From: Candidatus Sericytochromatia bacterium
Lineage (GTDB): Bacteria > Cyanobacteriota > Sericytochromatia > S15B-MN24 > UBA4093
NCBI GenBank assembly: GCA_036676495.1
Contig: JAKFCT010000100.1
Span: forward strand, 1 to 49,916
Reading direction: 5' to 3'
Length of the DNA: 49,916 nt
Shown: in pieces, positions 1 through 49,916 of the stretch
How positions within the stretch are numbered: the first letter of the stretch is position 1
How the letters are laid out: each line of letters opens with the position of its first letter
Made by a program: the position numbers and the translations under genes
Notes under the pieces: generated by a model
The model's database searches: none
Told to the model about the DNA's origin: nothing
The model's input: only the letters and a program-made list of their open reading frames with translations

Positions 1-78
1 TCTACCGGAAGGGCCCGTGCCCCGGGCCACGGCTCTCATCTTCTTTACCATTGGCCTGGGGACGGCCTTTAGGACGAC

Positions 79-118
79 GCGGCGGGCCCCCAGACCTCGG
101 GACCCGCCGCTCCTTTTC
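79..118 (+). terminator. GC-rich hairpin followed by TCCTTTTCC (possible terminator or part of a mobile-element end)
   Basis: GCGGCGGG...CCCGCCGC stem followed by a T-run. Confidence 0.35.
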
Positions 119-140
119 CAAGTGGGTCGCTCAATTCGTG

Positions 141-162
141 GGCTTTTTCAGCAGCCTGCTAG
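141..162. mobile_element. Probable terminal inverted repeat of an IS5/IS1182-type element or MITE extending left out of the window
   Basis: GGCTTTTTCAGCAGCCTGCTAG resembles the TTTTTCA(G/A)CAGCCTG-CTAG ends of these families; no partner end or transposase in the window. Confidence 0.45.
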
Positions 163-194
163 CGCCGACGGACGAGCGCTTTTAAGACTCGACG

Positions 195-968
195 TTAGAG
201 GTTGTAGAGCCGGAGGAGCTTCTTTTCGGTCTCTCCCTCGATCTTGGCCTCCACCTCCAGGTGGTTGGAGATTCCCGAGGTCTTGAGGTTGTGCTTGAGC
301 AGCTCGTCGAGCAGGTAGATGCCGGCCGAGTTGCTCATCGCAATCTCGATGGCGACCGGCTTTTCCTCGCCCTTGTGCAGGGTGACGGTGTCGATGGCCA
401 TGGCCGAGACCGAGTGGATGTTCACCTGGCCCGCCTCGAACGGGATTCGCGAGCGCCCCTGGGCGATGTCCAGCGCGTTGGCGACCTTGACGACGCCGGC
501 TTCCAGCGTCAGGCACCGTTCGCTGGGCTCGTGAGAGACGATGGCATGCAGCACCTCGGCCGTCACGATCTGGCGCGCGTCTCCCTCGTAGAGGCCGTCC
601 AGCAGGCGCGGCAGCATGCGGTTGGCGATGAAGAGGCTGTAGATATGGTGGCGATCGCGATGAATCGCCATCCCCACGTCGTGAAGGAGCGCTCCGAGCA
701 CCACCACGACCTCGGCGTCCTCCGCCGTCATGGCATGGTCGGCGACCATCGAGGGCTCGATGCCGGCCTCGAGCAAGAGGCGAAGCAGCTTCACGGCCAG
801 GTTGGAGACGATCTTGACGTGCACGTAGCCATGATCGCTCATCGCCAGCCGGTTGACGGCGTTCACATTGGAGGAGCGCCAGAGCTGGTTAAGCTCGGCA
901 TCCTTCTCGGCCCGCTGGAGCAGGGCTTCGAGCTTCTGGTTCTGACGAACGGGTATGTTGATCGGCAA
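195..968 (-). CDS. HD-superfamily metal-dependent phosphohydrolase
   Basis: DHG..H, LHDVG and H..H motifs; TTG start with GAGGGG RBS; the last conserved Asp reads Asn (VANALD). Confidence 0.85.
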   Translation of the reverse strand: MPINIPVRQNQKLEALLQRAEKDAELNQLWRSSNVNAVNRLAMSDHGYVHVKIVSNLAVKLLRLLLEAGIEPSMVADHAMTAEDAEVVVVLGALLHDVGMAIHRDRHHIYSLFIANRMLPRLLDGLYEGDARQIVTAEVLHAIVSHEPSERCLTLEAGVVKVANALDIAQGRSRIPFEAGQVNIHSVSAMAIDTVTLHKGEEKPVAIEIAMSNSAGIYLLDELLKHNLKTSGISNHLEVEAKIEGETEKKLLRLYNL

Positions 969-1058
969 AATTTACCCCCTCGGTGGAATCTTCCCCTCCT
1001 TATACCCGTCCGGGCCTTCGAGAACGCACGGCGGTCGTTTGGCGGGGGCGCCTCGCGT

Positions 1059-1253
1059 TCAGAGCGTGATGATGGGCTCGACGTTGCCGGTGGACGGGGT
1101 TGGAGTGGGCTCGGGCATGGAGGCTTCCTCCGACGGAGTCGGGGACGGGTCAGCGACAGCGCCCCCGACGGGGGTTTGGCATGCGGCCAGCCCGACGCAG
1201 AGCGCGCTCAGCAGGCATGAGAGAAAAAGGGACGGTCGTCTTCGCAGCGTCAT
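1059..1253 (-). CDS. Small Pro-rich lipoprotein
   Basis: Basic N-terminus, hydrophobic stretch, lipobox LAAC, PT/PS-rich tail; AG-rich RBS. Confidence 0.55.
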   Translation of the reverse strand: MTLRRRPSLFLSCLLSALCVGLAACQTPVGGAVADPSPTPSEEASMPEPTPTPSTGNVEPIITL

Positions 1254-1478
1254 GAGGCTTCCTTTCCTCTCCTTCCTACCCCTCGGGCACGCGATCTTAC
1301 CGGGCCCTGGAACCGCGACCGCATTGACGCTCTCAGGTCGGATCCGTTAGGCTGGTAAGCTGTTACTCGTGTATCTTAGCCCCATGCATCCCCTCGTTCG
1401 CGGGAGCGAGAGCCGGGACCTCGGACCCGAGCCTCGCGAGCCCCGACAGGGAGTCTCCCCCGGGAGAAAGGATCGCGG

Positions 1479-2021
1479 ATGAAGCAGGGAATGCGTCGAG
1501 GCATGGCCTCGCTAGGACTCCTGTTGGCAATCACCTCTTGCACCGATCCGCCGGTGGTGCCGGGTCGCGGCACCTCCGGGGATCCGGTCGGCACGCCGCC
1601 GACGGGTCCCGGAGCGGTCACGCCCGACGATCCAGGCGCCCGGGTCGCGAGCATCGCCGTCACTCCCGAAGCCGTCGAGATCAACGCCCCCCACTACGAG
1701 AGCGATTCCTCGGACATCGGCGCCCCCAGCTCCGACGGAAGCGACCTCGAGCACGAGTCGGCGGGCTTTCCGACCACCGCGTTGCTGGCGGTGACCTTCC
1801 GGACGGAGTCGGGCGAGATCGCGTCGCCGGCCGAGCTCCTCTGGACCAGCTCGAACCCTCAGCTCGTCACGGTGGACGACTACGGCTGGGTGCAGGCAAG
1901 CGACACGGACGTGAGCGGGGTCGCCACCGTCACCGCGCGCCTGAAGCGCAACCCCCTCGTGAGCGCGTCGGCGACCGTCACGGTCCGAAACGATGGCATG
2001 CTGGCCATCGAGTTGAAGTGA
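1479..2021 (+). CDS. Lipoprotein with Ig-like (Big_2-type) domain
   Basis: Lipobox ITSC; WTSSNPQLVTVDDYG motif typical of Big_2. Confidence 0.75.
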   Translation: MKQGMRRGMASLGLLLAITSCTDPPVVPGRGTSGDPVGTPPTGPGAVTPDDPGARVASIAVTPEAVEINAPHYESDSSDIGAPSSDGSDLEHESAGFPTTALLAVTFRTESGEIASPAELLWTSSNPQLVTVDDYGWVQASDTDVSGVATVTARLKRNPLVSASATVTVRNDGMLAIELK

Positions 2022-2029
2022 GGCCCCTC

Positions 2030-3196
2030 ATGCCGAACCCTCGCATGCGCTCCGTCGCCGTCTGCTTGCTCGTCGGCGCCCTGAGCGTGGGCTGCCAGAA
2101 CAAAGTCGCTCCGCTGCAAAGCGAAAACCAGGCCCTTACGGACGCGGCCGGCCAGATGGCCGATTTCGGCCAGGTCGACATCCGGGTCCGCTGGCCGCAG
2201 GCCGTCCAGGCCATCCCCTACAGCGCGAACGCCCTTCACGTCGTCGCCTTCGACGGCTTGGGGCGCGTGGCCTCCCAGACCACGCTCACCCGCGGGGGAA
2301 GTCCCGAGGGCCTGGGCGCGACCAGCATGCGCCTGCGTGCCGGAAGCTACACGATCGAGGCCCGGGCCTACCGCGAAACCAGCCCCTCCCTCGCGAGCGA
2401 ACCGACGGCCATTGGCTCGGTCGGCAGCGTTCGGGTCAAGTCCAACCTCAAGACCAGCCTCTCGCTGACCCTCAACGCGACGCCTCCGAGCTCGGGAGCG
2501 ATCTCGCCGGCGGCCGGCGGGGTGGGCGCGGCCTTCACGATCGACACCGTCCAGTTTTTCGGGCGGCCGGTCAAGACCACGGATATCGTCGAGGTCTTCA
2601 TGGGCCAGGAGCCCGCCGTGGGCCAGCATTCCCAGTACCGCCTCAAGGCCGCGGCGAGCATCGAGCCGCGCCGGCGCCTCGACCCGATCTCCGGCGTCAA
2701 CCAGATGGTGGATCCGGAAGTGGACATGCTCCGGGTGATCGTCCCCCGAGGGCTGAAGGGCACCTGCAAGGTCTGGCTTCGGGTCGACAACGTTGAGATC
2801 GACGCGGGGACCTTCCATGTGGTCGATCGCATGACCGTCGACCGCACGTCCGTGACCCGAGCGGTGGGCGAAACCTACGATGCGCCGACCAACCTGCGAG
2901 CCTTCGCGCTCGACACCCAGCGGGTCCTTTCCTTCCCGGCCATGACCTGGCGCAGCTCCATGCCGAACGTCGCGTTCGTCACGACCGGGGGCATGGTCTA
3001 CGCCTACCGTCCCGGCCGCGTCGTCGTCACCGGGCAATCGGGAGACGTCTCGGCCTCGTTCGAGCTGCTGATCACCAACCGGCACAGCACCGCCTCGATC
3101 GACGTCGATGTCCCGAACCTGGGCACGGGAACGGTCGAAGCAACCTTCTCCTTCCCGGTTTATTCGGGCGACGACATCGGCACGGTCATTCACTAG
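2030..3196 (+). CDS. Beta-rich surface lipoprotein with C-terminal Big_2-like domain
   Basis: Start reassigned to ATG 2030 (MPNPRMRS..., lipobox SVGC); WRSSMPNVAFVTTGG motif. Confidence 0.75.
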   Translation: MPNPRMRSVAVCLLVGALSVGCQNKVAPLQSENQALTDAAGQMADFGQVDIRVRWPQAVQAIPYSANALHVVAFDGLGRVASQTTLTRGGSPEGLGATSMRLRAGSYTIEARAYRETSPSLASEPTAIGSVGSVRVKSNLKTSLSLTLNATPPSSGAISPAAGGVGAAFTIDTVQFFGRPVKTTDIVEVFMGQEPAVGQHSQYRLKAAASIEPRRRLDPISGVNQMVDPEVDMLRVIVPRGLKGTCKVWLRVDNVEIDAGTFHVVDRMTVDRTSVTRAVGETYDAPTNLRAFALDTQRVLSFPAMTWRSSMPNVAFVTTGGMVYAYRPGRVVVTGQSGDVSASFELLITNRHSTASIDVDVPNLGTGTVEATFSFPVYSGDDIGTVIH

Positions 3197-3226
3197 CGGC
3201 GATTGCCTGTATTTGGAGGTCAACTC

Positions 3227-5086
3227 ATGAATGCCATCCTTCGAAACTCCGGGGCGATCGCCGCAGCGGCCCTATTGGCCAGCAGTTGCGCGGTACGCCA
3301 GCCCTTGCAGCCTCCCACCGTCGAGTCCTCGTCGCAGAAGGTCGAGCTCAAGACGCCGGGCGACGTCACCGTCCCCTTGACGATTCCCGCCCTCCCCGAG
3401 CGTGGCGTCCAGTACGCCTACGATCGCAACACCATCAACACGATCGAGGTCCGCTTGCGCGACGCGCTCGGCAACGAGTCGGTGCAGTACGTCGCGCGCA
3501 ATGCCTACCTCTCCGGCTCTCAGGCCGGGGGCATCGTGAAGGTCACGTTCTCGAACGTCATGCCCGGCGTCTTCACCCTCACGGTCCGCTCCAGCCATGA
3601 GCGCCTGCTCGCGGCCACCGGCCGGATCGCCTACGACGGCCTGCGGGACGTCTTCTTCCTCGATGGCGATGGCGACCAGGCCTTCGACCCCGGCGAGATC
3701 GAGCCCCTGGTCATCTGGAAGAGCGGAACGACGAACGCCAACAGCAACTTCATCACGTTTGCCCGCAATTTCGTCGATGTGGGCTGGGTCTTCCCCGACG
3801 CCTTGCGGACGGATGTCTCGTCGACCCGCGCGGGCTTCGGAACGGGCGGGGCCACCGAGTCGATCATTCCGGGGGGCACGACCCAGGTCGCCGTGACCGT
3901 GGGGCAGGTGCCCCAGTGGAACTCGACCCTTCTCAACTCCACGCGCACCGTGATCGCCGGGGATCCGGTCGTCATGAGCGTCGTGGACGGCAGTGCCCTG
4001 CAGGCCTCCGAGCGGGTCCTGGTGAACGGATCGGCGACGCTCGAGGCTGGCATCGTGCGCGCCGCGGACTTCGACGACGCCAAGCTCAGCCTCTACGCGC
4101 CGACGATCGACGCGGCGGCGGGAACCGTCACGTTCACTCCCACCCGCGCCACCCATCCGAATGCGGCCGTCACGCCGACGGCCTGGCGCCTCTGGCTCTC
4201 CCGGGGGCAGGCCATCGCCGAGCCCGGCTTGACCGCGCTCAACGCTCCCAAGCTGATCGTGCACCCGGCCTTTGTGAAGAAGGCCTCCAGCCGCATCTAC
4301 GGCCTCGACTCCCATCTCTCGAACACGGGCACGTCGGCCATCCAGTACGATCTCCGGGATGAGTACGGCAACCGGGTGGCCGGCAACATCGCGAACGTCA
4401 ATGCGATCAACCTGGCCAGCGTCAGCATGGTGAACTCGCTGGTCACCATGGACTACGCGGTGTATTCCCATACCTACGCCGCGGATGTGCGCAATGGCCT
4501 GAACCCGTTCATTTTGCCGGGACGGACGACGGGGACCGTGAGCGCGGGCGGGGTCTATACTCAGGGCGCGACCGCCGCGGACGTTCTGACGCGGTCGGCG
4601 AGCTACTCGGCCACTCCGGCGGGCATCCAGGTCAAGCGTCTCGAGGTTCCCTATCACGTCTACGCGTCGGATCCCCTGAACTTCGGCATCGGGGATCATG
4701 ATTACGTGCTCAACTTCGCGGCCGATCCCGGAGGCGACGGTAACAAGCGCGTGGCAAGCCTGACCCGGGTGGGCGGGCCGCTCGTCGCGTCGGGCAGCGT
4801 GACCTTGGACACGGTGGCTCGCACCACTCCGCGGGATATCACCCTGAACCAGGCTTTGCCCCCTGCCGCTGCCTTGCCGGTCCCGATCAAGTCGGAGCGC
4901 GAGGTATCGGTCATCTTGACGTTGCCGCCCGGAACGCTGGATCCGGATGCCGCGAACGGCACCGTGTTCACGGTGACGGATTACGGGGCGCGCCGGGTGG
5001 AGGATGTAGATACCGTCCGGGCGCGGGTGCTCAACAACAAGGCGGAGTATTTCTTCGAGGACATCCCGTTCCGCTGGTCGAACTAG
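3227..5086 (+). CDS. Large beta-rich surface lipoprotein, function unknown
   Basis: GGAGGT RBS before ATG 3227; lipobox ASSC; T/V/G-rich beta composition. Confidence 0.75.
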   Translation: MNAILRNSGAIAAAALLASSCAVRQPLQPPTVESSSQKVELKTPGDVTVPLTIPALPERGVQYAYDRNTINTIEVRLRDALGNESVQYVARNAYLSGSQAGGIVKVTFSNVMPGVFTLTVRSSHERLLAATGRIAYDGLRDVFFLDGDGDQAFDPGEIEPLVIWKSGTTNANSNFITFARNFVDVGWVFPDALRTDVSSTRAGFGTGGATESIIPGGTTQVAVTVGQVPQWNSTLLNSTRTVIAGDPVVMSVVDGSALQASERVLVNGSATLEAGIVRAADFDDAKLSLYAPTIDAAAGTVTFTPTRATHPNAAVTPTAWRLWLSRGQAIAEPGLTALNAPKLIVHPAFVKKASSRIYGLDSHLSNTGTSAIQYDLRDEYGNRVAGNIANVNAINLASVSMVNSLVTMDYAVYSHTYAADVRNGLNPFILPGRTTGTVSAGGVYTQGATAADVLTRSASYSATPAGIQVKRLEVPYHVYASDPLNFGIGDHDYVLNFAADPGGDGNKRVASLTRVGGPLVASGSVTLDTVARTTPRDITLNQALPPAAALPVPIKSEREVSVILTLPPGTLDPDAANGTVFTVTDYGARRVEDVDTVRARVLNNKAEYFFEDIPFRWSN

Positions 5087-5097
5087 CGGCAAAACTA

Positions 5098-5125
5098 AGA
5101 GGGGAGGGCCACGGCCCTCCCCTCT
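5098..5125. terminator. Hairpin between convergent genes (likely bidirectional terminator)
   Basis: AGAGGGGAGGGCC-AC-GGCCCTCCCCTCT inverted repeat. Confidence 0.7.
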
Positions 5126-5127
5126 CG

Positions 5128-5778
5128 CTATGGGCGGGGATTCCGGGCGTAGGGCTCGCCCAGGATGCTGTCGACTCCGATGAGGAAGCGGTTCCAGTCG
5201 AAGTTCTCGGCGGGGTCGTTCTTGCTCTTGCGATCGGTGATGTCCTTGTGGCCGACGATCCGGTCCTTGGGGATCTGATACTTGGCGACGAGGTGAGCGA
5301 CCAGGCGGTTGAGCGTATCGTACTGGGCATCGGTGAAGGGGTCGTGGCCCGACTGGGAGTTGACGAGCTCGATGCCGATGGAGAAATCGTTGACCTTGAC
5401 GCGATCGCCCAGCTTGCTGGGGCCGGCGTGCCAGGCGCGGCGCTCGTCCTCGACGCATTGCACGACCTCGCCGTCCTTGCCGATGATGTAATGCGCGCTG
5501 ACCTGGCTCTTGGGATTGAGGAAGTGATTGGCGATGCGGCGCGCCGTCCGGACGCCGGGCGATTCGGTGTCATGGATGACGAGGCAATCGATCGCCATGC
5601 CCAAGGGGCGCTCGTCCTGGTTGGGGGACGGCAGGAAGGTGACCGGAGGCTTGGGAGGGATCGGCCGCGGGGTCATGAGCGGGGTGGGCGTGGGCACGGG
5701 AGCCGGTTTCAGGCCCCAGCCCATGGCGTAGAGCGACCCGGTCATGATCAACACGGCAAAGGGAAGGAAACTGGCCAA
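5128..5778 (-). CDS. N-acetylmuramoyl-L-alanine amidase (Amidase_2, AmpD-like) with N-terminal anchor and Pro linker
   Basis: VIHDT, SAHY, AWHAG, SIGIEL, GH.D and K.DP motifs. Confidence 0.9.
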   Translation of the reverse strand: MASFLPFAVLIMTGSLYAMGWGLKPAPVPTPTPLMTPRPIPPKPPVTFLPSPNQDERPLGMAIDCLVIHDTESPGVRTARRIANHFLNPKSQVSAHYIIGKDGEVVQCVEDERRAWHAGPSKLGDRVKVNDFSIGIELVNSQSGHDPFTDAQYDTLNRLVAHLVAKYQIPKDRIVGHKDITDRKSKNDPAENFDWNRFLIGVDSILGEPYARNPRP

Positions 5779-6059
5779 GGGACTCCTCCTTCTCGGAGCG
5801 TCATGACGATCGACTTGACGGCTTGCGGTCCCGATACGGGAGACCCCGCGGCTGTTACCTAGCTAGAATTGTACACGGCCCCTCGCCGAGTTTAACCGTC
5901 CCTCCCCCTGTGCAAATCGCAAGAATTTTTTCGCCGGGCCAGGAGGCAGCAGGCTCCGGCGAGGGCTCGAAGGCTTCCCATGGCGGACGGCTTGGCGTTC
6001 GGGTATACTGGTGACTCTGACGGAATCCCCCATCCCGCAACAAGACGAGGAAAGACCCC

Positions 6060-6479
6060 GTGAACTCCACCACCGAAGAACGCTACGAGGAAGGCCTGAA
6101 GCTCTACGAATCGGGAGCTGCGCTGGAAGACGTGCTGAAGTTTTTCCAGGACCTGCGCAAGGACGTCCCCAACGACGTTCGGGTCGCCGTGAGCCTCAGC
6201 TGGCTCAACATTCTCCTGGGCAACAAGGAGCCGGCCATCCGCTACGCCAAGGAAGCCAAGAACACGGCTCAGGGGCGCTACAACCACGCGCTGGCGCTGC
6301 TGGCCTTCGGTGAGAAGGGCGTTCGCGAGAAGCTGATCGAGGCCGTCGAGCTCGGCGGTCACGACGGCATGCACGACGCCGTGGAAAATCTTCAGGACGC
6401 CATCCAGAAGAAGGGCGGCTCCTTCCCCGCGGCCGAGAAGATGATCCGCTGGATCCAGGAAATGGATCACCACCACTAG
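6060..6479 (+). CDS. Small helical, TPR-like hypothetical protein
   Basis: GTG start with GAGG RBS; strong codon bias; ends 2 nt before the carboxyltransferase gene. Confidence 0.7.
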
Positions 6480-6481
6480 CC

Positions 6482-8056
6482 ATGACGAACCTGACCCGAG
6501 CCAAGGAAGAGAATCGCGGCATGCAATCCAAACTGGCAGAACTCAAGCGCCGAACCGACGAAGCAGCACTGGGCGGCGGCGAGGCGGCGATCGCCAAACA
6601 GCACGCCAAGGGCAAGCTCACTGCCCGTGAGCGCCTCGACCTCCTCCTCGACCCAGGGTCGTTCGTGGAGATCGACCGCTTCCGGGTCCACCGGGCCCAG
6701 AACTTCGGCATGCCCGAGAAGCGGATCCCCGGAGACGGCGTCGTCACCGGCTACGGCCGCATCGACGGCCGCCTGGTCTACGTCTTCTCCCAGGACTTCA
6801 CCGTCTTCGGCGGAGCCCTCGGAGAGGTCCACGCCGAGAAGATCTGCAAGATCATGGACATGGCCGTCAAGAACGGCGCTCCCGTGATCGGCCTCAACGA
6901 CTCGGGCGGCGCCCGGATCCAGGAAGGCGTCGAGAGCCTCGCCGGCTACGCCGAGGTCTTCTGGCGCAACGTCCAGGCCTCGGGCGTCGTTCCCCAGATC
7001 TCGGTCATCATGGGGCCCTGCGCCGGCGGAGCCGTCTACTCCCCCGCCATGACCGACTTCGTGGCCATGGTGGAGGACTCCTCCTACATGTTCATCACCG
7101 GTCCCGACGTCGTGAAGACCGTCACCGGCGAGGAAGTGACCTTCGAGGACCTGGGCGGAGCCTCCGTCCACGGCCGGATCAGCGGCGTCTCCCACCTCAG
7201 CTACCCCAGCGAGGAGGACTGCCTGGCGAACATCCGCTACCTGCTCTCCTTCCTGCCCGACAACAACCTCGAGACGCCTCCGCTCGTGCCCACCGCCGAT
7301 CCGGCGGATCGCGTCGAGGAGCGCCTGCGGGAGCTCATCCCCGAGCAGCCCAACAAACCCTACGACATGAAGGATATCCTCGAGCTGGTGATGGATGACG
7401 GCGAGGTCTTCGAGATCATGCCCCGCTTCGCCCCCAACCTGATCACGGCCTTCGGCCGCATCAACGGGGAGACCGTGGGCATCGTCGCGAACCAGCCCAA
7501 GGAGATGGCGGGCACGCTCGACATCAACGCCTCGGTCAAGGGCGCGCGCTTCGTGCGCACCTGCGACTCCTTCAACATCCCGATCCTCACGTTCGTGGAC
7601 GTGCCCGGCTACTTCCCCGGCAAGACCCAGGAGTACGGCGGGATCATCCGGCATGGCGCCAAGCTGCTCTACGCGTACTGCGAGGCCACGGTTCCCATGA
7701 TCACCGTGATCACCCGCAAGGCCTACGGGGGCGCTTACGACGTGCTGGGGTCCAAGCATATCCGCACGGACGTCAACCTGGCATGGCCTTCGGCCGAAAT
7801 TGCGGTCATGGGCGCCGAAGGCGCGGCCAATATCCTGTACCGCCGCGAAATCGCCTCCGATCCCGCGCACAAGGACGAGATGATCGCCGAGTACCGCGAG
7901 CGCTTCGCCAATCCCTACATCGCGGCCGAGCGCGGCTTCCTCGACGATATCATCGACCCGGCGGAGACCCGTCCGCGGCTCGCCGAGGCGCTTGCCATGC
8001 TCAAGAACAAGCGGATTGAGCGCCCCCGGCGCAAGCACGGGAATATTCCCCTTTAA
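6482..8056 (+). CDS. pccB: Acyl-CoA (propionyl/methylmalonyl-CoA) carboxylase, carboxyltransferase beta subunit
   Basis: [40 protein letters not shown] and KHGNIPL motifs. Confidence 0.92.
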
Positions 8057-8083
8057 TCCCCGCAGGGGAATACGTTGTCAGGT

Positions 8084-8215
8084 CCCCCCTCGACGGGGGG
8101 ACTGGCGAAGCCAGGGGGGTGTCACTGATCCCAGGTTCCTTGGAAACGAGGAACGCCGTGGCTACGCCGGCTAACACCCCCCGGGGCTTCGCCCCGCCCC
8201 CCCGTCAAGGGGGGG
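8084..8215. repeat. REPIN/MITE-like element made of two inverted, internally palindromic arms
   Basis: Arm 8084-8122 CCCCCCTCGACGGGGGG-A-CTGGCGAAGCCAG-GGGGGTGT; arm 8174-8215 is its diverged reverse complement; central GAAA-loop hairpin. Confidence 0.75.
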
Positions 8216-8238
8216 CAAGATAGGGAACGAGGATTATT

Positions 8239-8421
8239 TTGCCGACCGAAGCCGAACTCGCGGCGATCGCCGCCGCGCTCTCCGTCGTCCTGGAACAGCC
8301 CGTCGCGGTTCAGGGAGCCCCGGCTCCCTCCGCGTGGGCCCTGGCGTCCCGCCAGGAGGCCGTGGGGCGTTTGCCGGCCGTCGCCGAGCGCGCCTCCCTG
8401 CGAGGCCCGCTCGCCCCGTAA
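8239..8421 (+). CDS. Acyl-CoA carboxylase epsilon-like small subunit
   Basis: PTEAELAAIAAAL...SAW..ASR signature; lies downstream of the beta subunit; GAGGA RBS with TTG start. Confidence 0.75.
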   Translation: MPTEAELAAIAAALSVVLEQPVAVQGAPAPSAWALASRQEAVGRLPAVAERASLRGPLAP

Positions 8422-8710
8422 CGATGTGCCGCCCTCCGGGTATGCTCGGAGGGCATGATAAAATACCCAGCAAGCGGGCTTAGATCGCTTGAGGCTTTGC
8501 CGCGCAAAGCCCCCGATTTTTTTCATCGAAACAGGGAACCAAGCCACCCCGAAAGGGTCAATAGCGGTTGGGGCGTTTCGTCCCGACCCCACCTTCCCCG
8601 GCGAACGCGGCCGCATGGGGCCGCGCTCCCGGGCATAATGCCCAGCCGGCCCCATGCGCGCCGCGCGCAGGCCGGCGGGAAGGACCTTAGCAACAAGGAG
8701 TGAAGCGGAC

Positions 8711-9691
8711 ATGATCGTGATTGAGAATCTGTCCAAGCGCTACGCGGACCGAACCGTCGTCCGGGACGTCACCTTCGACGTGAAGCAAGGTGAGATCCTG
8801 GGCTTCCTCGGCCCCAACGGCGCGGGCAAATCGACCACCATGAAGATGCTGACCGGCTACCTCACCCCGACGGCCGGTCGCGTCATGGTCGGCGGGTTCG
8901 ATATGGCCAAGGATCCCATCAAGGCCAAGAGCCTGATCGGCTACCTTCCTGAGAATCCCCCTGTCTACCCCGAGATGAGCGTGCGCGACTACCTGGCCTT
9001 CGCCGCCAAGCTGCGCGGCGTCCCCGGACGCGACGTCAAGGCCGCCGTCGACGAGGTGATCGCCCGGTGCTTCCTCACCGAGGTCCCCAACAAATTGATC
9101 GCCCACCTCTCGAAGGGCTTCCAGCAGCGCGTGGGGCTGGCTCAGGCCCTCGTTCACAAGCCCAAGGTCCTGGTGCTCGACGAGCCGACCAACGGCCTGG
9201 ACCCCAAGCAGATCATCCAGATCCGCGAGCTGATCAAGGGCCTCGCTCAGGACCATACGGTGATCCTGAGCACGCATATCCTGCCCGAGGTCCAGGTGAC
9301 GTGCGGCCGGGTGCTCATCATCAACCAGGGCACGGTCGTCGCCGAGGGTAAGCCCGAGGAGCTCGAAGGCAAGCTGCGCGGCGGCATGCGCATCGAGGTC
9401 GAGGCCCGCGCGCCGCAGGCCGAGATCCTGACCCAGCTTCAGCACATGCCCGACGTCTCAAACCTCTCGGTCACCCCGAAGGCCGAGGGTCTCGTCCGGG
9501 TCTCGCTCGACGTTCCCAGCGGCCTCGACCTGCGCGAGCGGATCGCCGCCGAGGTGGTGGGTCGCGGCTGGGGGCTGCTGGAGCTCAAGAGCGTGGGGCT
9601 CAGCCTCGAGGAGATCTTCCTCAAGCTGACCACCGCCGACGCCGCTGCCTCGTCCCCTGCCGATACTCCGGAGGTGCTCACCCATGGCTAA
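8711..9691 (+). CDS. ABC transporter ATP-binding protein (GldA-like)
   Basis: GPNGAGKS, LSKGFQQRVG, LDEPT; AAGGAG RBS before ATG 8711. Confidence 0.92.
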   Translation: MIVIENLSKRYADRTVVRDVTFDVKQGEILGFLGPNGAGKSTTMKMLTGYLTPTAGRVMVGGFDMAKDPIKAKSLIGYLPENPPVYPEMSVRDYLAFAAKLRGVPGRDVKAAVDEVIARCFLTEVPNKLIAHLSKGFQQRVGLAQALVHKPKVLVLDEPTNGLDPKQIIQIRELIKGLAQDHTVILSTHILPEVQVTCGRVLIINQGTVVAEGKPEELEGKLRGGMRIEVEARAPQAEILTQLQHMPDVSNLSVTPKAEGLVRVSLDVPSGLDLRERIAAEVVGRGWGLLELKSVGLSLEEIFLKLTTADAAASSPADTPEVLTHG

Positions 9692-10394
9692 GATCTGGGC
9701 GATCGCCCAACGCGAGCTGAAAGCCTACTTCGTCTCGCCCGTGGCCTACGTGGTCGCGGCCCTCTTCATGCTCGTCTCGGGCTACCTGTTCTCGCTGATC
9801 CTCTATCACACTCGCGAAGCCTCGCTTCGGGGCCTGTTCGCCAACCTCAACGTCGTCTTCCTGCTCATCACGCCGGCCCTCACCATGCGGCTCTTGGCCG
9901 AAGAGCGCCAGCGCGGCACCATCGAGATGCTCATGACCAGCCCGGTCACCGACCGCGACATCGTGCTCGGCAAGTACCTCTCGTGCCTGCTCTACCTGGC
10001 CTTCCTCATGCTCCTCACCGCCCTCTACCCGATCACGCTGGCGTGGCTCGGCAAGCCCGACTGGATGACCATCGTCACCGGGTACCTCGGCATCTATCTG
10101 CTGGGAGCCTCCTTCATGGCCGTGGGCCTGCTCACCTCGAGCTGGACCAACAACCAGGTCATCGCCGCGGTCGCCACCTTCGCGCTCTCGCTGCTGATCT
10201 GGCTCTTGCCCTCGGCCGGCGCCGTGGTGGGCCAGCCCATGGGTCAGGTCTTCGAGTACCTGTCGCTGCTCCAGCACCAGGAGAACCTCCTGCGCGGCGT
10301 GATCGATTCCTCGGACATCATCTACTACCTGAGCTTCATCGTGGGCTCCCTCTTCCTGACCATCCGGTCGGTCGAAGTCTACCGGTGGAGGTAA
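9684..10394 (+). CDS. ABC-2 permease (GldF-like)
   Basis: Six hydrophobic segments; MRLLAEERQRGTIEML motif. Confidence 0.88.
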   Translation: MAKIWAIAQRELKAYFVSPVAYVVAALFMLVSGYLFSLILYHTREASLRGLFANLNVVFLLITPALTMRLLAEERQRGTIEMLMTSPVTDRDIVLGKYLSCLLYLAFLMLLTALYPITLAWLGKPDWMTIVTGYLGIYLLGASFMAVGLLTSSWTNNQVIAAVATFALSLLIWLLPSAGAVVGQPMGQVFEYLSLLQHQENLLRGVIDSSDIIYYLSFIVGSLFLTIRSVEVYRWR

Positions 10395-10397
10395 GTC

Positions 10398-11978
10398 GTG
10401 AAGAATAAGAAATCCCTCCTGGACTGGGCCATCACGGCCGTCGGCGGCCTCTCCGTCCTCTTGTTGGCCGGAGCGCTCGCCGGAACCTACTTCCCCAAGG
10501 AAATCCCCTTCAGCGTCGCCAACGGCCTGCGCCTCGCGGGCTGGGTCGGCGTCGGCCTCTACGCGCTCGGCGCCGCCTGGCAGAGCCGCGAGTTCCTGAT
10601 GGACCTCGCCCGCAACAAGAAAGCGCAAGGCGGAGCCAACACCCTGGTCTTCTCGATCGCCTTCCTCGCCGTCCTCGGCCTCCTGAACTACGTCGGAGCC
10701 AAGTACCACAAGCGCCTGGACGTGACCGAGAACAAGCAGTACTCCCTCTCCGAGCAGACGCGCAAGATCCTCGCCAATCTCAAGGCCGAGACCAAGGTCG
10801 TCATGCTCGTCCGCCCCGGCGATCCCCAGGTCCAGCAGATGAAGGAGCTCTGGCAGGAGTACACCTACCGCTCCAAGCAGCTCAAGTTCGAGACCATCGA
10901 CCCGGACCGCGAGCCCTCGAAAGCTCGCAGCTTCGCCACCGAGTTCAACACCGGCCCCAACTTGCGCTACGGCCAGATCTTCCTGACCCAGGGCGCGAAG
11001 AAGGTCGAAGTCACCGGCTCCACCGAGCAGGACTTCACCGCCGGCCTCCTGAAGCTGACCCAGGACAAGCAAAAGGTCGTCTACTTCCTCGAAGGCCATG
11101 GCGAGCAGGAGCTCTTCCAGGCCAAGAACGCCCTCACCAAGCAGAACTACCGGACCGAGAACCTGTCGCTGCTCGGCAAGAAGGAAGTCCCCGCCGACGC
11201 GGCGGTGGTCGTCATCGCCGGCCCGCAATCCGCGCTAATGAGCCAGGAAGTGGACGTCCTGAAGGCCTACGTCGAGCAGGGCGGCCGGGTCTACGCCATG
11301 CTCTCCGACAAGCGGACGGGCATGGAGGACTGGCTGAAGCAGCTCGGCATCACCGCCCGTAACGACCTGGTGGTCGATCCGCGTGCGAACATCAACTACG
11401 AGCCGGCCATGCCGGTGGCCCTGCGCTACCCGCACCACGCGATCACCCAGGGCATCCAGGCCACGGCCTACCCGATGTCGCGCTCGCTCATGCAGGCGGA
11501 GAAGATGCCCGACGGCGTGACCGCCTGGTCGATCGTCGAGACCTCCCCCGAGGCCTGGGGCGAAACCAACCTCATGAGCCGCGAGATCGGCTTCGATGCC
11601 GGCCAGGACGCCAAGGGCCCGCTCACGCTGGCCTACGCCCTCATGCTGGATCAGAAACCCGCCACCCCCCCGGCGGCCAGCGGATCCACCGAGGCCGAGA
11701 AGAAGCAGACTCGCATGGTCGTCGTGGGAACCGCGCAATTCGCCGCGGATCGCCTCTACAACAGCGAACTCTCCAACGGCGATCTCTTCCTCAAGAGCCT
11801 TAACTGGCTTGCCGAGGAAGACGCCCTGGTGTCGATCCCCGCGAAGGACCTGACTCCCAAGACCATCGAGATGATGGGCAACCAGATCAACGCGGTCTTC
11901 TGGACCTCGGTGGCCGGCGCTCCGGCGCTCCTGGTCTTCATCGGCGGCATGATCTGGTGGCGCCGCAGGAGGGCATGA
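10398..11978 (+). CDS. GldG-like ABC auxiliary protein
   Basis: RLDVTENKQYSLSEQT, VYFLEGHGE and N.DLF..SLNWL motifs; C-terminal TM then WWRRRRA. Confidence 0.85.
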   Translation: MKNKKSLLDWAITAVGGLSVLLLAGALAGTYFPKEIPFSVANGLRLAGWVGVGLYALGAAWQSREFLMDLARNKKAQGGANTLVFSIAFLAVLGLLNYVGAKYHKRLDVTENKQYSLSEQTRKILANLKAETKVVMLVRPGDPQVQQMKELWQEYTYRSKQLKFETIDPDREPSKARSFATEFNTGPNLRYGQIFLTQGAKKVEVTGSTEQDFTAGLLKLTQDKQKVVYFLEGHGEQELFQAKNALTKQNYRTENLSLLGKKEVPADAAVVVIAGPQSALMSQEVDVLKAYVEQGGRVYAMLSDKRTGMEDWLKQLGITARNDLVVDPRANINYEPAMPVALRYPHHAITQGIQATAYPMSRSLMQAEKMPDGVTAWSIVETSPEAWGETNLMSREIGFDAGQDAKGPLTLAYALMLDQKPATPPAASGSTEAEKKQTRMVVVGTAQFAADRLYNSELSNGDLFLKSLNWLAEEDALVSIPAKDLTPKTIEMMGNQINAVFWTSVAGAPALLVFIGGMIWWRRRRA

Positions 11979-12568
11979 TGAACTGGAAAGCAACAGCCGC
12001 CATGGTGGCGGTCGCGGCGGGACTCGGCGCGTACGTCTACTTCGTCGAGGCCCCCAAGCCCGCTCCGGTCGATTCCAACGAGGTCACCGTCTGGCAGTAC
12101 GACGGGGACAAAGCCAAGGAGTTCAACCGCTTTAGCCTGAAGACTCCCAAGGGTGAGGTCGTCTTCCAGAAGGCGCCTGCCAGCGGGTCGATCGAGGGGG
12201 CGTGGAAACTCTCCACGCAGCCGGAACGCGACCTCGAGACCTGGCAGTTCGATGGGCCGCTCAACGACGCCTTGACCCTCAAGGCGGAGCGCAAGGTCGA
12301 GGATTCCGTCTCGGATCCCGCGGCCTACGGCTTCGACGCGCCGCAGCTCGAGCTCGCGCTCGGCACCGAGAAGGAGCCCCAGAAAGCCAAGATGGTCATC
12401 GGGGCCAAGAACCCGCTGGGCTCGGCCTACTACGCCCAGGGCTCGGACGGCAAGGTCTACCTCCTGAGCGCGTACAAGGTCGACACGTGGACGCGGATCC
12501 ACGCCGAGCCGCCCCTGGCGGCTCCGACCCCCCGTCCTACCGAGGCGGCCTCGGGCTCGGCCCAGTAA
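11975..12568 (+). CDS. DUF4340-like protein
   Basis: N-terminal anchor; YGFDAP and IGAKNP..SAYY motifs; usual partner of gldG. Confidence 0.7.
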   Translation: MMNWKATAAMVAVAAGLGAYVYFVEAPKPAPVDSNEVTVWQYDGDKAKEFNRFSLKTPKGEVVFQKAPASGSIEGAWKLSTQPERDLETWQFDGPLNDALTLKAERKVEDSVSDPAAYGFDAPQLELALGTEKEPQKAKMVIGAKNPLGSAYYAQGSDGKVYLLSAYKVDTWTRIHAEPPLAAPTPRPTEAASGSAQ

Positions 12569-12587
12569 CGAAGACCCAACCTGGCGC

Positions 12588-12623
12588 GAGGAGGCGGGAG
12601 TTCCCCGCCTCCTCCCCGTTTCT
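12588..12623 (+). terminator. Rho-independent terminator
   Basis: GAGGAGGCGGG/CCCGCCTCCTC stem with a short T tract. Confidence 0.65.
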
Positions 12624-12719
12624 CCATGCATGGAACTCCCGCCTGCTGGGTAAGAAACGAACAGTGACTTCTTTGTTCTCCTCGTCTGCTGCCGCAGGCG
12701 CTCCCCGGAGGGACCCGCG

Positions 12720-14138
12720 ATGCTCTACACGATCAAGCCCGGCGACACCATCCCCGACCTGGCGCGCCGCTTCAATGTGCCCGAGGCCCAGATCGCGAAG
12801 GCTGCGCAGACCACGGCAGAGGGCAAGCTGCAGGCGGGACAGCTCATCCGCCTTTCAGACGAACTCTTGATTCAAAACAAGACCGCTTCGCAGGCGCCCG
12901 ATCCCAGCGATCAGACCCAGCTCTCCTCGACCGTCGCCAAGGCGCAGAGCGCTGAGACGCAGAGCGCCGGGGCGCAAGCCCCCTCCACCACGGGGCTCTG
13001 GAGCGAGACCTACGAGATGCCGGGCCTGAAGTGGGGTGACGACCTCGAGGTCCCGACCTACGGATCCGTTTACAACCCGAGCACGACGGCGGCCCCGGGG
13101 ATCGGAGAGCCGCAGAAGTCCTGGTGGGACAAGCTCATCGACGGGGCCGAGGCCAAGGTGGACGAGGCGGCCAAGAAGGTCGAGACGGCGACGGGGAACA
13201 ACCCGCTGGTCAAACTCTTCACGGGCTTCGGCCGCTTCCAGGTGCAGGTCGCCGGCGGCGCCCTCAAGGCGGTGGGGGACATGGTCGGCGGCATCGTGAA
13301 TGCCGTGGCCCATCCCATCCAGACCCTCAAGGGGCTGTGGGGCCTGGCCGCCCATATCCCCTTCTCTCCTCCGAACCTGATTCACGTGGGCATCCAGGCC
13401 GTGCAGGGCAAGAGCTTCTCGGAGATCCTCGACGAGGAGAAGCGCTACGCGGTCGGAGTCTGGAACGGCCTGACGGCGGGCTACCAGACGGCCATCAGGG
13501 AAGGGAAGTGGGGCGAGATCCCCGGACGCTTGCTGGTAGACGTAGGCTCGCTGCTGATTGGCGCGGGCGAGGCCAACGCTGCGGCCAAGGGAGTCTCGAG
13601 CGCCGGCAAGGCCGCCTCCGTGGTGGACGACATGGCGAAAGTGGCCGCGGTGGCCGATGACGTCGCCAAGGCCTCGCGCCTCCAGAAGGCCGTCACGGCG
13701 GCGACCACGGCGGTCAAGGGCTCGCGGATCGCAGGAGTGGCCACCAAGGCCGCATCGGCGGCCCAGAAAGTGCTCGACCTCCTGGGAGACGTGGGCAAGG
13801 CGGCCATGTCTGCCGCCAAGAGCAATAAGCTGGGAGCCGCGGCGGTCGCCCAGGCCGAGCGGCTCGGCGCCAAGGTCATGACGATCGCTGAGAAGGCCAA
13901 GGGCTTGCAGGGAGTGGAGAAGGCGGCGGAACTTTACGCCAAGCTCGCGGACGAGGCGGCGATCGCCGCCCGCGAAGCCCGCGTCCTCGGCTCGACCATC
14001 AAGGATGCTTCCTTCGCGCAGATCGCCGTGGAGCTGGAGACCCGGGCGGGCCAGATGCGGCTCGCTGCCACGGCCGCCTCGACGGGGATCCCCCTCAACG
14101 CCCTGGATGGCGGAGTGTCGGCCTTCGGTGACCGCTGA
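12720..14138 (+). CDS. LysM-domain protein with Ala/Lys-rich helical and hydrophobic C-terminal region
   Basis: YTIKPGDTIPDLARRFNV...LQAGQLIRL is a LysM domain; no signal peptide. Confidence 0.75.
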   Translation: MLYTIKPGDTIPDLARRFNVPEAQIAKAAQTTAEGKLQAGQLIRLSDELLIQNKTASQAPDPSDQTQLSSTVAKAQSAETQSAGAQAPSTTGLWSETYEMPGLKWGDDLEVPTYGSVYNPSTTAAPGIGEPQKSWWDKLIDGAEAKVDEAAKKVETATGNNPLVKLFTGFGRFQVQVAGGALKAVGDMVGGIVNAVAHPIQTLKGLWGLAAHIPFSPPNLIHVGIQAVQGKSFSEILDEEKRYAVGVWNGLTAGYQTAIREGKWGEIPGRLLVDVGSLLIGAGEANAAAKGVSSAGKAASVVDDMAKVAAVADDVAKASRLQKAVTAATTAVKGSRIAGVATKAASAAQKVLDLLGDVGKAAMSAAKSNKLGAAAVAQAERLGAKVMTIAEKAKGLQGVEKAAELYAKLADEAAIAAREARVLGSTIKDASFAQIAVELETRAGQMRLAATAASTGIPLNALDGGVSAFGDR

Positions 14139-15073
14139 TGTCGGCGGTCGATTTCGCGCGCTACATCGGGGAAGGGAAGGCGCACGCCGAGGCGGGACGC
14201 TTTGCGGAAGCCCTTCCCCTTTTGAAGAAGGCCTGCGAGGCCTTGCCATCCAATCCCAACGGTCCCGTGCTCCTGGGCGCGGTCCTCGAGGCCATGGGGG
14301 ACCTGCGCGGCGCCCTCGCGGCTTTCGAACAGGCCATCGAGCTGGAGCCGGCGAGCCCCAAGCTCCGCCACCGGCTCGCCATGGTCTACGAGAAGCTGGG
14401 CCATGGCTCTGATGCCCTCCTCCAGTACCGGAACTGCGTCACGCTGGCCCCGGACTTCACCGCGGCATGGTTCCAGCTCGGCATGCTCCAGACCCAGCAG
14501 GGCTTGGATGAGGAAGCGATGCAGAGCTTCCGCATGGTGATCGAGCGAGAACCCGGCTTCGCTCCGGCCTGGAATTCGCTGGGCGTCTTGCTCGCCAACT
14601 CCGCTCGGACCGAGGAGGCCCTGGAAGCCTTGACGCAAGGCGTCATGCTCTCCCCCGAAGACGACGCCATCCGGCTCAACCTGGCCAACCTGCTGGCGGC
14701 GGAGGGGCAAGCCGAAGCGGCTCTCGAGGCCTACCTGGAAGTGGCCATGAGCCGGCCGGATTGGCCTCTGGCGCATTTCGGGCTGGGGGTGGCCTACTCC
14801 GAGCTGTCGCGGGACGACGCGGCCATCGCCAGCTTTACGGAGGCCCTGAGGTTGAGGCCCGACTGGCGGGAGGCTCGCCATAACCTGGCGTGGCTGCTGG
14901 GGCGCAGCGGCCGGACCGCGGAAGCCGAGGAGCAGTACCAGGCGCTCTTGAGCGACGAGGGGACGGATTTGCTGGCGCTGACGGGCAAGGCCGTTGCGCG
15001 GGCAAAGGCGGACGATGAGGCCGGGGCTCGCTCGACGCTCATGACGATGGCCGAGGCGATCCTCCGGGATTGA
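14138..15073 (+). CDS. TPR repeat protein
   Basis: About 8 TPR units (AW..LG, A..A...A..L.P); TGATG coupling to the upstream gene. Confidence 0.88.
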   Translation: MSAVDFARYIGEGKAHAEAGRFAEALPLLKKACEALPSNPNGPVLLGAVLEAMGDLRGALAAFEQAIELEPASPKLRHRLAMVYEKLGHGSDALLQYRNCVTLAPDFTAAWFQLGMLQTQQGLDEEAMQSFRMVIEREPGFAPAWNSLGVLLANSARTEEALEALTQGVMLSPEDDAIRLNLANLLAAEGQAEAALEAYLEVAMSRPDWPLAHFGLGVAYSELSRDDAAIASFTEALRLRPDWREARHNLAWLLGRSGRTAEAEEQYQALLSDEGTDLLALTGKAVARAKADDEAGARSTLMTMAEAILRD

Positions 15074-15093
15074 GCCGCCCTGCTGGGGGGCGT

Positions 15094-15135
15094 CGCAATT
15101 CTGTGGGGTAGCCGCAATTCTGTGGGGTAGCCGCA
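15094..15135. repeat. 19-bp tandem duplication
   Basis: CGCAATTCTGTGGGGTAGC twice plus CGCA, between convergent genes. Confidence 0.85.
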
Positions 15136-15162
15136 GGCGCTTCGTTGGTCGTGGTGGCGTCG

Positions 15163-15600
15163 TTAGCGCCGGACCATGAGGATGGTCGGGTGCATGTAGA
15201 CGTCGCGGAAGTAGGCGGCCTTTTCCTCGATGATCGGCGGCAAGCCTTCCTCCGGGCAGCGGACGAAGCCGAATTGCTCGTAGAACTGGATCAGGTGGTC
15301 GAAGGGCATGCAGTAGCAGGTCTCTTTGCCGAGCAGCTCGACGAGCGATTCGAGGACCTTTCGCGCGATGCCCTGGCCGCGGTAATTGGGGTGGACGTAC
15401 ATGCCGCCCAGCTCGATGGCCTCCGGGTAGCGGTGCAGGCGGCCGCAGCCGACGAGGCGATCGCCGACGACGGCGACCAAAAGCTGATCCTGGCCCGGAT
15501 CCCACGGCATGAAGCCGAGCGTGGCGTAGATGGCATTGATCTCGGGGCGGTCACTTTCAGTGGCCTCCCGAAGCTGATAACTGACAGCGACTGGGTTCAT
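15163..15600 (-). CDS. GNAT family acetyltransferase
   Basis: VHPNYRGQGIA acetyl-CoA motif; FYEQFGF. Confidence 0.88.
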   Translation of the reverse strand: MNPVAVSYQLREATESDRPEINAIYATLGFMPWDPGQDQLLVAVVGDRLVGCGRLHRYPEAIELGGMYVHPNYRGQGIARKVLESLVELLGKETCYCMPFDHLIQFYEQFGFVRCPEEGLPPIIEEKAAYFRDVYMHPTILMVRR

Positions 15601-15725
15601 GGTCGACTCCCGCATGCGAAACGTGCCTGGATTGCAGGCGTCTTTGCCTCGCAGTCGTCATGGACGCCTCGGCACCGGAACAGGCATCCGAGTATATTCT
15701 ACCCAATCGGGCCCAAAGCAAGCAA

Positions 15726-15749
15726 ACCCGCCCCCTAGCCGGGGCGGGT
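15726..15749. terminator. Hairpin downstream of the ABC permease
   Basis: ACCCGCCCC/GGGGCGGGT stem. Confidence 0.5.
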
Positions 15750-15797
15750 CCGCCTTTATTACCTTGCAAGGCCTGGCGCTTCGCGTGCCCGAGAGGG

Positions 15798-16559
15798 CTA
15801 GGCCCGCAGCTTGTAGCCCCGCCGGAAGAGGGTCATCGCCAGGACCAACCCGAAGGTCGTGAGCAGGACCAGGAAGGCCAGCTCCTGAAGGACCGGCGCC
15901 TGCCAGTCGGCGAGCATGCTGCCTCTGAAGCCGTCGATCAGGTAGTAGAGCGGATTGGCGCTGATGAACGGCTGGAGGTTTTCCGGCAGCAGGCGCGGCG
16001 CGTTGAAAACGCCTCCCAGGAAGACCAGCGGGGTGATGACGAAGGTCGTGGGGATGGAGAGCTGGTCCCAGCTCTCCGCGACGAGCCCCATCACCAGGCC
16101 CAGGCACGAGAAGAAGGCCGAGATGAGCACCATGAAGAGCAGGTAGAGCCCCCAGTTGGCGGGGGAGACTCCCACGACCACCCAGCCGAGGGCCATGATG
16201 AGGTTTCCGATGATCAGCCCGCGCAGGACGCTGCCGACCACGTAGCCGAGGACCATTTCCAGGTAGGAAAGCGGGGCCACCAGCAGCTCCTGGATGCTGT
16301 TGGTGAAGCGTCCCTGGAAGAGAGAGGCGGAGCTTTCGCTGAAGGAGGACTCGACCACGCTCATGATGATGAGGCCGGGAATCAGGAACTCGAGGTAAGG
16401 GACTCCGTCGATGTCCTTGATCCGCTGTCCCAGGGAGATGCCGAAGATGAAGAGGTACAGTAGCGTCGAGACCAGGGGGGGCCAGATCACCTGGTTGATG
16501 ATCCGGAAGGTCCGCTTGATCTCGCGCGTGACCAGGGTTTGGAAGCCGATCAGGTTCAT
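15798..16559 (-). CDS. ABC-2 permease (YadH-like)
   Basis: REIKR..R, YLEFLIPGLI, PLVFLGGVF, NPLYYLIDGFR and GYKLR motifs. Confidence 0.9.
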   Translation of the reverse strand: MNLIGFQTLVTREIKRTFRIINQVIWPPLVSTLLYLFIFGISLGQRIKDIDGVPYLEFLIPGLIIMSVVESSFSESSASLFQGRFTNSIQELLVAPLSYLEMVLGYVVGSVLRGLIIGNLIMALGWVVVGVSPANWGLYLLFMVLISAFFSCLGLVMGLVAESWDQLSIPTTFVITPLVFLGGVFNAPRLLPENLQPFISANPLYYLIDGFRGSMLADWQAPVLQELAFLVLLTTFGLVLAMTLFRRGYKLRA

Positions 16560-17482
16560 GGGTTCTCCCTCCGGGCCGTCAGTTCGAGGAAGACGTCTTG
16601 CAGGGTCTTGCGCTGGACGTCCACGTGCGTGAGGCGATCGCCCTGGGCCTCGAACGCGGCGAGGATCCGGGGCAAGTCCTTGGCCTCCGCCTCGGAGAAG
16701 GAAACCTCGCGGCTTTCCGGGTTCCAGACGGGACCCAGCGCGCGCAGTCCTTCGGGCAGTTCCCGCAGGGGGGCTTCGAATTCCAGGACGAGGCGTTCCT
16801 GGCTGCGGCCAGCGATCAAGGCGTCAGTCTGATCCAGGGCCACCAGGCGGCCGTGGTTGATGATGCCGATGCGCTTGCAGAGGTGCTGCGCCTCTTCCAG
16901 GTAGTGGGTGGTCAGGATGATCGTCAGGCCCTCGCGATTGAGGGTCGACAGGGCATCCCAGAGCTCGAGCCTCAACTCGACGTCCACGCCGGCGGTCGGT
17001 TCGTCCAGGATCAGCACGCGGGGCCGGTGCACCAGCGCGCGCGCAAGGCTCAGGCGGCGCTTCATGCCGCCGGAAAGCTTGGTGAAGTCCTGATCCCGCT
17101 TGGAGGTGAGCTCGAACTGCTTGAGCATCCGATCGGCCTGGATCTTGGCCTCGGCGGCGGGCATGCCGAAGTAGCCGGCCGTGTAGATCAAGACCTCGCG
17201 GATCGTCAGGTAGCGGTCGAAGTTGAACTCTTGAGGCGCGAGGCCGATGCATGCGCGCGCTTTGCGGTAATCGGACGTGACGTCGTGCCCGCAAACCCGG
17301 ATGCTTCCTTCTTGAAAGGTGACCAGGCCCACGATCGCGTTGATCGTGGTGGTCTTGCCGGCGCCGTTGGGTCCCAGGAAGCCAAAGAACTCGCCTTCGG
17401 GGACGTCGAGGGAAAGGTGGTCGACCGCCGTGAAGTCGCCGTAGCGCTTGACGAGGCCTTGGATCGAAAGGGCAGTGCTCAT
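16556..17482 (-). CDS. ABC ATP-binding protein (YadG-like)
   Basis: GPNGAGKT, LSGGMKRR, LDEPTAGVD, TTHYLEEA. Confidence 0.92.
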   Translation of the reverse strand: MSTALSIQGLVKRYGDFTAVDHLSLDVPEGEFFGFLGPNGAGKTTTINAIVGLVTFQEGSIRVCGHDVTSDYRKARACIGLAPQEFNFDRYLTIREVLIYTAGYFGMPAAEAKIQADRMLKQFELTSKRDQDFTKLSGGMKRRLSLARALVHRPRVLILDEPTAGVDVELRLELWDALSTLNREGLTIILTTHYLEEAQHLCKRIGIINHGRLVALDQTDALIAGRSQERLVLEFEAPLRELPEGLRALGPVWNPESREVSFSEAEAKDLPRILAAFEAQGDRLTHVDVQRKTLQDVFLELTARRENP

Positions 17483-18072
17483 TAGGGGTAGACCTTCAGG
17501 TTGAAATCGGTTTCCTCGGCCAGCAGTTTACCGGTCTCCGTTTCCCGGACCTCGATCCGGTACTCGGTGGGATCGTTGAGGTCCCGCTGCTGGGCGGCCA
17601 GGGCCCGGCGGAAGTCGCCAACCAGGGCATGGCGCGCGAAGCGGCTTTCGGTTCCCAGTTCATCCCAGCGCGCGCGCGGCATCTCGACGATCACGCGATC
17701 CGAGCCCTTGAATCGGACCTCGTAGCCGAGCTTGGCGAGATCGGAGGTGAAGCGCTGCTCGACGGTCGTCTGGGCGGCTCGCGGAGCGGGCTCCGAGGGG
17801 GCCACGGCGGGGATCTGGCTCAGGCGCCAGACGCCCAGCGTCGTCATGGCGATCAAGAGGACCGCGAGGGCGAGGATGAGTTTCCAGTTGAAGCGACCCG
17901 GTAGTCCCATTCCGAGGTGATCCTCCAAGGTGGCGTCGTGCTCCCGGAGGGTCCGAGCGCAGTGGGGGCAGTAGCGATAATCCGAAGGGAAGGGTTTCTG
18001 GCATGCTTCGCATGCCATTCCGCGGGAACGGGGGCCCTTGGAGGGAGGGTCCGGGGGTGTCGGGTCAGCCAT
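17482..18072 (-). CDS. Zinc-ribbon single-pass membrane protein
   Basis: CEAC...YCPHC followed by a TM helix. Confidence 0.7.
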   Translation of the reverse strand: MADPTPPDPPSKGPRSRGMACEACQKPFPSDYRYCPHCARTLREHDATLEDHLGMGLPGRFNWKLILALAVLLIAMTTLGVWRLSQIPAVAPSEPAPRAAQTTVEQRFTSDLAKLGYEVRFKGSDRVIVEMPRARWDELGTESRFARHALVGDFRRALAAQQRDLNDPTEYRIEVRETETGKLLAEETDFNLKVYP

Positions 18073-18287
18073 GGGTTTCCTTTCACGTGAGTGGCCTCCA
18101 TTATAACCCCCCACCCGGGCCTCAGCGGAAGGCGGCTGTGGTGCAGCGTCTGCGGCTGTGGGTGTGAAAGCGCCGCTGTCCTGACGCGACGCAATCTAGG
18201 ATGCGTTGTCCCGAAGTCGCGCCCGTGCTACGTTCTTCACGAACCGTAACCATGCGGTCCGCGGTATCGGTTCGGAAGGAGGAGACC

Positions 18288-19157
18288 ATGCGGGGCAAGA
18301 AGCTACTCGCAGTCGGCGTGGCAGGGAGCTTGGGATTGTTGCTCTCGCTGCCGGCCGAAGCTCAGATGCGCACGTCCGGGCGAATCGTCCAGCCAAGAGC
18401 CAGCTTGGGCATGGTCGGTTACGGTCCGACCACCTTGTTCACGGTGCCGCGTGCCCAGACGCTCGGCATCGGCAACAACATCGTCTCCACGGGCGTCCTG
18501 CTCGGCGGCGGCTCGGGCTTCCTCGGAGTCCCGGGGATCGGCGCCGGCACCTCGGCCAACTCCGTTCAGCTCGGCACGCAGCTGGGCATCACGGAGAACT
18601 TCCAGCTCGACATGGGCATCGGCGGCCTGAACATGGGGCCCACGTGGGCCGGACGCCTGAACATGGCGGGTAAGTGGGGATTCCTGCAAGAGGACATGGG
18701 TGCCTTCGCCTCGCTGTCCGGCCTGGCCGGCGGCATCCTCACCGTGGATCCCAACGGCGTCCCGAACCTGGGACTTCAGCTCGGGGTGCCGATTTCCAAG
18801 GTCTTCCCCTTCGGCATGGATAGCTACTTCGGCTTGTCGCTCTACCCGAACTACAACCTCGGAGTCTTCCAGCCGGCCGCGCTCCTGCCCGGGGGAGCCA
18901 TCCCGACGCCCTCGAACTTCTTCGCCGTCGGCGGAGGGGCGGATTTGGCCCTCGGACCGGCCTTCCACGTCATCGCCGATACCAACATCGGCCTGACGGG
19001 GGTCACCGGCACGATCACGCAGACCAACCTCGGCGTTCGCTATGCCTTCACCCCGACGTTCCTGGCGGATGCCTTCGTCGGCTTCAACACCGGTCTGGGG
19101 CTCAACCTCGCCCAGACGGCGCCCTCCTTGGGCGTTGCCGCGCACTGGGGCTTCTAG
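18288..19157 (+). CDS. Putative outer-membrane beta-barrel protein
   Basis: GGAGG RBS; signal peptide ending AEA; alternating beta pattern; C-terminal HWGF. Confidence 0.65.
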   Translation: MRGKKLLAVGVAGSLGLLLSLPAEAQMRTSGRIVQPRASLGMVGYGPTTLFTVPRAQTLGIGNNIVSTGVLLGGGSGFLGVPGIGAGTSANSVQLGTQLGITENFQLDMGIGGLNMGPTWAGRLNMAGKWGFLQEDMGAFASLSGLAGGILTVDPNGVPNLGLQLGVPISKVFPFGMDSYFGLSLYPNYNLGVFQPAALLPGGAIPTPSNFFAVGGGADLALGPAFHVIADTNIGLTGVTGTITQTNLGVRYAFTPTFLADAFVGFNTGLGLNLAQTAPSLGVAAHWGF

Positions 19158-19447
19158 CGCGCGTCGCGTCGTCTCGCGGCCTGTGACGAACGCCGCAGGC
19201 GCGGCGACCCGGGGCCCGGCTCGTCATCGAGCCGGGCCTTCGCTTTCGACGAGAAGCCTTGGCGAGCTTGCCCGTTCCGCTTGCTCGCTGGCCATGGCAA
19301 GCTGAAACTTGGCGCCGGCCGGCTGGAAGTTCCGAGCTCTCTCAGGGGGGGGGGCGGACGGCTGCGACGCCGAGCGGTCTCGCCGGGAGGCCGCTTCCGG
19401 GGGTAAAGAGGGGAGATCGCGGACCCTCGTTCGAGGAGAGGACGCTC

Positions 19448-22400
19448 ATGGCATGCTGCAATTCTTGCGGTCACGCGTACGAACGGGAGGCGAACTTCTG
19501 CAGCCGCTGCGGAAGGCCCACCACTCCGCTCGCCAGCGGCGATCGCCGCGTCGTCACGGTCCTCTTCGCCGACGTCTCCGGCTTCACCCGCTTGAGCGAG
19601 ACCCTCGATCCCGAGCGCCTGACCGAGATCATCAACGCCTGTTTCAAGGCCCTCTCCGAGCCCATCTACCGCTTCGGGGGCATCGTCGACAAGTACATCG
19701 GAGACGCCATCATGGCGCTCTTCGGAGCCCCCGTCACCCATGAGGACGACGCCGAGCGCGCGGTGAGCGCGGCCTACGCCATGCAGCGAGCGGCCGAGCG
19801 TTTTTCCGAGCGCCTGGAGGCCGAGACCGGCATTCGATTGCGCATGCGCATCGGCCTCAATACCGGGCTGGTGGTCGCCGGAGCGATCGGCGGCGATCAA
19901 AAGCAGGACTACACCGTCATGGGGGACGCCGTGAACCTGGCCCAGCGCCTGGAGTCCCAGGCCGAGCCGGGCAGCATCCTGGTCTCCGGGCAGACCTACC
20001 GTCTCACCGCGCATGCCTTCAGCTATCAATCCGCCCGAAAGCTCTTCGTCAAGGGGCGGCAAGAGGCGGTCTACGCCTACGAACTCAGGGGGCCCTTGCT
20101 GGAGGCCCCACCCCAGGCCGATCGACCGCCGTTCGTGGGCAGGGGCACGGAGCTCGCTCAGCTTCACACGGCCCTCCACGCTGCGGCCAAGGGCACTCCC
20201 CAGTGGATCATGCTCACGGGCGGAGCGGGAACGGGCAAGAGCCGGCTCGCCCGAGAGGCGATCGCCACCTTGCCGCCCGATCCCCGCCGCCTCGTGATCG
20301 AGGCCCGCGGACAGACCTACCATGCCGAGACGCCCTTGTCGCTGCTCCGCCAGATCGTCGAGGGCTTGATGGCCCCCATGGTGGAGGGCGATCACCTCGA
20401 CCGTCTCGAGGCCGGCCTTGAAGCCCGGGCCGTGCCCCAGGCCCAATCGACGAGCCGCAAGCTCGCCTTCCTCCTCGGGGGCGAGGGGGGAGACTCCTTG
20501 GCGGCACGGGAGGCGCTGGCGGGCGTGATCGCGCGCATGGAGGCTCCGCTGATCCTGCTCCTCGAAGATCTGCATCGCATCGACGCGGACTCCGCGGCAT
20601 GGCTCTCGCAACTGGCCGGACGCCTGGATGGGGGGACGCTTGCGGTGGTCTGCGAGCTGCGGGAGCCGATGCCTCTCTCTCCCTCGCCCTGGCTCTCCCC
20701 GCTGACGCTTGCGCTGGGTCCCCTGGCAGTGGGAGATGCTTGGCAGCTCATCCTGGCAGAGCTGAAGGCCAGCCGCGACGCGCTCGAACCGAGCGCCCGG
20801 CGGCTCCTGGAGGCCGCCCTGGCGCGCGCGGAGGGTAACCCGATGTTTCTGCGCGAGCTCGTCCATGGCTGGATCGACGCCGGCATCCTCCAGCGCAAGG
20901 CCGGCCGCTGGCTCGCGGAGCCGCGCGAGAGCGACGGGCTTCCCACGAGCATCAACGCCATCCTCGCCGCGCGCCTGGATCAGCTCACGCGGCCTCACCG
21001 CGAGGTCTTGCAGGCGGCTGCCGCCCTCGAGGGGACGTTCACCGTCGAGATGCTCACCACCCTTCTCGAAAGCCCGGACCTGGACGGGGCGCTCGCGGAG
21101 CTTGCGCGGCGCGACCTTTTGCACCGGGGAGCGGACGGCAGGTGGTACTTTGCTCAGAGCCTGGTCCAGGAAGTGACCTACCAAACGATGCTCCTGAGCC
21201 AGCGCCGTGCCCTGCACCAGCGGATCGCAGAGGTCCTCGAGGGGCACAGCGCCGGAGTCGAAGTGCTGGCGCGCCATTACCGGCTTGCCGGGGATGCGCA
21301 TCGGGCCGTTCCTTTGCTTCAGCAAGCCGCCATGCGGGCACAGCGCCGCGCGGCCCATGCCGAGGCCTGTCTGTACTTGCGCCAGGCGCTCTCGATTTCG
21401 CCCGACGACGCGGCGGGTGCGCCCTCGCCCCGGGCCGACCTGCTCCGCAGCCTGGCGGAGTCGGAAGCGGTTCTGGGCAACTACGCTCCGGCCTTGGAAG
21501 CGGCATGCGAGGCCCGCGACATGCTCGTCGAGCCCTTGGCGATCGCTCAAACCGAGCGAACCCTTGGCAACTTATACGAGCGCAAAGGGGATTACGCGCA
21601 AGCCGCCACGCATTACGGCGAAGCGATCCGGCAAGCGCCGGACGAGGCGTTGCGCTGCCGGGTCCAACTCGACCTGGCCTGGCTCGCCTTGAGGCAAGGC
21701 GACCATGACGCATGCCTCGAGGTTTGCTGCCAGGTCCTTCGCAGCCCCGCCGCGGACGCTGAAGCCCAGGCGATGGCGTTGAGCTTGCGGGGGGTCGCCT
21801 ATGATCGGCTCGGTCGGTGGAGCGACGCCGTCCGATCCCATGGCGAGGCGCTGAGATGGCGCATGCAGCGCCGGGATCGCTTCGGTATCGCGTCGAGTCT
21901 CAACAACCTCGGCATGGCGCTCACGGAGCTCGGGGACTGGCCGGCGGCGGAGCGGATGTACCAGCGCAGCTTGAGGCTCTACGAGCGGATCGGAGAGTTG
22001 GCCCGCGGGTCCGCGGTCCGCAACAACCTGGGGGATCTGGCGGCGCGGCGCGGGGATCTGGATGCGGCCGAGCAGCACCATCGCGACGCCCAGGGGATCC
22101 GCGAGAAGCTGGGCGATCGTTTCGGCATCGGGGCGTCACGCTGCGCCCTGGGGTGGGTCCTGGCCCTGCGCGGAGACCTGGATGAGGGGGGACGGCTCAT
22201 CCGGGAGGGGGTCGAGATCCTCGAGGAGATTGGCGAGCGCGAGCTCTTGGCGGAGGCGTATCAGGCGCTCGGTCGCATTGCGCTCGAGGCCCGGCGCTAC
22301 CCCGAGGCGGAGGTCAAGCTGGCCAAGGCGCTGGGCCTCTCCCAGTTCGATCGCAATCCGCTCCAGCGCGCGATCGTCCACCGCCTGCGGGGGCAGTTGC

Positions 22401-22678
22401 TTCTGGAGTGGGGCGACATGGCGGGGGCACGCTCGGAGATTGCGGAGGCCCAGCGGGTGCTCGAAGGTCTTTCCCATCCGCTGGAGCGGGCGCGGGCGAT
22501 GGTGCTGCGCTCGCGGCTGCTGCGGGCCGAGGGGAGCTATGCGGAGGCGGAGGCGATGCTGGGGGAGGCGATCGCCCTCTTCGAGCGGCTGGGAGCGCGC
22601 CTGGATCTGGCGGGCTTGACGGCCGCGCCTTCCCTCCAGATCCTTTGTGCGGATTCGCTGAAGCCCAAGGCCCGCTAG
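19448..22678 (+). CDS. Class III adenylate/guanylate cyclase with zinc ribbon, STAND ATPase and TPR domains
   Basis: CNSC/CSRC; LFADVSGFT, DKYIGDA, GDAVNLAQRLE; Walker A GGAGTGKS; LLLEDLH; C-terminal TPRs. Confidence 0.92.
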   Translation: MACCNSCGHAYEREANFCSRCGRPTTPLASGDRRVVTVLFADVSGFTRLSETLDPERLTEIINACFKALSEPIYRFGGIVDKYIGDAIMALFGAPVTHEDDAERAVSAAYAMQRAAERFSERLEAETGIRLRMRIGLNTGLVVAGAIGGDQKQDYTVMGDAVNLAQRLESQAEPGSILVSGQTYRLTAHAFSYQSARKLFVKGRQEAVYAYELRGPLLEAPPQADRPPFVGRGTELAQLHTALHAAAKGTPQWIMLTGGAGTGKSRLAREAIATLPPDPRRLVIEARGQTYHAETPLSLLRQIVEGLMAPMVEGDHLDRLEAGLEARAVPQAQSTSRKLAFLLGGEGGDSLAAREALAGVIARMEAPLILLLEDLHRIDADSAAWLSQLAGRLDGGTLAVVCELREPMPLSPSPWLSPLTLALGPLAVGDAWQLILAELKASRDALEPSARRLLEAALARAEGNPMFLRELVHGWIDAGILQRKAGRWLAEPRESDGLPTSINAILAARLDQLTRPHREVLQAAAALEGTFTVEMLTTLLESPDLDGALAELARRDLLHRGADGRWYFAQSLVQEVTYQTMLLSQRRALHQRIAEVLEGHSAGVEVLARHYRLAGDAHRAVPLLQQAAMRAQRRAAHAEACLYLRQALSISPDDAAGAPSPRADLLRSLAESEAVLGNYAPALEAACEARDMLVEPLAIAQTERTLGNLYERKGDYAQAATHYGEAIRQAPDEALRCRVQLDLAWLALRQGDHDACLEVCCQVLRSPAADAEAQAMALSLRGVAYDRLGRWSDAVRSHGEALRWRMQRRDRFGIASSLNNLGMALTELGDWPAAERMYQRSLRLYERIGELARGSAVRNNLGDLAARRGDLDAAEQHHRDAQGIREKLGDRFGIGASRCALGWVLALRGDLDEGGRLIREGVEILEEIGERELLAEAYQALGRIALEARRYPEAEVKLAKALGLSQFDRNPLQRAIVHRLRGQLLLEWGDMAGARSEIAEAQRVLEGLSHPLERARAMVLRSRLLRAEGSYAEAEAMLGEAIALFERLGARLDLAGLTAAPSLQILCADSLKPKAR

Positions 22679-22761
22679 CTCGCTAGGATGGAAGGGGGGC
22701 AAGCCCCAGAGCCCGGTGAAACGTCTGGTTTCCGAACGGTTGCAAGAGACGAGGGTGATCC

Positions 22762-24930
22762 ATGCTGGACCGTCGAGCCCCACGCCACCTGATCCTCGCC
22801 CTCCTCATGCTCGTCGGGCTCACGGGCTGTCCTTGGCCTTGGGGAGCGCCTCCCCAGACTCCCGCCCCGCTCAAGGGTCAGGTCTTCCTGGACGGTCAGC
22901 CGGCATCGGGAGTCACCGTCAGGGCCACCTTCACCAATGCCACGCCCTTCACCAACGCGACCCCGCTGACCGTCGCCGCGGCCTCCGACGGGCCGATCAC
23001 CACCCAGGTCACCACGGACGATCAGGGCCGCTTTGCCTTCGTCAATCCGCCCGAAGGCGATCTCAACCTGGAGGCCGTCAAGGATGATCGGCGCAAGGCG
23101 ATTCTCATGGGCGTCGCGGTTCGCCCCAACGCCCAGACGGACGTCGGGAGGCTGGACTTGCGGCCGACCGGTCACATCGTGGGACGCGTGACGGCTCCAA
23201 ACGATCCGCAAGTCACGGAGTTCACCGGCACCGACGTCTATATCCCCGGGACCAGCTACGTGGCCAAGACGGATGCGGGCGGGAACTTCCGCCTCATCAA
23301 CGTCGCGGCGGGCTCCTTCCGCCTGCTCGCCGAAAATCGCTTCCTGGGCCGGGGCGAGATTCCCGCGCTCGAGGTCAAACCCGACCAGGAGGCGCAGGCG
23401 GGGGCGATCGCCCTCACCTTGAAGGTCCCCAGCATCGAGCGGCTCGAACCGAGCAGCGGCGCCCCGGGGACATGGGTTCGGATCGAGGGGACGAACTTCG
23501 GGGCCTCGGAGGGGATTCCGATTGTGGTGCAGTTCAACGGGATCGAGGCCGTGGAGGTTGTGAGGGAGTCCAACACGGTGATCCGGGCTCGGGTCCCGGT
23601 AAATGCGACCACGGGACCGCTCCAGGTCAAGGTGGGCTTGGTTCCCAGCGCCAACCCGGCCTCCTTTCAGGTGATCGAGCGGCTGGAGATCGAGACGGCC
23701 ACTCCGGTCATTCTCCGGCAGGGAGATACGCTGCCGTTCAAGGTGAGGGCCATCGGCGCGTCGGAAGCGGCCATCTCCGAGCCCGGGGTGAGCTGGTCCA
23801 CGTCGGCTCCGGCCGTGGGGAGCATCACGGCGAGCGGGCTTTTCACGGCGATCGGGTACGGCCAGACCTTCGTCACGGCGACGAGCGGCGACGCCTCGGT
23901 GCAGACGAGCGGACCGGTCTACGTCTCTCCGCTCGAAGGCGGATTGAGAAGCCTGACGAGCGCTCCCGTGGCCGATGGCGGGGTACGGTTGGCGGTGGGC
24001 AACGGGGCAGTGCTTGCGGTCTGGGTCACCTTCCACCCCGGCCAGGCGGCACCCTATCGCCTGGCGTGTCAGATCCTCAAGAGCGATGGCAGCTGGGGGA
24101 TCGTGGAACTTGCTGGCCTGGGGGCCTTCGCCATGCATCCGAGACCGGTGGTCTCCTGGACCGGGCAGCATTTCGAGCTGGCCTTTGCAACGTCCGATGG
24201 GATCGCGGTTCAGCCGCTGAATCCGCAGACGGGGGTTCCGTTTGGCGGGTTGGATACCATGGCGACCGGCGGAGGGGTGAAAGGCATCGGTCTACAGCAC
24301 GGAGACAACACCCGCCTCTTGACCTGGATCGATGCGAGCAATCAGGTAAGGGGCACGACGTCCCTGCAGACCTCCGTCAGGCTTTCTGCGAATACGGGGA
24401 CGGCTCGCCAGTCCCTCAGCAGCGCCTACGATGGGAGCGGCTTTCTAGTCGCCTGGCAGGAAGGGGCCACCGTGATGGCGACGCGTTGGCAAGTGACTAA
24501 CCAGCTCGAGGCCGTGCCCATCAGTGCGGGGCCAGCGCAAGCGAATCCATGCTTGCTTGGGTTTTCGGGGGGCGCGATGCTCGTATGGCAGGAGGGAAGC
24601 GGTGCGGAGACGGATCTCAAAGTCGCGCGCAGCACAGGGAGCGGCTGGGGAACGCCGACGAGTCTCGTCAGGGAGGGGGAGCAATCCCATCCGAGCCTGA
24701 TGGCGCATGGGGACGGCGTCTGGGTGAGCTGGCAGGAGTCGGGCGGCGTCTTCATCCGCAAACTGAGCGTCCAGGGCGTTCCGGTGGCGGACGCCTATGC
24801 CGTGATGGTGAACGGGGCTGCATTTCGGGAGCCGACGATCGCCTCCAGCGGCCTGGGGGGGCTGGTGACCTGGGGCGTGCTGGGGAGCGAGGGATTGTTC
24901 AGTCTTTTCGCCCAGCGCTTCAGCCCGTAG
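22762..24930 (+). CDS. Surface lipoprotein with carboxypeptidase-regulatory-like, IPT/TIG and Big_2 domains and a propeller-like C-terminus
   Basis: Lipobox LTGC; TDDQGRF and TDAGGNF; PSSGAPGT.V.IEGTNFG; WSTSAPAVGSI. Confidence 0.8.
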   Translation: MLDRRAPRHLILALLMLVGLTGCPWPWGAPPQTPAPLKGQVFLDGQPASGVTVRATFTNATPFTNATPLTVAAASDGPITTQVTTDDQGRFAFVNPPEGDLNLEAVKDDRRKAILMGVAVRPNAQTDVGRLDLRPTGHIVGRVTAPNDPQVTEFTGTDVYIPGTSYVAKTDAGGNFRLINVAAGSFRLLAENRFLGRGEIPALEVKPDQEAQAGAIALTLKVPSIERLEPSSGAPGTWVRIEGTNFGASEGIPIVVQFNGIEAVEVVRESNTVIRARVPVNATTGPLQVKVGLVPSANPASFQVIERLEIETATPVILRQGDTLPFKVRAIGASEAAISEPGVSWSTSAPAVGSITASGLFTAIGYGQTFVTATSGDASVQTSGPVYVSPLEGGLRSLTSAPVADGGVRLAVGNGAVLAVWVTFHPGQAAPYRLACQILKSDGSWGIVELAGLGAFAMHPRPVVSWTGQHFELAFATSDGIAVQPLNPQTGVPFGGLDTMATGGGVKGIGLQHGDNTRLLTWIDASNQVRGTTSLQTSVRLSANTGTARQSLSSAYDGSGFLVAWQEGATVMATRWQVTNQLEAVPISAGPAQANPCLLGFSGGAMLVWQEGSGAETDLKVARSTGSGWGTPTSLVREGEQSHPSLMAHGDGVWVSWQESGGVFIRKLSVQGVPVADAYAVMVNGAAFREPTIASSGLGGLVTWGVLGSEGLFSLFAQRFSP

Positions 24931-24944
24931 CGGTCAAACAACAA

Positions 24945-24970
24945 GGGGCTGCCTCTTTTGAGACAGCCCC
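24945..24970. terminator. Hairpin between convergent genes
   Basis: GGGGCTGCCTC-TTTT-GAGACAGCCCC. Confidence 0.65.
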
Positions 24971-24986
24971 ATATTTCAGCCTTGAG

Positions 24987-25913
24987 CTAGATGCCGAAAG
25001 ACTGGCGAACCTGGCTGGCGGTGCCGCCGAAGTAGGCCGAGAAGTTCAGCAGGGTGACGTTACCCTGGCCGAAATCGCTGTTATTGGGCGTGCCGAAGTT
25101 CAGGTAGCCATTGACGAGGGTGACATCCACCGTGGTATTGGGGGTGGCGGCCACGCGGACGCCCGCCTGATAGGTGTTCTGGGTGACGCTCTGGCCACCG
25201 GCCGCCGCAGGAATGACGCGGAGGTTGTTCGCGAGCATGAGGCGCCAGGTCGGGTTGAGCGCCATCTCATAGGCCAGATCGATGCCGGGGACCGTCTGGA
25301 TCTTATTGGCGGCATCGGGAACGAGTTGCACCACGGGGACGACGTGGAAGCCGCCACGCTGGCCGATCCAGAACGAGACCGGAACTCCCGCGTTGATGAA
25401 GGTCTGGAAGGTGTCACCGGCAACGTTCTTCGCGATGCCGAGGCCGAGGAGGCCTGCGACGCTGAGGTTGCTGGCCTGCGAGAAGAGGTACTTGCCGCGG
25501 GCTCCGGCTCCGAGGCCAAACTGCGGATACTGAGTTCCGTTAGGAACGGACACGGCTCCCATGTTGGCGAGGGTCGCGACGCCGCTCAGACCGAGCTCGA
25601 GGGCGTTGTTGACGCCGTAGTTGAAGGAAAGGCCGGTGCCGTTGATGGAGAGGACGGTTGCGTCGGCGGGAAGGGTTTGGGCGCGCTCCACTCCGGTGGC
25701 GGAGACGTTGCCGCTCGTTCCGCTGGGGAAGCTGAAGGGGGTGTTGGGTTCGAAGACGCTGGTCGGACGGAACTGATCGTTCGTTGCCGGAGTGGCGCTC
25801 GGCGCGGCGACGCCCGGGGCGGGCGTGGAGCGGCGCATCTGGGCATCCGCGGGGGCGGCGAGGGCCACGGTCACGAGGGTGGCGGCCGTCAGAGCGGTGA
25901 AGTATGGGCGCAT
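24987..25913 (-). CDS. Putative outer-membrane beta-barrel protein, paralog of 18288..19157
   Basis: AAGGAG RBS; signal peptide ending ADA then QMR; shares RAQTL and GVP.S motifs with the paralog. Confidence 0.65.
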   Translation of the reverse strand: MRPYFTALTAATLVTVALAAPADAQMRRSTPAPGVAAPSATPATNDQFRPTSVFEPNTPFSFPSGTSGNVSATGVERAQTLPADATVLSINGTGLSFNYGVNNALELGLSGVATLANMGAVSVPNGTQYPQFGLGAGARGKYLFSQASNLSVAGLLGLGIAKNVAGDTFQTFINAGVPVSFWIGQRGGFHVVPVVQLVPDAANKIQTVPGIDLAYEMALNPTWRLMLANNLRVIPAAAGGQSVTQNTYQAGVRVAATPNTTVDVTLVNGYLNFGTPNNSDFGQGNVTLLNFSAYFGGTASQVRQSFGI

Positions 25914-26213
25914 GCAGTGCATCTCCTTTGTTACGTAGCAACCAAGAACGAGCGGACCTCTCACAGTTCGCTCGCATCCCTATCAATCAAGGGTTTACCA
26001 CAAGGCCCAGCGGCCGGTAAATCCCCTCGCGCCGGGAGGCGCTCGGCGCGGGCGTGCCGGCGGGAGGGCCGATTCCCGCGACGCGGGGGCGTAACGGGGT
26101 CTTGGAGACGCTTCACGATTTTTCATGCTGCTTTGCGCTCGATTGCATCTTGCATGGTTACGATTTGTTAAGTAGGATCGCGATGTTGCCCCCCTGATCG
26201 CGAGGAGGCGCCT

Positions 26214-27104
26214 GTGGATCCAAAGCCCCCGATTCGGAGTTTCAGGCGCGAGCGCCTGAAGGCGAGCCTCATCTGCGCCCACTGCGGGGCGCGCGCGGGG
26301 GAGGGCGATGCCTTCTGCCGAGACTGCGGCCATGCGTTACTGGTTCCAGAGGCGCAGGCCTGTTTGCAGTGCGGGGAGACGGGGCTGGCGGAAAGCCGGC
26401 ATTGTCCCGCCTGCGGGGCCGATCGCCGTCGGGCGCCGCGGGCGCGGGAGGGGCGCGCGGCCGCGCCGCGCCTCCTGCCGCGCCTGGCCCTCATGGCGGG
26501 CTTGGGCGCCCTGCTCGCCGTGGTCGTGGCCTTCGTTCCCGGGGCGCTCGGCCAAGGGGATCCTCACCTGGCGGGGGTCGCGGTGGGGGACGGCCCCAGG
26601 GAGGTCGAGCGTGCTTTGGGCGTGCCGGAGGACCGGGGCTCGGAGGTCTTCTGGCAAGGGATGGACGGCCGCAGTCACCACATGATCCAGTGGCAGTACG
26701 GCTTGGACGAGACCGAGATTGCCGACCTGACGGTGACGTTCATCGATGGGAAGGTGCATCAGGTCGGCGCGCTCGCGGGGACATGGCAGACCAGCGAGGG
26801 GCTGCGGATCGGCGATCGCCTCCCCAAGGCCGATCGGCTCTACGGGACCGGGATCGAGGACACCCCCATCGAAGGCCTGACTCCGCACCGTTACATCCAG
26901 GGGGGAGTGGTGGTCCGGGTGATCACGGAGTTTCCGTCCGATGAGATCCTGGCGATCGGGGTGGAGTCCCCCCGGCAAATCCCCCTCGAAGCCAGTAACC
27001 AGCCCTCGACGCCGGACTGGCATCCCCCGGTCCCGCCCGACACCGAGGCCGTGCCTCCGGTGCTCGACGAGACGCCGATCTTGCCGCGCCAGCGCTACTT
27101 CTAG
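26214..27104 (+). CDS. Double zinc-ribbon membrane protein with a periplasmic domain
   Basis: Four CxxC motifs, a TM helix, then EVERALGVP (BamE/SmpA-like) and TSEGLRIGD. Confidence 0.7.
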   Translation: MDPKPPIRSFRRERLKASLICAHCGARAGEGDAFCRDCGHALLVPEAQACLQCGETGLAESRHCPACGADRRRAPRAREGRAAAPRLLPRLALMAGLGALLAVVVAFVPGALGQGDPHLAGVAVGDGPREVERALGVPEDRGSEVFWQGMDGRSHHMIQWQYGLDETEIADLTVTFIDGKVHQVGALAGTWQTSEGLRIGDRLPKADRLYGTGIEDTPIEGLTPHRYIQGGVVVRVITEFPSDEILAIGVESPRQIPLEASNQPSTPDWHPPVPPDTEAVPPVLDETPILPRQRYF

Positions 27105-27188
27105 GCGAGTTGCGTCACGATTTTCGCAAGGTTGCCGTGTGAGGAAACGACAAGGAGAAAGGTCCCCTCACGCTAACGGAGAAGTTTC

Positions 27189-28031
27189 ATGTGGTGCTTG
27201 CGGGTCGTGCTCGCCACGACGGTGACGATCTCGCTCTTCGGAGCGGTAACCAGCGGCTGCGGGCGGGTGCCGGCCTCCTTGAAGAAGGCCACCCAGCAGG
27301 AGCCGGTGGATGAGCCGGATCTCGATCCCAACCCAGCACCGGATCCGGGGTCCTGGTTTCCGGATGATCCTTCGGGACCGGCCGCGCCGGTAGCGGGGGG
27401 GACTGAACCGTGGCCGGAGCCCTTGCCGAATCGGGCCTGGCCGCCGCTGGTCTGGAAGCCCTTGCCGACCTACACGCCGATTCCGTCGGCGAATATCCCG
27501 ACTCCGGCTCCGAACGTCCCGGCGCCGGCCCCGACCCCGACGCCGGTGCCGCCTCCGCCGCCCAGCGATCCCCCGGCGGGTTGGCAGCCCTCCAGCTCCG
27601 ACGAGTTTTACCTGACGCTGCGGAAGTTCGGCTACAACGGCTCCCGCGACGAGGCGTTCGCGCGGGTCCGGCGCTACGTGGGCATCGAGCGGGACGTCTG
27701 GTCTCCCAGCAGCGCCAAGCAACTGGATGCCAAGTGGCGCAAGGCGCGCACGTACATGGATCCGGCCCCCATCTTGCTCGCGTACTATGACGCCCAGGCG
27801 AAGGCGTTCGCCCGGCGCGAGAACGCGTACTACGTGCGGACGGATTACTCGTTCCGGGAAGGATCGGACCTGATCGTGATCAAGGCCGATCCCGTGACGC
27901 GCGAGTCACTGGCCTACAACCTGAAGGGCGAGATGACTTACTTCACGCAGTTAAGGGCCATGCAAGGGGTTCAAGGCATCTTCTACCGGCATGCCATCCG
28001 GATCCCGCCCGAGGTCTACCGCTCGCGCTAG
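27189..28031 (+). CDS. Pro-rich lipoprotein
   Basis: GGAG RBS; lipobox TSGC; long Pro linker. Confidence 0.65.
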   Translation: MWCLRVVLATTVTISLFGAVTSGCGRVPASLKKATQQEPVDEPDLDPNPAPDPGSWFPDDPSGPAAPVAGGTEPWPEPLPNRAWPPLVWKPLPTYTPIPSANIPTPAPNVPAPAPTPTPVPPPPPSDPPAGWQPSSSDEFYLTLRKFGYNGSRDEAFARVRRYVGIERDVWSPSSAKQLDAKWRKARTYMDPAPILLAYYDAQAKAFARRENAYYVRTDYSFREGSDLIVIKADPVTRESLAYNLKGEMTYFTQLRAMQGVQGIFYRHAIRIPPEVYRSR

Positions 28032-28185
28032 CTTCAGTGGCGATTTCAACGCGGCCGCCGCTTTTGCCGTAAAGCCGCGCGGACCGCTCGAGCCGACGTT
28101 GGCGAGCGAGAGGCAAAGCAAAACGAGGCGCTGCCGGAAAGCCGAGTCACTCGGTACTCCGGCGGCGCCCGTCGCGTTTTTGGGG

Positions 28186-28557
28186 TCAGTCCAAGAGCCA
28201 GTCGGGTTTGTCCCCGAAGGTCGTCGTGAGCACCTCGTCGAAATCAATGATGTACTCGTCGTGGAGTTGTCCTTGGGTCGAGGGATCCAGAACGGCTTCC
28301 TGGACGTCGATGGACTGGTAGGAGAGCGCGATGCCTTGCAGCTCTTCCTGGGTGGTCAGCTCGACGATATCGGCTGGCGCCACGTCGTAGGCAAAGATGA
28401 AGTCTCGGGCGAGATCCTGGCTCGTGAACAAGACTCCGAGCGAGGAACCGTCCGGTAGGGCCAGCAAGGTGAGCGAGTCGTCGTCTCCCAGCACCGCGAA
28501 GAGCTGGTTGACCTCCACCGTGTTCTCCACCGCGTTGTTCGCCATGTTGTGATCCAT
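28186..28557 (-). CDS. Acidic hypothetical protein
   Basis: GGAGGT RBS; coding-like codon bias. Confidence 0.65.
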   Translation of the reverse strand: MDHNMANNAVENTVEVNQLFAVLGDDDSLTLLALPDGSSLGVLFTSQDLARDFIFAYDVAPADIVELTTQEELQGIALSYQSIDVQEAVLDPSTQGQLHDEYIIDFDEVLTTTFGDKPDWLLD

Positions 28558-28760
28558 GGGGCCACCTCCTGCCTCCAATTACCCGATTTCCAGTGTGGAT
28601 CGTTCGGCCGAAATAGTCACTAATCGACCAGGGATTGTGCGCGCTGCACCGTTCACCGTCCGGCTCGGGGAGGGGTACGATCGGGATCGAACCCTTCGCC
28701 GGCGGCTCGGAAACCGGTGTCTTCCTGGGGGTTCGCTCTGCCCGTCGAGAGGAGGTCTCC

Positions 28761-28931
28761 ATGGGATCGCGCAAGCCCTCGTCGTCCCCGGCGGGACTGC
28801 GGATTCCCCTGTGGCTCGTCTTGCTGGTCGTCCTGATGGTGGTGGCGGCCGTCTTGTGGTTCCTCGTTCCGCGCGACTTCACTCCTCCTCCGACCCCCGC
28901 GAGCCCGGCGGCGGCTGGGAGTCCTCCCTAA
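28761..28931 (+). CDS. Small single-pass membrane protein
   Basis: AGGAGGT RBS; one hydrophobic helix and a Pro tail. Confidence 0.55.
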   Translation: MGSRKPSSSPAGLRIPLWLVLLVVLMVVAAVLWFLVPRDFTPPPTPASPAAAGSPP

Positions 28932-28973
28932 AGGCGTGGTAAACTGGGGTGTTCGCCCCCAGGAGGACCCGCC

Positions 28974-29774
28974 ATGACCGTCAAGACCGCCACCAACCTT
29001 CCCATGTCCACCGTTTACGGCCCTGTCCGGTCCTGGCGGGTGGGAAATTCCTTGGGCATCGACCTGCTCTATCGCAGCTCGATCTGCTCGTTTCAGTGCG
29101 TTTACTGCCAGCTCGGGAAGATCCTCGAGCATACGGCGGAACGAAAGGTCTATGTCCCCACCGAGAAGGTGATGGCGGATCTTCGGGAGAGCGCCTGGCA
29201 GGAAGCCGACATCATCACGTTTTCGGGCAACGGCGAGCCGACCCTGGCCCTCAACCTCCCCGAGGTGATCCATGAGATCAAGGCGGCCACTGGCAAGCCG
29301 GTCATGGTGCTGACCAACGCCACGACCCTGTGGGACCCGCAAGTGCGGGCGGACCTCGCCGAGGCGGACCAGGTCTTCTGCAAGCTGGATGCGGCTGACG
29401 ATCGGATGCTTCAGCGCGTGAACCGCCCGGTGGACGGAGTGACCATCCGGTCGATCGTCGAGGGGATCAAGGCCCTGCGCGCCGAGTACCCGGGCTACCT
29501 GGCGGTCCAGATGATGTTCATGCCGATGAACCGTGCCGAGGTCGAGGCGATGGCCGACCTTCTCAACGAGATTCGCCCGGATGAGGTCCAGCTCAACACC
29601 CCCCGGCGCCCGGTGCCGCGCGAGTGGTTCATGGAGTCCCGGGGCAATCATGAAGGGGTTCCCTACCCCGCGGTCCAGCTCAAGACCGTCGATAGGGACG
29701 AGGCGATCGCCATCGAGCAGCAGATTCGCGACCTGACCGGCCTCAAGGTCGTCTCGATCTACCGCAAGGACTGA
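28974..29774 (+). CDS. Radical SAM protein (COG0731, TYW1-like)
   Basis: YGPV.S.R.G.SLGIDL, CSFQCVYCQLG, TFSGNGEPTL. Confidence 0.88.
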   Translation: MTVKTATNLPMSTVYGPVRSWRVGNSLGIDLLYRSSICSFQCVYCQLGKILEHTAERKVYVPTEKVMADLRESAWQEADIITFSGNGEPTLALNLPEVIHEIKAATGKPVMVLTNATTLWDPQVRADLAEADQVFCKLDAADDRMLQRVNRPVDGVTIRSIVEGIKALRAEYPGYLAVQMMFMPMNRAEVEAMADLLNEIRPDEVQLNTPRRPVPREWFMESRGNHEGVPYPAVQLKTVDRDEAIAIEQQIRDLTGLKVVSIYRKD

Positions 29775-30880
29775 CCCTCCTCACGAGGCCTGCCGCCCTG
29801 CCGGACGACGACCGTCCCCGTCATGAACGGGTGCGGCGTGCAGAGGTAGGGGTAGCTGCCCTCTTCATCGAAACGCCGGCTCCAGGACGCTCCGGGCCGG
29901 ATATTGCCCGAATCCCAGAGGCCTGACCGGCTCGTGACCGTGTGGTCCATGATGTCCCGGTTCACCCAGCGCACCGTGGTCCCCGGTGCGACGCTCAGGA
30001 GGGCGGGAGCGTACTTGAGATCGGTGATCACGACCTCCGCGTCGTTGGCGACCTGCATGGCCCTTGTCTCCTCCGAGGAAGGGGCCGATGCCGCGACGGG
30101 CGGAGGGGCCGGCGGCGCGAAAATGGCGGCCCAGCGACTCCAAGAGGTGAAGGGGACCAGGAACTCGAACCCCCCGCGCAATTGAGACGTGCCGCGGCTC
30201 GTGCCTTCGAGGGTATGGGTATTGGCATTGGTCACGTAGAGCGACACGGAATGCGGCGAGTAGGGGATCTCGAACGTCGTCCCCACGCTCCAGGCCGGCT
30301 CGAAACGCCCCACGGCTCCCCCGCTCGTCAGACCGTTGAGATCCGCCGAAAGCTGGAGGTACCGGGTCAACTCCCAGCGCAACCCCGTGCCGAGGGCGGT
30401 TGCCGGCCCCATGCCATACCCATTCGAGAAGCCCTTGACCGTCCCGAGGATCGAGACGGCCCCCCATTGCCGGGCGACGACCAGGGCCGCGTCCGTGGAG
30501 CCCGCTGAGGTGTTGTAGGCGAGCATGCCCGTCAGATCCAGCGGAGAGCCGTCCGCTTGCCGCAGCCCCATGTGCTTGAGCAGGGGCTCCCATTCGTTGA
30601 ATGCCCCCGGACGCGTCGGATTCACGTCCGAGCTGGTGGCGTAGCGCAATGCCGCCGACAGCCGCGGCGTCAGCCCGGTGCTCAGCGTGAAGGTCGGAGA
30701 GCTCACCACCTTGGAGCCGAAGACGCTGAAGCGGTGCGTGAACGGAAAGTCGAGCTGCCCCAGGGGCGTCGTCACCGGACTCTCGACGTTCACCGTCTTG
30801 GTCGTCAGCGGCTGCGCGCGCAGCGGCCAAACCTGCCCCAGCAGCAAGACCATCATGACGATCAGACGCAGGGCGACCAT
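29759..30880 (-). CDS. Beta-barrel (DUF5777-like) fused to a C-terminal cupredoxin
   Basis: Signal peptide; FTHRF; H...YLCTPHPFMTG type-1 copper ligands. Confidence 0.75.
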   Translation of the reverse strand: MVALRLIVMMVLLLGQVWPLRAQPLTTKTVNVESPVTTPLGQLDFPFTHRFSVFGSKVVSSPTFTLSTGLTPRLSAALRYATSSDVNPTRPGAFNEWEPLLKHMGLRQADGSPLDLTGMLAYNTSAGSTDAALVVARQWGAVSILGTVKGFSNGYGMGPATALGTGLRWELTRYLQLSADLNGLTSGGAVGRFEPAWSVGTTFEIPYSPHSVSLYVTNANTHTLEGTSRGTSQLRGGFEFLVPFTSWSRWAAIFAPPAPPPVAASAPSSEETRAMQVANDAEVVITDLKYAPALLSVAPGTTVRWVNRDIMDHTVTSRSGLWDSGNIRPGASWSRRFDEEGSYPYLCTPHPFMTGTVVVRQGGRPREEGQSLR

Positions 30881-31075
30881 GGCACTCTCCTGGGTTCCCG
30901 GAGGAAGGAAGGGGCTTTCAGGCCGGCTACCGCCATGATGACGAACGATCCGCCGAAAGGCCTTGTGCCTTTCGACGGATCGCGTTGTCCAAAGCCCCCG
31001 GGTTTCAAAAAAGCCGCGATTCCAAGCCGGTCGTTTCGACAGGTCTGCTACGCTTTACTGGATGAGCCGCGGGCG

Positions 31076-31813
31076 CTAGCGGATGACGCTGAACGGGATC
31101 CACTTGGTCTGACCGTAGGATCCCTCGCCTCCGAACTTGGTCCCCACCGCCCGGAACTTGACCTGATAGTAGTGCGAACCCGAGCCCGAGTACGCGCCCG
31201 TCGGGCTGTTCGTCTCCGAACCCCGGTTGCCGTTCCAGCCGAAGCTGGTCGTCTTCGTCCAGGCGCTCGACCAAACTGACGACTTGTTCGCGTCCGCCAC
31301 CAAGATCTGGTACTCGGCCCCGGAGTCGCCGTACTTCGAGCTGAACGAGAAGCGATCCGCCGCACTCGGCCGGAACGTCGCATTCGGCTTGATCGTCGGG
31401 GAAAGGTCCCAGCCCACGTCGAAACTCACGTTGGGAGCGGAGCCCGAGCCGACGTCCACCACCTGGACCGCCGCATCCACGTACGCTCCGACGGTGTTCA
31501 CGTCTGCACTCGTCACCACCTCACCCTGGTCGTCGTAGTAGACCTGATACTTGCCCGAAGTCAGCGACTCGAACTGGTAGTCGCCCTGTCGGTTCGAGCG
31601 CGTGGTGATGCCGACCTTCTGGAAGTTGGCGCCGTCGAAGCGCTTCAGTCCCAACGTCAGGTCCTGGCCAGGGGCCTGGCCCAGGTGGGTCACGCGGCCG
31701 AAGATCGAGGTATTGCTGCCGGTTCCAGGCGCCGTCGAGCCCGGAAGGTTGCCGCAGCCGGCAAGCGCCGTCATCGCAAGGGTCAAAGCCAGCACGGAAG
31801 TACGCTTAAGCAT
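31076..31813 (-). CDS. Beta-rich lipoprotein
   Basis: AAGGAG RBS; lipobox LAGC; QGDYQF..L..GKY prealbumin-like motif. Confidence 0.75.
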   Translation of the reverse strand: MLKRTSVLALTLAMTALAGCGNLPGSTAPGTGSNTSIFGRVTHLGQAPGQDLTLGLKRFDGANFQKVGITTRSNRQGDYQFESLTSGKYQVYYDDQGEVVTSADVNTVGAYVDAAVQVVDVGSGSAPNVSFDVGWDLSPTIKPNATFRPSAADRFSFSSKYGDSGAEYQILVADANKSSVWSSAWTKTTSFGWNGNRGSETNSPTGAYSGSGSHYYQVKFRAVGTKFGGEGSYGQTKWIPFSVIR

Positions 31814-31929
31814 CGGAAGAACTCCTTCAGGAAAGGGGCGTCGCATTCACACCCCTTTCGACGGCTCCCCGTCGCTTTTTTGTTCCATGCGCCTCGACGC
31901 GACTTTTTAGAACCGCTTCGTCCCTGACC

Positions 31930-33282
31930 TCACTCGGGGCGCGGCGTCACCTCCGGACGCGCTTCCTCGCGCAGGAAGGCGATGGTCGGCACGCGCTCGC
32001 CTCGCGGGACCGCCACCGGTTTTGGCTTCATCACCAGCTGAGCGGTGTCGCGCGGCAGGAACCCCGAGAGCAGCCAATCGATGACCAGCCGGATGCGCCG
32101 GTCCGGACTCGGCATCAACGCGAAGTGGATGCCGCGCCACATGGCCCAGGCGAGCCAGCCTCGGACATGGCGCCCTCGAATGGTCGCCACGCCCTTGTGC
32201 CCGCCGATGGAGACCAGCGTGCCGATGGGCTCGTAACAGTAACGGCTGGGTTGTTCGCCGCGAGAGACGGCCAGGATGTTCTTGGCGAGCTGCTTTCCCT
32301 GGCGAACTGCATGCTGGGCCGTCGGCGGAAACGGCTTGCCGCTCGGGGCCACGATCCGCGCGCAGTCGCCCAGGGCCCAGACGTTCACCACCCCGGGAAC
32401 GGCCATGGTGGCCTCGGGGCGCAGGTAACCCTTGGCGTCCTTGGGCAGGTCGAGGTTGCTCAGCAGGGATGGAGGCGCCAGCCCGATGGTCCAGATCACG
32501 GTCCGCGTGCGAATCTCCCGCCCATCGGAAAGGATCACGTGATCCGGGTGGACTTCCCGGGTCGAGGTCTCCAGCATCACCTCGACGCCGCGGCGGCGAA
32601 TCTGCTCCAGCGCGTACTGGCCCAGCTCCGGCCCCACTTCTGCCAGGATGTGCGGAGCGAGATCCATCAGGATGAGCCGGATCTCCTCGCGGCGGACCCG
32701 GTACTTCGACAGGATCCCGAAGAGGTAGGACTCGACCTCGCTGAGCACCTCCACTCCCGTGGAGCCGCCGCCGACCACGAGGAAGGTGAGCAACTCCCGG
32801 CGGCGCGCCGGATCGCTTTCGAGCTCGGCGTCCTCCAGCATGTCGCCGATCTGGTTGCGCAGCGTCACGGCGTCCTCCACCGTGCGGAACGTGAAGGCGT
32901 GCGGATCCACCCCCGGCACCAGCTTGAGGTTGGCATCGGCCCCCGCCGCGATGACCAGGTGATCGTAGTCGAACGTCCCGCTCGCATGGGTGTTCCCGTG
33001 CTTCACGAAGACCTGCCGGGCCTCGAAGTCGATGTCCAGGACTTCCGCATCGAGCAACTGGCACTCGGAGAAGATGTCCCGCAGCGGCACCAGCACGTGC
33101 CGTGGCTCGACCGAGCCGGAGCAGACCTCCGGAAGGATCGGATAGTAAAGGAAAAAGTTCTTGCGGTTGATCAGGATGACCTCGAGCCTGCCGTCTCTCA
33201 CCGCTTCCTCGAGGCCGAGCGCCGTGTAGATGCCCGCAAACCCACCCCCGATGATGACGACGCGCTGACGCTGGTTGGCCAT
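31930..33282 (-). CDS. ndh: Type II NADH dehydrogenase family flavoprotein
   Basis: GGGFAG, YDHLVIAAG, GGGSTGVE, WALGDCA, PPTAQHA. Confidence 0.85.
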   Translation of the reverse strand: MANQRQRVVIIGGGFAGIYTALGLEEAVRDGRLEVILINRKNFFLYYPILPEVCSGSVEPRHVLVPLRDIFSECQLLDAEVLDIDFEARQVFVKHGNTHASGTFDYDHLVIAAGADANLKLVPGVDPHAFTFRTVEDAVTLRNQIGDMLEDAELESDPARRRELLTFLVVGGGSTGVEVLSEVESYLFGILSKYRVRREEIRLILMDLAPHILAEVGPELGQYALEQIRRRGVEVMLETSTREVHPDHVILSDGREIRTRTVIWTIGLAPPSLLSNLDLPKDAKGYLRPEATMAVPGVVNVWALGDCARIVAPSGKPFPPTAQHAVRQGKQLAKNILAVSRGEQPSRYCYEPIGTLVSIGGHKGVATIRGRHVRGWLAWAMWRGIHFALMPSPDRRIRLVIDWLLSGFLPRDTAQLVMKPKPVAVPRGERVPTIAFLREEARPEVTPRPE

Positions 33283-33501
33283 GATCCCCTCCTCGCCCCT
33301 CGCTCCGCTCCACTCCGATTTGGCCGCGGGCGCTCGCCATGATCGGCACCGGGACGAGTATACAAAACTTAGCACCCAGAAAGAAGGCGGCCTCGCTCGC
33401 TTTCAGGCTCACCTGGACCCTTCGGGGGTAAAAGGTCATCATGAGTCTTGACCCCTGCCGCCTCGATTAATTTCCTGGGTGGGGGCCGGAAGGAGAGCTT
33501 T

Positions 33502-34893
33502 GTGAATCGTTTCGACGTGATCGTGATTGGCGCGGGAAGTGCCGGATATGCCGCTGCGCGCACCCTTGGAGGGCGTGGCAAGAAGGTGGGCCTGGTGGAC
33601 AAGGGGCCTCTGGGAGGCCTTTGCATCCTCAAAGGCTGCATGCCCAGCAAGACGTTGCTGCGGAGCAGTGAGGTCCTCCAGCTGATCCGCGAGGCCGACG
33701 AGCTCGGCCTGCGGGTTTCCGGGGTGGAACCCGATTTTCCCGCTATCATGGACCGTCGCCAGCGCCTCGTGAAGGGGTTCCAGGACTATCGGGTCGACGG
33801 GATCCACCACGCCCCTAACGTCACCCTGATCATGGGCAAGGCGAGTTTCGTCGACGCCCAGGCCATCGAGGTCGAGGGCGTCCGCTACGAGGCCGATCAG
33901 TTCATCATCACCACCGGCTCCACTCCGACGATCCCCGAGGTCCCGGGGCTGCGCGAGGCGGGCTTCATCACCTCCGACGAGGCCCTCGAACTCACCGAGG
34001 CGCCCAAGTCCATGGTCGTGCTCGGAGGCGGAGTCATCGCCCTGGAGCTGGGCCAGTTCTACGCGCGGCTCGGCACCAAGGTGACCATGGTGATCCGCTC
34101 CGGCCATATCCTGAGCCAGGAGGACGACGACGTCCGGGAAGGCCTCGAGGGCTACCTGCGCGAGGAAGGGATGGAGATCCTTCCCTACGCCACGCCCTCC
34201 CGGGTCGAGATCAAGAACGGCAAGAAGGTCCTCTACGCCAAGATCGGCGCGTCGGAGACCCCGATCGAGGTCGATGAGATCTTCGTCGCCCTGGGCCGCC
34301 GCCCCAACCTCGACGCCCTGAACCTGGAAGCGGCCGGCGTCACGACCGAGGACGGCCTGATCCCGGTGGACCTCGCGATGCGGACCAGCAACCCGGCCAT
34401 CTACGCCGCGGGCGACTGCGTGGGCAACTACAACCTCGTGCACGTCGCCATCTACCAGGGGGAGATCGCCGCGTACAACATCCTGGGGACGCCGCGGGAG
34501 GCCGATTACCGGATCGTCCCCTACGCCATCTTCACCGATCCCAACTTCGCCCGGGTCGGCCTCAGCGAGCGCGAAGCCGCCGCCAAGGGCATCCCCGTCA
34601 TCACCGGCAAGTACGAGTTCGCCGAGCTCGGCAAGGCGGAGTGCATGGGCAAGGGCGCAATGAAAGGCTTCGTCAAGCTTCTCGCCAGTCCCGAGACCGG
34701 AGAGCTCCTGGGCGCCCAGATTCTGGGCCCTGAGGGCGCGGATCTCATTCATGAGCTGATCGTGGCCATGGAGTTCCGCTGTACGGCCGAACGCTTGATG
34801 GCCATCCCGCACCTGCATCCCACGCTCGCCGAGATCATCACCTACCCGGCCGAGGAGATCGCCGACAAGCGTCTCGAACTCGCCGCGCGCTGA
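33502..34893 (+). CDS. Pyridine nucleotide-disulfide oxidoreductase (dihydrolipoamide dehydrogenase/MerA-like family)
   Basis: GAGSAG, GGLCILKGCMPSK, GGGVIALE, HPTLAE; lacks the MerA C-terminal Cys pair. Confidence 0.85.
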   Translation: MNRFDVIVIGAGSAGYAAARTLGGRGKKVGLVDKGPLGGLCILKGCMPSKTLLRSSEVLQLIREADELGLRVSGVEPDFPAIMDRRQRLVKGFQDYRVDGIHHAPNVTLIMGKASFVDAQAIEVEGVRYEADQFIITTGSTPTIPEVPGLREAGFITSDEALELTEAPKSMVVLGGGVIALELGQFYARLGTKVTMVIRSGHILSQEDDDVREGLEGYLREEGMEILPYATPSRVEIKNGKKVLYAKIGASETPIEVDEIFVALGRRPNLDALNLEAAGVTTEDGLIPVDLAMRTSNPAIYAAGDCVGNYNLVHVAIYQGEIAAYNILGTPREADYRIVPYAIFTDPNFARVGLSEREAAAKGIPVITGKYEFAELGKAECMGKGAMKGFVKLLASPETGELLGAQILGPEGADLIHELIVAMEFRCTAERLMAIPHLHPTLAEIITYPAEEIADKRLELAAR

Positions 34894-34904
34894 GAGGATT
34901 CGCC

Positions 34905-35993
34905 GTGCAGATGACGAAACGCGCGTACAACTTCTACGCGGGCCCCGCGATCCTGCCGTTGCCGGCGCTGGAGCGGGCCCGCGCGGAGCTGCTCGACTTC
35001 GCCGGCACCGGCATGTCGGTCATGGAGATCAGCCACCGCTCCAAGGAGTACGAGGCGGTCCACCAGGAGGCGGAAGCCTTGCTTCGGGATCTCCTGGCCC
35101 TTCCCTCCAACTATCACGTGCTCTTCCTGCAGGGAGGAGCGAGCCTTCAGTTCGCCATGGCCCCCATGAACCTCCTGGGACCGGGGAAGAAGGCGGATTA
35201 CGTCCTCACCGACGTCTGGTCCAAGATGGCCTTCAAGGAAGCCGGTCGCTTCGGGACGGTCCGGGAGGCGGCCAGCTCCGAGGACACCGGTTTCGACCGC
35301 ATCCCCTGGCAGCTGGAGCTGGATCCGGAGGCGACGTACGTTCACATCACCAGCAACAACACGCTCTACGGCACCCAGTACCAGGAGTTCCCGGATACCG
35401 AGGGCGTGCCCCTGGTGGCGGACATGTCGAGCGACCTCTGCGGGCGGCCGTTCGACGTCTCCCCCTTCGGGCTGATCTACGCCGGAGCCCAGAAGAACCT
35501 GGGTCCCGCCGGCGTCACGGTGGTGATCCTTCGCGACGACCTGCTGGCGGCATGCCGTGAGGACGTCGCGACGATGCTCGCCTACCCGACGCATGCCAAG
35601 AATCGCTCGCTTTACAACACTCCCCCCACTTTTAACATCTACATGCTGCGCAACGTCCTCGATTGGCTGCGCCAGCAGGGCGGCTTGGCCGTCATCGAGC
35701 GCCGCAACCGCGAGAAGGCCTCCCTCCTCTATGATGCCATCGACCGCCATCCGGACCTCTACCGCGGTCATGCGCATCTCGACAGCCGTTCGGCGATGAC
35801 GGTGACCTTCCGGCTGCGCCACGAGGAGCTCGAGGCCTCTTTCTTGGCCCAGGCGGAAGCTGCAGGCCTGATCGGGCTGAAGGGGCATCGCCTGGTGGGC
35901 GGTTTCCGGGCGTCTTTATACAACGCCATGCCCCTTGAAGGCGTCCAAGCGCTGGTGGAGCACATGGATCGTTTTGCCGAGCAGCACAGCTAG
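34905..35993 (+). CDS. serC: Phosphoserine aminotransferase
   Basis: NFYAGPA, GGASLQF, DMSS, GAQKNLGPAG, NTPP, GHR.VGG.RASLYNA. Confidence 0.95.
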   Translation: MQMTKRAYNFYAGPAILPLPALERARAELLDFAGTGMSVMEISHRSKEYEAVHQEAEALLRDLLALPSNYHVLFLQGGASLQFAMAPMNLLGPGKKADYVLTDVWSKMAFKEAGRFGTVREAASSEDTGFDRIPWQLELDPEATYVHITSNNTLYGTQYQEFPDTEGVPLVADMSSDLCGRPFDVSPFGLIYAGAQKNLGPAGVTVVILRDDLLAACREDVATMLAYPTHAKNRSLYNTPPTFNIYMLRNVLDWLRQQGGLAVIERRNREKASLLYDAIDRHPDLYRGHAHLDSRSAMTVTFRLRHEELEASFLAQAEAAGLIGLKGHRLVGGFRASLYNAMPLEGVQALVEHMDRFAEQHS

Positions 35994-36018
35994 GGGTTTG
36001 GCCGTCCCGGGAGGACGC

Positions 36019-36855
36019 ATGTTGGTAGACGCGTTTGGCAGCATCATCTGCAAGGCTCGGGTTGGGCTCGATTTGACGCGCGACGCGGTCGCGCGCGGCG
36101 CGGACGTGCCCATGCGGCGCCTGGAGCGGCTGGAGGCATGCGATCAACACCCGAGCGAAGCGGAAGCCGCGCGGCTCGCGTCGGTCTTGGCATTGGCCCC
36201 GGGGCCGCTTTGGCGGATTGCCGAGGGCAACTGGCATCCGCAGCCGGTGCCTCAGGAGAAGAACGGGCTGATCGTCCACACGATGGCCGTGCGCCAGCCG
36301 GATGGCCGGGTCTCGAATTGTCACCTGGCAGGTTACGAGGGAGACGAAGAAGCGATCGTGATCGATCCGGGGGGCGAGCCGGACTGCATCTTGGCGGAAC
36401 TGGACCGGCGCGGCTGGTGTCCGCGCTACGTAGCCCTCACGCACGGACATGCCGCACATGTGGGCGGGCTCCGTCCCATTCTGGACGAATGGGGAGTCAG
36501 CGTCCTGGTGAGCGCTGCCGAGATCCCCGCGATCGGCTGGAGCGACGGCCGCTTTCACGAGGTGAAACCCGGTGAGACCCTCACCCTGGGGCGCTACTGG
36601 GTCAAGAGCCTCTTCACGCCGGGGCATACGCCCGGAGGGATCAGCTTCCTTCTCGATCATGCCTGTTTCGTGGGGGATTCCCTCTTTGCCGGAACGATCG
36701 GAGAGGCCACCATCCCCAACGGCCATCGCATGCTTCTGGACGCACTGAAGCGCGAGGTCATGACGCTTCCTCCCGATACCCGCCTCTTTCCGGGGCATGG
36801 CCCCAACACCATGGTCGGCGAAGAGCGGGAGCACAATCCCTTCTTCGCCAAGTAA
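36019..36855 (+). CDS. XRE-type HTH fused to an MBL-fold (glyoxalase II-like) domain
   Basis: N-terminal helical HTH pattern; IDPG, THGHAAH, TPGHTPG, GDSLF, PGHG, E.EHNPF. Confidence 0.8.
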   Translation: MLVDAFGSIICKARVGLDLTRDAVARGADVPMRRLERLEACDQHPSEAEAARLASVLALAPGPLWRIAEGNWHPQPVPQEKNGLIVHTMAVRQPDGRVSNCHLAGYEGDEEAIVIDPGGEPDCILAELDRRGWCPRYVALTHGHAAHVGGLRPILDEWGVSVLVSAAEIPAIGWSDGRFHEVKPGETLTLGRYWVKSLFTPGHTPGGISFLLDHACFVGDSLFAGTIGEATIPNGHRMLLDALKREVMTLPPDTRLFPGHGPNTMVGEEREHNPFFAK

Positions 36856-36913
36856 GCCTCACGGTCCCGACGCCCTGGGGCGTTCGCCGCCCGTCTCCGG
36901 CGTCCGAGGCCTC

Positions 36914-37045
36914 AATATCACCAAATATCACTGTTCGTAAATTATTTTTTTGAGGCCGGAAACCCAGGTATGGCCTGCGTTTCCAGGGCGCGAGCGAAAA
37001 TCGAAGCAGGCAAGTACATATATGTTTATGTTTAAATATTAAGCA
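36914..37045. promoter_or_regulatory. AT-rich regulatory region with a direct repeat and a palindrome
   Basis: AATATCAC at 36914 and 36924; ACATATATGT at 37016-37025. Confidence 0.55.
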
Positions 37046-37116
37046 CCGGGGTATGAATCCCCAGGACACGCAAAAGGGTCCCTGGGACTCCGAGCATCAA
37101 GTGAGGTTTCGAAGCG

Positions 37117-37329
37117 ATGATCACGATGAGCCTGTATTGCCCCTTCTGCCACGATGATCTGGTTTCGGTCACCGCTAGCGGCGAGGAATTCACCTGCCGG
37201 CACTGCGAGGCGATGGTCGATATCCTGGATGACGACCTCTGCATGGTCAGCCGCCCCCCGAATCACCTTGACGTCTCGATCATGGCGACGTTGGAGCTGG
37301 GTTCGCGTCAGGCCGCGGTTCGGCTCTAG
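37117..37329 (+). CDS. Small zinc-ribbon protein
   Basis: CPFC...CRHC; GAGGT RBS. Confidence 0.55.
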   Translation: MITMSLYCPFCHDDLVSVTASGEEFTCRHCEAMVDILDDDLCMVSRPPNHLDVSIMATLELGSRQAAVRL

Positions 37330-37344
37330 CGCTCGCGACCGGAC

Positions 37345-38427
37345 TCAGCGTCCGCCGCTCGTGGATAGGAACGCGTCAAGATAGCCCTCGGGATCGCGTT
37401 CCTTGGCCACTTTGTCTCTGAAGAAGGCGACGAAGGCCCGAAGGTCACGCCCCAACCGGTCGTAGACCTTCTCGAAGCGGTGCATGTTGCCGTGGTAGGT
37501 CAGGTACGTCACGAGGTACGCGTTGTTGAGGGGAACGCGATCCCGTCTCTGGTAGCCTCTGGTCTCGAAGGCGAGACCTTGCAACTCCGAGTTGGCCCGG
37601 GCGAAGCGTGCTTCGCGCCGGGCCAGCATCTCTTGCGGCGCGAGGCGCGAGGCGTAGAGCATCCGCAGATCACCGGCGAGCTCCTCGATGAACGCCGCGT
37701 AGCGGGCCTGGTCGCGCGCGCTGGCCTCCGCTTCTTTCACTTCGGCCGAATCGGCGCCAAAACGCATGCTCAGGAACTGCAACGCCCCCTGGTCGCCCAC
37801 GAAGGTCGCGAATCCCTCGTTGAAGCTCGGCTTTCCCGCCAGAAACGCGGTGCCATGCGTGAGCTCATGAATGATCACGTTGGCGAGCCCCGGCCGCGAC
37901 GCCGCGAGCATCGGGGAGTAGAGCGGATCGGGCACGAACCCGAGCAGGCTGAACGCCGAAACCCCGCGCAGGTAGGCGTCTAGCCCTTGGGTCTCGAGAT
38001 GGGCCTTCTCGCGCTCGGCGTCCCCTTTGTTGAAGTACCCCTTGTAGGGGACATGACCGACGATCGGGAACCACCAGAGGTGGGGCTCCAGCCGATCCTT
38101 GGGGGCGCCGGCGACCACGTAGCTCACCGCCTCGCGATCCAGGCGTATCAGCTGATCGTACGAGGCGCTTTTCTTGAGCCCGAGCTGCGTTTCGGCGAAC
38201 GCCTTGGCTTCCCGGACCAGGACGAGACGATCGCGCGTCTCGGCATCCAGCGTCGGATCCGAAAGGACCCGATCGAGGGGCTCACGGCGCATCAAGAGCG
38301 ACACCTGGCCCTGACCCTGCTGCAAAAGGTAGCCCAAAGAGCACGCCGATGATCCCAGGACCGCGCCCCCCAAGGCGAGGCCCCAAGCCAGCATGCGAAG
38401 TATCTGCCCGCGCGGCGCAAGTTTCAA
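37345..38427 (-). CDS. Predicted zinc aminopeptidase lipoprotein (PF10023-like)
   Basis: WWFPIVG.VPYKGYF, HELTH, FNEGFATFV; lipobox SSAC; alternative start at 38394. Confidence 0.85.
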   Translation of the reverse strand: MKLAPRGQILRMLAWGLALGGAVLGSSACSLGYLLQQGQGQVSLLMRREPLDRVLSDPTLDAETRDRLVLVREAKAFAETQLGLKKSASYDQLIRLDREAVSYVVAGAPKDRLEPHLWWFPIVGHVPYKGYFNKGDAEREKAHLETQGLDAYLRGVSAFSLLGFVPDPLYSPMLAASRPGLANVIIHELTHGTAFLAGKPSFNEGFATFVGDQGALQFLSMRFGADSAEVKEAEASARDQARYAAFIEELAGDLRMLYASRLAPQEMLARREARFARANSELQGLAFETRGYQRRDRVPLNNAYLVTYLTYHGNMHRFEKVYDRLGRDLRAFVAFFRDKVAKERDPEGYLDAFLSTSGGR

Positions 38428-38618
38428 GATTAAGCTTTCTATAAGGAAATTAACCGGGACTTACCCTCTTGCGAGGCCGCCCCATTCTACGGGGTCGCGG
38501 CCCCCGGAGCAAGGCCCCGACGAGGTTTGGACCCGGTCGCCCTCGGACCGGTGAAACGAGACGGCAAGCGGCTGACCCCCGGCACGACCCTCTCTAACGA
38601 GCGTGAACAGGCTTTGAG

Positions 38619-38960
38619 ATGCAACTGAGCGACATCAAAACCTACGAGCCCCCCCGATCCTTGAGCGCCGCGACCCGGTCCTCGAGTGACTCGGCGGGCT
38701 TCGCTCCGCCGCCGCCTCCGATGGCCGGCGATCGCGCCCAAATTCGCAACCGCCCTCCCCGGCGCGCCCCTCAAGCCGCCCCTCTCAACCTCGCCCTCGG
38801 CTGGGCGGCCCTCGCCTTCGCCGTGATCGCCCTGCTGATCGCCTTGGGACTCGGACAACTCGGCGGAGCCCTGGGGTTGCTGCTCGGCTGGCTCAGCGCC
38901 GCCTTCGCCTTCACCGCCCGCCGCGAGCTCCTCACCCTGCTCGACCGCGCCCTGCGCTGA
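38619..38960 (+). CDS. Hypothetical two-TM membrane protein
   Basis: Two hydrophobic helices after a disordered N-terminus. Confidence 0.55.
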   Translation: MQLSDIKTYEPPRSLSAATRSSSDSAGFAPPPPPMAGDRAQIRNRPPRRAPQAAPLNLALGWAALAFAVIALLIALGLGQLGGALGLLLGWLSAAFAFTARRELLTLLDRALR

Positions 38961-39030
38961 CGTTCACCTCCCCGAACACCCGATTTCGGAAATTTCTCTT
39001 CCGAGAGCCCCTGCCCCGCACGTCCTTGGG

Positions 39031-39190
39031 TACAATAGTAGCGTCTAGCGTAGCCCAGCCCTCGAGCCGCTCAGCGGCGCCAACGTCTTTGAGACGGAAG
39101 GCTGCGGGTGATGCTAGCGGAGGCCTCGACCATGCGGTCGGCCTGACCGTTTCGCGAGGCCCGGCGCCAAGAGATGCCTAGGGGAGGGGT
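39031..39190 (+). promoter_or_regulatory. -10 box (TACAAT) followed by a structured leader of about 150 nt
   Basis: Nested stems CTAGCGT/ATGCTAG, CAGCC/GGCTG, GGCCTCG/CGAGGCC. Confidence 0.45.
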
Positions 39191-39196
39191 TCGACC

Positions 39197-39601
39197 ATGG
39201 CTCAGATGCCAGATCAGTTCATTCAAGAGATTCAGGCCGGTTTCTTCGGAGACTTCCTCATCTCCAAGCGCCTCATCAACGGCGAGCAGCTCCGCCGCTG
39301 CCTGCAACTCCAGGAGAAAGAAAAGCGCCACCTGCGCATCGGCGAGATCCTCGTCGAGCAGGGCTACCTCGACCCCGCCGAACTCATCCCCTCCCTCACG
39401 GAGTTCAAGGTCCAGATTCGCCTCGGCGAACTGCTCATCTCCACCGGCGAGCTGACCTTCATGCAGCTCCTCGACGCGCTCGACGAACAGCGCCGCACCG
39501 GCGATCACCTGGGCGAGATCCTCGTCCGCAACGACTTCTGCGAGGCCCAGACGGTCAAGGAAGCCCTCGAACTCCAGCAGTCCCTCCTCGTCGAAGTCTG
39601 A
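39197..39601 (+). CDS. Stand-alone MshEN-type (c-di-GMP-binding) repeat protein
   Basis: Four motif copies: FFGDFLISKRLI..L..CL.LQ, RIGEILVEQGYL, RLGELLISTGEL..L..AL.EQ, HLGEILV..AL.LQ. Confidence 0.75.
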   Translation: MAQMPDQFIQEIQAGFFGDFLISKRLINGEQLRRCLQLQEKEKRHLRIGEILVEQGYLDPAELIPSLTEFKVQIRLGELLISTGELTFMQLLDALDEQRRTGDHLGEILVRNDFCEAQTVKEALELQQSLLVEV

Positions 39602-41181
39602 TGCTCCCGGCCCCCGATTCGCTCTCGCTGCGCGAGCAGCTTGGCCAGCTCATCGCCCCCCTGCTCCCCAGCCACGCCTTCCAGGCCGAACCGGACGCCC
39701 TCGACGTCCAAATCACCGAGCTGCGCCAGGGGCGCTGGGGCGGCTACATCACGATCTTCCCCAAACCCGACCTGACCACGGCCCTGACCCGTCTGCAGGC
39801 CGAGACGGCGATCCCGCTCCTGGTGGCTTGCGACCTCGAACGGGGAGCGGGCCAGCACCTCGACGGGCTCTCGCGCTTTCCCCATATCATGGCCCTCGGG
39901 GCCGCCGAAAGCACGGAGCTGGCTTACCAGCAGGGACGCCTCACCGCGCTCGAAGCCCGCGCGGCCGGCGTCCACTGGGTGCTCGCCCCGGTCGCCGACG
40001 TCAACTCCAACCCCGCGAACCCCATCATCAACGTCAGGGCCTTCGGCGGGGACCCGGACCACGTCTCGGACCTGGTCGAAGCCTTCGTGAAAGGCTGCCA
40101 GGAACACGGAGCGCTCGCCACCGTCAAGCATTTCCCCGGCCATGGCGACACCGACGTGGACTCCCATGCCGCCCTGCCGGTCATCCACGCCAACCGCTTG
40201 CGCCTGGACCTCATCGACCTCCGGCCGTTCCGGCGGGCGATCGCCGCCCGCGTCGCCGCCCTCATGACCGGCCACATCGCCGTCCCCGCGCTCGACCCCA
40301 CCCTGACGCCCGCGACCCTCTCGGAGCCCATCATCACCGGCCTCTTGCGCCGAGACCTGGGCTATGACGGCCTGGTGGTCACGGATGCCTTCAATATGGC
40401 CGGCGTCGCCGACGCCACCAGCGAGGAAGAAGCCGCCATCCAGGCCATCCGCGCCGGCTGCGACGTCATCCTCATGCCCCCGCATCCCCTGCGCGTCCTG
40501 GACGCCCTGGAAGCAGCCGTCCTCGACGGCAGGCTGAGCCGGGAGCGCGTCCTGGAGGCCTGCCGCCGCGTCCTGGCCGCCAAGGCCTCGATCGGCCTCG
40601 ACTCCCCCGAAAAGGCCGCTCCCTCCGAGCGGATCACTCCCCATGCGGAGGCCGCCCGGGTCGCCGAGGCGATCGCCGCCCAGGCCATCACCATGGTGAA
40701 GGGAGACGAACACTGCCTCCCCTTGAACCCGGAGGCCACCGCATGCCTCCTGCTCGACGACGACGGAGACGCGGCCGTCTACGCCCCCTGGGACGAGGCC
40801 CTGGCCACCTACGGCATGACCCGCAGCGTCCTCGATACGAAGTCAGGACCCGCCGAGTACGGCCGGATCATGGCCGAGCTGAAGGGCTGCGAATACTTGC
40901 TGGTGCCGGTCTTTGCTCACGTGAGGGCCTGGAAGGGCCGCATCGGCTTGCTTCCGGAGATGGCCAGCCTCCTCAATCGGCTCGCGGCCGCGGGCACCCG
41001 GATCGTCCTGGTCTCATTCTCGAATCCCTACCTGATTCGCCAGGTCCCGGACGTCTCGGCTTACTTCTGCGCGTACAGCGACCATCCAGCTTGCCAGCGC
41101 ACGGCGCTGGAGGTGGTCATGGGCGATCGCCCCCCTCAGGGCATCCTGCCCGTGGAGCTGAGCGTCACGGTGGACGCCTGA
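39601..41181 (+). CDS. nagZ: GH3 beta-N-acetylglucosaminidase
   Basis: KHFPGHGDTDVDSH signature; DLERG; VTDA. Confidence 0.9.
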   Translation: MLPAPDSLSLREQLGQLIAPLLPSHAFQAEPDALDVQITELRQGRWGGYITIFPKPDLTTALTRLQAETAIPLLVACDLERGAGQHLDGLSRFPHIMALGAAESTELAYQQGRLTALEARAAGVHWVLAPVADVNSNPANPIINVRAFGGDPDHVSDLVEAFVKGCQEHGALATVKHFPGHGDTDVDSHAALPVIHANRLRLDLIDLRPFRRAIAARVAALMTGHIAVPALDPTLTPATLSEPIITGLLRRDLGYDGLVVTDAFNMAGVADATSEEEAAIQAIRAGCDVILMPPHPLRVLDALEAAVLDGRLSRERVLEACRRVLAAKASIGLDSPEKAAPSERITPHAEAARVAEAIAAQAITMVKGDEHCLPLNPEATACLLLDDDGDAAVYAPWDEALATYGMTRSVLDTKSGPAEYGRIMAELKGCEYLLVPVFAHVRAWKGRIGLLPEMASLLNRLAAAGTRIVLVSFSNPYLIRQVPDVSAYFCAYSDHPACQRTALEVVMGDRPPQGILPVELSVTVDA

Positions 41182-41182
41182 C

Positions 41183-42445
41183 ATGCGCCTCCGGCGCCTC
41201 GGGCTGCTTCCGGCCCTGCTCTCCCTGGCCCTGCTCTCGGCCTGCGCGACCCGCTCCGGCACGCTCAGTTTCGCGACCTGGGGTTCGGTCGACGAGATTG
41301 CCCTGCTCAAGCCCTTGCTCGCGGAGTTCACCGCCGAGACCGGGACCGAGGTCGAGCTCGTCCACATCCCCGAGAGCTACTTCCAGAAGCTGCCGATTCT
41401 CTTCGCCTCCCGGCAGGCCCCCGACGTCCTCTTCCTCAACAACATGACCGTTCCCGCCTACGCCGACTCCGGAGCCTTGCTCCCGCTCGATGAGCAGCTC
41501 GCGGCCTCCCCCACCCTCAAAGAGGGGGACTTCTACGCGCAGGGGCTCGAGGCGATGCGCTGGAAGGGCCAGCTCTACGCCGTGCCGCGCGATCTTTCCA
41601 ACCTCGTGGTCTACGTCAACCGCCGCATGTTCGACGAAGCGGGCCTCTCCCTCCCCCCCAAGGACTGGACCATGGCTGAGATGCTCGACGTGGCCCAAAA
41701 ACTCAGCCGCAAGAGCCCGCAGGCCCACGATTCCCAGGCTCGGACGTTCGGCATCTCCTTCGACAAGCGCCCTCTCTTCTGGCTTCCGTATCTCTGGAGC
41801 GAAGGGGGAGACCTCTTCGACGCCGGTTTCACCCGCTCCACCCTCGCCGAGCCCCAGGCCATCGCGGCCATGCAGTTCTACGCGGACCTCGCGCATCGCC
41901 ATCACGTCGCCCCCCGCGAGATCGACACGGGCAACGCGCCGATGGCGCAGCTCTTCGCGCAGGGGAAGCTGGCGATGTTCGTGAGCGGGCGCTGGAGCGT
42001 GCCGGGCTTCCGCAAGTCGCTGACCTTCGACTGGGACGTCCTCCCCTTCCCCACCGGCAAAGCCGGATCCATCGTCGACGTGGACGCTTCCGGCTGGGCG
42101 ATCTCGGCCCAGAGCCCGCGTCAGGACGAGGCCTGGAAGCTGATCTCCCACCTGGCGGGCAAGCATGCGAGCGAAACCTTCTCGAAGGGCGGCCTGATCG
42201 TTCCCGCGCGCCGGGACGTCGCCGAGGCCCCGGCCTTCCTCTCTCTCGGACAGGCCCCGCGCTCCTCCATGACCTTCCTGGATGCGCTCGCCACCGGCCG
42301 GCCTACCCGCACGCCCCCCAACTGGGGCGAGGTGACCACCGTCCTGGACCTCGAACTGGGGCCCCTCTGGCGCGGAGAAGCCTCGGCCTCGCAGGTCCTC
42401 CCCAAGGCCGCGCGCCGCATCGACGAACTCCTGAGGCAGAACTGA
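41183..42445 (+). CDS. Sugar ABC transporter substrate-binding lipoprotein
   Basis: Lipobox LSAC; GQLYAVP, YVNRRMF, FAQGKLAM. Confidence 0.9.
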   Translation: MRLRRLGLLPALLSLALLSACATRSGTLSFATWGSVDEIALLKPLLAEFTAETGTEVELVHIPESYFQKLPILFASRQAPDVLFLNNMTVPAYADSGALLPLDEQLAASPTLKEGDFYAQGLEAMRWKGQLYAVPRDLSNLVVYVNRRMFDEAGLSLPPKDWTMAEMLDVAQKLSRKSPQAHDSQARTFGISFDKRPLFWLPYLWSEGGDLFDAGFTRSTLAEPQAIAAMQFYADLAHRHHVAPREIDTGNAPMAQLFAQGKLAMFVSGRWSVPGFRKSLTFDWDVLPFPTGKAGSIVDVDASGWAISAQSPRQDEAWKLISHLAGKHASETFSKGGLIVPARRDVAEAPAFLSLGQAPRSSMTFLDALATGRPTRTPPNWGEVTTVLDLELGPLWRGEASASQVLPKAARRIDELLRQN

Positions 42446-43341
42446 TGGGCATCGGCAAGTCGCTCTCCAAACTCACCCGCCACGACGGCTTCTGGGCCTT
42501 CCTGCTCGCCGGCCCCACCCTGCTCGGGATTTTGGTCTTCAACCTCATGCCGATCGCCGGATCCTTCTGGCTGAGCCTCACCAAGTGGAATCTGCTGTCG
42601 GCCCCGCGCTTCGTCGGCTTAAAGAACTACCAGGACCTGCTCTCGGATTCCCTGTTTTACCAGGTGATGGGCCAGACCTTCGCCTTCGTGGGCATGGTGG
42701 TCGCCCTCGAGCTCGTCTTCGGCGTCCTCGTCGCCATGGCCCTCAACTCCAAGCTCAAGGGAAGCACGTGGCTGCGAACGGCTTATTTCCTGCCGTTCGT
42801 CACCTCGATGGTCGCCGTCAGCATCGTCTGGGGCTGGGTCTTCGACCCGGCCAACGGCGCCCTCAACATGCTCCTCAAGGCCCTGGGATCCGCTCCCGTC
42901 GCCTGGCTCGCTGACCCGAACATCGCGCTGCCCGCCCTCGCCTTCCTCACCGCCTGGAAGGGCCTGGGCTACGCCATGATGCTGATCTTTGCTGGCTTGC
43001 AGGCCATCCCCGCTCAGTACGACGAGGCGGCCTCCATCGATGGGGCCACCCCCGTGCAGCGCTTCTTCCGCGTCACGCTGCCGCTGCTGAGCCCCACGAT
43101 CTTTTTGGTGGCCGTGCTCTCGACCATCAATGCCTTTCAAGCCTTCGATGCCGTCTACCTGCTCACCGCAGGAGGACCGGCCAATCGCACCACCACCATC
43201 GTTTACTGGCTCTACCAGAACGCCTTCGTCCACTACAACCTCGGTAAGGCCTCGGCGATCGCCTACGTGCTCTTTGCCGTGCTGTTCCTGCTGACGCTGA
43301 TCCAGTGGGGCGTCCGCAAGAAGTGGGTTTACGCGGAATGA
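42445..43341 (+). CDS. Sugar ABC permease (MalF-type)
   Basis: FVGLKNY; EAASIDGA EAA loop. Confidence 0.92.
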   Translation: MGIGKSLSKLTRHDGFWAFLLAGPTLLGILVFNLMPIAGSFWLSLTKWNLLSAPRFVGLKNYQDLLSDSLFYQVMGQTFAFVGMVVALELVFGVLVAMALNSKLKGSTWLRTAYFLPFVTSMVAVSIVWGWVFDPANGALNMLLKALGSAPVAWLADPNIALPALAFLTAWKGLGYAMMLIFAGLQAIPAQYDEAASIDGATPVQRFFRVTLPLLSPTIFLVAVLSTINAFQAFDAVYLLTAGGPANRTTTIVYWLYQNAFVHYNLGKASAIAYVLFAVLFLLTLIQWGVRKKWVYAE

Positions 43342-44150
43342 GAATCGTCGCTTACCTGATCCTGCTCGTCGGAGCCCTGTCGATGGTGGCGCCGTTCGCC
43401 TTGATGCTGGCGACCAGCCTCATGACCGCTGAGCAGGCCATGAGCTATCCCCCGCGCTTCTGGCCCGATCCCGTCGCCTGGGGGAACTATGCCCAGGCCT
43501 TCGTCACGGCACCGTTGTGGAGGTACTTCTGGAACTCGGTGCTGGTCTCGGGCGCGACCGTGCTGGGGCAGGTGCTCACGGGGGCGATGGCCGGCTATGC
43601 GTTCGCCCGCTTGACGTTCAAGGGCCGGAACGTCCTCTTTCTCGCGGTGCTCGCCACGATGATGGTGCCTCCCCAGGTGAACGTGGCGCCCTTGTTCGCG
43701 ATGATGTGTCAGTTCGGCTGGGTCAACACCCACTGGGCGCTCATCGTGCCGGGTCTCTTCGGGGCTTTCGGGGTCTTCCTCCTGCGGCAGTGGTTCCTGA
43801 CCTTCCCCACCGAGCTGGAGGAGGCGGCGAAGCTCGACGGCTGCACCCCCTGGGGCACGTTCTGGCGGATCGCTCTGCCCACGGCGGCCCCGGCCCTGGC
43901 GACCCTGGCCATCTTCGCGTTCATCGCCTCGTGGAACTCGTTCTTCTGGCCGCTGATCGTGACGCATTCGGATGCCGTGCGCACCCTGCCGGTCGGACTC
44001 GCCGCCTACAAGAGCTCCTTCCGGGAGATCACCGACTGGGGCGTCCTCATGGCCGCCACCACGCTTTCAGTCCTGCCCGCCGTGGGCGTCTTCCTCTTGG
44101 GGCAGCGCTACTTCATCCGGGGCATGCTGGCCGGTTCCGTCAAGGAGTAG
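43338..44150 (+). CDS. Sugar ABC permease (MalG-type)
   Basis: ATGA overlap; EEAAKLDG, WNSFFWP, GSVKE. Confidence 0.92.
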   Translation: MRIVAYLILLVGALSMVAPFALMLATSLMTAEQAMSYPPRFWPDPVAWGNYAQAFVTAPLWRYFWNSVLVSGATVLGQVLTGAMAGYAFARLTFKGRNVLFLAVLATMMVPPQVNVAPLFAMMCQFGWVNTHWALIVPGLFGAFGVFLLRQWFLTFPTELEEAAKLDGCTPWGTFWRIALPTAAPALATLAIFAFIASWNSFFWPLIVTHSDAVRTLPVGLAAYKSSFREITDWGVLMAATTLSVLPAVGVFLLGQRYFIRGMLAGSVKE

Positions 44151-44281
44151 GACAGCGCGGCTTCACCGCATATCTTTCAAGGAAAATCCAAGCAAATTCT
44201 GCATGTCTACTAGCCATGACGCCGGTCTTGTGGCATGGTGTGACGGCGTTCTGCTGTTTCGTTTTTATGCGGGAGGGAGAC

Positions 44282-44551
44282 ATGCCTGGAATTTCGACGG
44301 AAGTCCCACAGCGCTTGATGGCACGGGTTCTCGAAGGTGCCGCTCGTAGGCTGGGCGTGGGGATCGACCAAATCCAGGTGGAACGGGTGGAGGCGACGAC
44401 CTGGGGAGACAGCTCCCTGGGGTGTCCACGGCCCGGCATGGTGTACGCCCAAGTGATCACCCCTGGCTATCGCATCGTGGTCAGCAATGGTGGCCGGCGG
44501 CTCGTGTTTCATACCGATAGCCGCGACGATGCCGTGCTTTGTCAGCGATAG
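44282..44551 (+). CDS. Conserved hypothetical protein (W.D.SLGCP..G..Y.Q..TPGY family)
   Basis: GGAGGGAG RBS; recognisable conserved motif. Confidence 0.75.
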   Translation: MPGISTEVPQRLMARVLEGAARRLGVGIDQIQVERVEATTWGDSSLGCPRPGMVYAQVITPGYRIVVSNGGRRLVFHTDSRDDAVLCQR

Positions 44552-44573
44552 GAGGGTTCGGAAGGAGCGGGTC

Positions 44574-44870
44574 ATGATGGATAAGCTGGCCGAAAAGACG
44601 TGGCACGGCATGCCGCAGGAAGCGATCGAGGCAAACCAAGATCGGATTCCGGCGCGCGAGCCGGCGGGGAAGTTCTTCGCTCCCCCGAGCGGCTACCGCT
44701 ATCCGAAGGTCTATTTTTCGGGAAATTATGGCGCCCTCTGCGGCGAGTTCCAGGAATTCTGGCGACAGAACATCACCAAGGACACCGCTGCGCAAGTTGC
44801 CTGGTCGGCATTTGGGCTCTGTGGACATTCGATTCGCTACTACGACGACAACGGCCAGGAAATCGGCTAG
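44574..44870 (+). CDS. Hypothetical protein
   Basis: AAGGAG RBS; followed by a hairpin. Confidence 0.6.
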   Translation: MMDKLAEKTWHGMPQEAIEANQDRIPAREPAGKFFAPPSGYRYPKVYFSGNYGALCGEFQEFWRQNITKDTAAQVAWSAFGLCGHSIRYYDDNGQEIG

Positions 44871-44880
44871 GCAACTAGCT

Positions 44881-44905
44881 TGGGCGGCCCTCCCGGGGCC
44901 GCCCA
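44881..44905. terminator. Hairpin terminator
   Basis: TGGGCGGCCC/GGGCCGCCCA. Confidence 0.6.
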
Positions 44906-44983
44906 TCCTCTATCCATGCGGTTCTCGCTTGACGCTCGCTCTCCAAGTCTCCAGCCACGGGCGTCTCGCATCAGCCGCGGGCG

Positions 44984-45199
44984 CTAATCGCCGGGGCCTG
45001 GCATATGATGCTTAAAGGTCTTCGGCATGGGCATGTGTGATTCAATGCGGGTCTCCTCACGCCGGCGGGCCGCGGCGGCCTCTCGTCTCTGGCGTTCGAG
45101 ACGCTCGTCGTCCTCCCGAGAATCGGGGCCACTTGAGTCAGGGGCGGGTCTCTGTACGGCTTCCGGGCGGGAAGTACTTGGAGATCGGCGCTTTGACAT
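44984..45199 (-). CDS. Possible small charged protein overlapping the 3-prime end of the DUF6338-like gene
   Basis: GGGAGG RBS before ATG 45199; E/R-rich helix. Confidence 0.35.
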   Translation of the reverse strand: MSKRRSPSTSRPEAVQRPAPDSSGPDSREDDERLERQRREAAAARRREETRIESHMPMPKTFKHHMPGPGD

Positions 45200-45866
45200 A
45201 GGCAGGCCTCCCATTTTCTAGGCTGGGGCAGTCCCAAAACGTCACCTGAAGGATCTGGTCGCCCCGAATCCAGACCCCTTGGTTGCCCTCGATCGGCAGC
45301 CAGGTTCCATCGCCGGCGTAGTGGTACTGCCAAAGTAAGGCGATGTCCCGCTCGTCATGGGAAGCAAAAGCCTCCTTGGAATAGATGCCACCGAGGACGT
45401 GATTGTCGGTCAGGAAAATGGTCACGAAGTCAGGACGCTTGTTCTGGCCGATGACGGTGAACTTGTAATCCCATGCGGACTTGCTCAAACCGAGCGGATG
45501 AATCCCGACCAGCTTCCAGAACCAATTTCGCTGGCCTGCCGACATCGATCGGCCGATCAAGACCCCCAGTACCGCGGGGCTGACGAGAGCCACCAGGAGG
45601 ACGGCCAGCGCACCGGCTATCTGGGGATGGGTCTGCACCCACGGCGTGTGGGACAGGGGGAAGAGGATCGGAAACCAAAGGGCCAGGTTCAGACATGCCA
45701 GCGATAGAAAATGCAGGATCCGAGCGGAGGGATCCTTGCTCGTCCGTGGCATGTAGGCCGCAAAGACGGTGTAGAGGATGAAGCCTGGCACCACGAAGAG
45801 CAGCACCGGCAAGATCAGATTGGGATCGATTTGCGGCAAGCTCGGTAATGTGAGGGGATTGGCCAC
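45138..45866 (-). CDS. DUF6338-like membrane protein
   Basis: AGGAGGT RBS; FVVPGFI, three TM segments, SAWDY.F, GVWI...I. Confidence 0.7.
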   Translation of the reverse strand: MANPLTLPSLPQIDPNLILPVLLFVVPGFILYTVFAAYMPRTSKDPSARILHFLSLACLNLALWFPILFPLSHTPWVQTHPQIAGALAVLLVALVSPAVLGVLIGRSMSAGQRNWFWKLVGIHPLGLSKSAWDYKFTVIGQNKRPDFVTIFLTDNHVLGGIYSKEAFASHDERDIALLWQYHYAGDGTWLPIEGNQGVWIRGDQILQVTFWDCPSLENGRPAYVKAPISKYFPPGSRTETRP

Positions 45867-46021
45867 TGTAACCTCCTGGCCGATCGGGCCGAGATGATCC
45901 TAGCGCAATCCCCATGGGTGCAAAGCGCCGCGCGGACGAAATCCGACGCGAATTCTGGCCATTCAAGCCAGCTTTGGGTAGGGCTTGCCCTGCCTACGTC
46001 ACGGCCGAGTGCCCGCTAACG

Positions 46022-48115
46022 TCACGTGCTGGACGGCGTTCCCCGTTCGAGCAAGCTCCTGAGCCGGCCCCTGGCCTGGTTGAGGGCCTCGCGCGCCTCT
46101 GAGGGCGAGAGCCGGGTCGCGTGGATGGCGATCGCCAGCTTCACCGACCCGTCCGCCTGATCGAGCAGCGCTTGGGCCGTGGCCGCGTCGACGCCCGCGA
46201 CCCGCTGGATGATCCGCAGGGCGCGGGCTTGGAGCTTCCGGTTCGAGACCTTCACGTCGACCATCAGGTTGCCGTAGACCTTGCCCAGGAGCACCATGGC
46301 CGTGGTCGAAATCTGGTTGAGCGCGAGCTTGGTGGCCGTCCCCGCCTTGAGGCGGGTCGAGCCCGTCAGGACCTCGGGCCCTACGATCAAAGGCAGCGGG
46401 TGATCGACGTAGTCCAGGGGAGGCAAGGGGTTGCAGGCGATGAGCGCGGTCGTCGCGCCCGCCCTCTTGGCCGTTTTCAAGGCTCCATGGACGTAGGGAG
46501 TGCCGCCGCTCGCCGCGATCCCCACGACCAGGTCTCGGGGCCCGACGCCGCGCGCCTCCAGGTCCGAGCCCCCGGCCTCGGCATCGTCTTCGGCTCCTTC
46601 GATGGCCTGGGTCAGGGCCTTGGATCCCCCGGCAATCAGCCCCTGGAACCATTCCGGAGGAGCCGAGAAGGTCGGCGGAATCTCGGACGCATCCAGGACT
46701 CCAAGCCTTCCGCTCGTCCCCGCCCCCACGTAGAAGACCCTCCCTCCCCCGCGAATCGCCTCGGCAGCCGCAATAGCCACCTGGGCCGTCGCCAGGCTCC
46801 CGGCTGCGACCGCTTCGGCGGTTTGGGCATCTTCGGCGCTCATCAGGGCGGTGATTTCGGGGGCCGTGAGCGTGTCGAGACGCTCGCTGAGCGGATTGGG
46901 GGTCTCGGTGACCGGGTGGGGCTCGTCTACCGTCGCGGGTGCCAGCAGCAAACGCTGGAAGTTCGCACCGGGACTGATCTTGCCGAGGAGGACGGGCCGA
47001 TCGGCCCCGGTCGTCTCGGGGAGGTGGTTGTTCGCGCCGAAGACGGCCTGATAGGCGAGCACGGCGAAGGCCACGGCCTCCTTGGCGTCGGCATCGAAGC
47101 CCCGCGCGTCGCTGGGCAGGACCTGAGCCTCGGGAAGGGCTTGCGCGAGCATGGCCATGAGCGTGCGGTTATGGGCACCGCCGCCGCTCACCAGGATCTC
47201 TCCGGGCAGGACGGGCAGAAAGTCGCGGTAGGCGCGGGCGATGCTCCGGGCCGTCAAGGCGGTGGCGGTGGCGATCGCGTCCTCGGGCGACAGGCCCTGT
47301 GCCAAGGCCTCGTCGTAGCGCGCATCCGCGTAGGCCTGACCGAATTCTTCACGTCCGGTGGACTTCGGCGGCTGCGCGGCAAAGTAGGCATGGCGCAGCC
47401 AGGTTTCCAGCAGGCCTTCATGGACGTGGCCCCGGGCGGCGTAGCGGCCCTCGGGGTCGAAGTGCTCGCGGCCTGCGGTGAAGCGCTCGACGAAGCGGTC
47501 GATGACCATGTTGGCGGGGCCGGTGTCGAAGGCGACCGGTGCCTGTCCGGGGACGAGGGCGGTGACGTTGGCGATGCCTCCCAGGTTCTGGAGGGCCACG
47601 GCAGGGGCCGAGCTGCCGAAGAGCAGCTGATCGACGAAGGGCACGAGCGGCGCTCCCTGGCCCCCCGCAGCGACGTCCGCTTTGCGGAAGTCCGAGACGG
47701 TGGTGATGCCCGTGCGGACGGCGATGAGCGAGCCGTCCCCCAGTTGCAAGGTGGAGGGGGCCTCCCCGCTCGGGCGGTGCCATAGCGTCTGGCCGTGCGA
47801 TCCGATCAGATCCGCGCGCCCCCCCGCTTTCGCCAGGACCGCCTCGGCGGCCTCGGCAAAGAACGCGCCTAGCAGGGTGTCGAGTTCGGCCAAGCGGTCG
47901 ATTCGGCTGGTCTCGGGGGCGAGTTGCTCCTGGATGCGCGCGCGGAGCGTGGCGGGCATGGGCAGGGTGAGGAAGGCTTCCAGACGGAGGTCCAGGCCCG
48001 CGGCGCGCGGGGTGAGGGAGACCAGGGCCGCGTCGCAGCCGTCCAGGGAGGTGCCGGACATCAGGCCGATCACGCGCAGGGGACGGCGGTAGGGGGAGTG
48101 ATTAAGGCGTTGCAT
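46022..48115 (-). CDS. anmK-murQ: Fusion of anhydro-N-acetylmuramic acid kinase and MurNAc-6-phosphate etherase
   Basis: GLMSGTSLDG, SHGQT, GGQGAPL, FDTGPAN, KEAVAFA; then GAGTSGRLG, GSTRLKAGTATK, KVYGNLMVDV. Confidence 0.93.
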   Translation of the reverse strand: MQRLNHSPYRRPLRVIGLMSGTSLDGCDAALVSLTPRAAGLDLRLEAFLTLPMPATLRARIQEQLAPETSRIDRLAELDTLLGAFFAEAAEAVLAKAGGRADLIGSHGQTLWHRPSGEAPSTLQLGDGSLIAVRTGITTVSDFRKADVAAGGQGAPLVPFVDQLLFGSSAPAVALQNLGGIANVTALVPGQAPVAFDTGPANMVIDRFVERFTAGREHFDPEGRYAARGHVHEGLLETWLRHAYFAAQPPKSTGREEFGQAYADARYDEALAQGLSPEDAIATATALTARSIARAYRDFLPVLPGEILVSGGGAHNRTLMAMLAQALPEAQVLPSDARGFDADAKEAVAFAVLAYQAVFGANNHLPETTGADRPVLLGKISPGANFQRLLLAPATVDEPHPVTETPNPLSERLDTLTAPEITALMSAEDAQTAEAVAAGSLATAQVAIAAAEAIRGGGRVFYVGAGTSGRLGVLDASEIPPTFSAPPEWFQGLIAGGSKALTQAIEGAEDDAEAGGSDLEARGVGPRDLVVGIAASGGTPYVHGALKTAKRAGATTALIACNPLPPLDYVDHPLPLIVGPEVLTGSTRLKAGTATKLALNQISTTAMVLLGKVYGNLMVDVKVSNRKLQARALRIIQRVAGVDAATAQALLDQADGSVKLAIAIHATRLSPSEAREALNQARGRLRSLLERGTPSST

Positions 48116-48212
48116 GCCTCGAGTGTACTCCCGGATCGGCCGAGGCTCAAGCGCGTTTCCCCGGGTTGCTTGCGTTCGCGACTATTTTTCGCTTTGAACT
48201 CCAGTTCCGAGG

Positions 48213-48239
48213 TTAAGACCGCTATAATAAGTTTAAGAC
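48213..48239 (+). promoter_or_regulatory. Consensus -10 (TATAAT 48223-48228) flanked by TTAAGAC direct repeats
   Basis: TTAAGAC at 48213 and 48233. Confidence 0.6.
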
Positions 48240-49547
48240 GTTCGAGCTTGCCGCTCGAGCAGGTTTCGTCTCGGAAGGATCGACGTGCCGCAAACCATCA
48301 CGGTGGAGCTCTTCGCTCCGACGCTCGCCAAGCAGGAGACCTTCCGCCAGATGCAGGCGGAATTCAATCGGCTGGCCAATGAGCTGGCGGACGCCTCCTT
48401 GGGCGCCCTGAGCGATCAGGCCTCCGAGATGCTGGAGTGGATGGTGCCGACCGCCTGGCATGGCTCCCTGTACCGGATGGTGCAAGGCCGCCTGAAGACC
48501 ATGGCCATCCGGGGCGAAGGCGCCCGCTTGGCGCGCTTCAAGTCGCACCACCCGGTGGTCTTCGATCCGGCTGCCTGGCAACTGAGCGCGGTCGACGGCA
48601 CCTGGAAGCTCACGATCCCGGTCTTCGGACGGACCGTCTCGGTGCCGATCCTGGTGCCGCCCAGCCAACTGAGCCGTTTGAGCCGCATGCTGGAGGCGGG
48701 GACGCCGCTCGAGGGGCGCCTCTACCAAAAGAAAGGCCGCTGGTACTTTGCGGCCACCTACCTCAACCGTGCCGGAAAGGCCGATGGCAGCCGCCACTGG
48801 GCGTCCTACCGCCCGGTCGGGGTGGATCTCGGGCAACGCATGCTGGCCGTCGCAGTCGACCCCGTGCGCAATCGCCGGATGTTCCTCTCCGGCAAGGAAT
48901 CCCTTTACCATCGCAAGCGCTACGAGCGGATCCTCAAGCGCCTGCGCAAGGCCGGGACCCCGGCTGCACGTCGTGCGGCCAAGCAGGTCGAGGCCAAGTA
49001 TGCACGTTTCCTCGAACACCGCGATCGCCGCGTGGCCAATGCCATCGTCCGGTTCGCGTTGCCGCCCTCCGGGGCTTTGGCCGGCATGCCGCTAACCGCG
49101 CGGCTGGCCAGGCGCGTGGTGATCAAGTTCGAGGACTTCCAAACGGCTCCGTCCACCGCGGAGGTCGCCTCCTACCGTCGCATTCAAGGCCTGGTGGCCC
49201 GTCGAGCAGAGCTCGCGGGTCTCCCGGTCGTGGCGGTCAGTCGGCATGAGACCTCCCAGCGGTGCGCGCAGTGCGGAGTCGTTCAAGAGGGCAATCGCAA
49301 GGGCGGGCGTTATGCCTGCGCTTGCGGCTATCGGTCGCACGCCGATCTCAACGCGGCGCGCAACCTCGCCCAAACGGCGATCCAGTCCGAAGGGATTGGG
49401 ATCGTGCCTGCCGGGTATGAGCCCGGCAGCCAGGCCGTCGGCACGGCTGTATCTCAAGCGGTCCATTGGCTCAAGGGAACATCGGACCACCTGAGAAGCG
49501 CTTTGGCGCATGCCACCCCGCAAATTCCTCCATCCCTTGCAGTTCAA
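48237..49547 (+). mobile_element. Putative non-autonomous IS200/IS605 (IS1341-like, tnpB-only) element or domesticated remnant; boundaries inferred
   Basis: TTTAA then a hairpin at the left; tnpB; structured 3-prime region ending GTTCAA; no tnpA. Confidence 0.45.
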
Positions 49548-49916
49548 ACGCAACTCACACATATGGAGGTAATTCAAATGGCTAGCATCGTTAAGGATCT
49601 CACCGACACCAGCACGAAGTTCGTGACCGGGAGCCTCGACAACCTCAAGACCTACGTGGACCGGACCAGCGACGAGCTGGGCAAGGTCGACGTGGTCGGC
49701 GTGACCCGCCGGGTGCTCGACACCGCCATCGACAACACCAAAGCGGTGGTGAAGATGGCCGCCGAGCCCAACGGCCTCGACTTCTTCGGCAAGGCCAAGG
49801 CCGTCGCCGATGGCTCGCTCGAGGCCGCCAAGGAGGTTGTGAATACCATTTCGGAAGAGGGTAAGAAGACCGATTTCTTCGGGATGGCGACCCGCATGAC
49901 GATGGATTCGCTCTCG
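48285..49916 (+). CDS. tnpB: TnpB-family RNA-guided nuclease fused in frame to a helical repeat protein (at least 544 codons, open at the window end)
   Basis: Manual translation from GTG 48285 (AAGGA RBS): VGVDLG (D181), IKFED (E283), TSQRCAQC...CAC, HADLNAARNL (D354); no stop codon to 49916. Confidence 0.88.
   Translation, partial: MPQTITVELFAPTLAKQETFRQMQAEFNRLANELADASLGALSDQASEMLEWMVPTAWHGSLYRMVQGRLKTMAIRGEGARLARFKSHHPVVFDPAAWQLSAVDGTWKLTIPVFGRTVSVPILVPPSQLSRLSRMLEAGTPLEGRLYQKKGRWYFAATYLNRAGKADGSRHWASYRPVGVDLGQRMLAVAVDPVRNRRMFLSGKESLYHRKRYERILKRLRKAGTPAARRAAKQVEAKYARFLEHRDRRVANAIVRFALPPSGALAGMPLTARLARRVVIKFEDFQTAPSTAEVASYRRIQGLVARRAELAGLPVVAVSRHETSQRCAQCGVVQEGNRKGGRYACACGYRSHADLNAARNLAQTAIQSEGIGIVPAGYEPGSQAVGTAVSQAVHWLKGTSDHLRSALAHATPQIPPSLAVQTQLTHMEVIQMASIVKDLTDTSTKFVTGSLDNLKTYVDRTSDELGKVDVVGVTRRVLDTAIDNTKAVVKMAAEPNGLDFFGKAKAVADGSLEAAKEVVNTISEEGKKTDFFGMATRMTMDSLS
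49390..49567 (+). ncRNA. Candidate omegaRNA-like scaffold plus guide
   Basis: Closing stem AAGGGAT/ATCCCTT encloses several hairpins; followed by GTTCAA; lies at the 3-prime end of the tnpB domain. Confidence 0.4.
49578..49916 (+). CDS. Amphipathic 30-31-aa helical repeat protein (phasin/apolipoprotein-like), partial; internal start in the tnpB frame
   Basis: GGAGGT RBS 7 nt before ATG; strong codon bias resumes; repeats begin DLTD, DVVG, DFFG, DFFG. Confidence 0.75.
   Translation, partial: MASIVKDLTDTSTKFVTGSLDNLKTYVDRTSDELGKVDVVGVTRRVLDTAIDNTKAVVKMAAEPNGLDFFGKAKAVADGSLEAAKEVVNTISEEGKKTDFFGMATRMTMDSLS

Follow-up and report, generated by a model that had tools for sequence, protein, structure and literature searches.

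Why should a TnpB-like nuclease gene have no stop codon of its own and continue, in the same frame, into a downstream gene that keeps its own start? The question is raised by the last 1.6 kb of a 49,916-nucleotide stretch of DNA (hereafter the window, which is the entire contig C100) from a Candidatus Sericytochromatia bacterium, whose genome, of 66% GC, is 92% complete. Sericytochromatia are non-photosynthetic relatives of cyanobacteria. The fates known for TnpB are those of mobile homing nucleases, of Cas12 effectors and of separate nuclease-dead regulators, such as TldR and the sigma-associated dCas12f.

An earlier note, made from the letters of the window, had described one open frame from GTG 48285 to the window end, and the reading of the frame confirms it: 544 codons with zero stops (48285..49916, forward strand, as are all features below unless stated otherwise) lead from the nuclease core through an RNA-overlapped stretch into the downstream gene, here called X. 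The first bases of contig C103 are an exact copy of the last 123 bases of the window, and this overlap extends C100 to a TAG located at positions 283-285 of L001 (contig C103), 162 bases past the window end. The contig extension that the note had suggested therefore provides the stop, and the full frame comprises 431 + 166 = 597 codons. A hairpin and a T-run lie 3′ of the TAG. Assembly error, the other concern of the note, is made very improbable by the contigs from the probable source run, which span the whole stretch with 100% identity; one of them, of 696 nt, bridges 49377-49916 and 156 nt past the window end.

Residues 1-365 (48285..49379) had been described as TnpB-like, and profile and structure searches (Pfam, NCBIfam, PDB profile and Foldseek) agree on a TnpB/Cas12f-like nuclease core. 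The Pfam family Cas12f1-like_TNB (PF07282) matches residues 297-361 (E 1.7e-15, 57.3 bits vs a cut-off of 26.3), and NCBIfam guided_TnpB matches residues 137-363 (E 1.2e-21) at 77.4 bits, under its curated cut-off of 100, and over profile positions 159-388 only. The nearest solved relative is AsCas12f (PDB profile E 9.2e-27; Foldseek E 4.6e-16). At E <= 0.001 Foldseek matched 53 PDB entries, of which the 50 best were all Cas12, TnpB or Fanzor, and it gave an E of 1.6e-9 against TnpB 8h1j. The TM-scores of the 597-aa model against PDB entries are low (0.2-0.35), because the model includes the disordered linker and the X part. To judge from these matches, the core is a divergent, atypical member of the TnpB / Cas12f superfamily. 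The predicted RuvC catalytic residues D181 (48825-48827), E283 (49131-49133) and D354 (49344-49346), together with the four zinc-finger cysteines C327, C330, C345 and C347 (49263-49325), are invariant in 31/31 full-length orthologues. At the DNA level the D-E-D triad is kept in 16 of 17 loci, the exception being G014, where D, E, D and the zinc finger are gone, the zinc finger by an in-frame deletion, and a frame of 590 codons is retained. The nuclease of G010 is reduced to a 180-codon remnant, and a REC-like helical insert is deleted in genera g3 and g15; hence, some lineages can do without parts of the nuclease. For the core, 14/14 pairs give a dN/dS of 0.12-0.37, a range which indicates that the nuclease core is under purifying selection.

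The divergently oriented neighbour, an AnmK + SIS (MurQ-like) fusion of 697 aa (46022..48115, reverse strand; Pfam AnmK E 2.6e-112 plus SIS domains), was used as synteny anchor. By tblastn, anmK-murQ is located directly upstream of the TnpB-like gene in six genera (g1, g2, g3, g15, g9, g7). The TnpB-X locus is single-copy in its own genome, and a search for a TnpA ORF between anmK-murQ and X gave none. The tree of the core and that of X both recover the same two families, are mutually congruent and agree with taxonomy. Copy number, synteny, core dN/dS and congruent trees thus sustain the proposal of a domesticated TnpB, and indicate that the TnpB-like gene is immobilised and vertically inherited in one order of Candidatus Sericytochromatia.

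In two families, f1 and f4, each orthologue that is assembled retains the in-frame arrangement without a stop. All 17 assembled junctions (the own genome and G001-G009, G012, G014, G016, G018, G020, G024 and G026), whose TnpB parts are 31-91% identical, lack a stop and preserve the frame, the orthologous stop-free frames of the relatives having 524-692 aa. A database of 5.8 billion proteins contains 23 orthologous clusters, all of 530-637 aa (23/23), and its next 4 matches are ordinary TnpBs of 259-425 aa with 28-39% identity. The distance from RuvC-III to the ATG of X is 204, 213, 216, 228, 234 or 240 nt, and in a codon-blind nucleotide alignment of the 17 intact loci all gap blocks are multiples of 3; the comparison with relatives that the earlier note had recommended therefore finds the linker open and in frame throughout. 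The spacer that closes the linker has at least 4 length states, each of them a multiple of 3. In the linkers of 11 loci, frame 0 contains 0 stops, frame +1 contains 13 and frame +2 another 13, the alternative frames holding 0-4 stops per locus, and no stop was found between scaffold and Shine-Dalgarno sequence in 8 genus-level lineages or in the 23 database clusters. Frame and stop avoidance are non-independent across related lineages. The argument for a fusion rests on these two properties, because the linker protein sequence is without clear purifying selection.

The linker itself had been described as about 66 codons with atypical codon usage. Its codon usage is indeed atypical (GC3 0.59 and ENC 61, against a GC3 of 0.83 in the core and 0.90 in X), but the stretch, rather than a protein linker, is mainly a covarying structured RNA, omegaRNA-like in position. 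This RNA (49379..49539), overlapping codons 366-419, contains helices at 49379-49403 and 49408-49429, an invariant hairpin at 49433-49448 and two additional covarying helices within the same limits, and two pseudoknots are proposed, one of GGCA 49440-49443 with TGCC 49511-49514 and the other of AAGGG 49473-49477 with CCCTT 49534-49538. RNAalifold detected compensatory changes at 25/37 pairs of the ~160-nt RNA. For the structure as named here, 96.4% of the cells are paired vs 34-45% with the structure slid, and double changes occur at 18/32 pairs, values attained by 0/500 shuffles. The covariance model R1 has one strong match per genome in 18 genomes, every match at the TnpB-X locus, and zero matches in the genomes of f3, the family in which X is found by itself; the RNA co-occurs with the TnpB part and is absent beside lone X. 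In the same pairs dS is 0.05-0.56 in the linker vs 0.25-1.24 in the core, and linker dN/dS ranges from 0.06 to 1.41, two pairs reaching 1.1-1.4. Strong covariation and a depressed synonymous rate indicate that the region between core and X evolves as RNA. As a polypeptide, residues 369-454 are predicted to be disordered (pLDDT < 50 in the 597-aa model). Rfam returned zero families at gathering score in the window and L001, and a single chance-level match at E <= 10 in 49200-49700, so the likeness to omegaRNA is one of position. Overlap of omegaRNA with the tnpB 3′ end is normal for TnpB. The unusual part is the absent stop with the in-frame continuation, rather than the RNA overlap.

X starts at the ATG 49578-49580, Met432 of the long frame, 7 nt after the Shine-Dalgarno sequence GGAGGT (49565-49570). 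This GGAGGT-N7-ATG arrangement, pointed out in the earlier note, is read directly in the window and is kept in every lineage, each of the 18 aligned loci having GGAG/GAGG 6-9 nt 5′ of the ATG, a feature that the stand-alone genes of f3 share. The first 113 of the 166 codons are in the window (49578..49916) and the remainder on contig C103 (L001 124-285). The 166-aa protein is made of four ~32-aa helical repeats and a disordered tail that carries the motif (P)QVTRVEIE. The helical repeat nature anticipated for it agrees with the similarity of the units, 6/6 unit comparisons beating at least 99% of 500 shuffles, and with the four helices of the AlphaFold2 model, which at pLDDT 50 is too poor for a fold search. 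The strongly biased codon usage attributed to X was not upheld, since among 1968 long ORFs of its own genome its ENC of 34 ranks only at the 38th percentile. With a dN/dS of 0.07-0.24 in 11/12 scorable pairs, X is by this measure under purifying selection, and it exists alone, without the TnpB part, in the sister family f3. Minimum-free-energy folds pair the X Shine-Dalgarno sequence in every lineage. Its sequestration by an anti-Shine-Dalgarno sequence was considered and rejected: shuffled upstream sequence pairs equally, p < 0.05 being obtained in 1/9 lineages.

X has no Pfam match at E <= 10, no NCBIfam match at E <= 1, and nothing below E 0.05 in a PDB profile search. An X profile compared with 1.84 billion representatives retrieved 20 proteins, 17 from one small family plus 3 weak long ones, and a two-copy complex prediction (score 0.00, mark 0.42) is uninformative on self-association. 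Among the language-model neighbours of X, phasin-like clusters are the nearest (0.90-0.92), with a chance level of 4-10%. Like phasins and amphipathic helical-repeat coat proteins, X is small and all-helical and has internal repeats; unlike phasins, it lacks a match to Phasin_2, PhaP_Bmeg or related Pfam/NCBIfam profiles. The own genome carries the signature of a class III PHA synthase, and a PHA granule is plausible as substrate because the PhaC_N signature is found in 36/47 genomes of the class, the own genome included. X is restricted to one order and PhaC is class-wide. A phasin-like nature of X is only a lead. Genus g3 is devoid of PhaC and has an X with altered C-terminus, a single event.

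Between scaffold and Shine-Dalgarno sequence there is a variable spacer (49540..49564) that occupies the canonical guide position and may act as a guide. It has 16-36 nt, is fast-evolving and relatively AT-rich, and is identical within a genus and unalignable between genera (alignment A2). A trans target in the own genome was sought and discarded, the longest match to 49501-49600 being 15 nt, within chance expectation. When 16 nt of spacer were searched with <= 2 mismatches, the self-match was the only one in G008 and G005, and in g1 the extra matches were at chance level, the reversed control matching too. A spacer target above chance was not found in G008, G005, G001 and G002, nor was a spacer match in the gene's own upstream/promoter region in 10 loci.

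The 169-nt intergenic region that precedes the TnpB-like gene contains a TATAAT hexamer (48223..48228), -10-like, which is the putative promoter of the long frame. The sequence GCTATAAT aligns in the g1, g4 and g2 loci, and a strict sigma-70 scan of 48050-49916 gave 0 full -35/-10 sites. RNA-run contigs from three studies of close relatives begin at 49388, 49419 and 49425, inside the structured RNA, and over 617-747 nt they cross X and pass beyond the end of the window; as assembled contigs, from which true 5′ ends and expression levels cannot be read, they give a weak hint. None of the RNA contigs of the three runs lies over the core, a gap that is no sign of a silent core. RNA contigs with a start close to the scaffold and a continuation into the downstream sequence would fit 5′ processing of the TnpB type, in which, according to Nety 2023, the RuvC site frees omegaRNA from the mRNA on its 5′ side and the 3′ sequence is left attached.

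Since ribosomes that enter the TnpB frame can finish no other full-length product, the selected form of the nuclease would be the fusion. We consider it probable, although modestly so, that the TnpB-X fusion is the only form in which this domesticated TnpB is made, and that free X is produced besides it from a leader-X mRNA. In the model, free X, an amphipathic helical-repeat protein, would be translated from the leader-X mRNA through its own Shine-Dalgarno sequence and ATG, and a TnpB-linker-X fusion of about 65 kDa would be the only full-length product from the TnpB frame. By analogy with TnpB, the fusion would bind the scaffold on the tnpB-X co-transcript, and its RuvC domain would cut this transcript just upstream of the scaffold, in the way that the RuvC of TnpB is described to cut its own mRNA 5′ but not 3′ of omegaRNA (Nety 2023). 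The cut would shut off synthesis of the nuclease itself and leave an X mRNA with the scaffold as 5′ leader, possibly still protein-bound. Through its X part, the RNA-guided module would be brought to the sites at which X assembles.

A more ambitious version of the model, which we regard as unlikely when taken as a whole, holds that a host mRNA has acquired omegaRNA as its 5′ leader, and that the nuclease has turned into a covalent part of the encoded protein. Having cut its own transcript just upstream of the scaffold, with release of a scaffold-capped X mRNA, the RNP would have the X 5′ UTR as its fixed guide and would be delivered by the X moiety to an X-coated structure (e.g. a storage granule or the nucleoid). 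The invariant CCCTT(G/A) of the scaffold precedes the guide-encoding DNA and resembles NTTR, the PAM of AsCas12f; if it works as such, the RNP could possibly attach to the locus that encodes it and adjust the transcription of X. If true, the locus would unite RNA-guided autoregulation and localisation in one self-contained module whose nuclease is active.

An alternative to which we give a minor, albeit considerable, share of probability is that the fusion polypeptide is a tolerated by-product, selection acting on TnpB and the RNA and, separately, on X and its structured leader. The frame would be open since ribosomes must read the whole scaffold, for instance because their passage remodels it or because translation must not terminate within it; beyond the ATG of X, openness in frame 0 is inevitable, and the fusion would either be degraded or undergo cleavage at the disordered linker. 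A linker dN/dS near or above 1 in several pairs together with a depressed dS, which points to RNA and not protein constraint, is in agreement with this explanation, as is the predicted disorder. The 0-4 stops per locus in the other frames mean that a frameshift ends translation inside the scaffold, and, with one ancestor for all lineages, the shared frame is partly historical. However, the 16-36 nt of spacer could take a stop without damage to the scaffold, and it has 0 in the 8 lineages and the 23 clusters, and its length states, at least 4, are all multiples of 3. The nuclease-dead G014, moreover, lost its zinc finger in frame and keeps its 590-codon frame. A separate nuclease stop occurs nowhere, so that any nuclease made begins as a fusion.

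Quite improbable is that the gene is a selfish, transposase-less TnpB, a homing or addiction module at one site, the absent stop being incidental. Its guide would match the adjoining DNA (the X 5′ UTR), and the enzyme would cut alleles without the insertion, which is the canonical TnpB logic in the abstracts of Wiegand 2023 and of the review PMC13565253; the retained catalytic triad and a would-be guide that matches its own flank only in the 5 genomes tested are what such an element would have. Nevertheless, it is present as one copy at one syntenic site in two families, with TnpA and further copies not found, its trees are congruent with taxonomy, and its core is under purifying selection across deep divergence, down to about 31-45% identity; furthermore, homing leaves the frame and stop constraints unexplained. 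That the stop was lost by an assembly or base-calling error, or that a decaying pseudogene is open by chance at 66% GC, is extremely improbable, for although the window ends inside X, several assemblies break in the TnpB-X gene and high GC means fewer stops, the source-run contigs are 100% identical and span the junction, 17 independent assemblies as well as 23 database clusters show the same architecture, stops do occur in the alternative frames and dN/dS is well below 1.

The proposed fusion of TnpB to X can be compared with the systems already described. Canonical TnpBs of the IS200/IS605-IS607 elements share with it the RuvC D-E-D triad, the zinc-finger TNB domain and a structured RNA that overlaps the ORF 3′ end and reaches past it. 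In contrast to them, the present locus has neither TnpA, extra copies nor mobility, being one syntenic copy per genome; its ORF is without stop and translationally fused to a host gene, and the 3′ flank of its RNA is mRNA, the RNA being without Rfam match. The TldRs (Wiegand et al.; Xiao 2026) are, likewise, TnpB homologues that have been domesticated, have a guide-like RNA next to them and keep a conserved association with a particular host gene. TldRs are described as nuclease-dead and acting in trans on promoters (Wiegand 2023), whereas here D-E-D is invariant in the 31/31 orthologues and a trans target was not found in the genomes searched. Because its catalytic triad is retained, the TnpB-X nuclease is not TldR-like, and the accessible text of the TldR paper of Wiegand et al. 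makes no mention of a translational fusion.

The main text of Altae-Tran 2023 describes exapted TnpBs, including Sigma-, SpoIIE-, flagellin-, DppD- and RHH/MazE-TnpB, as well as non-mobile TnpBs fixed in some lineages despite an apparently active RuvC. TnpB-X fits these categories, being non-mobile with an active-looking RuvC and linked to a specific neighbour. That main text contains neither an in-frame fusion to the neighbour nor omegaRNA as a leader, and Cyanobacteria go unmentioned in it; the clade may be listed, with its fusion unremarked, in SI Table S5, which is the list of non-mobile active TnpB clades (Altae-Tran 2023). With Cas12f (type V-F), represented by AsCas12f, the TnpB-X nuclease has in common a similar core size. 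It differs from Cas12f in that a CRISPR array or tandem repeats are lacking within about 6-10 kb (no tandem or spaced direct repeats were detected in window positions 40000-49916 or L001 1-6000), in that the guide-like RNA is 3′ of the gene, as with omegaRNA, and in an NCBIfam Cas12f2 score of 53 vs a cut-off of 450.

To all appearances, TnpB has been domesticated at this locus in a new way. On the sequence data presented here, an apparently active TnpB/Cas12f-like enzyme has been kept through the whole history of two bacterial families. Its novelty would reside in a nuclease that can be obtained only when covalently joined to a conserved host protein, and in a guide-RNA scaffold that doubles as the X mRNA leader. 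To our knowledge, nuclease-effector fusions have so far been engineered only. If confirmed, TnpB-X would be a natural precedent for them and a new way of linking both a cellular structure and the expression of one gene to an RNA-guided module. It would, in addition, provide, from a phylum that has hardly been studied, a compact Cas12f-like enzyme of ~365 aa whose ~160-nt scaffold is defined. Public annotation hides cases such as the TnpB-X fusion. In the public labels, one of the 530-637-aa frames appears as 'transposase' and the remaining ones are nameless.

The plus strand is open from a GTG at 48285 to the final base of the window (544 codons), which is one complete contig (C100) of a source assembly of 4.14 Mb, 66% GC and 106 contigs. 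The adjoining contig, C103, opens with 123 bases identical to those that close the window (49794-49916, equal to bases 1-123 of locus L001). On C103 the frame is terminated 162 bases beyond the window by a TAG, which gives it 597 codons in all; 3′ of the TAG lie a G+C hairpin and a T-run. The claim of an earlier note, that a TnpB gene without a stop codon runs in frame into a downstream gene, was thereby confirmed. Residues 1-365 are TnpB-like, and a Shine-Dalgarno sequence, GGAGGT (49565-49570), followed by seven bases and the ATG at 49578 (Met432), marks the start of a 166-amino-acid helical-repeat protein, here called X. The check for an assembly error gave no sign of one: those from the probable source run are 100% identical over the stretch, and one of these contigs bridges 49377-49916 and goes 156 nt further. 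No second relative of the TnpB part was found on the other contigs of the assembly, so that the genome holds one copy. The window contig breaks at codon 113 of X, and other assemblies are also broken within X: G002 (L023, L021/L040) after codon 23, resuming at codon 73, G009 (L022) at codon 80, and G022 (L049), which holds only about the last 24 codons. Word depth in the source run is 34.5 over 49377-49916 and 18.7 over 48285-48764. The leader and X are probably near-identical among co-occurring strains with differing TnpB parts, which would split the assembly graph.

X was found in 25 of the 26 other genomes of the order (families f1 to f4) and in none of 20 genomes from the remaining families of the class, Sericytochromatia. 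Only 20 proteins were recovered when 1.84 billion representatives were searched with a profile, hence the X family is small. Wherever the junction is assembled in f1 and f4, X is immediately preceded by a TnpB-like gene (17 loci, 31-91% identity to the TnpB part of the window), whose frame is in every case free of stops and in phase with that of X. In f2 (G010) the TnpB part is reduced to a 180-codon remnant lacking the zinc finger and RuvC-III, still in frame, and in a related 396-amino-acid database protein the RuvC part is retained in fusion with X. In f3, X (24-36% identity) stands alone with its own Shine-Dalgarno sequence and different neighbours, and neither TnpB nor the RNA element described below accompanies it.

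The frame itself appears to be maintained. In a database of 5.8 billion proteins, 27 matched at E ≤ 0.001; the best 23 have the fused length (530-637 amino acids, 38-97% identity), and the remaining four are ordinary TnpBs (259-425 amino acids, 28-39% identity). Six different distances separate the RuvC-III motif from the ATG of X (204, 213, 216, 228, 234 and 240 nt). In a codon-blind nucleotide alignment of the 17 intact loci all gap blocks are multiples of three; one hairpin site occurs in at least three lengths and the spacer site in at least four. Between RuvC-III and the ATG of X, 11 loci contain no stop in the reading frame versus 13 in each of the other frames; since the lineages are related, neither the stop nor the indel counts are independent trials, yet at least about eight separate phase-preserving indel events would be hard to obtain without selection on the frame. 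Relatives thus keep the linker open and in frame, with indels in multiples of three, at 17 of 17 loci, as a genuine fusion had been expected to do.

The stretch that joins the two coding parts does show the atypical codon usage noticed earlier (GC3 0.59). When the window is compared with a relative of the same genus, nucleotide conservation after RuvC-III is far above that of the core, synonymous sites included, and one compensatory change is visible in a hairpin. By the Nei-Gojobori method, linker dS is 0.05-0.56 versus 0.25-1.24 in the core, and linker dN/dS runs from 0.06 to 1.41. An alignment of 18 sequences shows variable stems between the invariant blocks CAGGCCG..GGCACGGCTG, AAGGG, GAAG, GCATGCC and CCCTT, and RNAalifold predicted 37 pairs, with compensatory changes in 25. 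When two pseudoknots, GGCA:TGCC and AAGGG:CCCTT, the latter backed by one double change in genus g9, are added to this fold, 96.4% of cells are paired versus 34-45% after sliding the partners by 1-3 columns; double changes occur in 18 of 32 pairs, and none of 500 shuffles reached the observed values. The reading given in the earlier note, of a domesticated TnpB that would be tethered to the repeat protein, is supported in part: the open in-frame connection is conserved, and covariation re-identifies the connecting stretch as a structured RNA (about 49379-49539 in the window). The peptide encoded there is predicted to be disordered (pLDDT < 50, residues 369-454). In each of 18 genomes a covariance model of the RNA has a single strong match (E ≤ 6.6e-30), which lies at the TnpB-X locus every time; other matches, those in all f3 genomes included, are at chance level, from which it follows that the RNA came with the TnpB part and not with X. 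The predicted RNA overlaps the end of the ORF and extends 3′, which is the position of an omegaRNA; no Rfam family matches it, so that the likeness to described omegaRNAs is one of position. After the RNA, a 25-nt spacer, a candidate guide, that is identical within the genus and unalignable between genera precedes the Shine-Dalgarno sequence and ATG of X; in five genomes searched it matches nothing but itself.

The core carries the Pfam Cas12f1-like_TNB domain over residues 297-361 (E 1.7e-15) and NCBIfam guided_TnpB over residues 137-363 (E 1.2e-21; 77 bits, under the curated cut-off of 100). Among solved structures, Cas12f proteins are the closest to it (AsCas12f: profile E 9.2e-27, Foldseek E 4.6e-16), ISDra2 TnpB giving a profile E of 1.8e-4 and a Foldseek E of 1.6e-9; no CRISPR array was found near the locus. 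All 31 aligned full-length orthologues share D181, E283, D354 and the four zinc-finger cysteines, and core dN/dS is 0.12-0.37 in 14 of 14 pairs (Nei-Gojobori). Not every lineage follows this pattern. A REC-like helical insert of about 70-80 residues is deleted in two separate lineages, g3 (L012, L013, L022) and g15 (L009). The orthologue of G014 (L037 on G014:C4, genus g7) lacks all three catalytic residues (D, E, D), and the in-frame loss of about 12 codons has removed its zinc finger; the RNA element (covariance model R1, E 7.6e-37) and a frame of 590 codons into X nonetheless persist, and the orthologue is by prediction a natural nuclease-dead variant. These losses speak against a uniformly essential nuclease.

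Judged from its sequence and surroundings, the TnpB-like gene is a fixed host gene and not a live transposon. Maximum-likelihood trees of the core and of X both split the two families, and genera hold together. The divergent neighbour (46022-48115, minus strand) is a single 697-amino-acid ORF in which AnmK, the anhydro-MurNAc kinase (E 2.6e-112), is fused to SIS domains of the MurQ/GKRP type, that is, a fused peptidoglycan-recycling gene; this AnmK-SIS fusion lies upstream of the locus in six genera (g1, g2, g3, g15, g9 and g7; 44-76% identity).

Comparison of the loci shows the stop-less in-frame arrangement to be conserved and selected at the sequence level, with an RNA element between the coding parts and independent translation signals for X. 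Taking into account that the core is under purifying selection and that no stop precedes that of X, we infer that the nuclease form under selection begins as TnpB-linker-X. Free X would be made from its own start, probably off a leader-X mRNA that would be far more abundant. Analogy with TnpB suggests that the protein may bind the scaffold and cut the transcript 5′ of it, which would both limit the protein's own synthesis and create the leader-X mRNA. The main rival, in which the fusion is tolerated as a by-product of the need to translate through the scaffold, is less likely, since the absence of stops and the phase-preserving indels extend to the unconstrained spacer.

Public sequencing runs bear on the proposed leader-X mRNA. 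Twenty runs contain part of the stretch, and about 19 of them (X2-X20, besides the probable source), with labels such as soil, compost, rhizosphere, sediment, wastewater and seawater, share a near-constant 0.20-0.26 of sampled words, which points to unusually high nucleotide conservation of the scaffold-plus-X piece (about 530 nt) relative to the adjacent core: dS is 0.10-0.30 in X and 0.25-1.24 in the core. In three RNA runs from three studies the part of the window present is scaffold plus X alone (49388-49916). Each yields a single contig with its first base within the RNA element (at 49388, 49419 or 49425), which extends across X beyond the end of the window (617-747 nt, 3-8 differences from the window), and none covers the nuclease core. 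This is the picture expected if an abundant X mRNA has the scaffold as its leader, but only a hint, as neither true transcript ends nor expression levels can be read from assembled contigs. It fits the processing described for AmaTnpB, which cuts its own mRNA 5′ of the omegaRNA via the RuvC site and leaves the 3′ sequence untrimmed (Nety 2023).

The locus belongs among exapted TnpBs, a known kind. The TnpB/Cas12 census describes exapted and non-mobile TnpBs, some non-mobile clades with an apparently active RuvC among them, and its main text has no translational fusion of TnpB to a neighbour (Altae-Tran 2023). The domesticated forms named in passages of a 2026 review are Cas12 and TldR (PMC13565253), and the text of the TldR preprint lacks the terms 'fused', 'in-frame' and 'stop codon'. 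No report joining TnpB with Sericytochromatia was found in the literature searched, and titles and abstract openings on TnpB with phasin held nothing relevant. Two features appear not to have been described so far: the conserved covalent fusion of TnpB with a protein of the host, and the use of an omegaRNA-like scaffold as the mRNA leader of that protein.

X itself has no relatives in Pfam, NCBIfam or PDB sequences. It consists of four mutually similar units of about 32 amino acids and is predicted, with low model confidence, as four helices and a disordered tail. Its dN/dS is 0.07-0.24 in all but one of 12 scorable pairs, the exception being a near-identical pair (dS 0.007). The C-terminal motif (P)xVTRVEIE is near-invariant and lost only in g3, where an Ala/Glu/Lys-rich tail replaces VTRVEIE; g3 also lacks a PhaC_N match (0 of 3 genomes) and the REC-like insert. 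Language-model neighbours of X are phasin-like clusters at 0.90-0.92, a level reached by chance in 4-10%, and a class III PHA synthase signature occurs in the source genome and, across the class, in 36 of 47 genomes, so that a phasin-like coat protein is only a lead.

On the downstream side, L001 encodes an AAA/R3H protein with a PTPase-like domain (3544-5091, minus strand), which we take to be Ycf45-like, and an ODP-family metallo-beta-lactamase-fold protein (1302-2087, plus strand), both consistent with a cyanobacteria-related affiliation. Among the 23 fused database records, P0025 (530 amino acids) is labelled 'transposase' and the other 22 are unnamed; X is not called as a gene of its own in any of them, and X proteins of 166-171 amino acids are called separately elsewhere.

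Follow-up and report, generated by a model that had tools for sequence, protein, structure and literature searches.

We analysed a 49,916-nucleotide stretch of Candidatus Sericytochromatia DNA (the window), at the far end of which a forward-strand gene opens with a GTG codon, the start also given in the initial annotation, and remains open through the final base (Table 1). That annotation had ended the gene at 49380 as a solo TnpB, but no in-frame stop lies there. The last 123 nt of the window are identical to the first 123 nt of contig C103 of genome G000, on which the frame continues to a TAG at C103:283-285 for a total of 597 aa. The full gene comprises a TnpB/Cas12f-like domain (aa 1-365), a linker of about 66 codons and a helical C-terminal module of 166 aa (the C-module). 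The main feature of the locus, overlooked previously, is an open reading frame that passes through a stretch coding for a structured RNA and into this conserved module.

Table 1. Features of the fusion locus and its divergent neighbour, in window coordinates
Feature	Position	Strand	Basis or remark
AnmK kinase + SIS (MurQ-like) fusion, 697 aa	46022..48115	-	Pfam
TATAAT, -10-like box, about 57 nt before the GTG	48223..48228	+	alignment; promoter inferred
Fusion gene, 5' part from GTG, first 544 of 597 codons, no stop in window	48285..49916	+	remainder on G000:C103:1-285
TnpB/Cas12f-like domain, aa 1-365	48285..49379	+	PF07282, PDB phmmer, Foldseek, invariant triad
RuvC-I, D181	48825-48827	+	alignment
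Pre-RuvC-II insertion, aa 259-277, LPPSGALAGMPLTARLARR	49059..49115	+	alignment of 30 sequences
RuvC-II, E283	49131-49133	+	alignment
Zinc finger CxxC...CxC: C327, C330, C345, C347	49263..49325	+	invariant in 30/30
RuvC-III, D354	49344-49346	+	alignment
OmegaRNA-like structured element within the ORF	49374..49540	+	covariation, covariance model
Helix P1	49378-49404
Helix P2	49408-49429
Helix P3	49433-49448		invariant
Helix P4	49453-49495
Helix P5	49498-49509
Possible pseudoknot, GGCA with UGCC	49440-43 with 49511-14
Possible anti-SD CCUCCAU (49527-33) with AUGGAGG (49563-69)	49527..49569	+	AUGGAGG holds SD GGAGG 49565-69
CCCUUG, then a variable stretch at the TnpB guide position, between anti-SD and SD	49534-39 (CCCUUG)		CCCUUG invariant
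Helical C-module, first 113 of 166 codons, own ATG 8 nt past GGAGG	49578..49916	+

A reading frame that joins a TnpB-like domain to a helical module

The same layout recurs in all 23 close database homologues and in every sufficiently long locus of two Sericytochromatia families. These homologues, 23 of 27 database matches, are 530-637 aa long and cover 76-100% of a query made of the TnpB part and linker, and the other four are ordinary TnpBs of 259-425 aa that show 28-39% identity across 16-72% of that query. At all 15 genome loci taken for codon analysis the frame is open across the fusion, and their linkers hold no stop in the TnpB frame as against 19 and 15 in the two other frames; the linker occurs in six different lengths (75-87 codons), every one of them in register. 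We regard the fusion architecture as well supported. Upstream of the gene, the 10 loci for which this region is available, drawn from the four genera of family f1, share an aligned (C/T)GCTATAAT or TGTTATAAT. It suggests a promoter whose -10-like box reads TATACT in one of the 10; a simple scan for sigma-70 promoters, in which a -35 element is obligatory, returned nothing at this box and found no promoter before 49388.

The C-module carries its own translation signals, and both M432 and GGAG are invariant among the aligned homologues. Its dN/dS is 0.07-0.29, stand-alone relatives of 160-206 aa occur and are present in the sister family f3, and gene callers sometimes list it separately as a protein of 166-171 aa. 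Searches of Pfam, NCBIfam, PHROG and PADLOC matched the module to no family, and its AlphaFold2 model is poor (pLDDT 48.6). An identity as a phasin is not supported by Pfam, in which the module has no Phasin_2 or PHA-granule match; one distant relative matches a phasin Pfam model at E 0.057, and a language-model score for 'phasin-like' (Atlas feature) of 0.88-0.89, under the tool's mark of 0.9, serves as a lead only. The genes around the stand-alone modules of f3 encode an RlmL-type methyltransferase, RibD, an ABC permease and LpxB, and give no functional hint.

A divergent, single-copy TnpB/Cas12f-like domain

The N-terminal domain belongs to the TnpB/Cas12f superfamily by its TNB domain, its D-E-D triad and its fold. 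The profile searches proposed in the initial annotation bore this out in part: PF07282 (Cas12f1-like TNB, Pfam) matches aa 297-361 at 57.3 bits against a cut-off of 26.3, whereas OrfB_IS605 (Pfam; E 0.14, 12.8 bits against 30.5) and NCBIfam guided_TnpB (76.4 bits against 100) fall below theirs, which marks the protein as a divergent member of the superfamily. The PADLOC Cas12u3 and Cas12f models match at about 1e-23, and a phmmer search of the PDB recovered AsCas12f at E 5e-12. Structure prediction, also proposed there, gave an AlphaFold2 model with pLDDT 70-94 across most of aa 1-365, for which the best Foldseek match is AsCas12f (E 9e-18, probability 1.0, with low TM-scores of 0.26-0.39), followed by ISFba1 and ISDra2 TnpB (6e-11 to 1e-7; 8iaz 6e-11, 8h1j 6e-10). 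The triad and the CxxC...CxC zinc finger, already read from the window by the annotation, are invariant in all 30 aligned sequences, and dN/dS across the TnpB part is 0.13-0.46.

The initial annotation had placed its emphasis on a remodelled lid and RuvC-II region. The insertion preceding RuvC-II and the string that follows it, TAPSTAEVASYRRIQGLVARRAELAG, are both present as it wrote them, but the alignments do not support this region as the telling feature. The short lid is real and small: 44 residues separate the RuvC-II glutamate from the first zinc-finger cysteine, 4 fewer than the 48 of AsCas12f, with the aromatic and YK positions replaced, and this length is normal for a clade that spans 38-62 residues, a finding that the annotation had itself named as counting against its reading. 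The insertion is 11-21 aa long in 12 of the 30 sequences and 6 residues in the other 18; the 12 are those most like the window protein (85-93% identical to P0001), which makes it a variable loop limited to this group, and model confidence is low within it at aa 264-274 (pLDDT).

Apart from the window gene, the 4.1-Mb assembly has no gene with a TNB domain. No tnpA adjoins the window gene, in agreement with the annotation, and the one Y1_Tnp match lies unlinked on contig C48; the gene has neither the adjacent Y1 tnpA nor the multiple copies of a mobile IS200/IS605 element. The divergent upstream anmK-murQ was correctly named, as Pfam places AnmK (E 2.6e-112), GKRP_SIS_N and GKRP-like_C in this neighbour. 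At 11 of 11 loci compared, an orthologue of this neighbour precedes the fusion gene in divergent orientation, which indicates vertical inheritance, and TnpB-part identity follows anmK-murQ identity (83 vs 75, 53-58 vs 58-60 and 29-33 vs 50); anmK-murQ was not found within 1.5 kb of the module in f3 and f2 loci. A search of about 10 kb before the gene in the window, and of both flanks of four related loci, found no CRISPR array such as would adjoin a type V-F effector, and scans of 10-20 kb at five loci yielded two-copy chance repeats only. Within part of one order of Candidatus Sericytochromatia, non-photosynthetic relatives of cyanobacteria, the gene is thus fixed at a single copy and passed on vertically. 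The contrast that the annotation drew with nuclease-dead TldRs also stands, the gene being non-mobile and single-copy with D-E-D and zinc finger intact.

Inactivated RuvC motifs of the TldR kind are found only in two relatives, G014 and G010, and not in the window protein. G014 has exchanged all three catalytic residues (D>A, E>A, D>V), has lost all four cysteines and carries a 12-aa in-frame deletion, with a frame that is still open at 621 aa and a dN/dS of 0.20-0.35 in pairs that include it; in G010 the TnpB is degenerate, and the RNA and frame are retained behind it. Because two lineages lost the nuclease motifs and kept the frame, selection probably does not act on DNA cleavage. The invariance of the triad in 30/30 sequences speaks for a continuing need for catalysis in most lineages, and by analogy we would assign the kept catalysis to RNA processing.

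A structured RNA inside the reading frame

Three lines of evidence, namely low synonymous change, dN/dS near 1 and compensatory pairs, indicate that the linker, a stretch of about 200 nt, evolves as an RNA and not as a peptide. Linker dS is 0.05-0.2 in the same sequence pairs in which the TnpB part reaches 0.47-0.8, many pairs have a linker dN/dS of 0.6-2.4, and variability is equal at the three codon positions (.418/.429/.455). RNAalifold predicts 47 pairs, with compensatory changes in 26 of them, and 93.9% of pairing cells are satisfied; shuffles reach 77.3%, with none of 500 equalling the observed value, and slid controls 35-40%. A covariance model (R1) scores 166 bits at the window and matches strongly once per genome in families f1 (9/9), f4 (7/8) and f2 (1/1), extending beyond its training set to G009 (110 bits), G014 (100 bits) and G010 (56 bits), and gave no match over 8 family f3 loci with a stand-alone module. 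An Rfam scan of 47900-49916 at E values up to 10 returned only two chance-level matches and no family. Since the RNA accompanies the TnpB part and was not found upstream of the stand-alone f3 modules, we read it as an omegaRNA-like scaffold, which the protein is predicted to bind. OmegaRNAs lie just after the RuvC-III motif, and this RNA begins about 20 nt after it.

The 3' end of the element may also reach the ribosome-binding site of the module. The putative anti-SD pairs at 7/7 positions in g1, at 7/7 in g2 with one compensatory change and at 6/7 in g4 and g3, and three family f4 loci pair CCUUGC with GCAAGG instead (6/6); a helix that sequesters the SD is possible on this evidence. RNA-run contigs from 4 studies, assembled and from related strains, cover 49388/49419-49916 and beyond at a depth of 7-78. 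They start at hairpin tips, at 49388 in P1 and at 49419-25 in P2, starts that could be assembly breaks at the edge of a block conserved across species. The TnpB part is covered in one RNA run only (depth 3-6), and its lack of cover in 3 of the 4 runs is no proof of silence; the RNA contigs give a weak hint of two products.

Searches with the stretch at the guide position, which cover guides of about 14 nt or longer, revealed no complementarity to any remote promoter. A blastn-short search of 49380-49660, which gave no remote target, and scans of the source genome with seeds from the 45 nt that follow CCCTTG both yielded control-level matches only. The 20 nt after the scaffold, with up to 3 mismatches allowed, have no remote match in G000; the same pattern scans in g2 and g3 genomes recovered the own locus in four of five, with one 3-mismatch match in G003 at the level of the reversed-pattern control, matches to the own locus only in G006 and in G004 and G007 of genus g3, and none anywhere in G009, also of g3, own locus included, which makes that genome uninformative.

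Origin, function and significance of the fusion

On balance, we consider it somewhat probable that the locus is a domesticated fusion of a TnpB, its omegaRNA and a host gene, with two products and control in cis of the module mRNA. An IS200/IS605-type tnpB with its omegaRNA would have landed directly upstream of the gene for a lineage-specific helical protein of about 166 aa and would then have lost its mobility and its stop codon. The locus may now yield two products: the full-length TnpB-linker-module protein, which would be rare and depend on the upstream promoter, and the free module, which would be abundant and begin at the internal start. We infer that the TnpB domain would bind the structured RNA as its omegaRNA scaffold and that its RuvC site may cut the long transcript at the 5' edge of this scaffold, comparable to AmaTnpB, whose RuvC site, according to PMC10278001, trims the AmaTnpB mRNA just 5' of the omegaRNA, with the 3' side left uncut and 3' padding tolerated. 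The resulting RNA would consist of the scaffold, the guide-position stretch and the module mRNA, and the TnpB moiety would stay on the 5' leader of the module beside the ribosome-binding site, controlling translation or stability, while the fusion would anchor a small number of TnpB-RNA particles to the structure, whatever its nature, on which the free module assembles. We hold only tentatively, and with more doubt than confidence, that the RNA-coding stretch has a triple role, encoding the linker, forming the omegaRNA scaffold and leading the module mRNA at its 5' end, with TnpB regulating the RNA in cis; in this cis-acting version RuvC would cut its own transcript and TnpB would remain, gating a ribosome-binding site about 25 nt away. 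The frame might also be conserved for a different reason, for instance if termination within the leader is costly.

We think it unlikely that the locus is a stranded selfish element, in which an immobilised homing nuclease cuts TnpB-free alleles (TAM plus module 5' UTR) and is recopied by recombination, with the fusion making its loss costly. Homing is the known role of TnpB (PMC10690162) and would agree with the intact triad and zinc finger of all 30 aligned members, with a guide-position stretch that is flanking host sequence without a second genomic match in three genera, and with the decay in G010 and G014, which fits the homing cycle after fixation. Yet maintenance across two families in conserved synteny, at single copy and with rates that track a housekeeping neighbour, is long for a purely selfish nuclease, the constraint on dN/dS persists in pairs with the nuclease-dead G014, and an open, in-register linker under selection is needless for homing.

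An RNA-guided DNA binder resembling TldR, with attenuated cleavage and acting as a repressor of a remote promoter or of its own locus just downstream of the scaffold DNA, appears improbable to us as well. The CCUU(G/A) at the scaffold end is invariant and lies directly 5' of the guide position, such that the locus could carry a TAM-like motif, and this end presumably resembles the T-rich PAMs of Cas12f. The family includes nuclease-dead members, and the gene adjoins a non-transposon gene, as TldRs do in the account of PMC10705468. Against these stand the lack of a remote 20-nt match above control level in G000, G003, G004, G006 and G007 and the full triad of the window protein, with which self-targeting would be lethal unless cleavage were blocked.

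We see very little prospect that the locus is a pair of ordinary neighbouring genes, their shared frame a product of chance at high G+C content and the RNA, unrelated to TnpB, a riboregulator in the 5' UTR of the module gene. The module's own SD and ATG, its stand-alone occurrence in f3 and occasional separate calling, and the possible SD-sequestering helix would all be expected of such a pair, but not the absence of in-frame stops at 15/15 loci with six linker lengths in register, the failure to find the RNA upstream of the 8 stand-alone f3 genes, or an RNA that starts, as omegaRNAs do, just past RuvC-III. Least credible is the ordinary solo 365-aa TnpB of the initial annotation, with guide/target engagement altered by its lid and RuvC-II region, as the slightly shorter lid with its replaced aromatic and YK positions and the added loop are set against a frame that does not end at 49380, a clade range that includes this lid and an insertion confined to the window-like group.

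The domesticated fusion that we favour combines properties of several known systems. With IS200/IS605 TnpBs and their omegaRNAs (ISDra2, ISFba1 and AmaTnpB) it shares the D-E-D triad, TNB zinc finger and Foldseek fold, and a structured RNA of about 165-190 nt that begins just past RuvC-III in the same orientation as the gene and has flanking sequence at the guide position behind it. Unlike them, the window gene is single-copy without an adjoining tnpA, in synteny fixed across two families, it is distant from its nearest unfused TnpBs as given above, and it has no stop codon after the TnpB part, such that the RNA-coding stretch would be translated in frame into a host protein. AsCas12f (type V-F; PDB 8j3r/8j12/7wju/8dzj) is its best sequence and fold match among solved structures and has a similar lid length, but type V-F systems have a CRISPR array nearby and a crRNA/tracrRNA pair in place of a single fixed scaffold. 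Nested in-frame genes, such as phage protease-scaffold pairs, ClpB and IF2, produce a long protein and also, by initiation at an SD and ATG within the frame, an abundant shorter one that corresponds to the C-terminal part. The fusion gene similarly has one frame with an internal SD and ATG and two predicted products; it differs in that its spacer also encodes a conserved structured RNA.

To our knowledge, domesticated TnpBs have so far been either CRISPR effectors or nuclease-dead TldR/dCas12f transcription factors. Like the TldRs of PMC10705468 and bioRxiv 10.64898/2026.09.22.753285, the window gene has been domesticated beside a non-transposon gene with a putative guide-RNA scaffold kept, and G014 and G010 show stepwise loss of RuvC and zinc-finger motifs; unlike them, it is a translational fusion, has no remote promoter target that we could find and keeps its triad, as do its 30/30 aligned relatives. 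The terms 'fused' and 'in-frame' are absent from the searched texts of both sources, and in the literature searched we found no guide-RNA scaffold inside an ORF that joins a nuclease to a host protein. The discussion section of PMC10705468 names nuclease-active TnpB variants in non-mobile contexts as yet to be explored.

This family is a case of a TnpB with intact nuclease motifs in a non-mobile context, inherited vertically at the level of an order, and its natural catalytically dead derivatives allow comparison within it. It also yields a compact Cas12f-like protein of 365 aa with a defined RNA of about 170 nt as its predicted partner. The locus makes two questions accessible to experiment: how one RNA could act as an omegaRNA and at the same time code for protein and lead an mRNA, and why a RuvC site is retained without a DNA target. 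If the cis reading were true, TnpB would have been exapted as a post-transcriptional regulator anchored to an mRNA, and the lack of a stop codon in the fusion would hold the nuclease, as it emerges from the ribosome, on the very RNA that it is to capture.

Gene limits and three-part architecture

Across its relatives the fusion gene keeps a TnpB-linker-C-module architecture, an open frame, a single copy per genome, conserved synteny and a covarying RNA, and two members have lost the nuclease motifs. The initial annotation described a solo TnpB gene at 48285-49380. The ORF opens with a GTG at 48285 and carries the residues and strings that the annotation quoted. Thirty aligned relatives all share D181, E283 and D354 and the zinc-finger cysteines C327, C330, C345 and C347, and the divergent gene upstream, which the annotation called anmK-murQ, is an AnmK + SIS (MurQ-like) fusion. 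No stop lies at 49380, however, and the frame runs open through the window's last base, a total of 544 codons. The window is one entire contig of a 106-contig assembly, and its final 123 nt recur without a mismatch at the start of a second contig of the same genome, C103. The contigs therefore abut, with the break falling inside the fusion gene, and the genome contains the gene in full. On C103 the frame closes at a TAG, for a total of 597 aa, followed by a terminator-like hairpin and then a T run.

Among profiles relevant to the assignment, the Cas12f1-like TNB domain matches significantly (Pfam, 57 bits, aa 297-361), whereas OrfB_IS605 reaches E 0.14 and NCBIfam guided_TnpB scores 76 bits, under its cut-off of 100; by these scores the window protein belongs to the TnpB family as a divergent member. 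It is the sole TNB-domain gene of the assembly, a point in favour of domestication. The nearest solved structure is AsCas12f (E 5e-12 by sequence, 9e-18 by fold), after which ISFba1 and ISDra2 TnpB rank in the fold search. The lid, thought distinctively short, measures 44 residues from the RuvC-II glutamate to the first zinc-finger cysteine, a distance that is 48 in AsCas12f and ranges over 38-62 among the 30 relatives. The proposed insertion before RuvC-II is real (19 aa) but common to the window-like group, with 11-21 aa in those 12 of the 30 sequences that resemble the window most and 6 residues in the other 18; as aligned, neither feature distinguishes the window from its clade.

With the first 431 residues as query, 27 proteins were recovered, of which the best 23 are 530-637 aa long (E 1e-275 to 4e-64, 38-97% identity) and the other four are ordinary TnpBs of 259-425 aa (28-39% identity over 16-72% of the query). 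A GGAG stands 7-9 nt 5' of the invariant Met that opens the C-module (table). Among 40 related genomes, a TnpB query matched all nine of the window's family (f1) and six of eight in a second family of the order (f4), with one or two matches per genome, all at the fusion locus, where open frames span 524-692 aa; the exception, G001, has extra weak matches (E 3e-8 or weaker) elsewhere, to unrelated copies.

Features of the fusion gene and RNA element (window coordinates, or residues where marked aa; dN/dS and dS by Nei-Gojobori from 15 genome loci aligned by codon)
Feature	Position	Basis	dN/dS	dS
TnpB-like part	aa 1-365	alignment of homologues	0.13-0.46	0.47-0.8 between species of one genus (g1, g7)
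Linker	aa 366-431	alignment of homologues	0.6-2.4 in many pairs	0.05-0.2 in the same pairs
C-module, strongly conserved	invariant Met (M-A-S or M-T-T; ATG at 49578) to C-terminus	alignment of homologues	0.07-0.29	
RNA element	49374-49540	covariance model R1, 166 bits		
Helix P1	49378-49404			
Helix P2	49408-49429			
Lowest synonymous change	49578-49650	pS 0.10-0.11		
Contig overlap	49794-49916	identity to G000:C103:1-123		

The C-module also occurs apart from the fusion. Its profile finds one match per genome throughout the order's genomes searched (f1 9/9, f4 8/8, f2 1/1, f3 8/8), in two pieces over a contig break in the window's genome and G002, and none in 374 other genomes of the phylum bar one at E 9e-5. 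In f3 it stands alone in frames of 179-238 aa; one f3 frame of 541 aa lacks TnpB features and is coincidental. When 1.84 billion representative proteins were searched by HMM, 17 members came up: five full-length fused forms (532-613 aa); one further fused form missing its N-terminal part, the metagenome protein P0052 (396 aa); nine of the module alone (160-206 aa), some of them perhaps fused genes called from an internal start; and two fragments. The module is modelled, at low confidence (pLDDT 48.6 when modelled alone), as four long helices and a tail bearing a conserved ...VTRVEIE... motif. It matches no family in four libraries, and its phasin-labelled language-model neighbours score 0.88-0.89, under the tool's mark.

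RNA-level constraint and a conserved frame in the linker

By sequence comparison, the constraint on the linker is that of an RNA, and even so its reading frame is maintained. Its codon positions are equally variable (.418/.429/.455), and in a sliding window low synonymous change spans ~aa 350 to ~aa 455. The lowest values anywhere fall in the first ~20 codons of the C-module, and the constrained nucleotide block therefore reaches beyond the module's start codon; the bases of a predicted GGAG...CUCU pairing in this stretch are invariant, leaving no variation to weigh the pairing by. On a MAFFT alignment not fitted to any structure, RNAalifold predicted 47 pairs, 26 with compensatory changes. 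Standard pairs occupy 93.9% of cells against 77.3 +/- 0.9% in shuffles (0/500 as high), and pairing falls to 35-40% when partners are slid 1-3 columns. All eight pairs of P2 covary with no broken cell, and conserved G-U pairs identify the folded strand as plus. Across all 15 loci the linker holds no stop in the TnpB frame against 19 and 15 in the other two, and its six lengths (75-87 codons) are each in register with the C-module; for these two reasons we read the linker as probably selected for read-through translation. Its AlphaFold2 pLDDT of ~30-35 suggests a disordered tether.

The covariance model R1 (167 positions, trained on 15 loci) finds three loci outside its training set, in G009 (110 bits), G014 (100 bits) and G010 (56 bits). 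Over 47 genomes of the class it gives a single strong match per genome (f1 9/9, f4 7/8, f2 1/1), the eighth f4 locus being cut at a contig end, and nothing elsewhere better than E 3e-4. It has no match at the eight f3 loci with a stand-alone C-module; by its distribution, the element goes with the TnpB part and not with the C-module. No Rfam family matches it. About 165-190 nt long and on the coding strand, the element starts ~20 nt past the RuvC-III motif, where TnpB omegaRNAs lie, and we infer that it is an omegaRNA that the TnpB domain would bind.

Between an invariant CCCUU(G/A) and the Shine-Dalgarno sequence lie 24-40 nt, variable between genera, in the TnpB guide position. In the window's genome the best second matches of this stretch are single 12-nt exact ones or 14-16-nt ones with 1-2 mismatches, not beyond chance. 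A 20-nt pattern with up to three mismatches found the locus itself in genus g2 and in two g3 genomes, plus one control-level match in G003; in the third g3 genome, G009, it found nothing, its own locus included. What fills the guide position is simply the C-module's own 5' UTR. In f1, CCUCCA(U/A) just 5' of the CCCUUG is complementary to the (A/U)UGGAGG holding the Shine-Dalgarno, with one compensatory change (g1 vs g2); in three f4 loci CCUUGC pairs with GCAAGG instead. These pairings suggest, on a weak test, that the scaffold 3' end can sequester the ribosome-binding site.

Vertical inheritance and members without nuclease motifs

An anmK-murQ orthologue lies divergently upstream at all 11 loci, and across the same genome pairs TnpB-part identity tracks anmK-murQ identity. 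Ahead of the start codon, the f1 loci conserve a -10-like TATAAT and a Shine-Dalgarno, and no CRISPR array was found near the fusion gene. Downstream synteny differs from other genera in a same-genus genome, where a DDE_Tnp_1 transposase gene lies ~1.2 kb from the fusion gene (locus L013 12023-13972, minus strand). On the downstream side in a related genome (L014 14049-16958, minus strand), a LAGLIDADG-domain intein sits in an R3H/ATPase gene with SpoIIIAA-like, PTPase and R3H domains. This gene adjoins one for an LdpA-like Fe-S protein; its orthologue in L017 is without the intein. L017 (G016) also holds, at 7075-7309, a 117-nt tandem duplication, 98% identical, inside or beside anmK-murQ.

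In G014 (L074 1674-3540; also L034), a congener of three D-E-D-intact genomes, the RuvC-I D and RuvC-II E have become A and the RuvC-III D has become V, and all four zinc-finger cysteines are lost, the first CxxC by a 12-aa in-frame deletion. The 621-aa frame is still open, the RNA element and C-module are intact, and dN/dS against congeners is 0.20-0.35; by these ratios, the nuclease-dead version in G014 is under purifying selection. The TnpB part of G010 (f2; L035 960-1990, minus strand) is degenerate: the GVDLG motif is absent, and deletion has removed the RuvC-III region and the zinc finger; remnant, RNA element and C-module lie within one 342-aa frame. P0052, which is related to the G010 protein, has intact motifs. 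DNA cleavage seems dispensable in at least the G014 and G010 lineages, since both lost nuclease motifs and kept frame, RNA and module.

RNA contig ends and a proposed mechanism

About one fifth of sampled words of 48100-49916 are present in 19 further runs, six of them RNA runs (15 studies in all). In the assembled contigs of four RNA runs, from which the transcript picture is drawn on RNA data only, starts fall at 49388 in two studies (contigs of 745 and 747 nt) and at 49419 and ~49425 in two others. Every such contig spans the C-module, the longest extending ~216 nt beyond the window end, and the TnpB part is covered in one RNA run only, at depth 3-6 versus 78. The contig ends coincide with the tips of P1 and P2 and may mark where assembly broke off at the margin of the block conserved across species. 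According to PMC10278001, the AmaTnpB RuvC site cuts its own mRNA at the omegaRNA 5' side, not the 3' side, and 3' padding is tolerated; though weak evidence, the contig ends fit such processing. On a 1.6-kb metagenome contig (L078), ~795 nt of unrelated A+T-rich DNA (1-795) joins the locus at ~49422, in the P2 loop and close to the start of two RNA contigs; the junction may reflect either a chimera formed at a genuine RNA end or faulty assembly.

We propose that the fusion gene would give two protein products, and that RuvC-dependent processing could yield an RNA comprising the scaffold and the C-module mRNA. Bound TnpB would then control C-module expression, and the fusion would tether TnpB to the C-module. 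Literature searches and term look-ups in the main texts of two papers on nuclease-dead TnpB-like repressors (TldRs) yielded no description of an in-frame TnpB-host gene fusion or of a linker that harbours an omegaRNA. We class the fusion gene as a case of TnpB domestication, itself an already known kind.

Follow-up and report, generated by a model that had tools for sequence, protein, structure and literature searches.

The DNA analyzed here, called the window, is a stretch of 49,916 nucleotides from a Candidatus Sericytochromatia bacterium, and all features described below lie on its plus strand. Near its 3' end is a TnpB-like core (48285 to 49391; GTG start, about 369 amino acids) with the RuvC D-E-D triad and a zinc-finger/TNB domain; the RuvC-III motif, DLNAARN, begins at 49344. 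The core matched PF07282 in a Pfam search with 57 bits against a cutoff of 26.3, and NCBIfam guided_TnpB, measured on the orthologue L005, gave 89.4 bits, under its cutoff of 100. In the best-covered tblastn rows against annotated TnpBs, coverage was 97 to 100% and identity was 23 to 27%. A Foldseek search with the TnpB model retrieved Cas12f (E value, 1.6e-17) and ISDra2 TnpB (8h1j; E value, 1.5e-11) with a probability of 1.00 and TM-scores of only about 0.3. The ordered protein in the AlphaFold2 model ends at residue 369, which corresponds to nucleotide 49391.

The TnpB body is under purifying selection (dN/dS of 0.11 to 0.24 in close pairs). The RuvC triad and the zinc finger are kept in 20 of 22 distinct orthologues; alignment A7, with 20 rows, shows each triad residue (the D in GVDLG, the E in KFE, and the D in ADLNAARN) in at least 90% of them. 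Triad loss is limited to two sequences of the G014 lineage (L045 and L068), and the L045 sequence, which is that of G014, has D changed to A and lacks both the E and RuvC-III in the same alignment. Genome G010 retains only a TnpB remnant. Besides, most of the REC lobe has been deleted in two independent lineages (genus g3 and L010). The genome has one copy of tnpB, and all nine genomes of the family have one best-matching orthologue in the same place beside anmK. A search for a mobile IS200/IS605 or IS607 context (TnpA, element ends, and several copies) found none, and no TnpA is adjacent. Unlike IS200/IS605 elements, TnpB is therefore single-copy, syntenic, and fixed here, without TnpA or recognizable ends. 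We found no literature on TnpB in Sericytochromatia.

A candidate -10 box, TATAAT (48223 to 48228), would drive tnpB, the leader described below, and the downstream gene; most orthologues of family f1 carry a AAGGTTAAGACYGCTATAAT-like word or TGnTATAAT at a distance of 60 to 130 nt before the TnpB start. Given the Cas12f-like character of the gene, a CRISPR array was sought, and no tandem or direct repeats were found in 30000 to 49916 or at the start of contig C103.

The downstream gene (49579 to 49916, running on into C103 to position 285; the two contigs share a 123-nt overlap) encodes a 166-amino-acid helical, possibly phasin-like protein. Its Shine-Dalgarno (SD) sequence, GGAGG (49565 to 49569), and its ATG (49579 to 49581) lie in a segment from 49563 to 49581, where all 22 sequences share the same GGAG and ATG. 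The gene shows a dN/dS of 0.07 to 0.25 and has no paralogue in the genome. The protein matched no Pfam or NCBIfam family; in Atlas, phasin-like led at 0.91 to 0.92, with recognition below the usual level. A PhaC_N match is present elsewhere in the genome. Resting on the Atlas scores and this match, the term phasin-like is only a lead, and nothing relevant on TnpB together with phasin was found among the papers listed, as judged by their titles or the beginnings of their abstracts. AlphaFold2 predicted four long helices with a pLDDT of 44, so that the model is too poor for a fold search.

Between the ordered end of TnpB and the downstream ATG, the tnpB frame continues. No in-frame stop was present in frame 0 of 23 sequences, whereas the two other frames had 32 and 26, and the linker falls into seven length classes of 75 to 87 codons, every one a multiple of three. 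In close pairs, the interval dS was 0.06 to 0.23, compared with 0.25 to 0.87 for the tnpB body, and third codon positions are invariant within CAGGCCG.CGGCACGGCT. At larger distances, changes were spread evenly across codon positions (e.g., [24, 27, 26]). The interval dN/dS was 0.5 to 1.05 in most pairs (3.4 in one pair); values of 0.13 to 0.22 were confined to L008/L009 and the closest pairs within the window's own group. Residues 370 to 450 in the AlphaFold2 model had a pLDDT of 26 to 44 and no secondary structure. In this linker, synonymous change is suppressed and amino acids are mostly unconstrained, yet the frame from tnpB to the downstream gene is open.

These data bear on the reading that the interval is simply a protein linker, in which the conserved words reflect amino acid constraint (QAVGTA, KG, and PPSL) and the stems arise by chance in GC-rich coding DNA. 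The frame open in all sequences, a few residues that seem conserved in the protein alignment, and the weak single-sequence z-scores given below would suit it. However, synonymous sites are frozen exactly at the seemingly conserved residues, hits are equal at the three codon positions, the segment is predicted to be without secondary structure, and compensatory changes far exceed those in slid and shuffled controls. This reading is already contradicted, and we regard it as extremely improbable.

The comparative evidence came from a gapless MAFFT alignment of 22 distinct Candidatus Sericytochromatia orthologues, built without reference to any structure. In this alignment, 89.7% of cells were paired, compared with 34 to 50% when the partner columns were slid; 21 of 35 pairs had changes on both sides, and none of 500 shuffles reached any of five measures. 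RNAalifold independently recovered the covarying stems, and the geometry is rigid, with 106 columns without indels. When anchor-delimited segments of 14 representatives were folded singly, the same hairpins came out of different sequences, the exceptions being P0 in G010, P2 in L045, and, owing to a misplaced anchor, P3 in the g7 group. The single-sequence fold is only modestly better than chance: 49385 to 49547 had a minimum free energy of -67.4 kcal/mol (z = -2.07; 5 of 200 shuffles folded as well), and the whole leader, 49388 to 49600, had a z of -1.28 (19 of 200 shuffles). It is because of the comparative covariation, and not the single-sequence energy, that the structure is taken as real. 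Judged by this covariation, the interval is a conserved, structured, pseudoknotted RNA.

The words quoted for this RNA in the initial annotation were all located where it had placed them, and three of its four stems keep their pairing across the homologous loci. Hairpin P0 (49407 to 49430), formed by CTGCCGGG and CCCGGCAG (quoted within 49408 to 49429), has compensatory changes in nine of nine pairs and 94.7% of cells paired; it folds alone in 13 of the 14 representatives, the exception being the degraded G010 copy (L070). Hairpin P1 (GGCCGT CGGC ACGGCT, 49433 to 49448; quoted as GCCGT/ACGGC, 49434 to 49447) is invariant in sequence, including third codon positions. Since five of its six pairs never vary, it is uninformative on pairing, for or against; of 21 distinct rows, 6 lack its closing U-A pair. 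The long hairpin P2 (TCTCA..GGTCC/GGACC..TGAGA, 49452 to 49496) carries the conserved word CAAGGGA in its loop (49472 to 49478). Four of the five pairs of its basal helix covary, one of them being UA in 10, CG in 6, and GC in 3 sequences. Its apical helix differs in sequence from group to group, yet a 14- to 18-bp hairpin formed in 13 of the 14 representatives; in the L045 segment, the minimum-energy fold was not the P2 hairpin (z = -0.3). A fifth hairpin supported by covariation, P3 (GCGC TTTG GCGC, 49498 to 49509), was absent from the earlier list. All of its cells (100%) are paired, with covariation at two of the three basal pairs, and it is the sole length-variable site of the scaffold, with insertions of 0, 6, 9, 12, or 21 nt, all multiples of three. 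It is followed by the single-stranded word CATGCC (49509 to 49514), fully conserved in every letter but the fifth, which is nearly invariant.

The loop word of P2 pairs with TCCCTTG (49533 to 49539) to form a pseudoknot. Its CCCTT is invariant save in L011, where AAGGA and TCCTT change together; 88.4% of cells are paired, and two of seven pairs changed on both sides. As four pairs never vary, the support for the pseudoknot itself is moderate. The initial annotation had instead closed the structure with AAGGGAT (49390 to 49396) and ATCCCTT (49532 to 49538). This is a perfect 7-nt inverted repeat, but it is confined to the window's own group, the AAGGGAT word being limited to L003, L004, L005, L046, and L050 in the codon alignment, and the conserved partner of CCCTT is the P2-loop AAGGG at 49473 to 49477.

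Downstream of the pseudoknot strand is a variable stretch (49540 to 49562) in the position of an omegaRNA guide, which is conserved in the window's own group and unalignable between groups. TTCAA (49543 to 49547), proposed earlier as a right-end mark, is not conserved. A guide start at 49548, i.e., ACGCAACTCACACATATGGA (49548 to 49567), is also disfavored: by analogy with the pseudoknot rule of ISDra2 (PMC10097598), a guide would begin near 49540 to 49541. RNA processing and translation of the downstream gene, which the initial annotation expected to compete, may do so. Besides, CCTCCAT (49527 to 49533) forms an inverted repeat with the SD region ATGGAGG (49563 to 49569) and can pair with it; 77.9% of cells are paired across orthologues, with covariation no better than in shuffles.

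We used a covariance model of the fold, R1, to follow its distribution. R1 matched once per genome, at this locus only (family f1, nine of nine; f2, one of one; f4, seven of eight). At all eight loci of family f3 that were inspected, an extended -10 promoter precedes the downstream homologue, which has neither TnpB nor the motif beside it; one of these loci, L079, sits in a 541-amino-acid open frame. The fold was never found without at least a TnpB remnant. In G014, whose RuvC-I D is changed to A and whose zinc finger and RuvC-III are lost, R1 still scored 116 bits, and in G010 it scored 57 bits. The RNA is thus kept where TnpB is damaged, which indicates that its value is independent of an active nuclease.

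Public RNA libraries contained assembled contigs of 617 to 790 nt from this locus in four RNA runs of four studies, each beginning at 49388, 49419, or 49425 and extending beyond 49916, with about 97 to 99% identity to the window (3 to 13 differing letters over about 500 to 530 nt). Contig X3 begins at 49388, as does X4 (depth 501), directly after adapter-like letters; a second class of 5' ends at 49419 to 49425 comprises X1 (49419) and X2 (49425), and a junction in L049 lies near 49421 to 49424. The 5' ends, of which 49388 recurs in two studies, are a weak hint only, and a start site at 49388 is without promoter support, since no full -35/-10 site came up in a crude sigma-70 consensus scan of 48050 to 49916. 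The examined contigs left the tnpB body uncovered save for one 121-nt X4 piece with 10 differing letters, which is no proof of absence. The discrete small RNA expected by the initial annotation was not what these libraries held, since the RNA runs through the downstream gene; assembled contigs carry no strand, level, or true ends and are compatible with an additional short processed species or a weak tnpB part. Shares of about 0.2 were recorded in soil, seawater, manure, and bioreactor RNA libraries, and these are not habitat evidence.

That the fold heads the RNA contigs of the downstream gene, outlasts decay of the TnpB nuclease part, has a rigid geometry, and includes a word able to pair with the SD would fit a cis-regulatory leader responding to a ligand, temperature, or stability, possibly by SD masking, that is functionally unrelated to TnpB and stands behind tnpB for historical reasons. 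Like the expression platforms of riboswitches and RNA thermometers, the structure is flanked by an RNA 5' end on one side and by the SD of a highly conserved gene on the other, and that SD has a potential pairing partner in a C-rich word. Unlike in such leaders, it matches no known family, lies inside an open reading frame, and arrived with TnpB, and the SD pairing is without covariation support and takes a different form in family f4. In a search of 48000 to 49916 against Rfam 15 at E values up to 10, we obtained two chance-level rows, none of them in 49388 to 49578, and no known cis-regulatory RNA family matched this interval at the gathering score. A leader unrelated to TnpB would also be hard to reconcile with the absence of the fold from the f3 loci and its constant company of at least a TnpB remnant, and it leaves the open tnpB frame and the purifying selection on TnpB unexplained. 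We consider such a leader quite unlikely.

The architecture of the fold points to another origin. It spans 49407 to 49539, sharing its strand with tnpB and lying at the 3' end of that gene, and the RNA begins 40 to 60 nt after the RuvC-III codon at 49344. The helices supported by covariation form a conserved scaffold of several stems, with the 3' strand of the pseudoknot abutting the variable stretch, followed by the SD and ATG of the next gene. The omegaRNA (reRNA) of IS200/IS605 TnpB, for example, in ISDra2 and AmaTnpB (PMC10097598 and PMC10278001), likewise lies on the tnpB strand, begins in a dispensable C-terminal coding part, and has several stems and a pseudoknot whose 3' strand comes just before the variable stretch. 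Differences from these systems are also evident. The ISDra2 layout does not have the arrangement seen here, of two hairpins before the pseudoknot hairpin and one after; the tnpB frame here, unlike that of IS200/IS605 TnpB, has no stop and continues across the scaffold and on into a host gene; and the RNA continues as the mRNA of the downstream gene. Besides, there is no sequence or model similarity to either omegaRNA.

Searches for relatives gave the same result. No similarity to a described omegaRNA family was found in Rfam 15 or when R1 was run against 13 mobile cyanobacterial TnpB loci, and R1 had no whole-model match in those loci or around 47 viral-contig 17-mer matches, which shared only the seeded word and were about as numerous as expected by chance. 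The five of these mobile loci that we inspected mostly end their 3' regions in a GTTGAC-type word and have no shared motif. The closest TnpBs in the plasmid collection, at 23 to 29% identity, are too distant for RNA comparison. Since there is no similarity to any described omegaRNA, descent from one is inferred from position and architecture only.

The proposal of the initial annotation that the linker doubles as an omegaRNA is borne out as to a conserved structured RNA of omegaRNA-like layout just after RuvC-III, but not as to a DNA target. Guide matches in the genome (91.9% complete), sought with 13-mers of 49530 to 49600 at no more than one mismatch, were scattered short runs at chance frequency, the longest being 16/18 and 15/16. 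A comparison of the post-pseudoknot stretch with the rest of its own locus in 22 loci, at exact matches of at least 9 nt, yielded nothing consistent: 21 of the 22 had no match of at least 10 nt, and L017 had one 12-nt match that is not common to its relatives. In the genome and the 22 loci, we found neither a guide-matching DNA target beside a TAM nor a guide complementary to a host promoter or 5' region.

The latter would be expected of TldR, the immobile TnpB homologues linked to fliC, csrA, or oppF. The locus resembles TldR, as described in PMC13622181 and PMC10705468, in having an immobile TnpB homologue beside one host gene with a guide-RNA gene adjoining. It departs from TldR in that 20 of 22 distinct orthologues retain the catalytic triad, an in-frame fusion joins the protein to the neighboring gene, no promoter-matching guide was found, and the RNA is part of the neighbor's mRNA.

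It might still be argued that the omegaRNA works as such, with the 12 to 20 nt after the pseudoknot (from about 49540) guiding TnpB or the fusion as a TldR-like regulator or a nuclease and with the mRNA extension as 3' padding. The retained triad and zinc finger and the constraint on TnpB speak for this, as does the group-specific stretch adjoining the pseudoknot, since guides differ; TldR clades adjoin their linked host gene (PMC13622181), and DNA cleavage by AmaTnpB is unhindered by 3' padding (PMC10278001). Against it, neither the genome nor the 22 loci held a consistent target, the downstream gene has no paralogue to repress, and the nuclease-dead G014 keeps the RNA. In addition, the two lineages that lost most of REC, which in ISDra2 reads the TAM together with WED (PMC10097598), still keep the RNA and a constrained protein. 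We judge a working omegaRNA rather unlikely, and it is less likely that the post-pseudoknot stretch still guides TnpB to DNA. With no DNA target found and the RNA retained in variants that lack REC or are nuclease-dead, RNA-guided DNA targeting stays hypothetical.

The explanation that we favor, and consider fairly probable, is that the omegaRNA scaffold of an ancient TnpB element became fixed upstream of a host gene and is now both an mRNA leader and a coding linker. On its layout, 49388 to 49578, comprising P0 to P3 and the AAGGG/CCCTT pseudoknot, is most likely the scaffold, i.e., the right end, of such an element. An ancestor shared by three Sericytochromatia families probably acquired the element in the 5' untranslated region of a gene for a small helical protein, possibly a phasin-like one, and the element would have been fixed since. 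As RNA, the stretch would serve as the structured 5' leader of an abundant downstream-gene mRNA with 5' ends at 49388 or 49419 to 49425. As coding sequence, because it is stop-free and in frame, ribosomes coming from tnpB would read it as a disordered linker leading to the downstream protein, for which a separate SD and ATG are also present. The omegaRNA descent of the RNA, as set out above, would be accompanied by transcription of the whole unit from a promoter upstream of tnpB, and TnpB may stay bound to the scaffold. The 5' end would then arise by processing, plausibly by the RuvC site of TnpB, by analogy with AmaTnpB. According to PMC10278001, the 5' end of the AmaTnpB omegaRNA results from processing of the tnpB mRNA, in that the nuclease uses its RuvC site to cleave the mRNA encoding it on the 5' side of the omegaRNA, spares the 3' side, and tolerates 3' extensions.

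More tentatively, and with considerable doubt, TnpB and its omegaRNA may have been exapted as a cis-acting maturation module of one host mRNA. The unit would be transcribed from one promoter, the RuvC site would cut TnpB's own read-through RNA at the 5' boundary of the scaffold, and the scaffold, with TnpB bound via WED and RuvC, would cap and stabilize the downstream mRNA or gate its translation. This is conceivable because the former guide would have become the SD region of the downstream gene. The upstream tnpB fragment would end without a stop codon, leaving uncut transcripts as the only possible source of free TnpB, in the form of a TnpB-linker-protein fusion, and this would provide built-in feedback.

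Two outcomes of TnpB domestication are known, i.e., the CRISPR Cas12 effectors and the nuclease-dead repressors (TldR). Here, a TnpB with mostly kept catalytic residues is fixed across three families of non-photosynthetic relatives of cyanobacteria, and an omegaRNA-like scaffold forms, in one frame with TnpB, the coding linker and the leader of a host gene's mRNA. The natural variants, namely REC-deleted, nuclease-dead, and remnant-only, can dissect which TnpB activities the RNA needs. If the maturation module is true, one host mRNA would have gained a former RNA-guided nuclease as its RNA-processing and RNA-binding partner. Binding or processing of the leader by TnpB, if it occurs, would be a new outcome of transposon domestication, from RNA-guided nuclease to mRNA maturation or translation factor, and also a natural case of one DNA stretch selected both as an RNA fold and as an open frame.

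The ORF from GTG 48285 encodes a TnpB-like protein, which matched the Pfam Cas12f1-like TNB family (57 bits) and, scored on the orthologue L005, reached 89.4 bits against NCBIfam guided_TnpB, under the cutoff of 100. In tblastn comparisons with annotated TnpBs, the best-covered matches had 23 to 27% identity at 97 to 100% coverage. The top Foldseek matches of the AlphaFold2 model were Cas12f (E, 1.6e-17) and ISDra2 TnpB (E, 1.5e-11), both with a probability of 1.00 and TM-scores of only ~0.3. No CRISPR array was found near the gene, which is present as a single copy in the genome. There is no stop after the TnpB core (48285 to 49391), and the frame continues into the downstream gene (ATG 49579; a 166-aa helical, possibly phasin-like protein), which has its own SD. 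The window spans one entire contig from a metagenome-assembled genome, and its final 123 bases are shared with contig C103, on which the downstream gene runs to position 285. Two same-genus assemblies break within this gene (window 49794-49916/C103:1-123, and C100/C44 in genome G002), the second contig beginning at the same protein residue (73) in both, which may reflect strain variation or uneven coverage there. The divergent neighbor on the minus strand (46022 to 48115) is a 697-aa ORF that, by its motifs, resembles a fusion of AnmK (anhydro-N-acetylmuramic acid kinase) and a MurQ-type SIS etherase; its AnmK part was the syntenic neighbor across the loci inspected.

Related records carry the name Candidatus Sericytochromatia. 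When 61 related genomes were compared, the best-matching TnpB orthologue lay at this same place, adjoining divergent anmK, in all nine members of the window's family and six of the eight of a second family, and every TnpB orthologue next to anmK was within an open frame of 480 to 692 aa. From genome and metagenome collections we gathered 37 loci, giving 22 distinct interval sequences (14 duplicates); one metagenome contig, L049, was excluded from the orthologue set, being without the TnpB part.

The initial annotation had proposed that the linker doubles as an omegaRNA, the guide RNA of TnpB, and each word that it quoted was found where it had been placed. Folding of the single sequence surpassed that of shuffles by a modest margin only (z = -2.07 for 49385-49547 and -1.28 for 49388-49600), and with z-scores this weak one sequence is unable to settle whether the fold is real. 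We therefore rely on a MAFFT alignment, fitted to no structure, that runs from 49401 to 4 nt beyond the pseudoknot 3' strand; it was gapless in the first 106 and last 37 columns, with length variation confined to one hairpin tip. When a structure of five helices plus the pseudoknot was tested on it, 89.7% of the cells were paired, versus 34 to 50% with the partners slid by 1 to 3 columns. The covariation for which the initial annotation had suggested looking was present, with 21 of 35 pairs changed on both sides, beyond the slid and shuffled controls (0 of 500 shuffles matched any of five measures). Such changes occurred at 9/9 pairs of the P0 hairpin (49407-30), 4/5 of the P2 base (49452-56/49492-96), and 2/3 of the P3 base (49498-500/49507-09), and RNAalifold independently recovered the covarying stems. 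The P1 hairpin (49433-48) is invariant, so that its pairs neither support nor oppose pairing. Register shifts from group to group account for the 68.6% of paired cells seen in fixed columns for the upper part of P2.

When 14 representative sequences were folded singly between invariant anchors, the same hairpins formed with three exceptions. P0 was not recovered in the degraded copy of genome G010, nor P2 in L045 (z = -0.3); for the g7 group, the P3 anchor was misplaced, and that hairpin was located by eye. In the 13 sequences other than L045, P2 was a 14- to 18-bp hairpin built from differing letters, with a loop containing (Y)AAGG(G). R1, a covariance model of the fold, gave one match per genome, solely at this locus, in 9/9, 1/1, and 7/8 genomes of families f1, f2, and f4, respectively; elsewhere in the 47 genomes of the class searched, there were weak partial or low-scoring matches only. 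We conclude that the interval encodes a genuine RNA of rigid, pseudoknotted structure, which arrived with TnpB.

In the pseudoknot (49472-78/49533-39), the invariant CCCTT (49534-38) pairs with AAGGG (49473-77) in the P2 loop, and the helix is 7 bp long in the window. The strands were changed jointly in L011 (AAGGA with TCCTT), and the seventh pair was A-U in five, U-A in three, and C-G in one of 21 distinct rows. A closing stem (49390-96/49532-38) had been suggested instead; it would use the same CCCTT, but its partner AAGGGAT was restricted to the group to which the window belongs (five sequences). In this group, GAAGGGAT near the RNA 5' end (49389-49396) is nearly a duplicate of CAAGGGAA in the P2 loop (49472-49479), and each can pair with TCCCTTG. 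The two mutually exclusive pairings could act as a switch there; the first copy is absent from the other groups.

A rival, less likely reading is that the RNA still guides TnpB to DNA targets. In ISDra2, the pseudoknot 3' strand occupies positions -5 to -3, directly before the guide, with its partner in the stem 1 loop region, as described in PMC10097598, and by this analogy a guide would begin near 49540-41. TTCAA (49543-47), earlier read as the element end preceding the guide, was not conserved; an ISDra2 right-end oligonucleotide in PMC2806898 does contain GGTTCAAG. The search for guide targets that had been envisaged gave, in the genome and in every locus, only chance-level matches to the stretch after the pseudoknot. 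No paralogue of the downstream gene was found.

Selection on the coding parts was evident in close pairs, with dN/dS values of 0.11 to 0.24 for the tnpB body and 0.07 to 0.25 for the downstream gene. In the same pairs, the dS of the interval was 0.06 to 0.23, versus 0.25 to 0.87 in the tnpB body, and in distant pairs its changes were spread evenly across the three codon positions (e.g., [24, 27, 26] and [20, 15, 20]). Since synonymous sites are frozen as well in residue-like conserved words (QAVGTA and others), the constraint acts on nucleotides, not amino acids. Residues 370 to 450 of the protein model had a pLDDT of 26 to 44 and no secondary structure. Frame 0 nevertheless contained no stop in 23 sequences, versus 32 and 26 stops in the other two frames, and the interval fell into seven length classes of 75 to 87 codons, each a multiple of three. 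The downstream gene has an invariant GGAG and ATG; CCTCCAT (49527-33) is able to pair with the SD region, with no significant covariation.

RNA contigs of 617, 681, 747, and 790 nt from four libraries of four studies differed from the window by 3, 3, 8, and 13 letters (~97 to 99% identity). They start at 49419, 49425, 49388, and 49388, and all extend past the window end, by length to about the terminator on C103; as assembled contigs, they show what is covered but neither level nor strand, and where they end is a weak hint only. The letters before one of the 49388 starts are presumably the tail of an Illumina adapter. Near-identical words of 49388-49916 were also present in RNA libraries from 13 studies (shares, 0.17 to 0.23), with the labels soil, seawater, manure, bioreactor, and "metagenome"; in the seawater run among the four whose contigs were compared with the window, the contig depth was 501. 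This would mean either a very widespread organism or an RNA carried along with reagents or water. The 1631-bp contig L049 carries the leader, beginning at ~49421-24, and the downstream gene up to 6 nt beyond its stop codon. This part (49421-49916 plus C103) is almost identical to ours, with three letters differing in 401 aligned window positions, and is flanked on both sides by unrelated AT-rich DNA (21 to 39% GC). Its 5' junction coincides with the RNA contig starts at 49419 and 49425 from two runs, and a T-to-C pair near 49502-04 is common to L049 and run X1. Possible explanations for L049 are a chimeric assembly, a chimera of the cDNA type, and transfer of a cassette.

Within the order, 25 of 26 genomes carried the downstream gene, as opposed to 0 of 34 outside it. 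In the eight family f3 loci inspected, the gene is by itself after an extended -10 promoter, and both TnpB and the motif are absent; one of these loci, L079, lies within a 541-aa open frame. Family f1 has a TGnTATAAT-like word, similar to this promoter, upstream of tnpB. We infer that the simplest history is a single insertion of a TnpB element between the promoter and SD of the downstream gene, followed by fixation. In the literature searched, including TnpB with Sericytochromatia or phasin, no description of such a TnpB-linked leader was found.

Naturally damaged loci bear on the role of the RNA. In genome G014 (L068/L045), GVDLG has become GVALG, replacing the RuvC-I D with A, and 38 unrelated residues stand in place of the zinc finger and RuvC-III; judged by its sequence, this TnpB is a naturally nuclease-dead version. 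Its full RNA is retained (R1, 116 bits), as is the open frame leading into the downstream gene; compared with its sister, it has a dN/dS of 0.27. Genome G010 has only a TnpB remnant, with a degraded RNA (R1, 57 bits) in which CCCTT is altered. Most of the REC lobe (~70 to 100 residues, orthologous to ~48380-48650) is missing in two separate lineages, genus g3 (L013 to L015 and L051) and L010; the rest of TnpB is conserved in both, with a dN/dS of 0.17 for the TnpB part in g3. Such variants are easier to reconcile with a role centred on the RNA than with DNA targeting. In the experiments described in PMC10278001, the RuvC site of AmaTnpB cleaved the protein's own mRNA on the 5' side of the omegaRNA but not on the 3' side, and padding at the 3' end was tolerated, which makes a scaffold-capped mRNA mechanistically plausible. 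TnpB would generate the RNA 5' end and may remain bound to the scaffold. In our reading, the interval RNA now heads the downstream mRNA and stays translatable.
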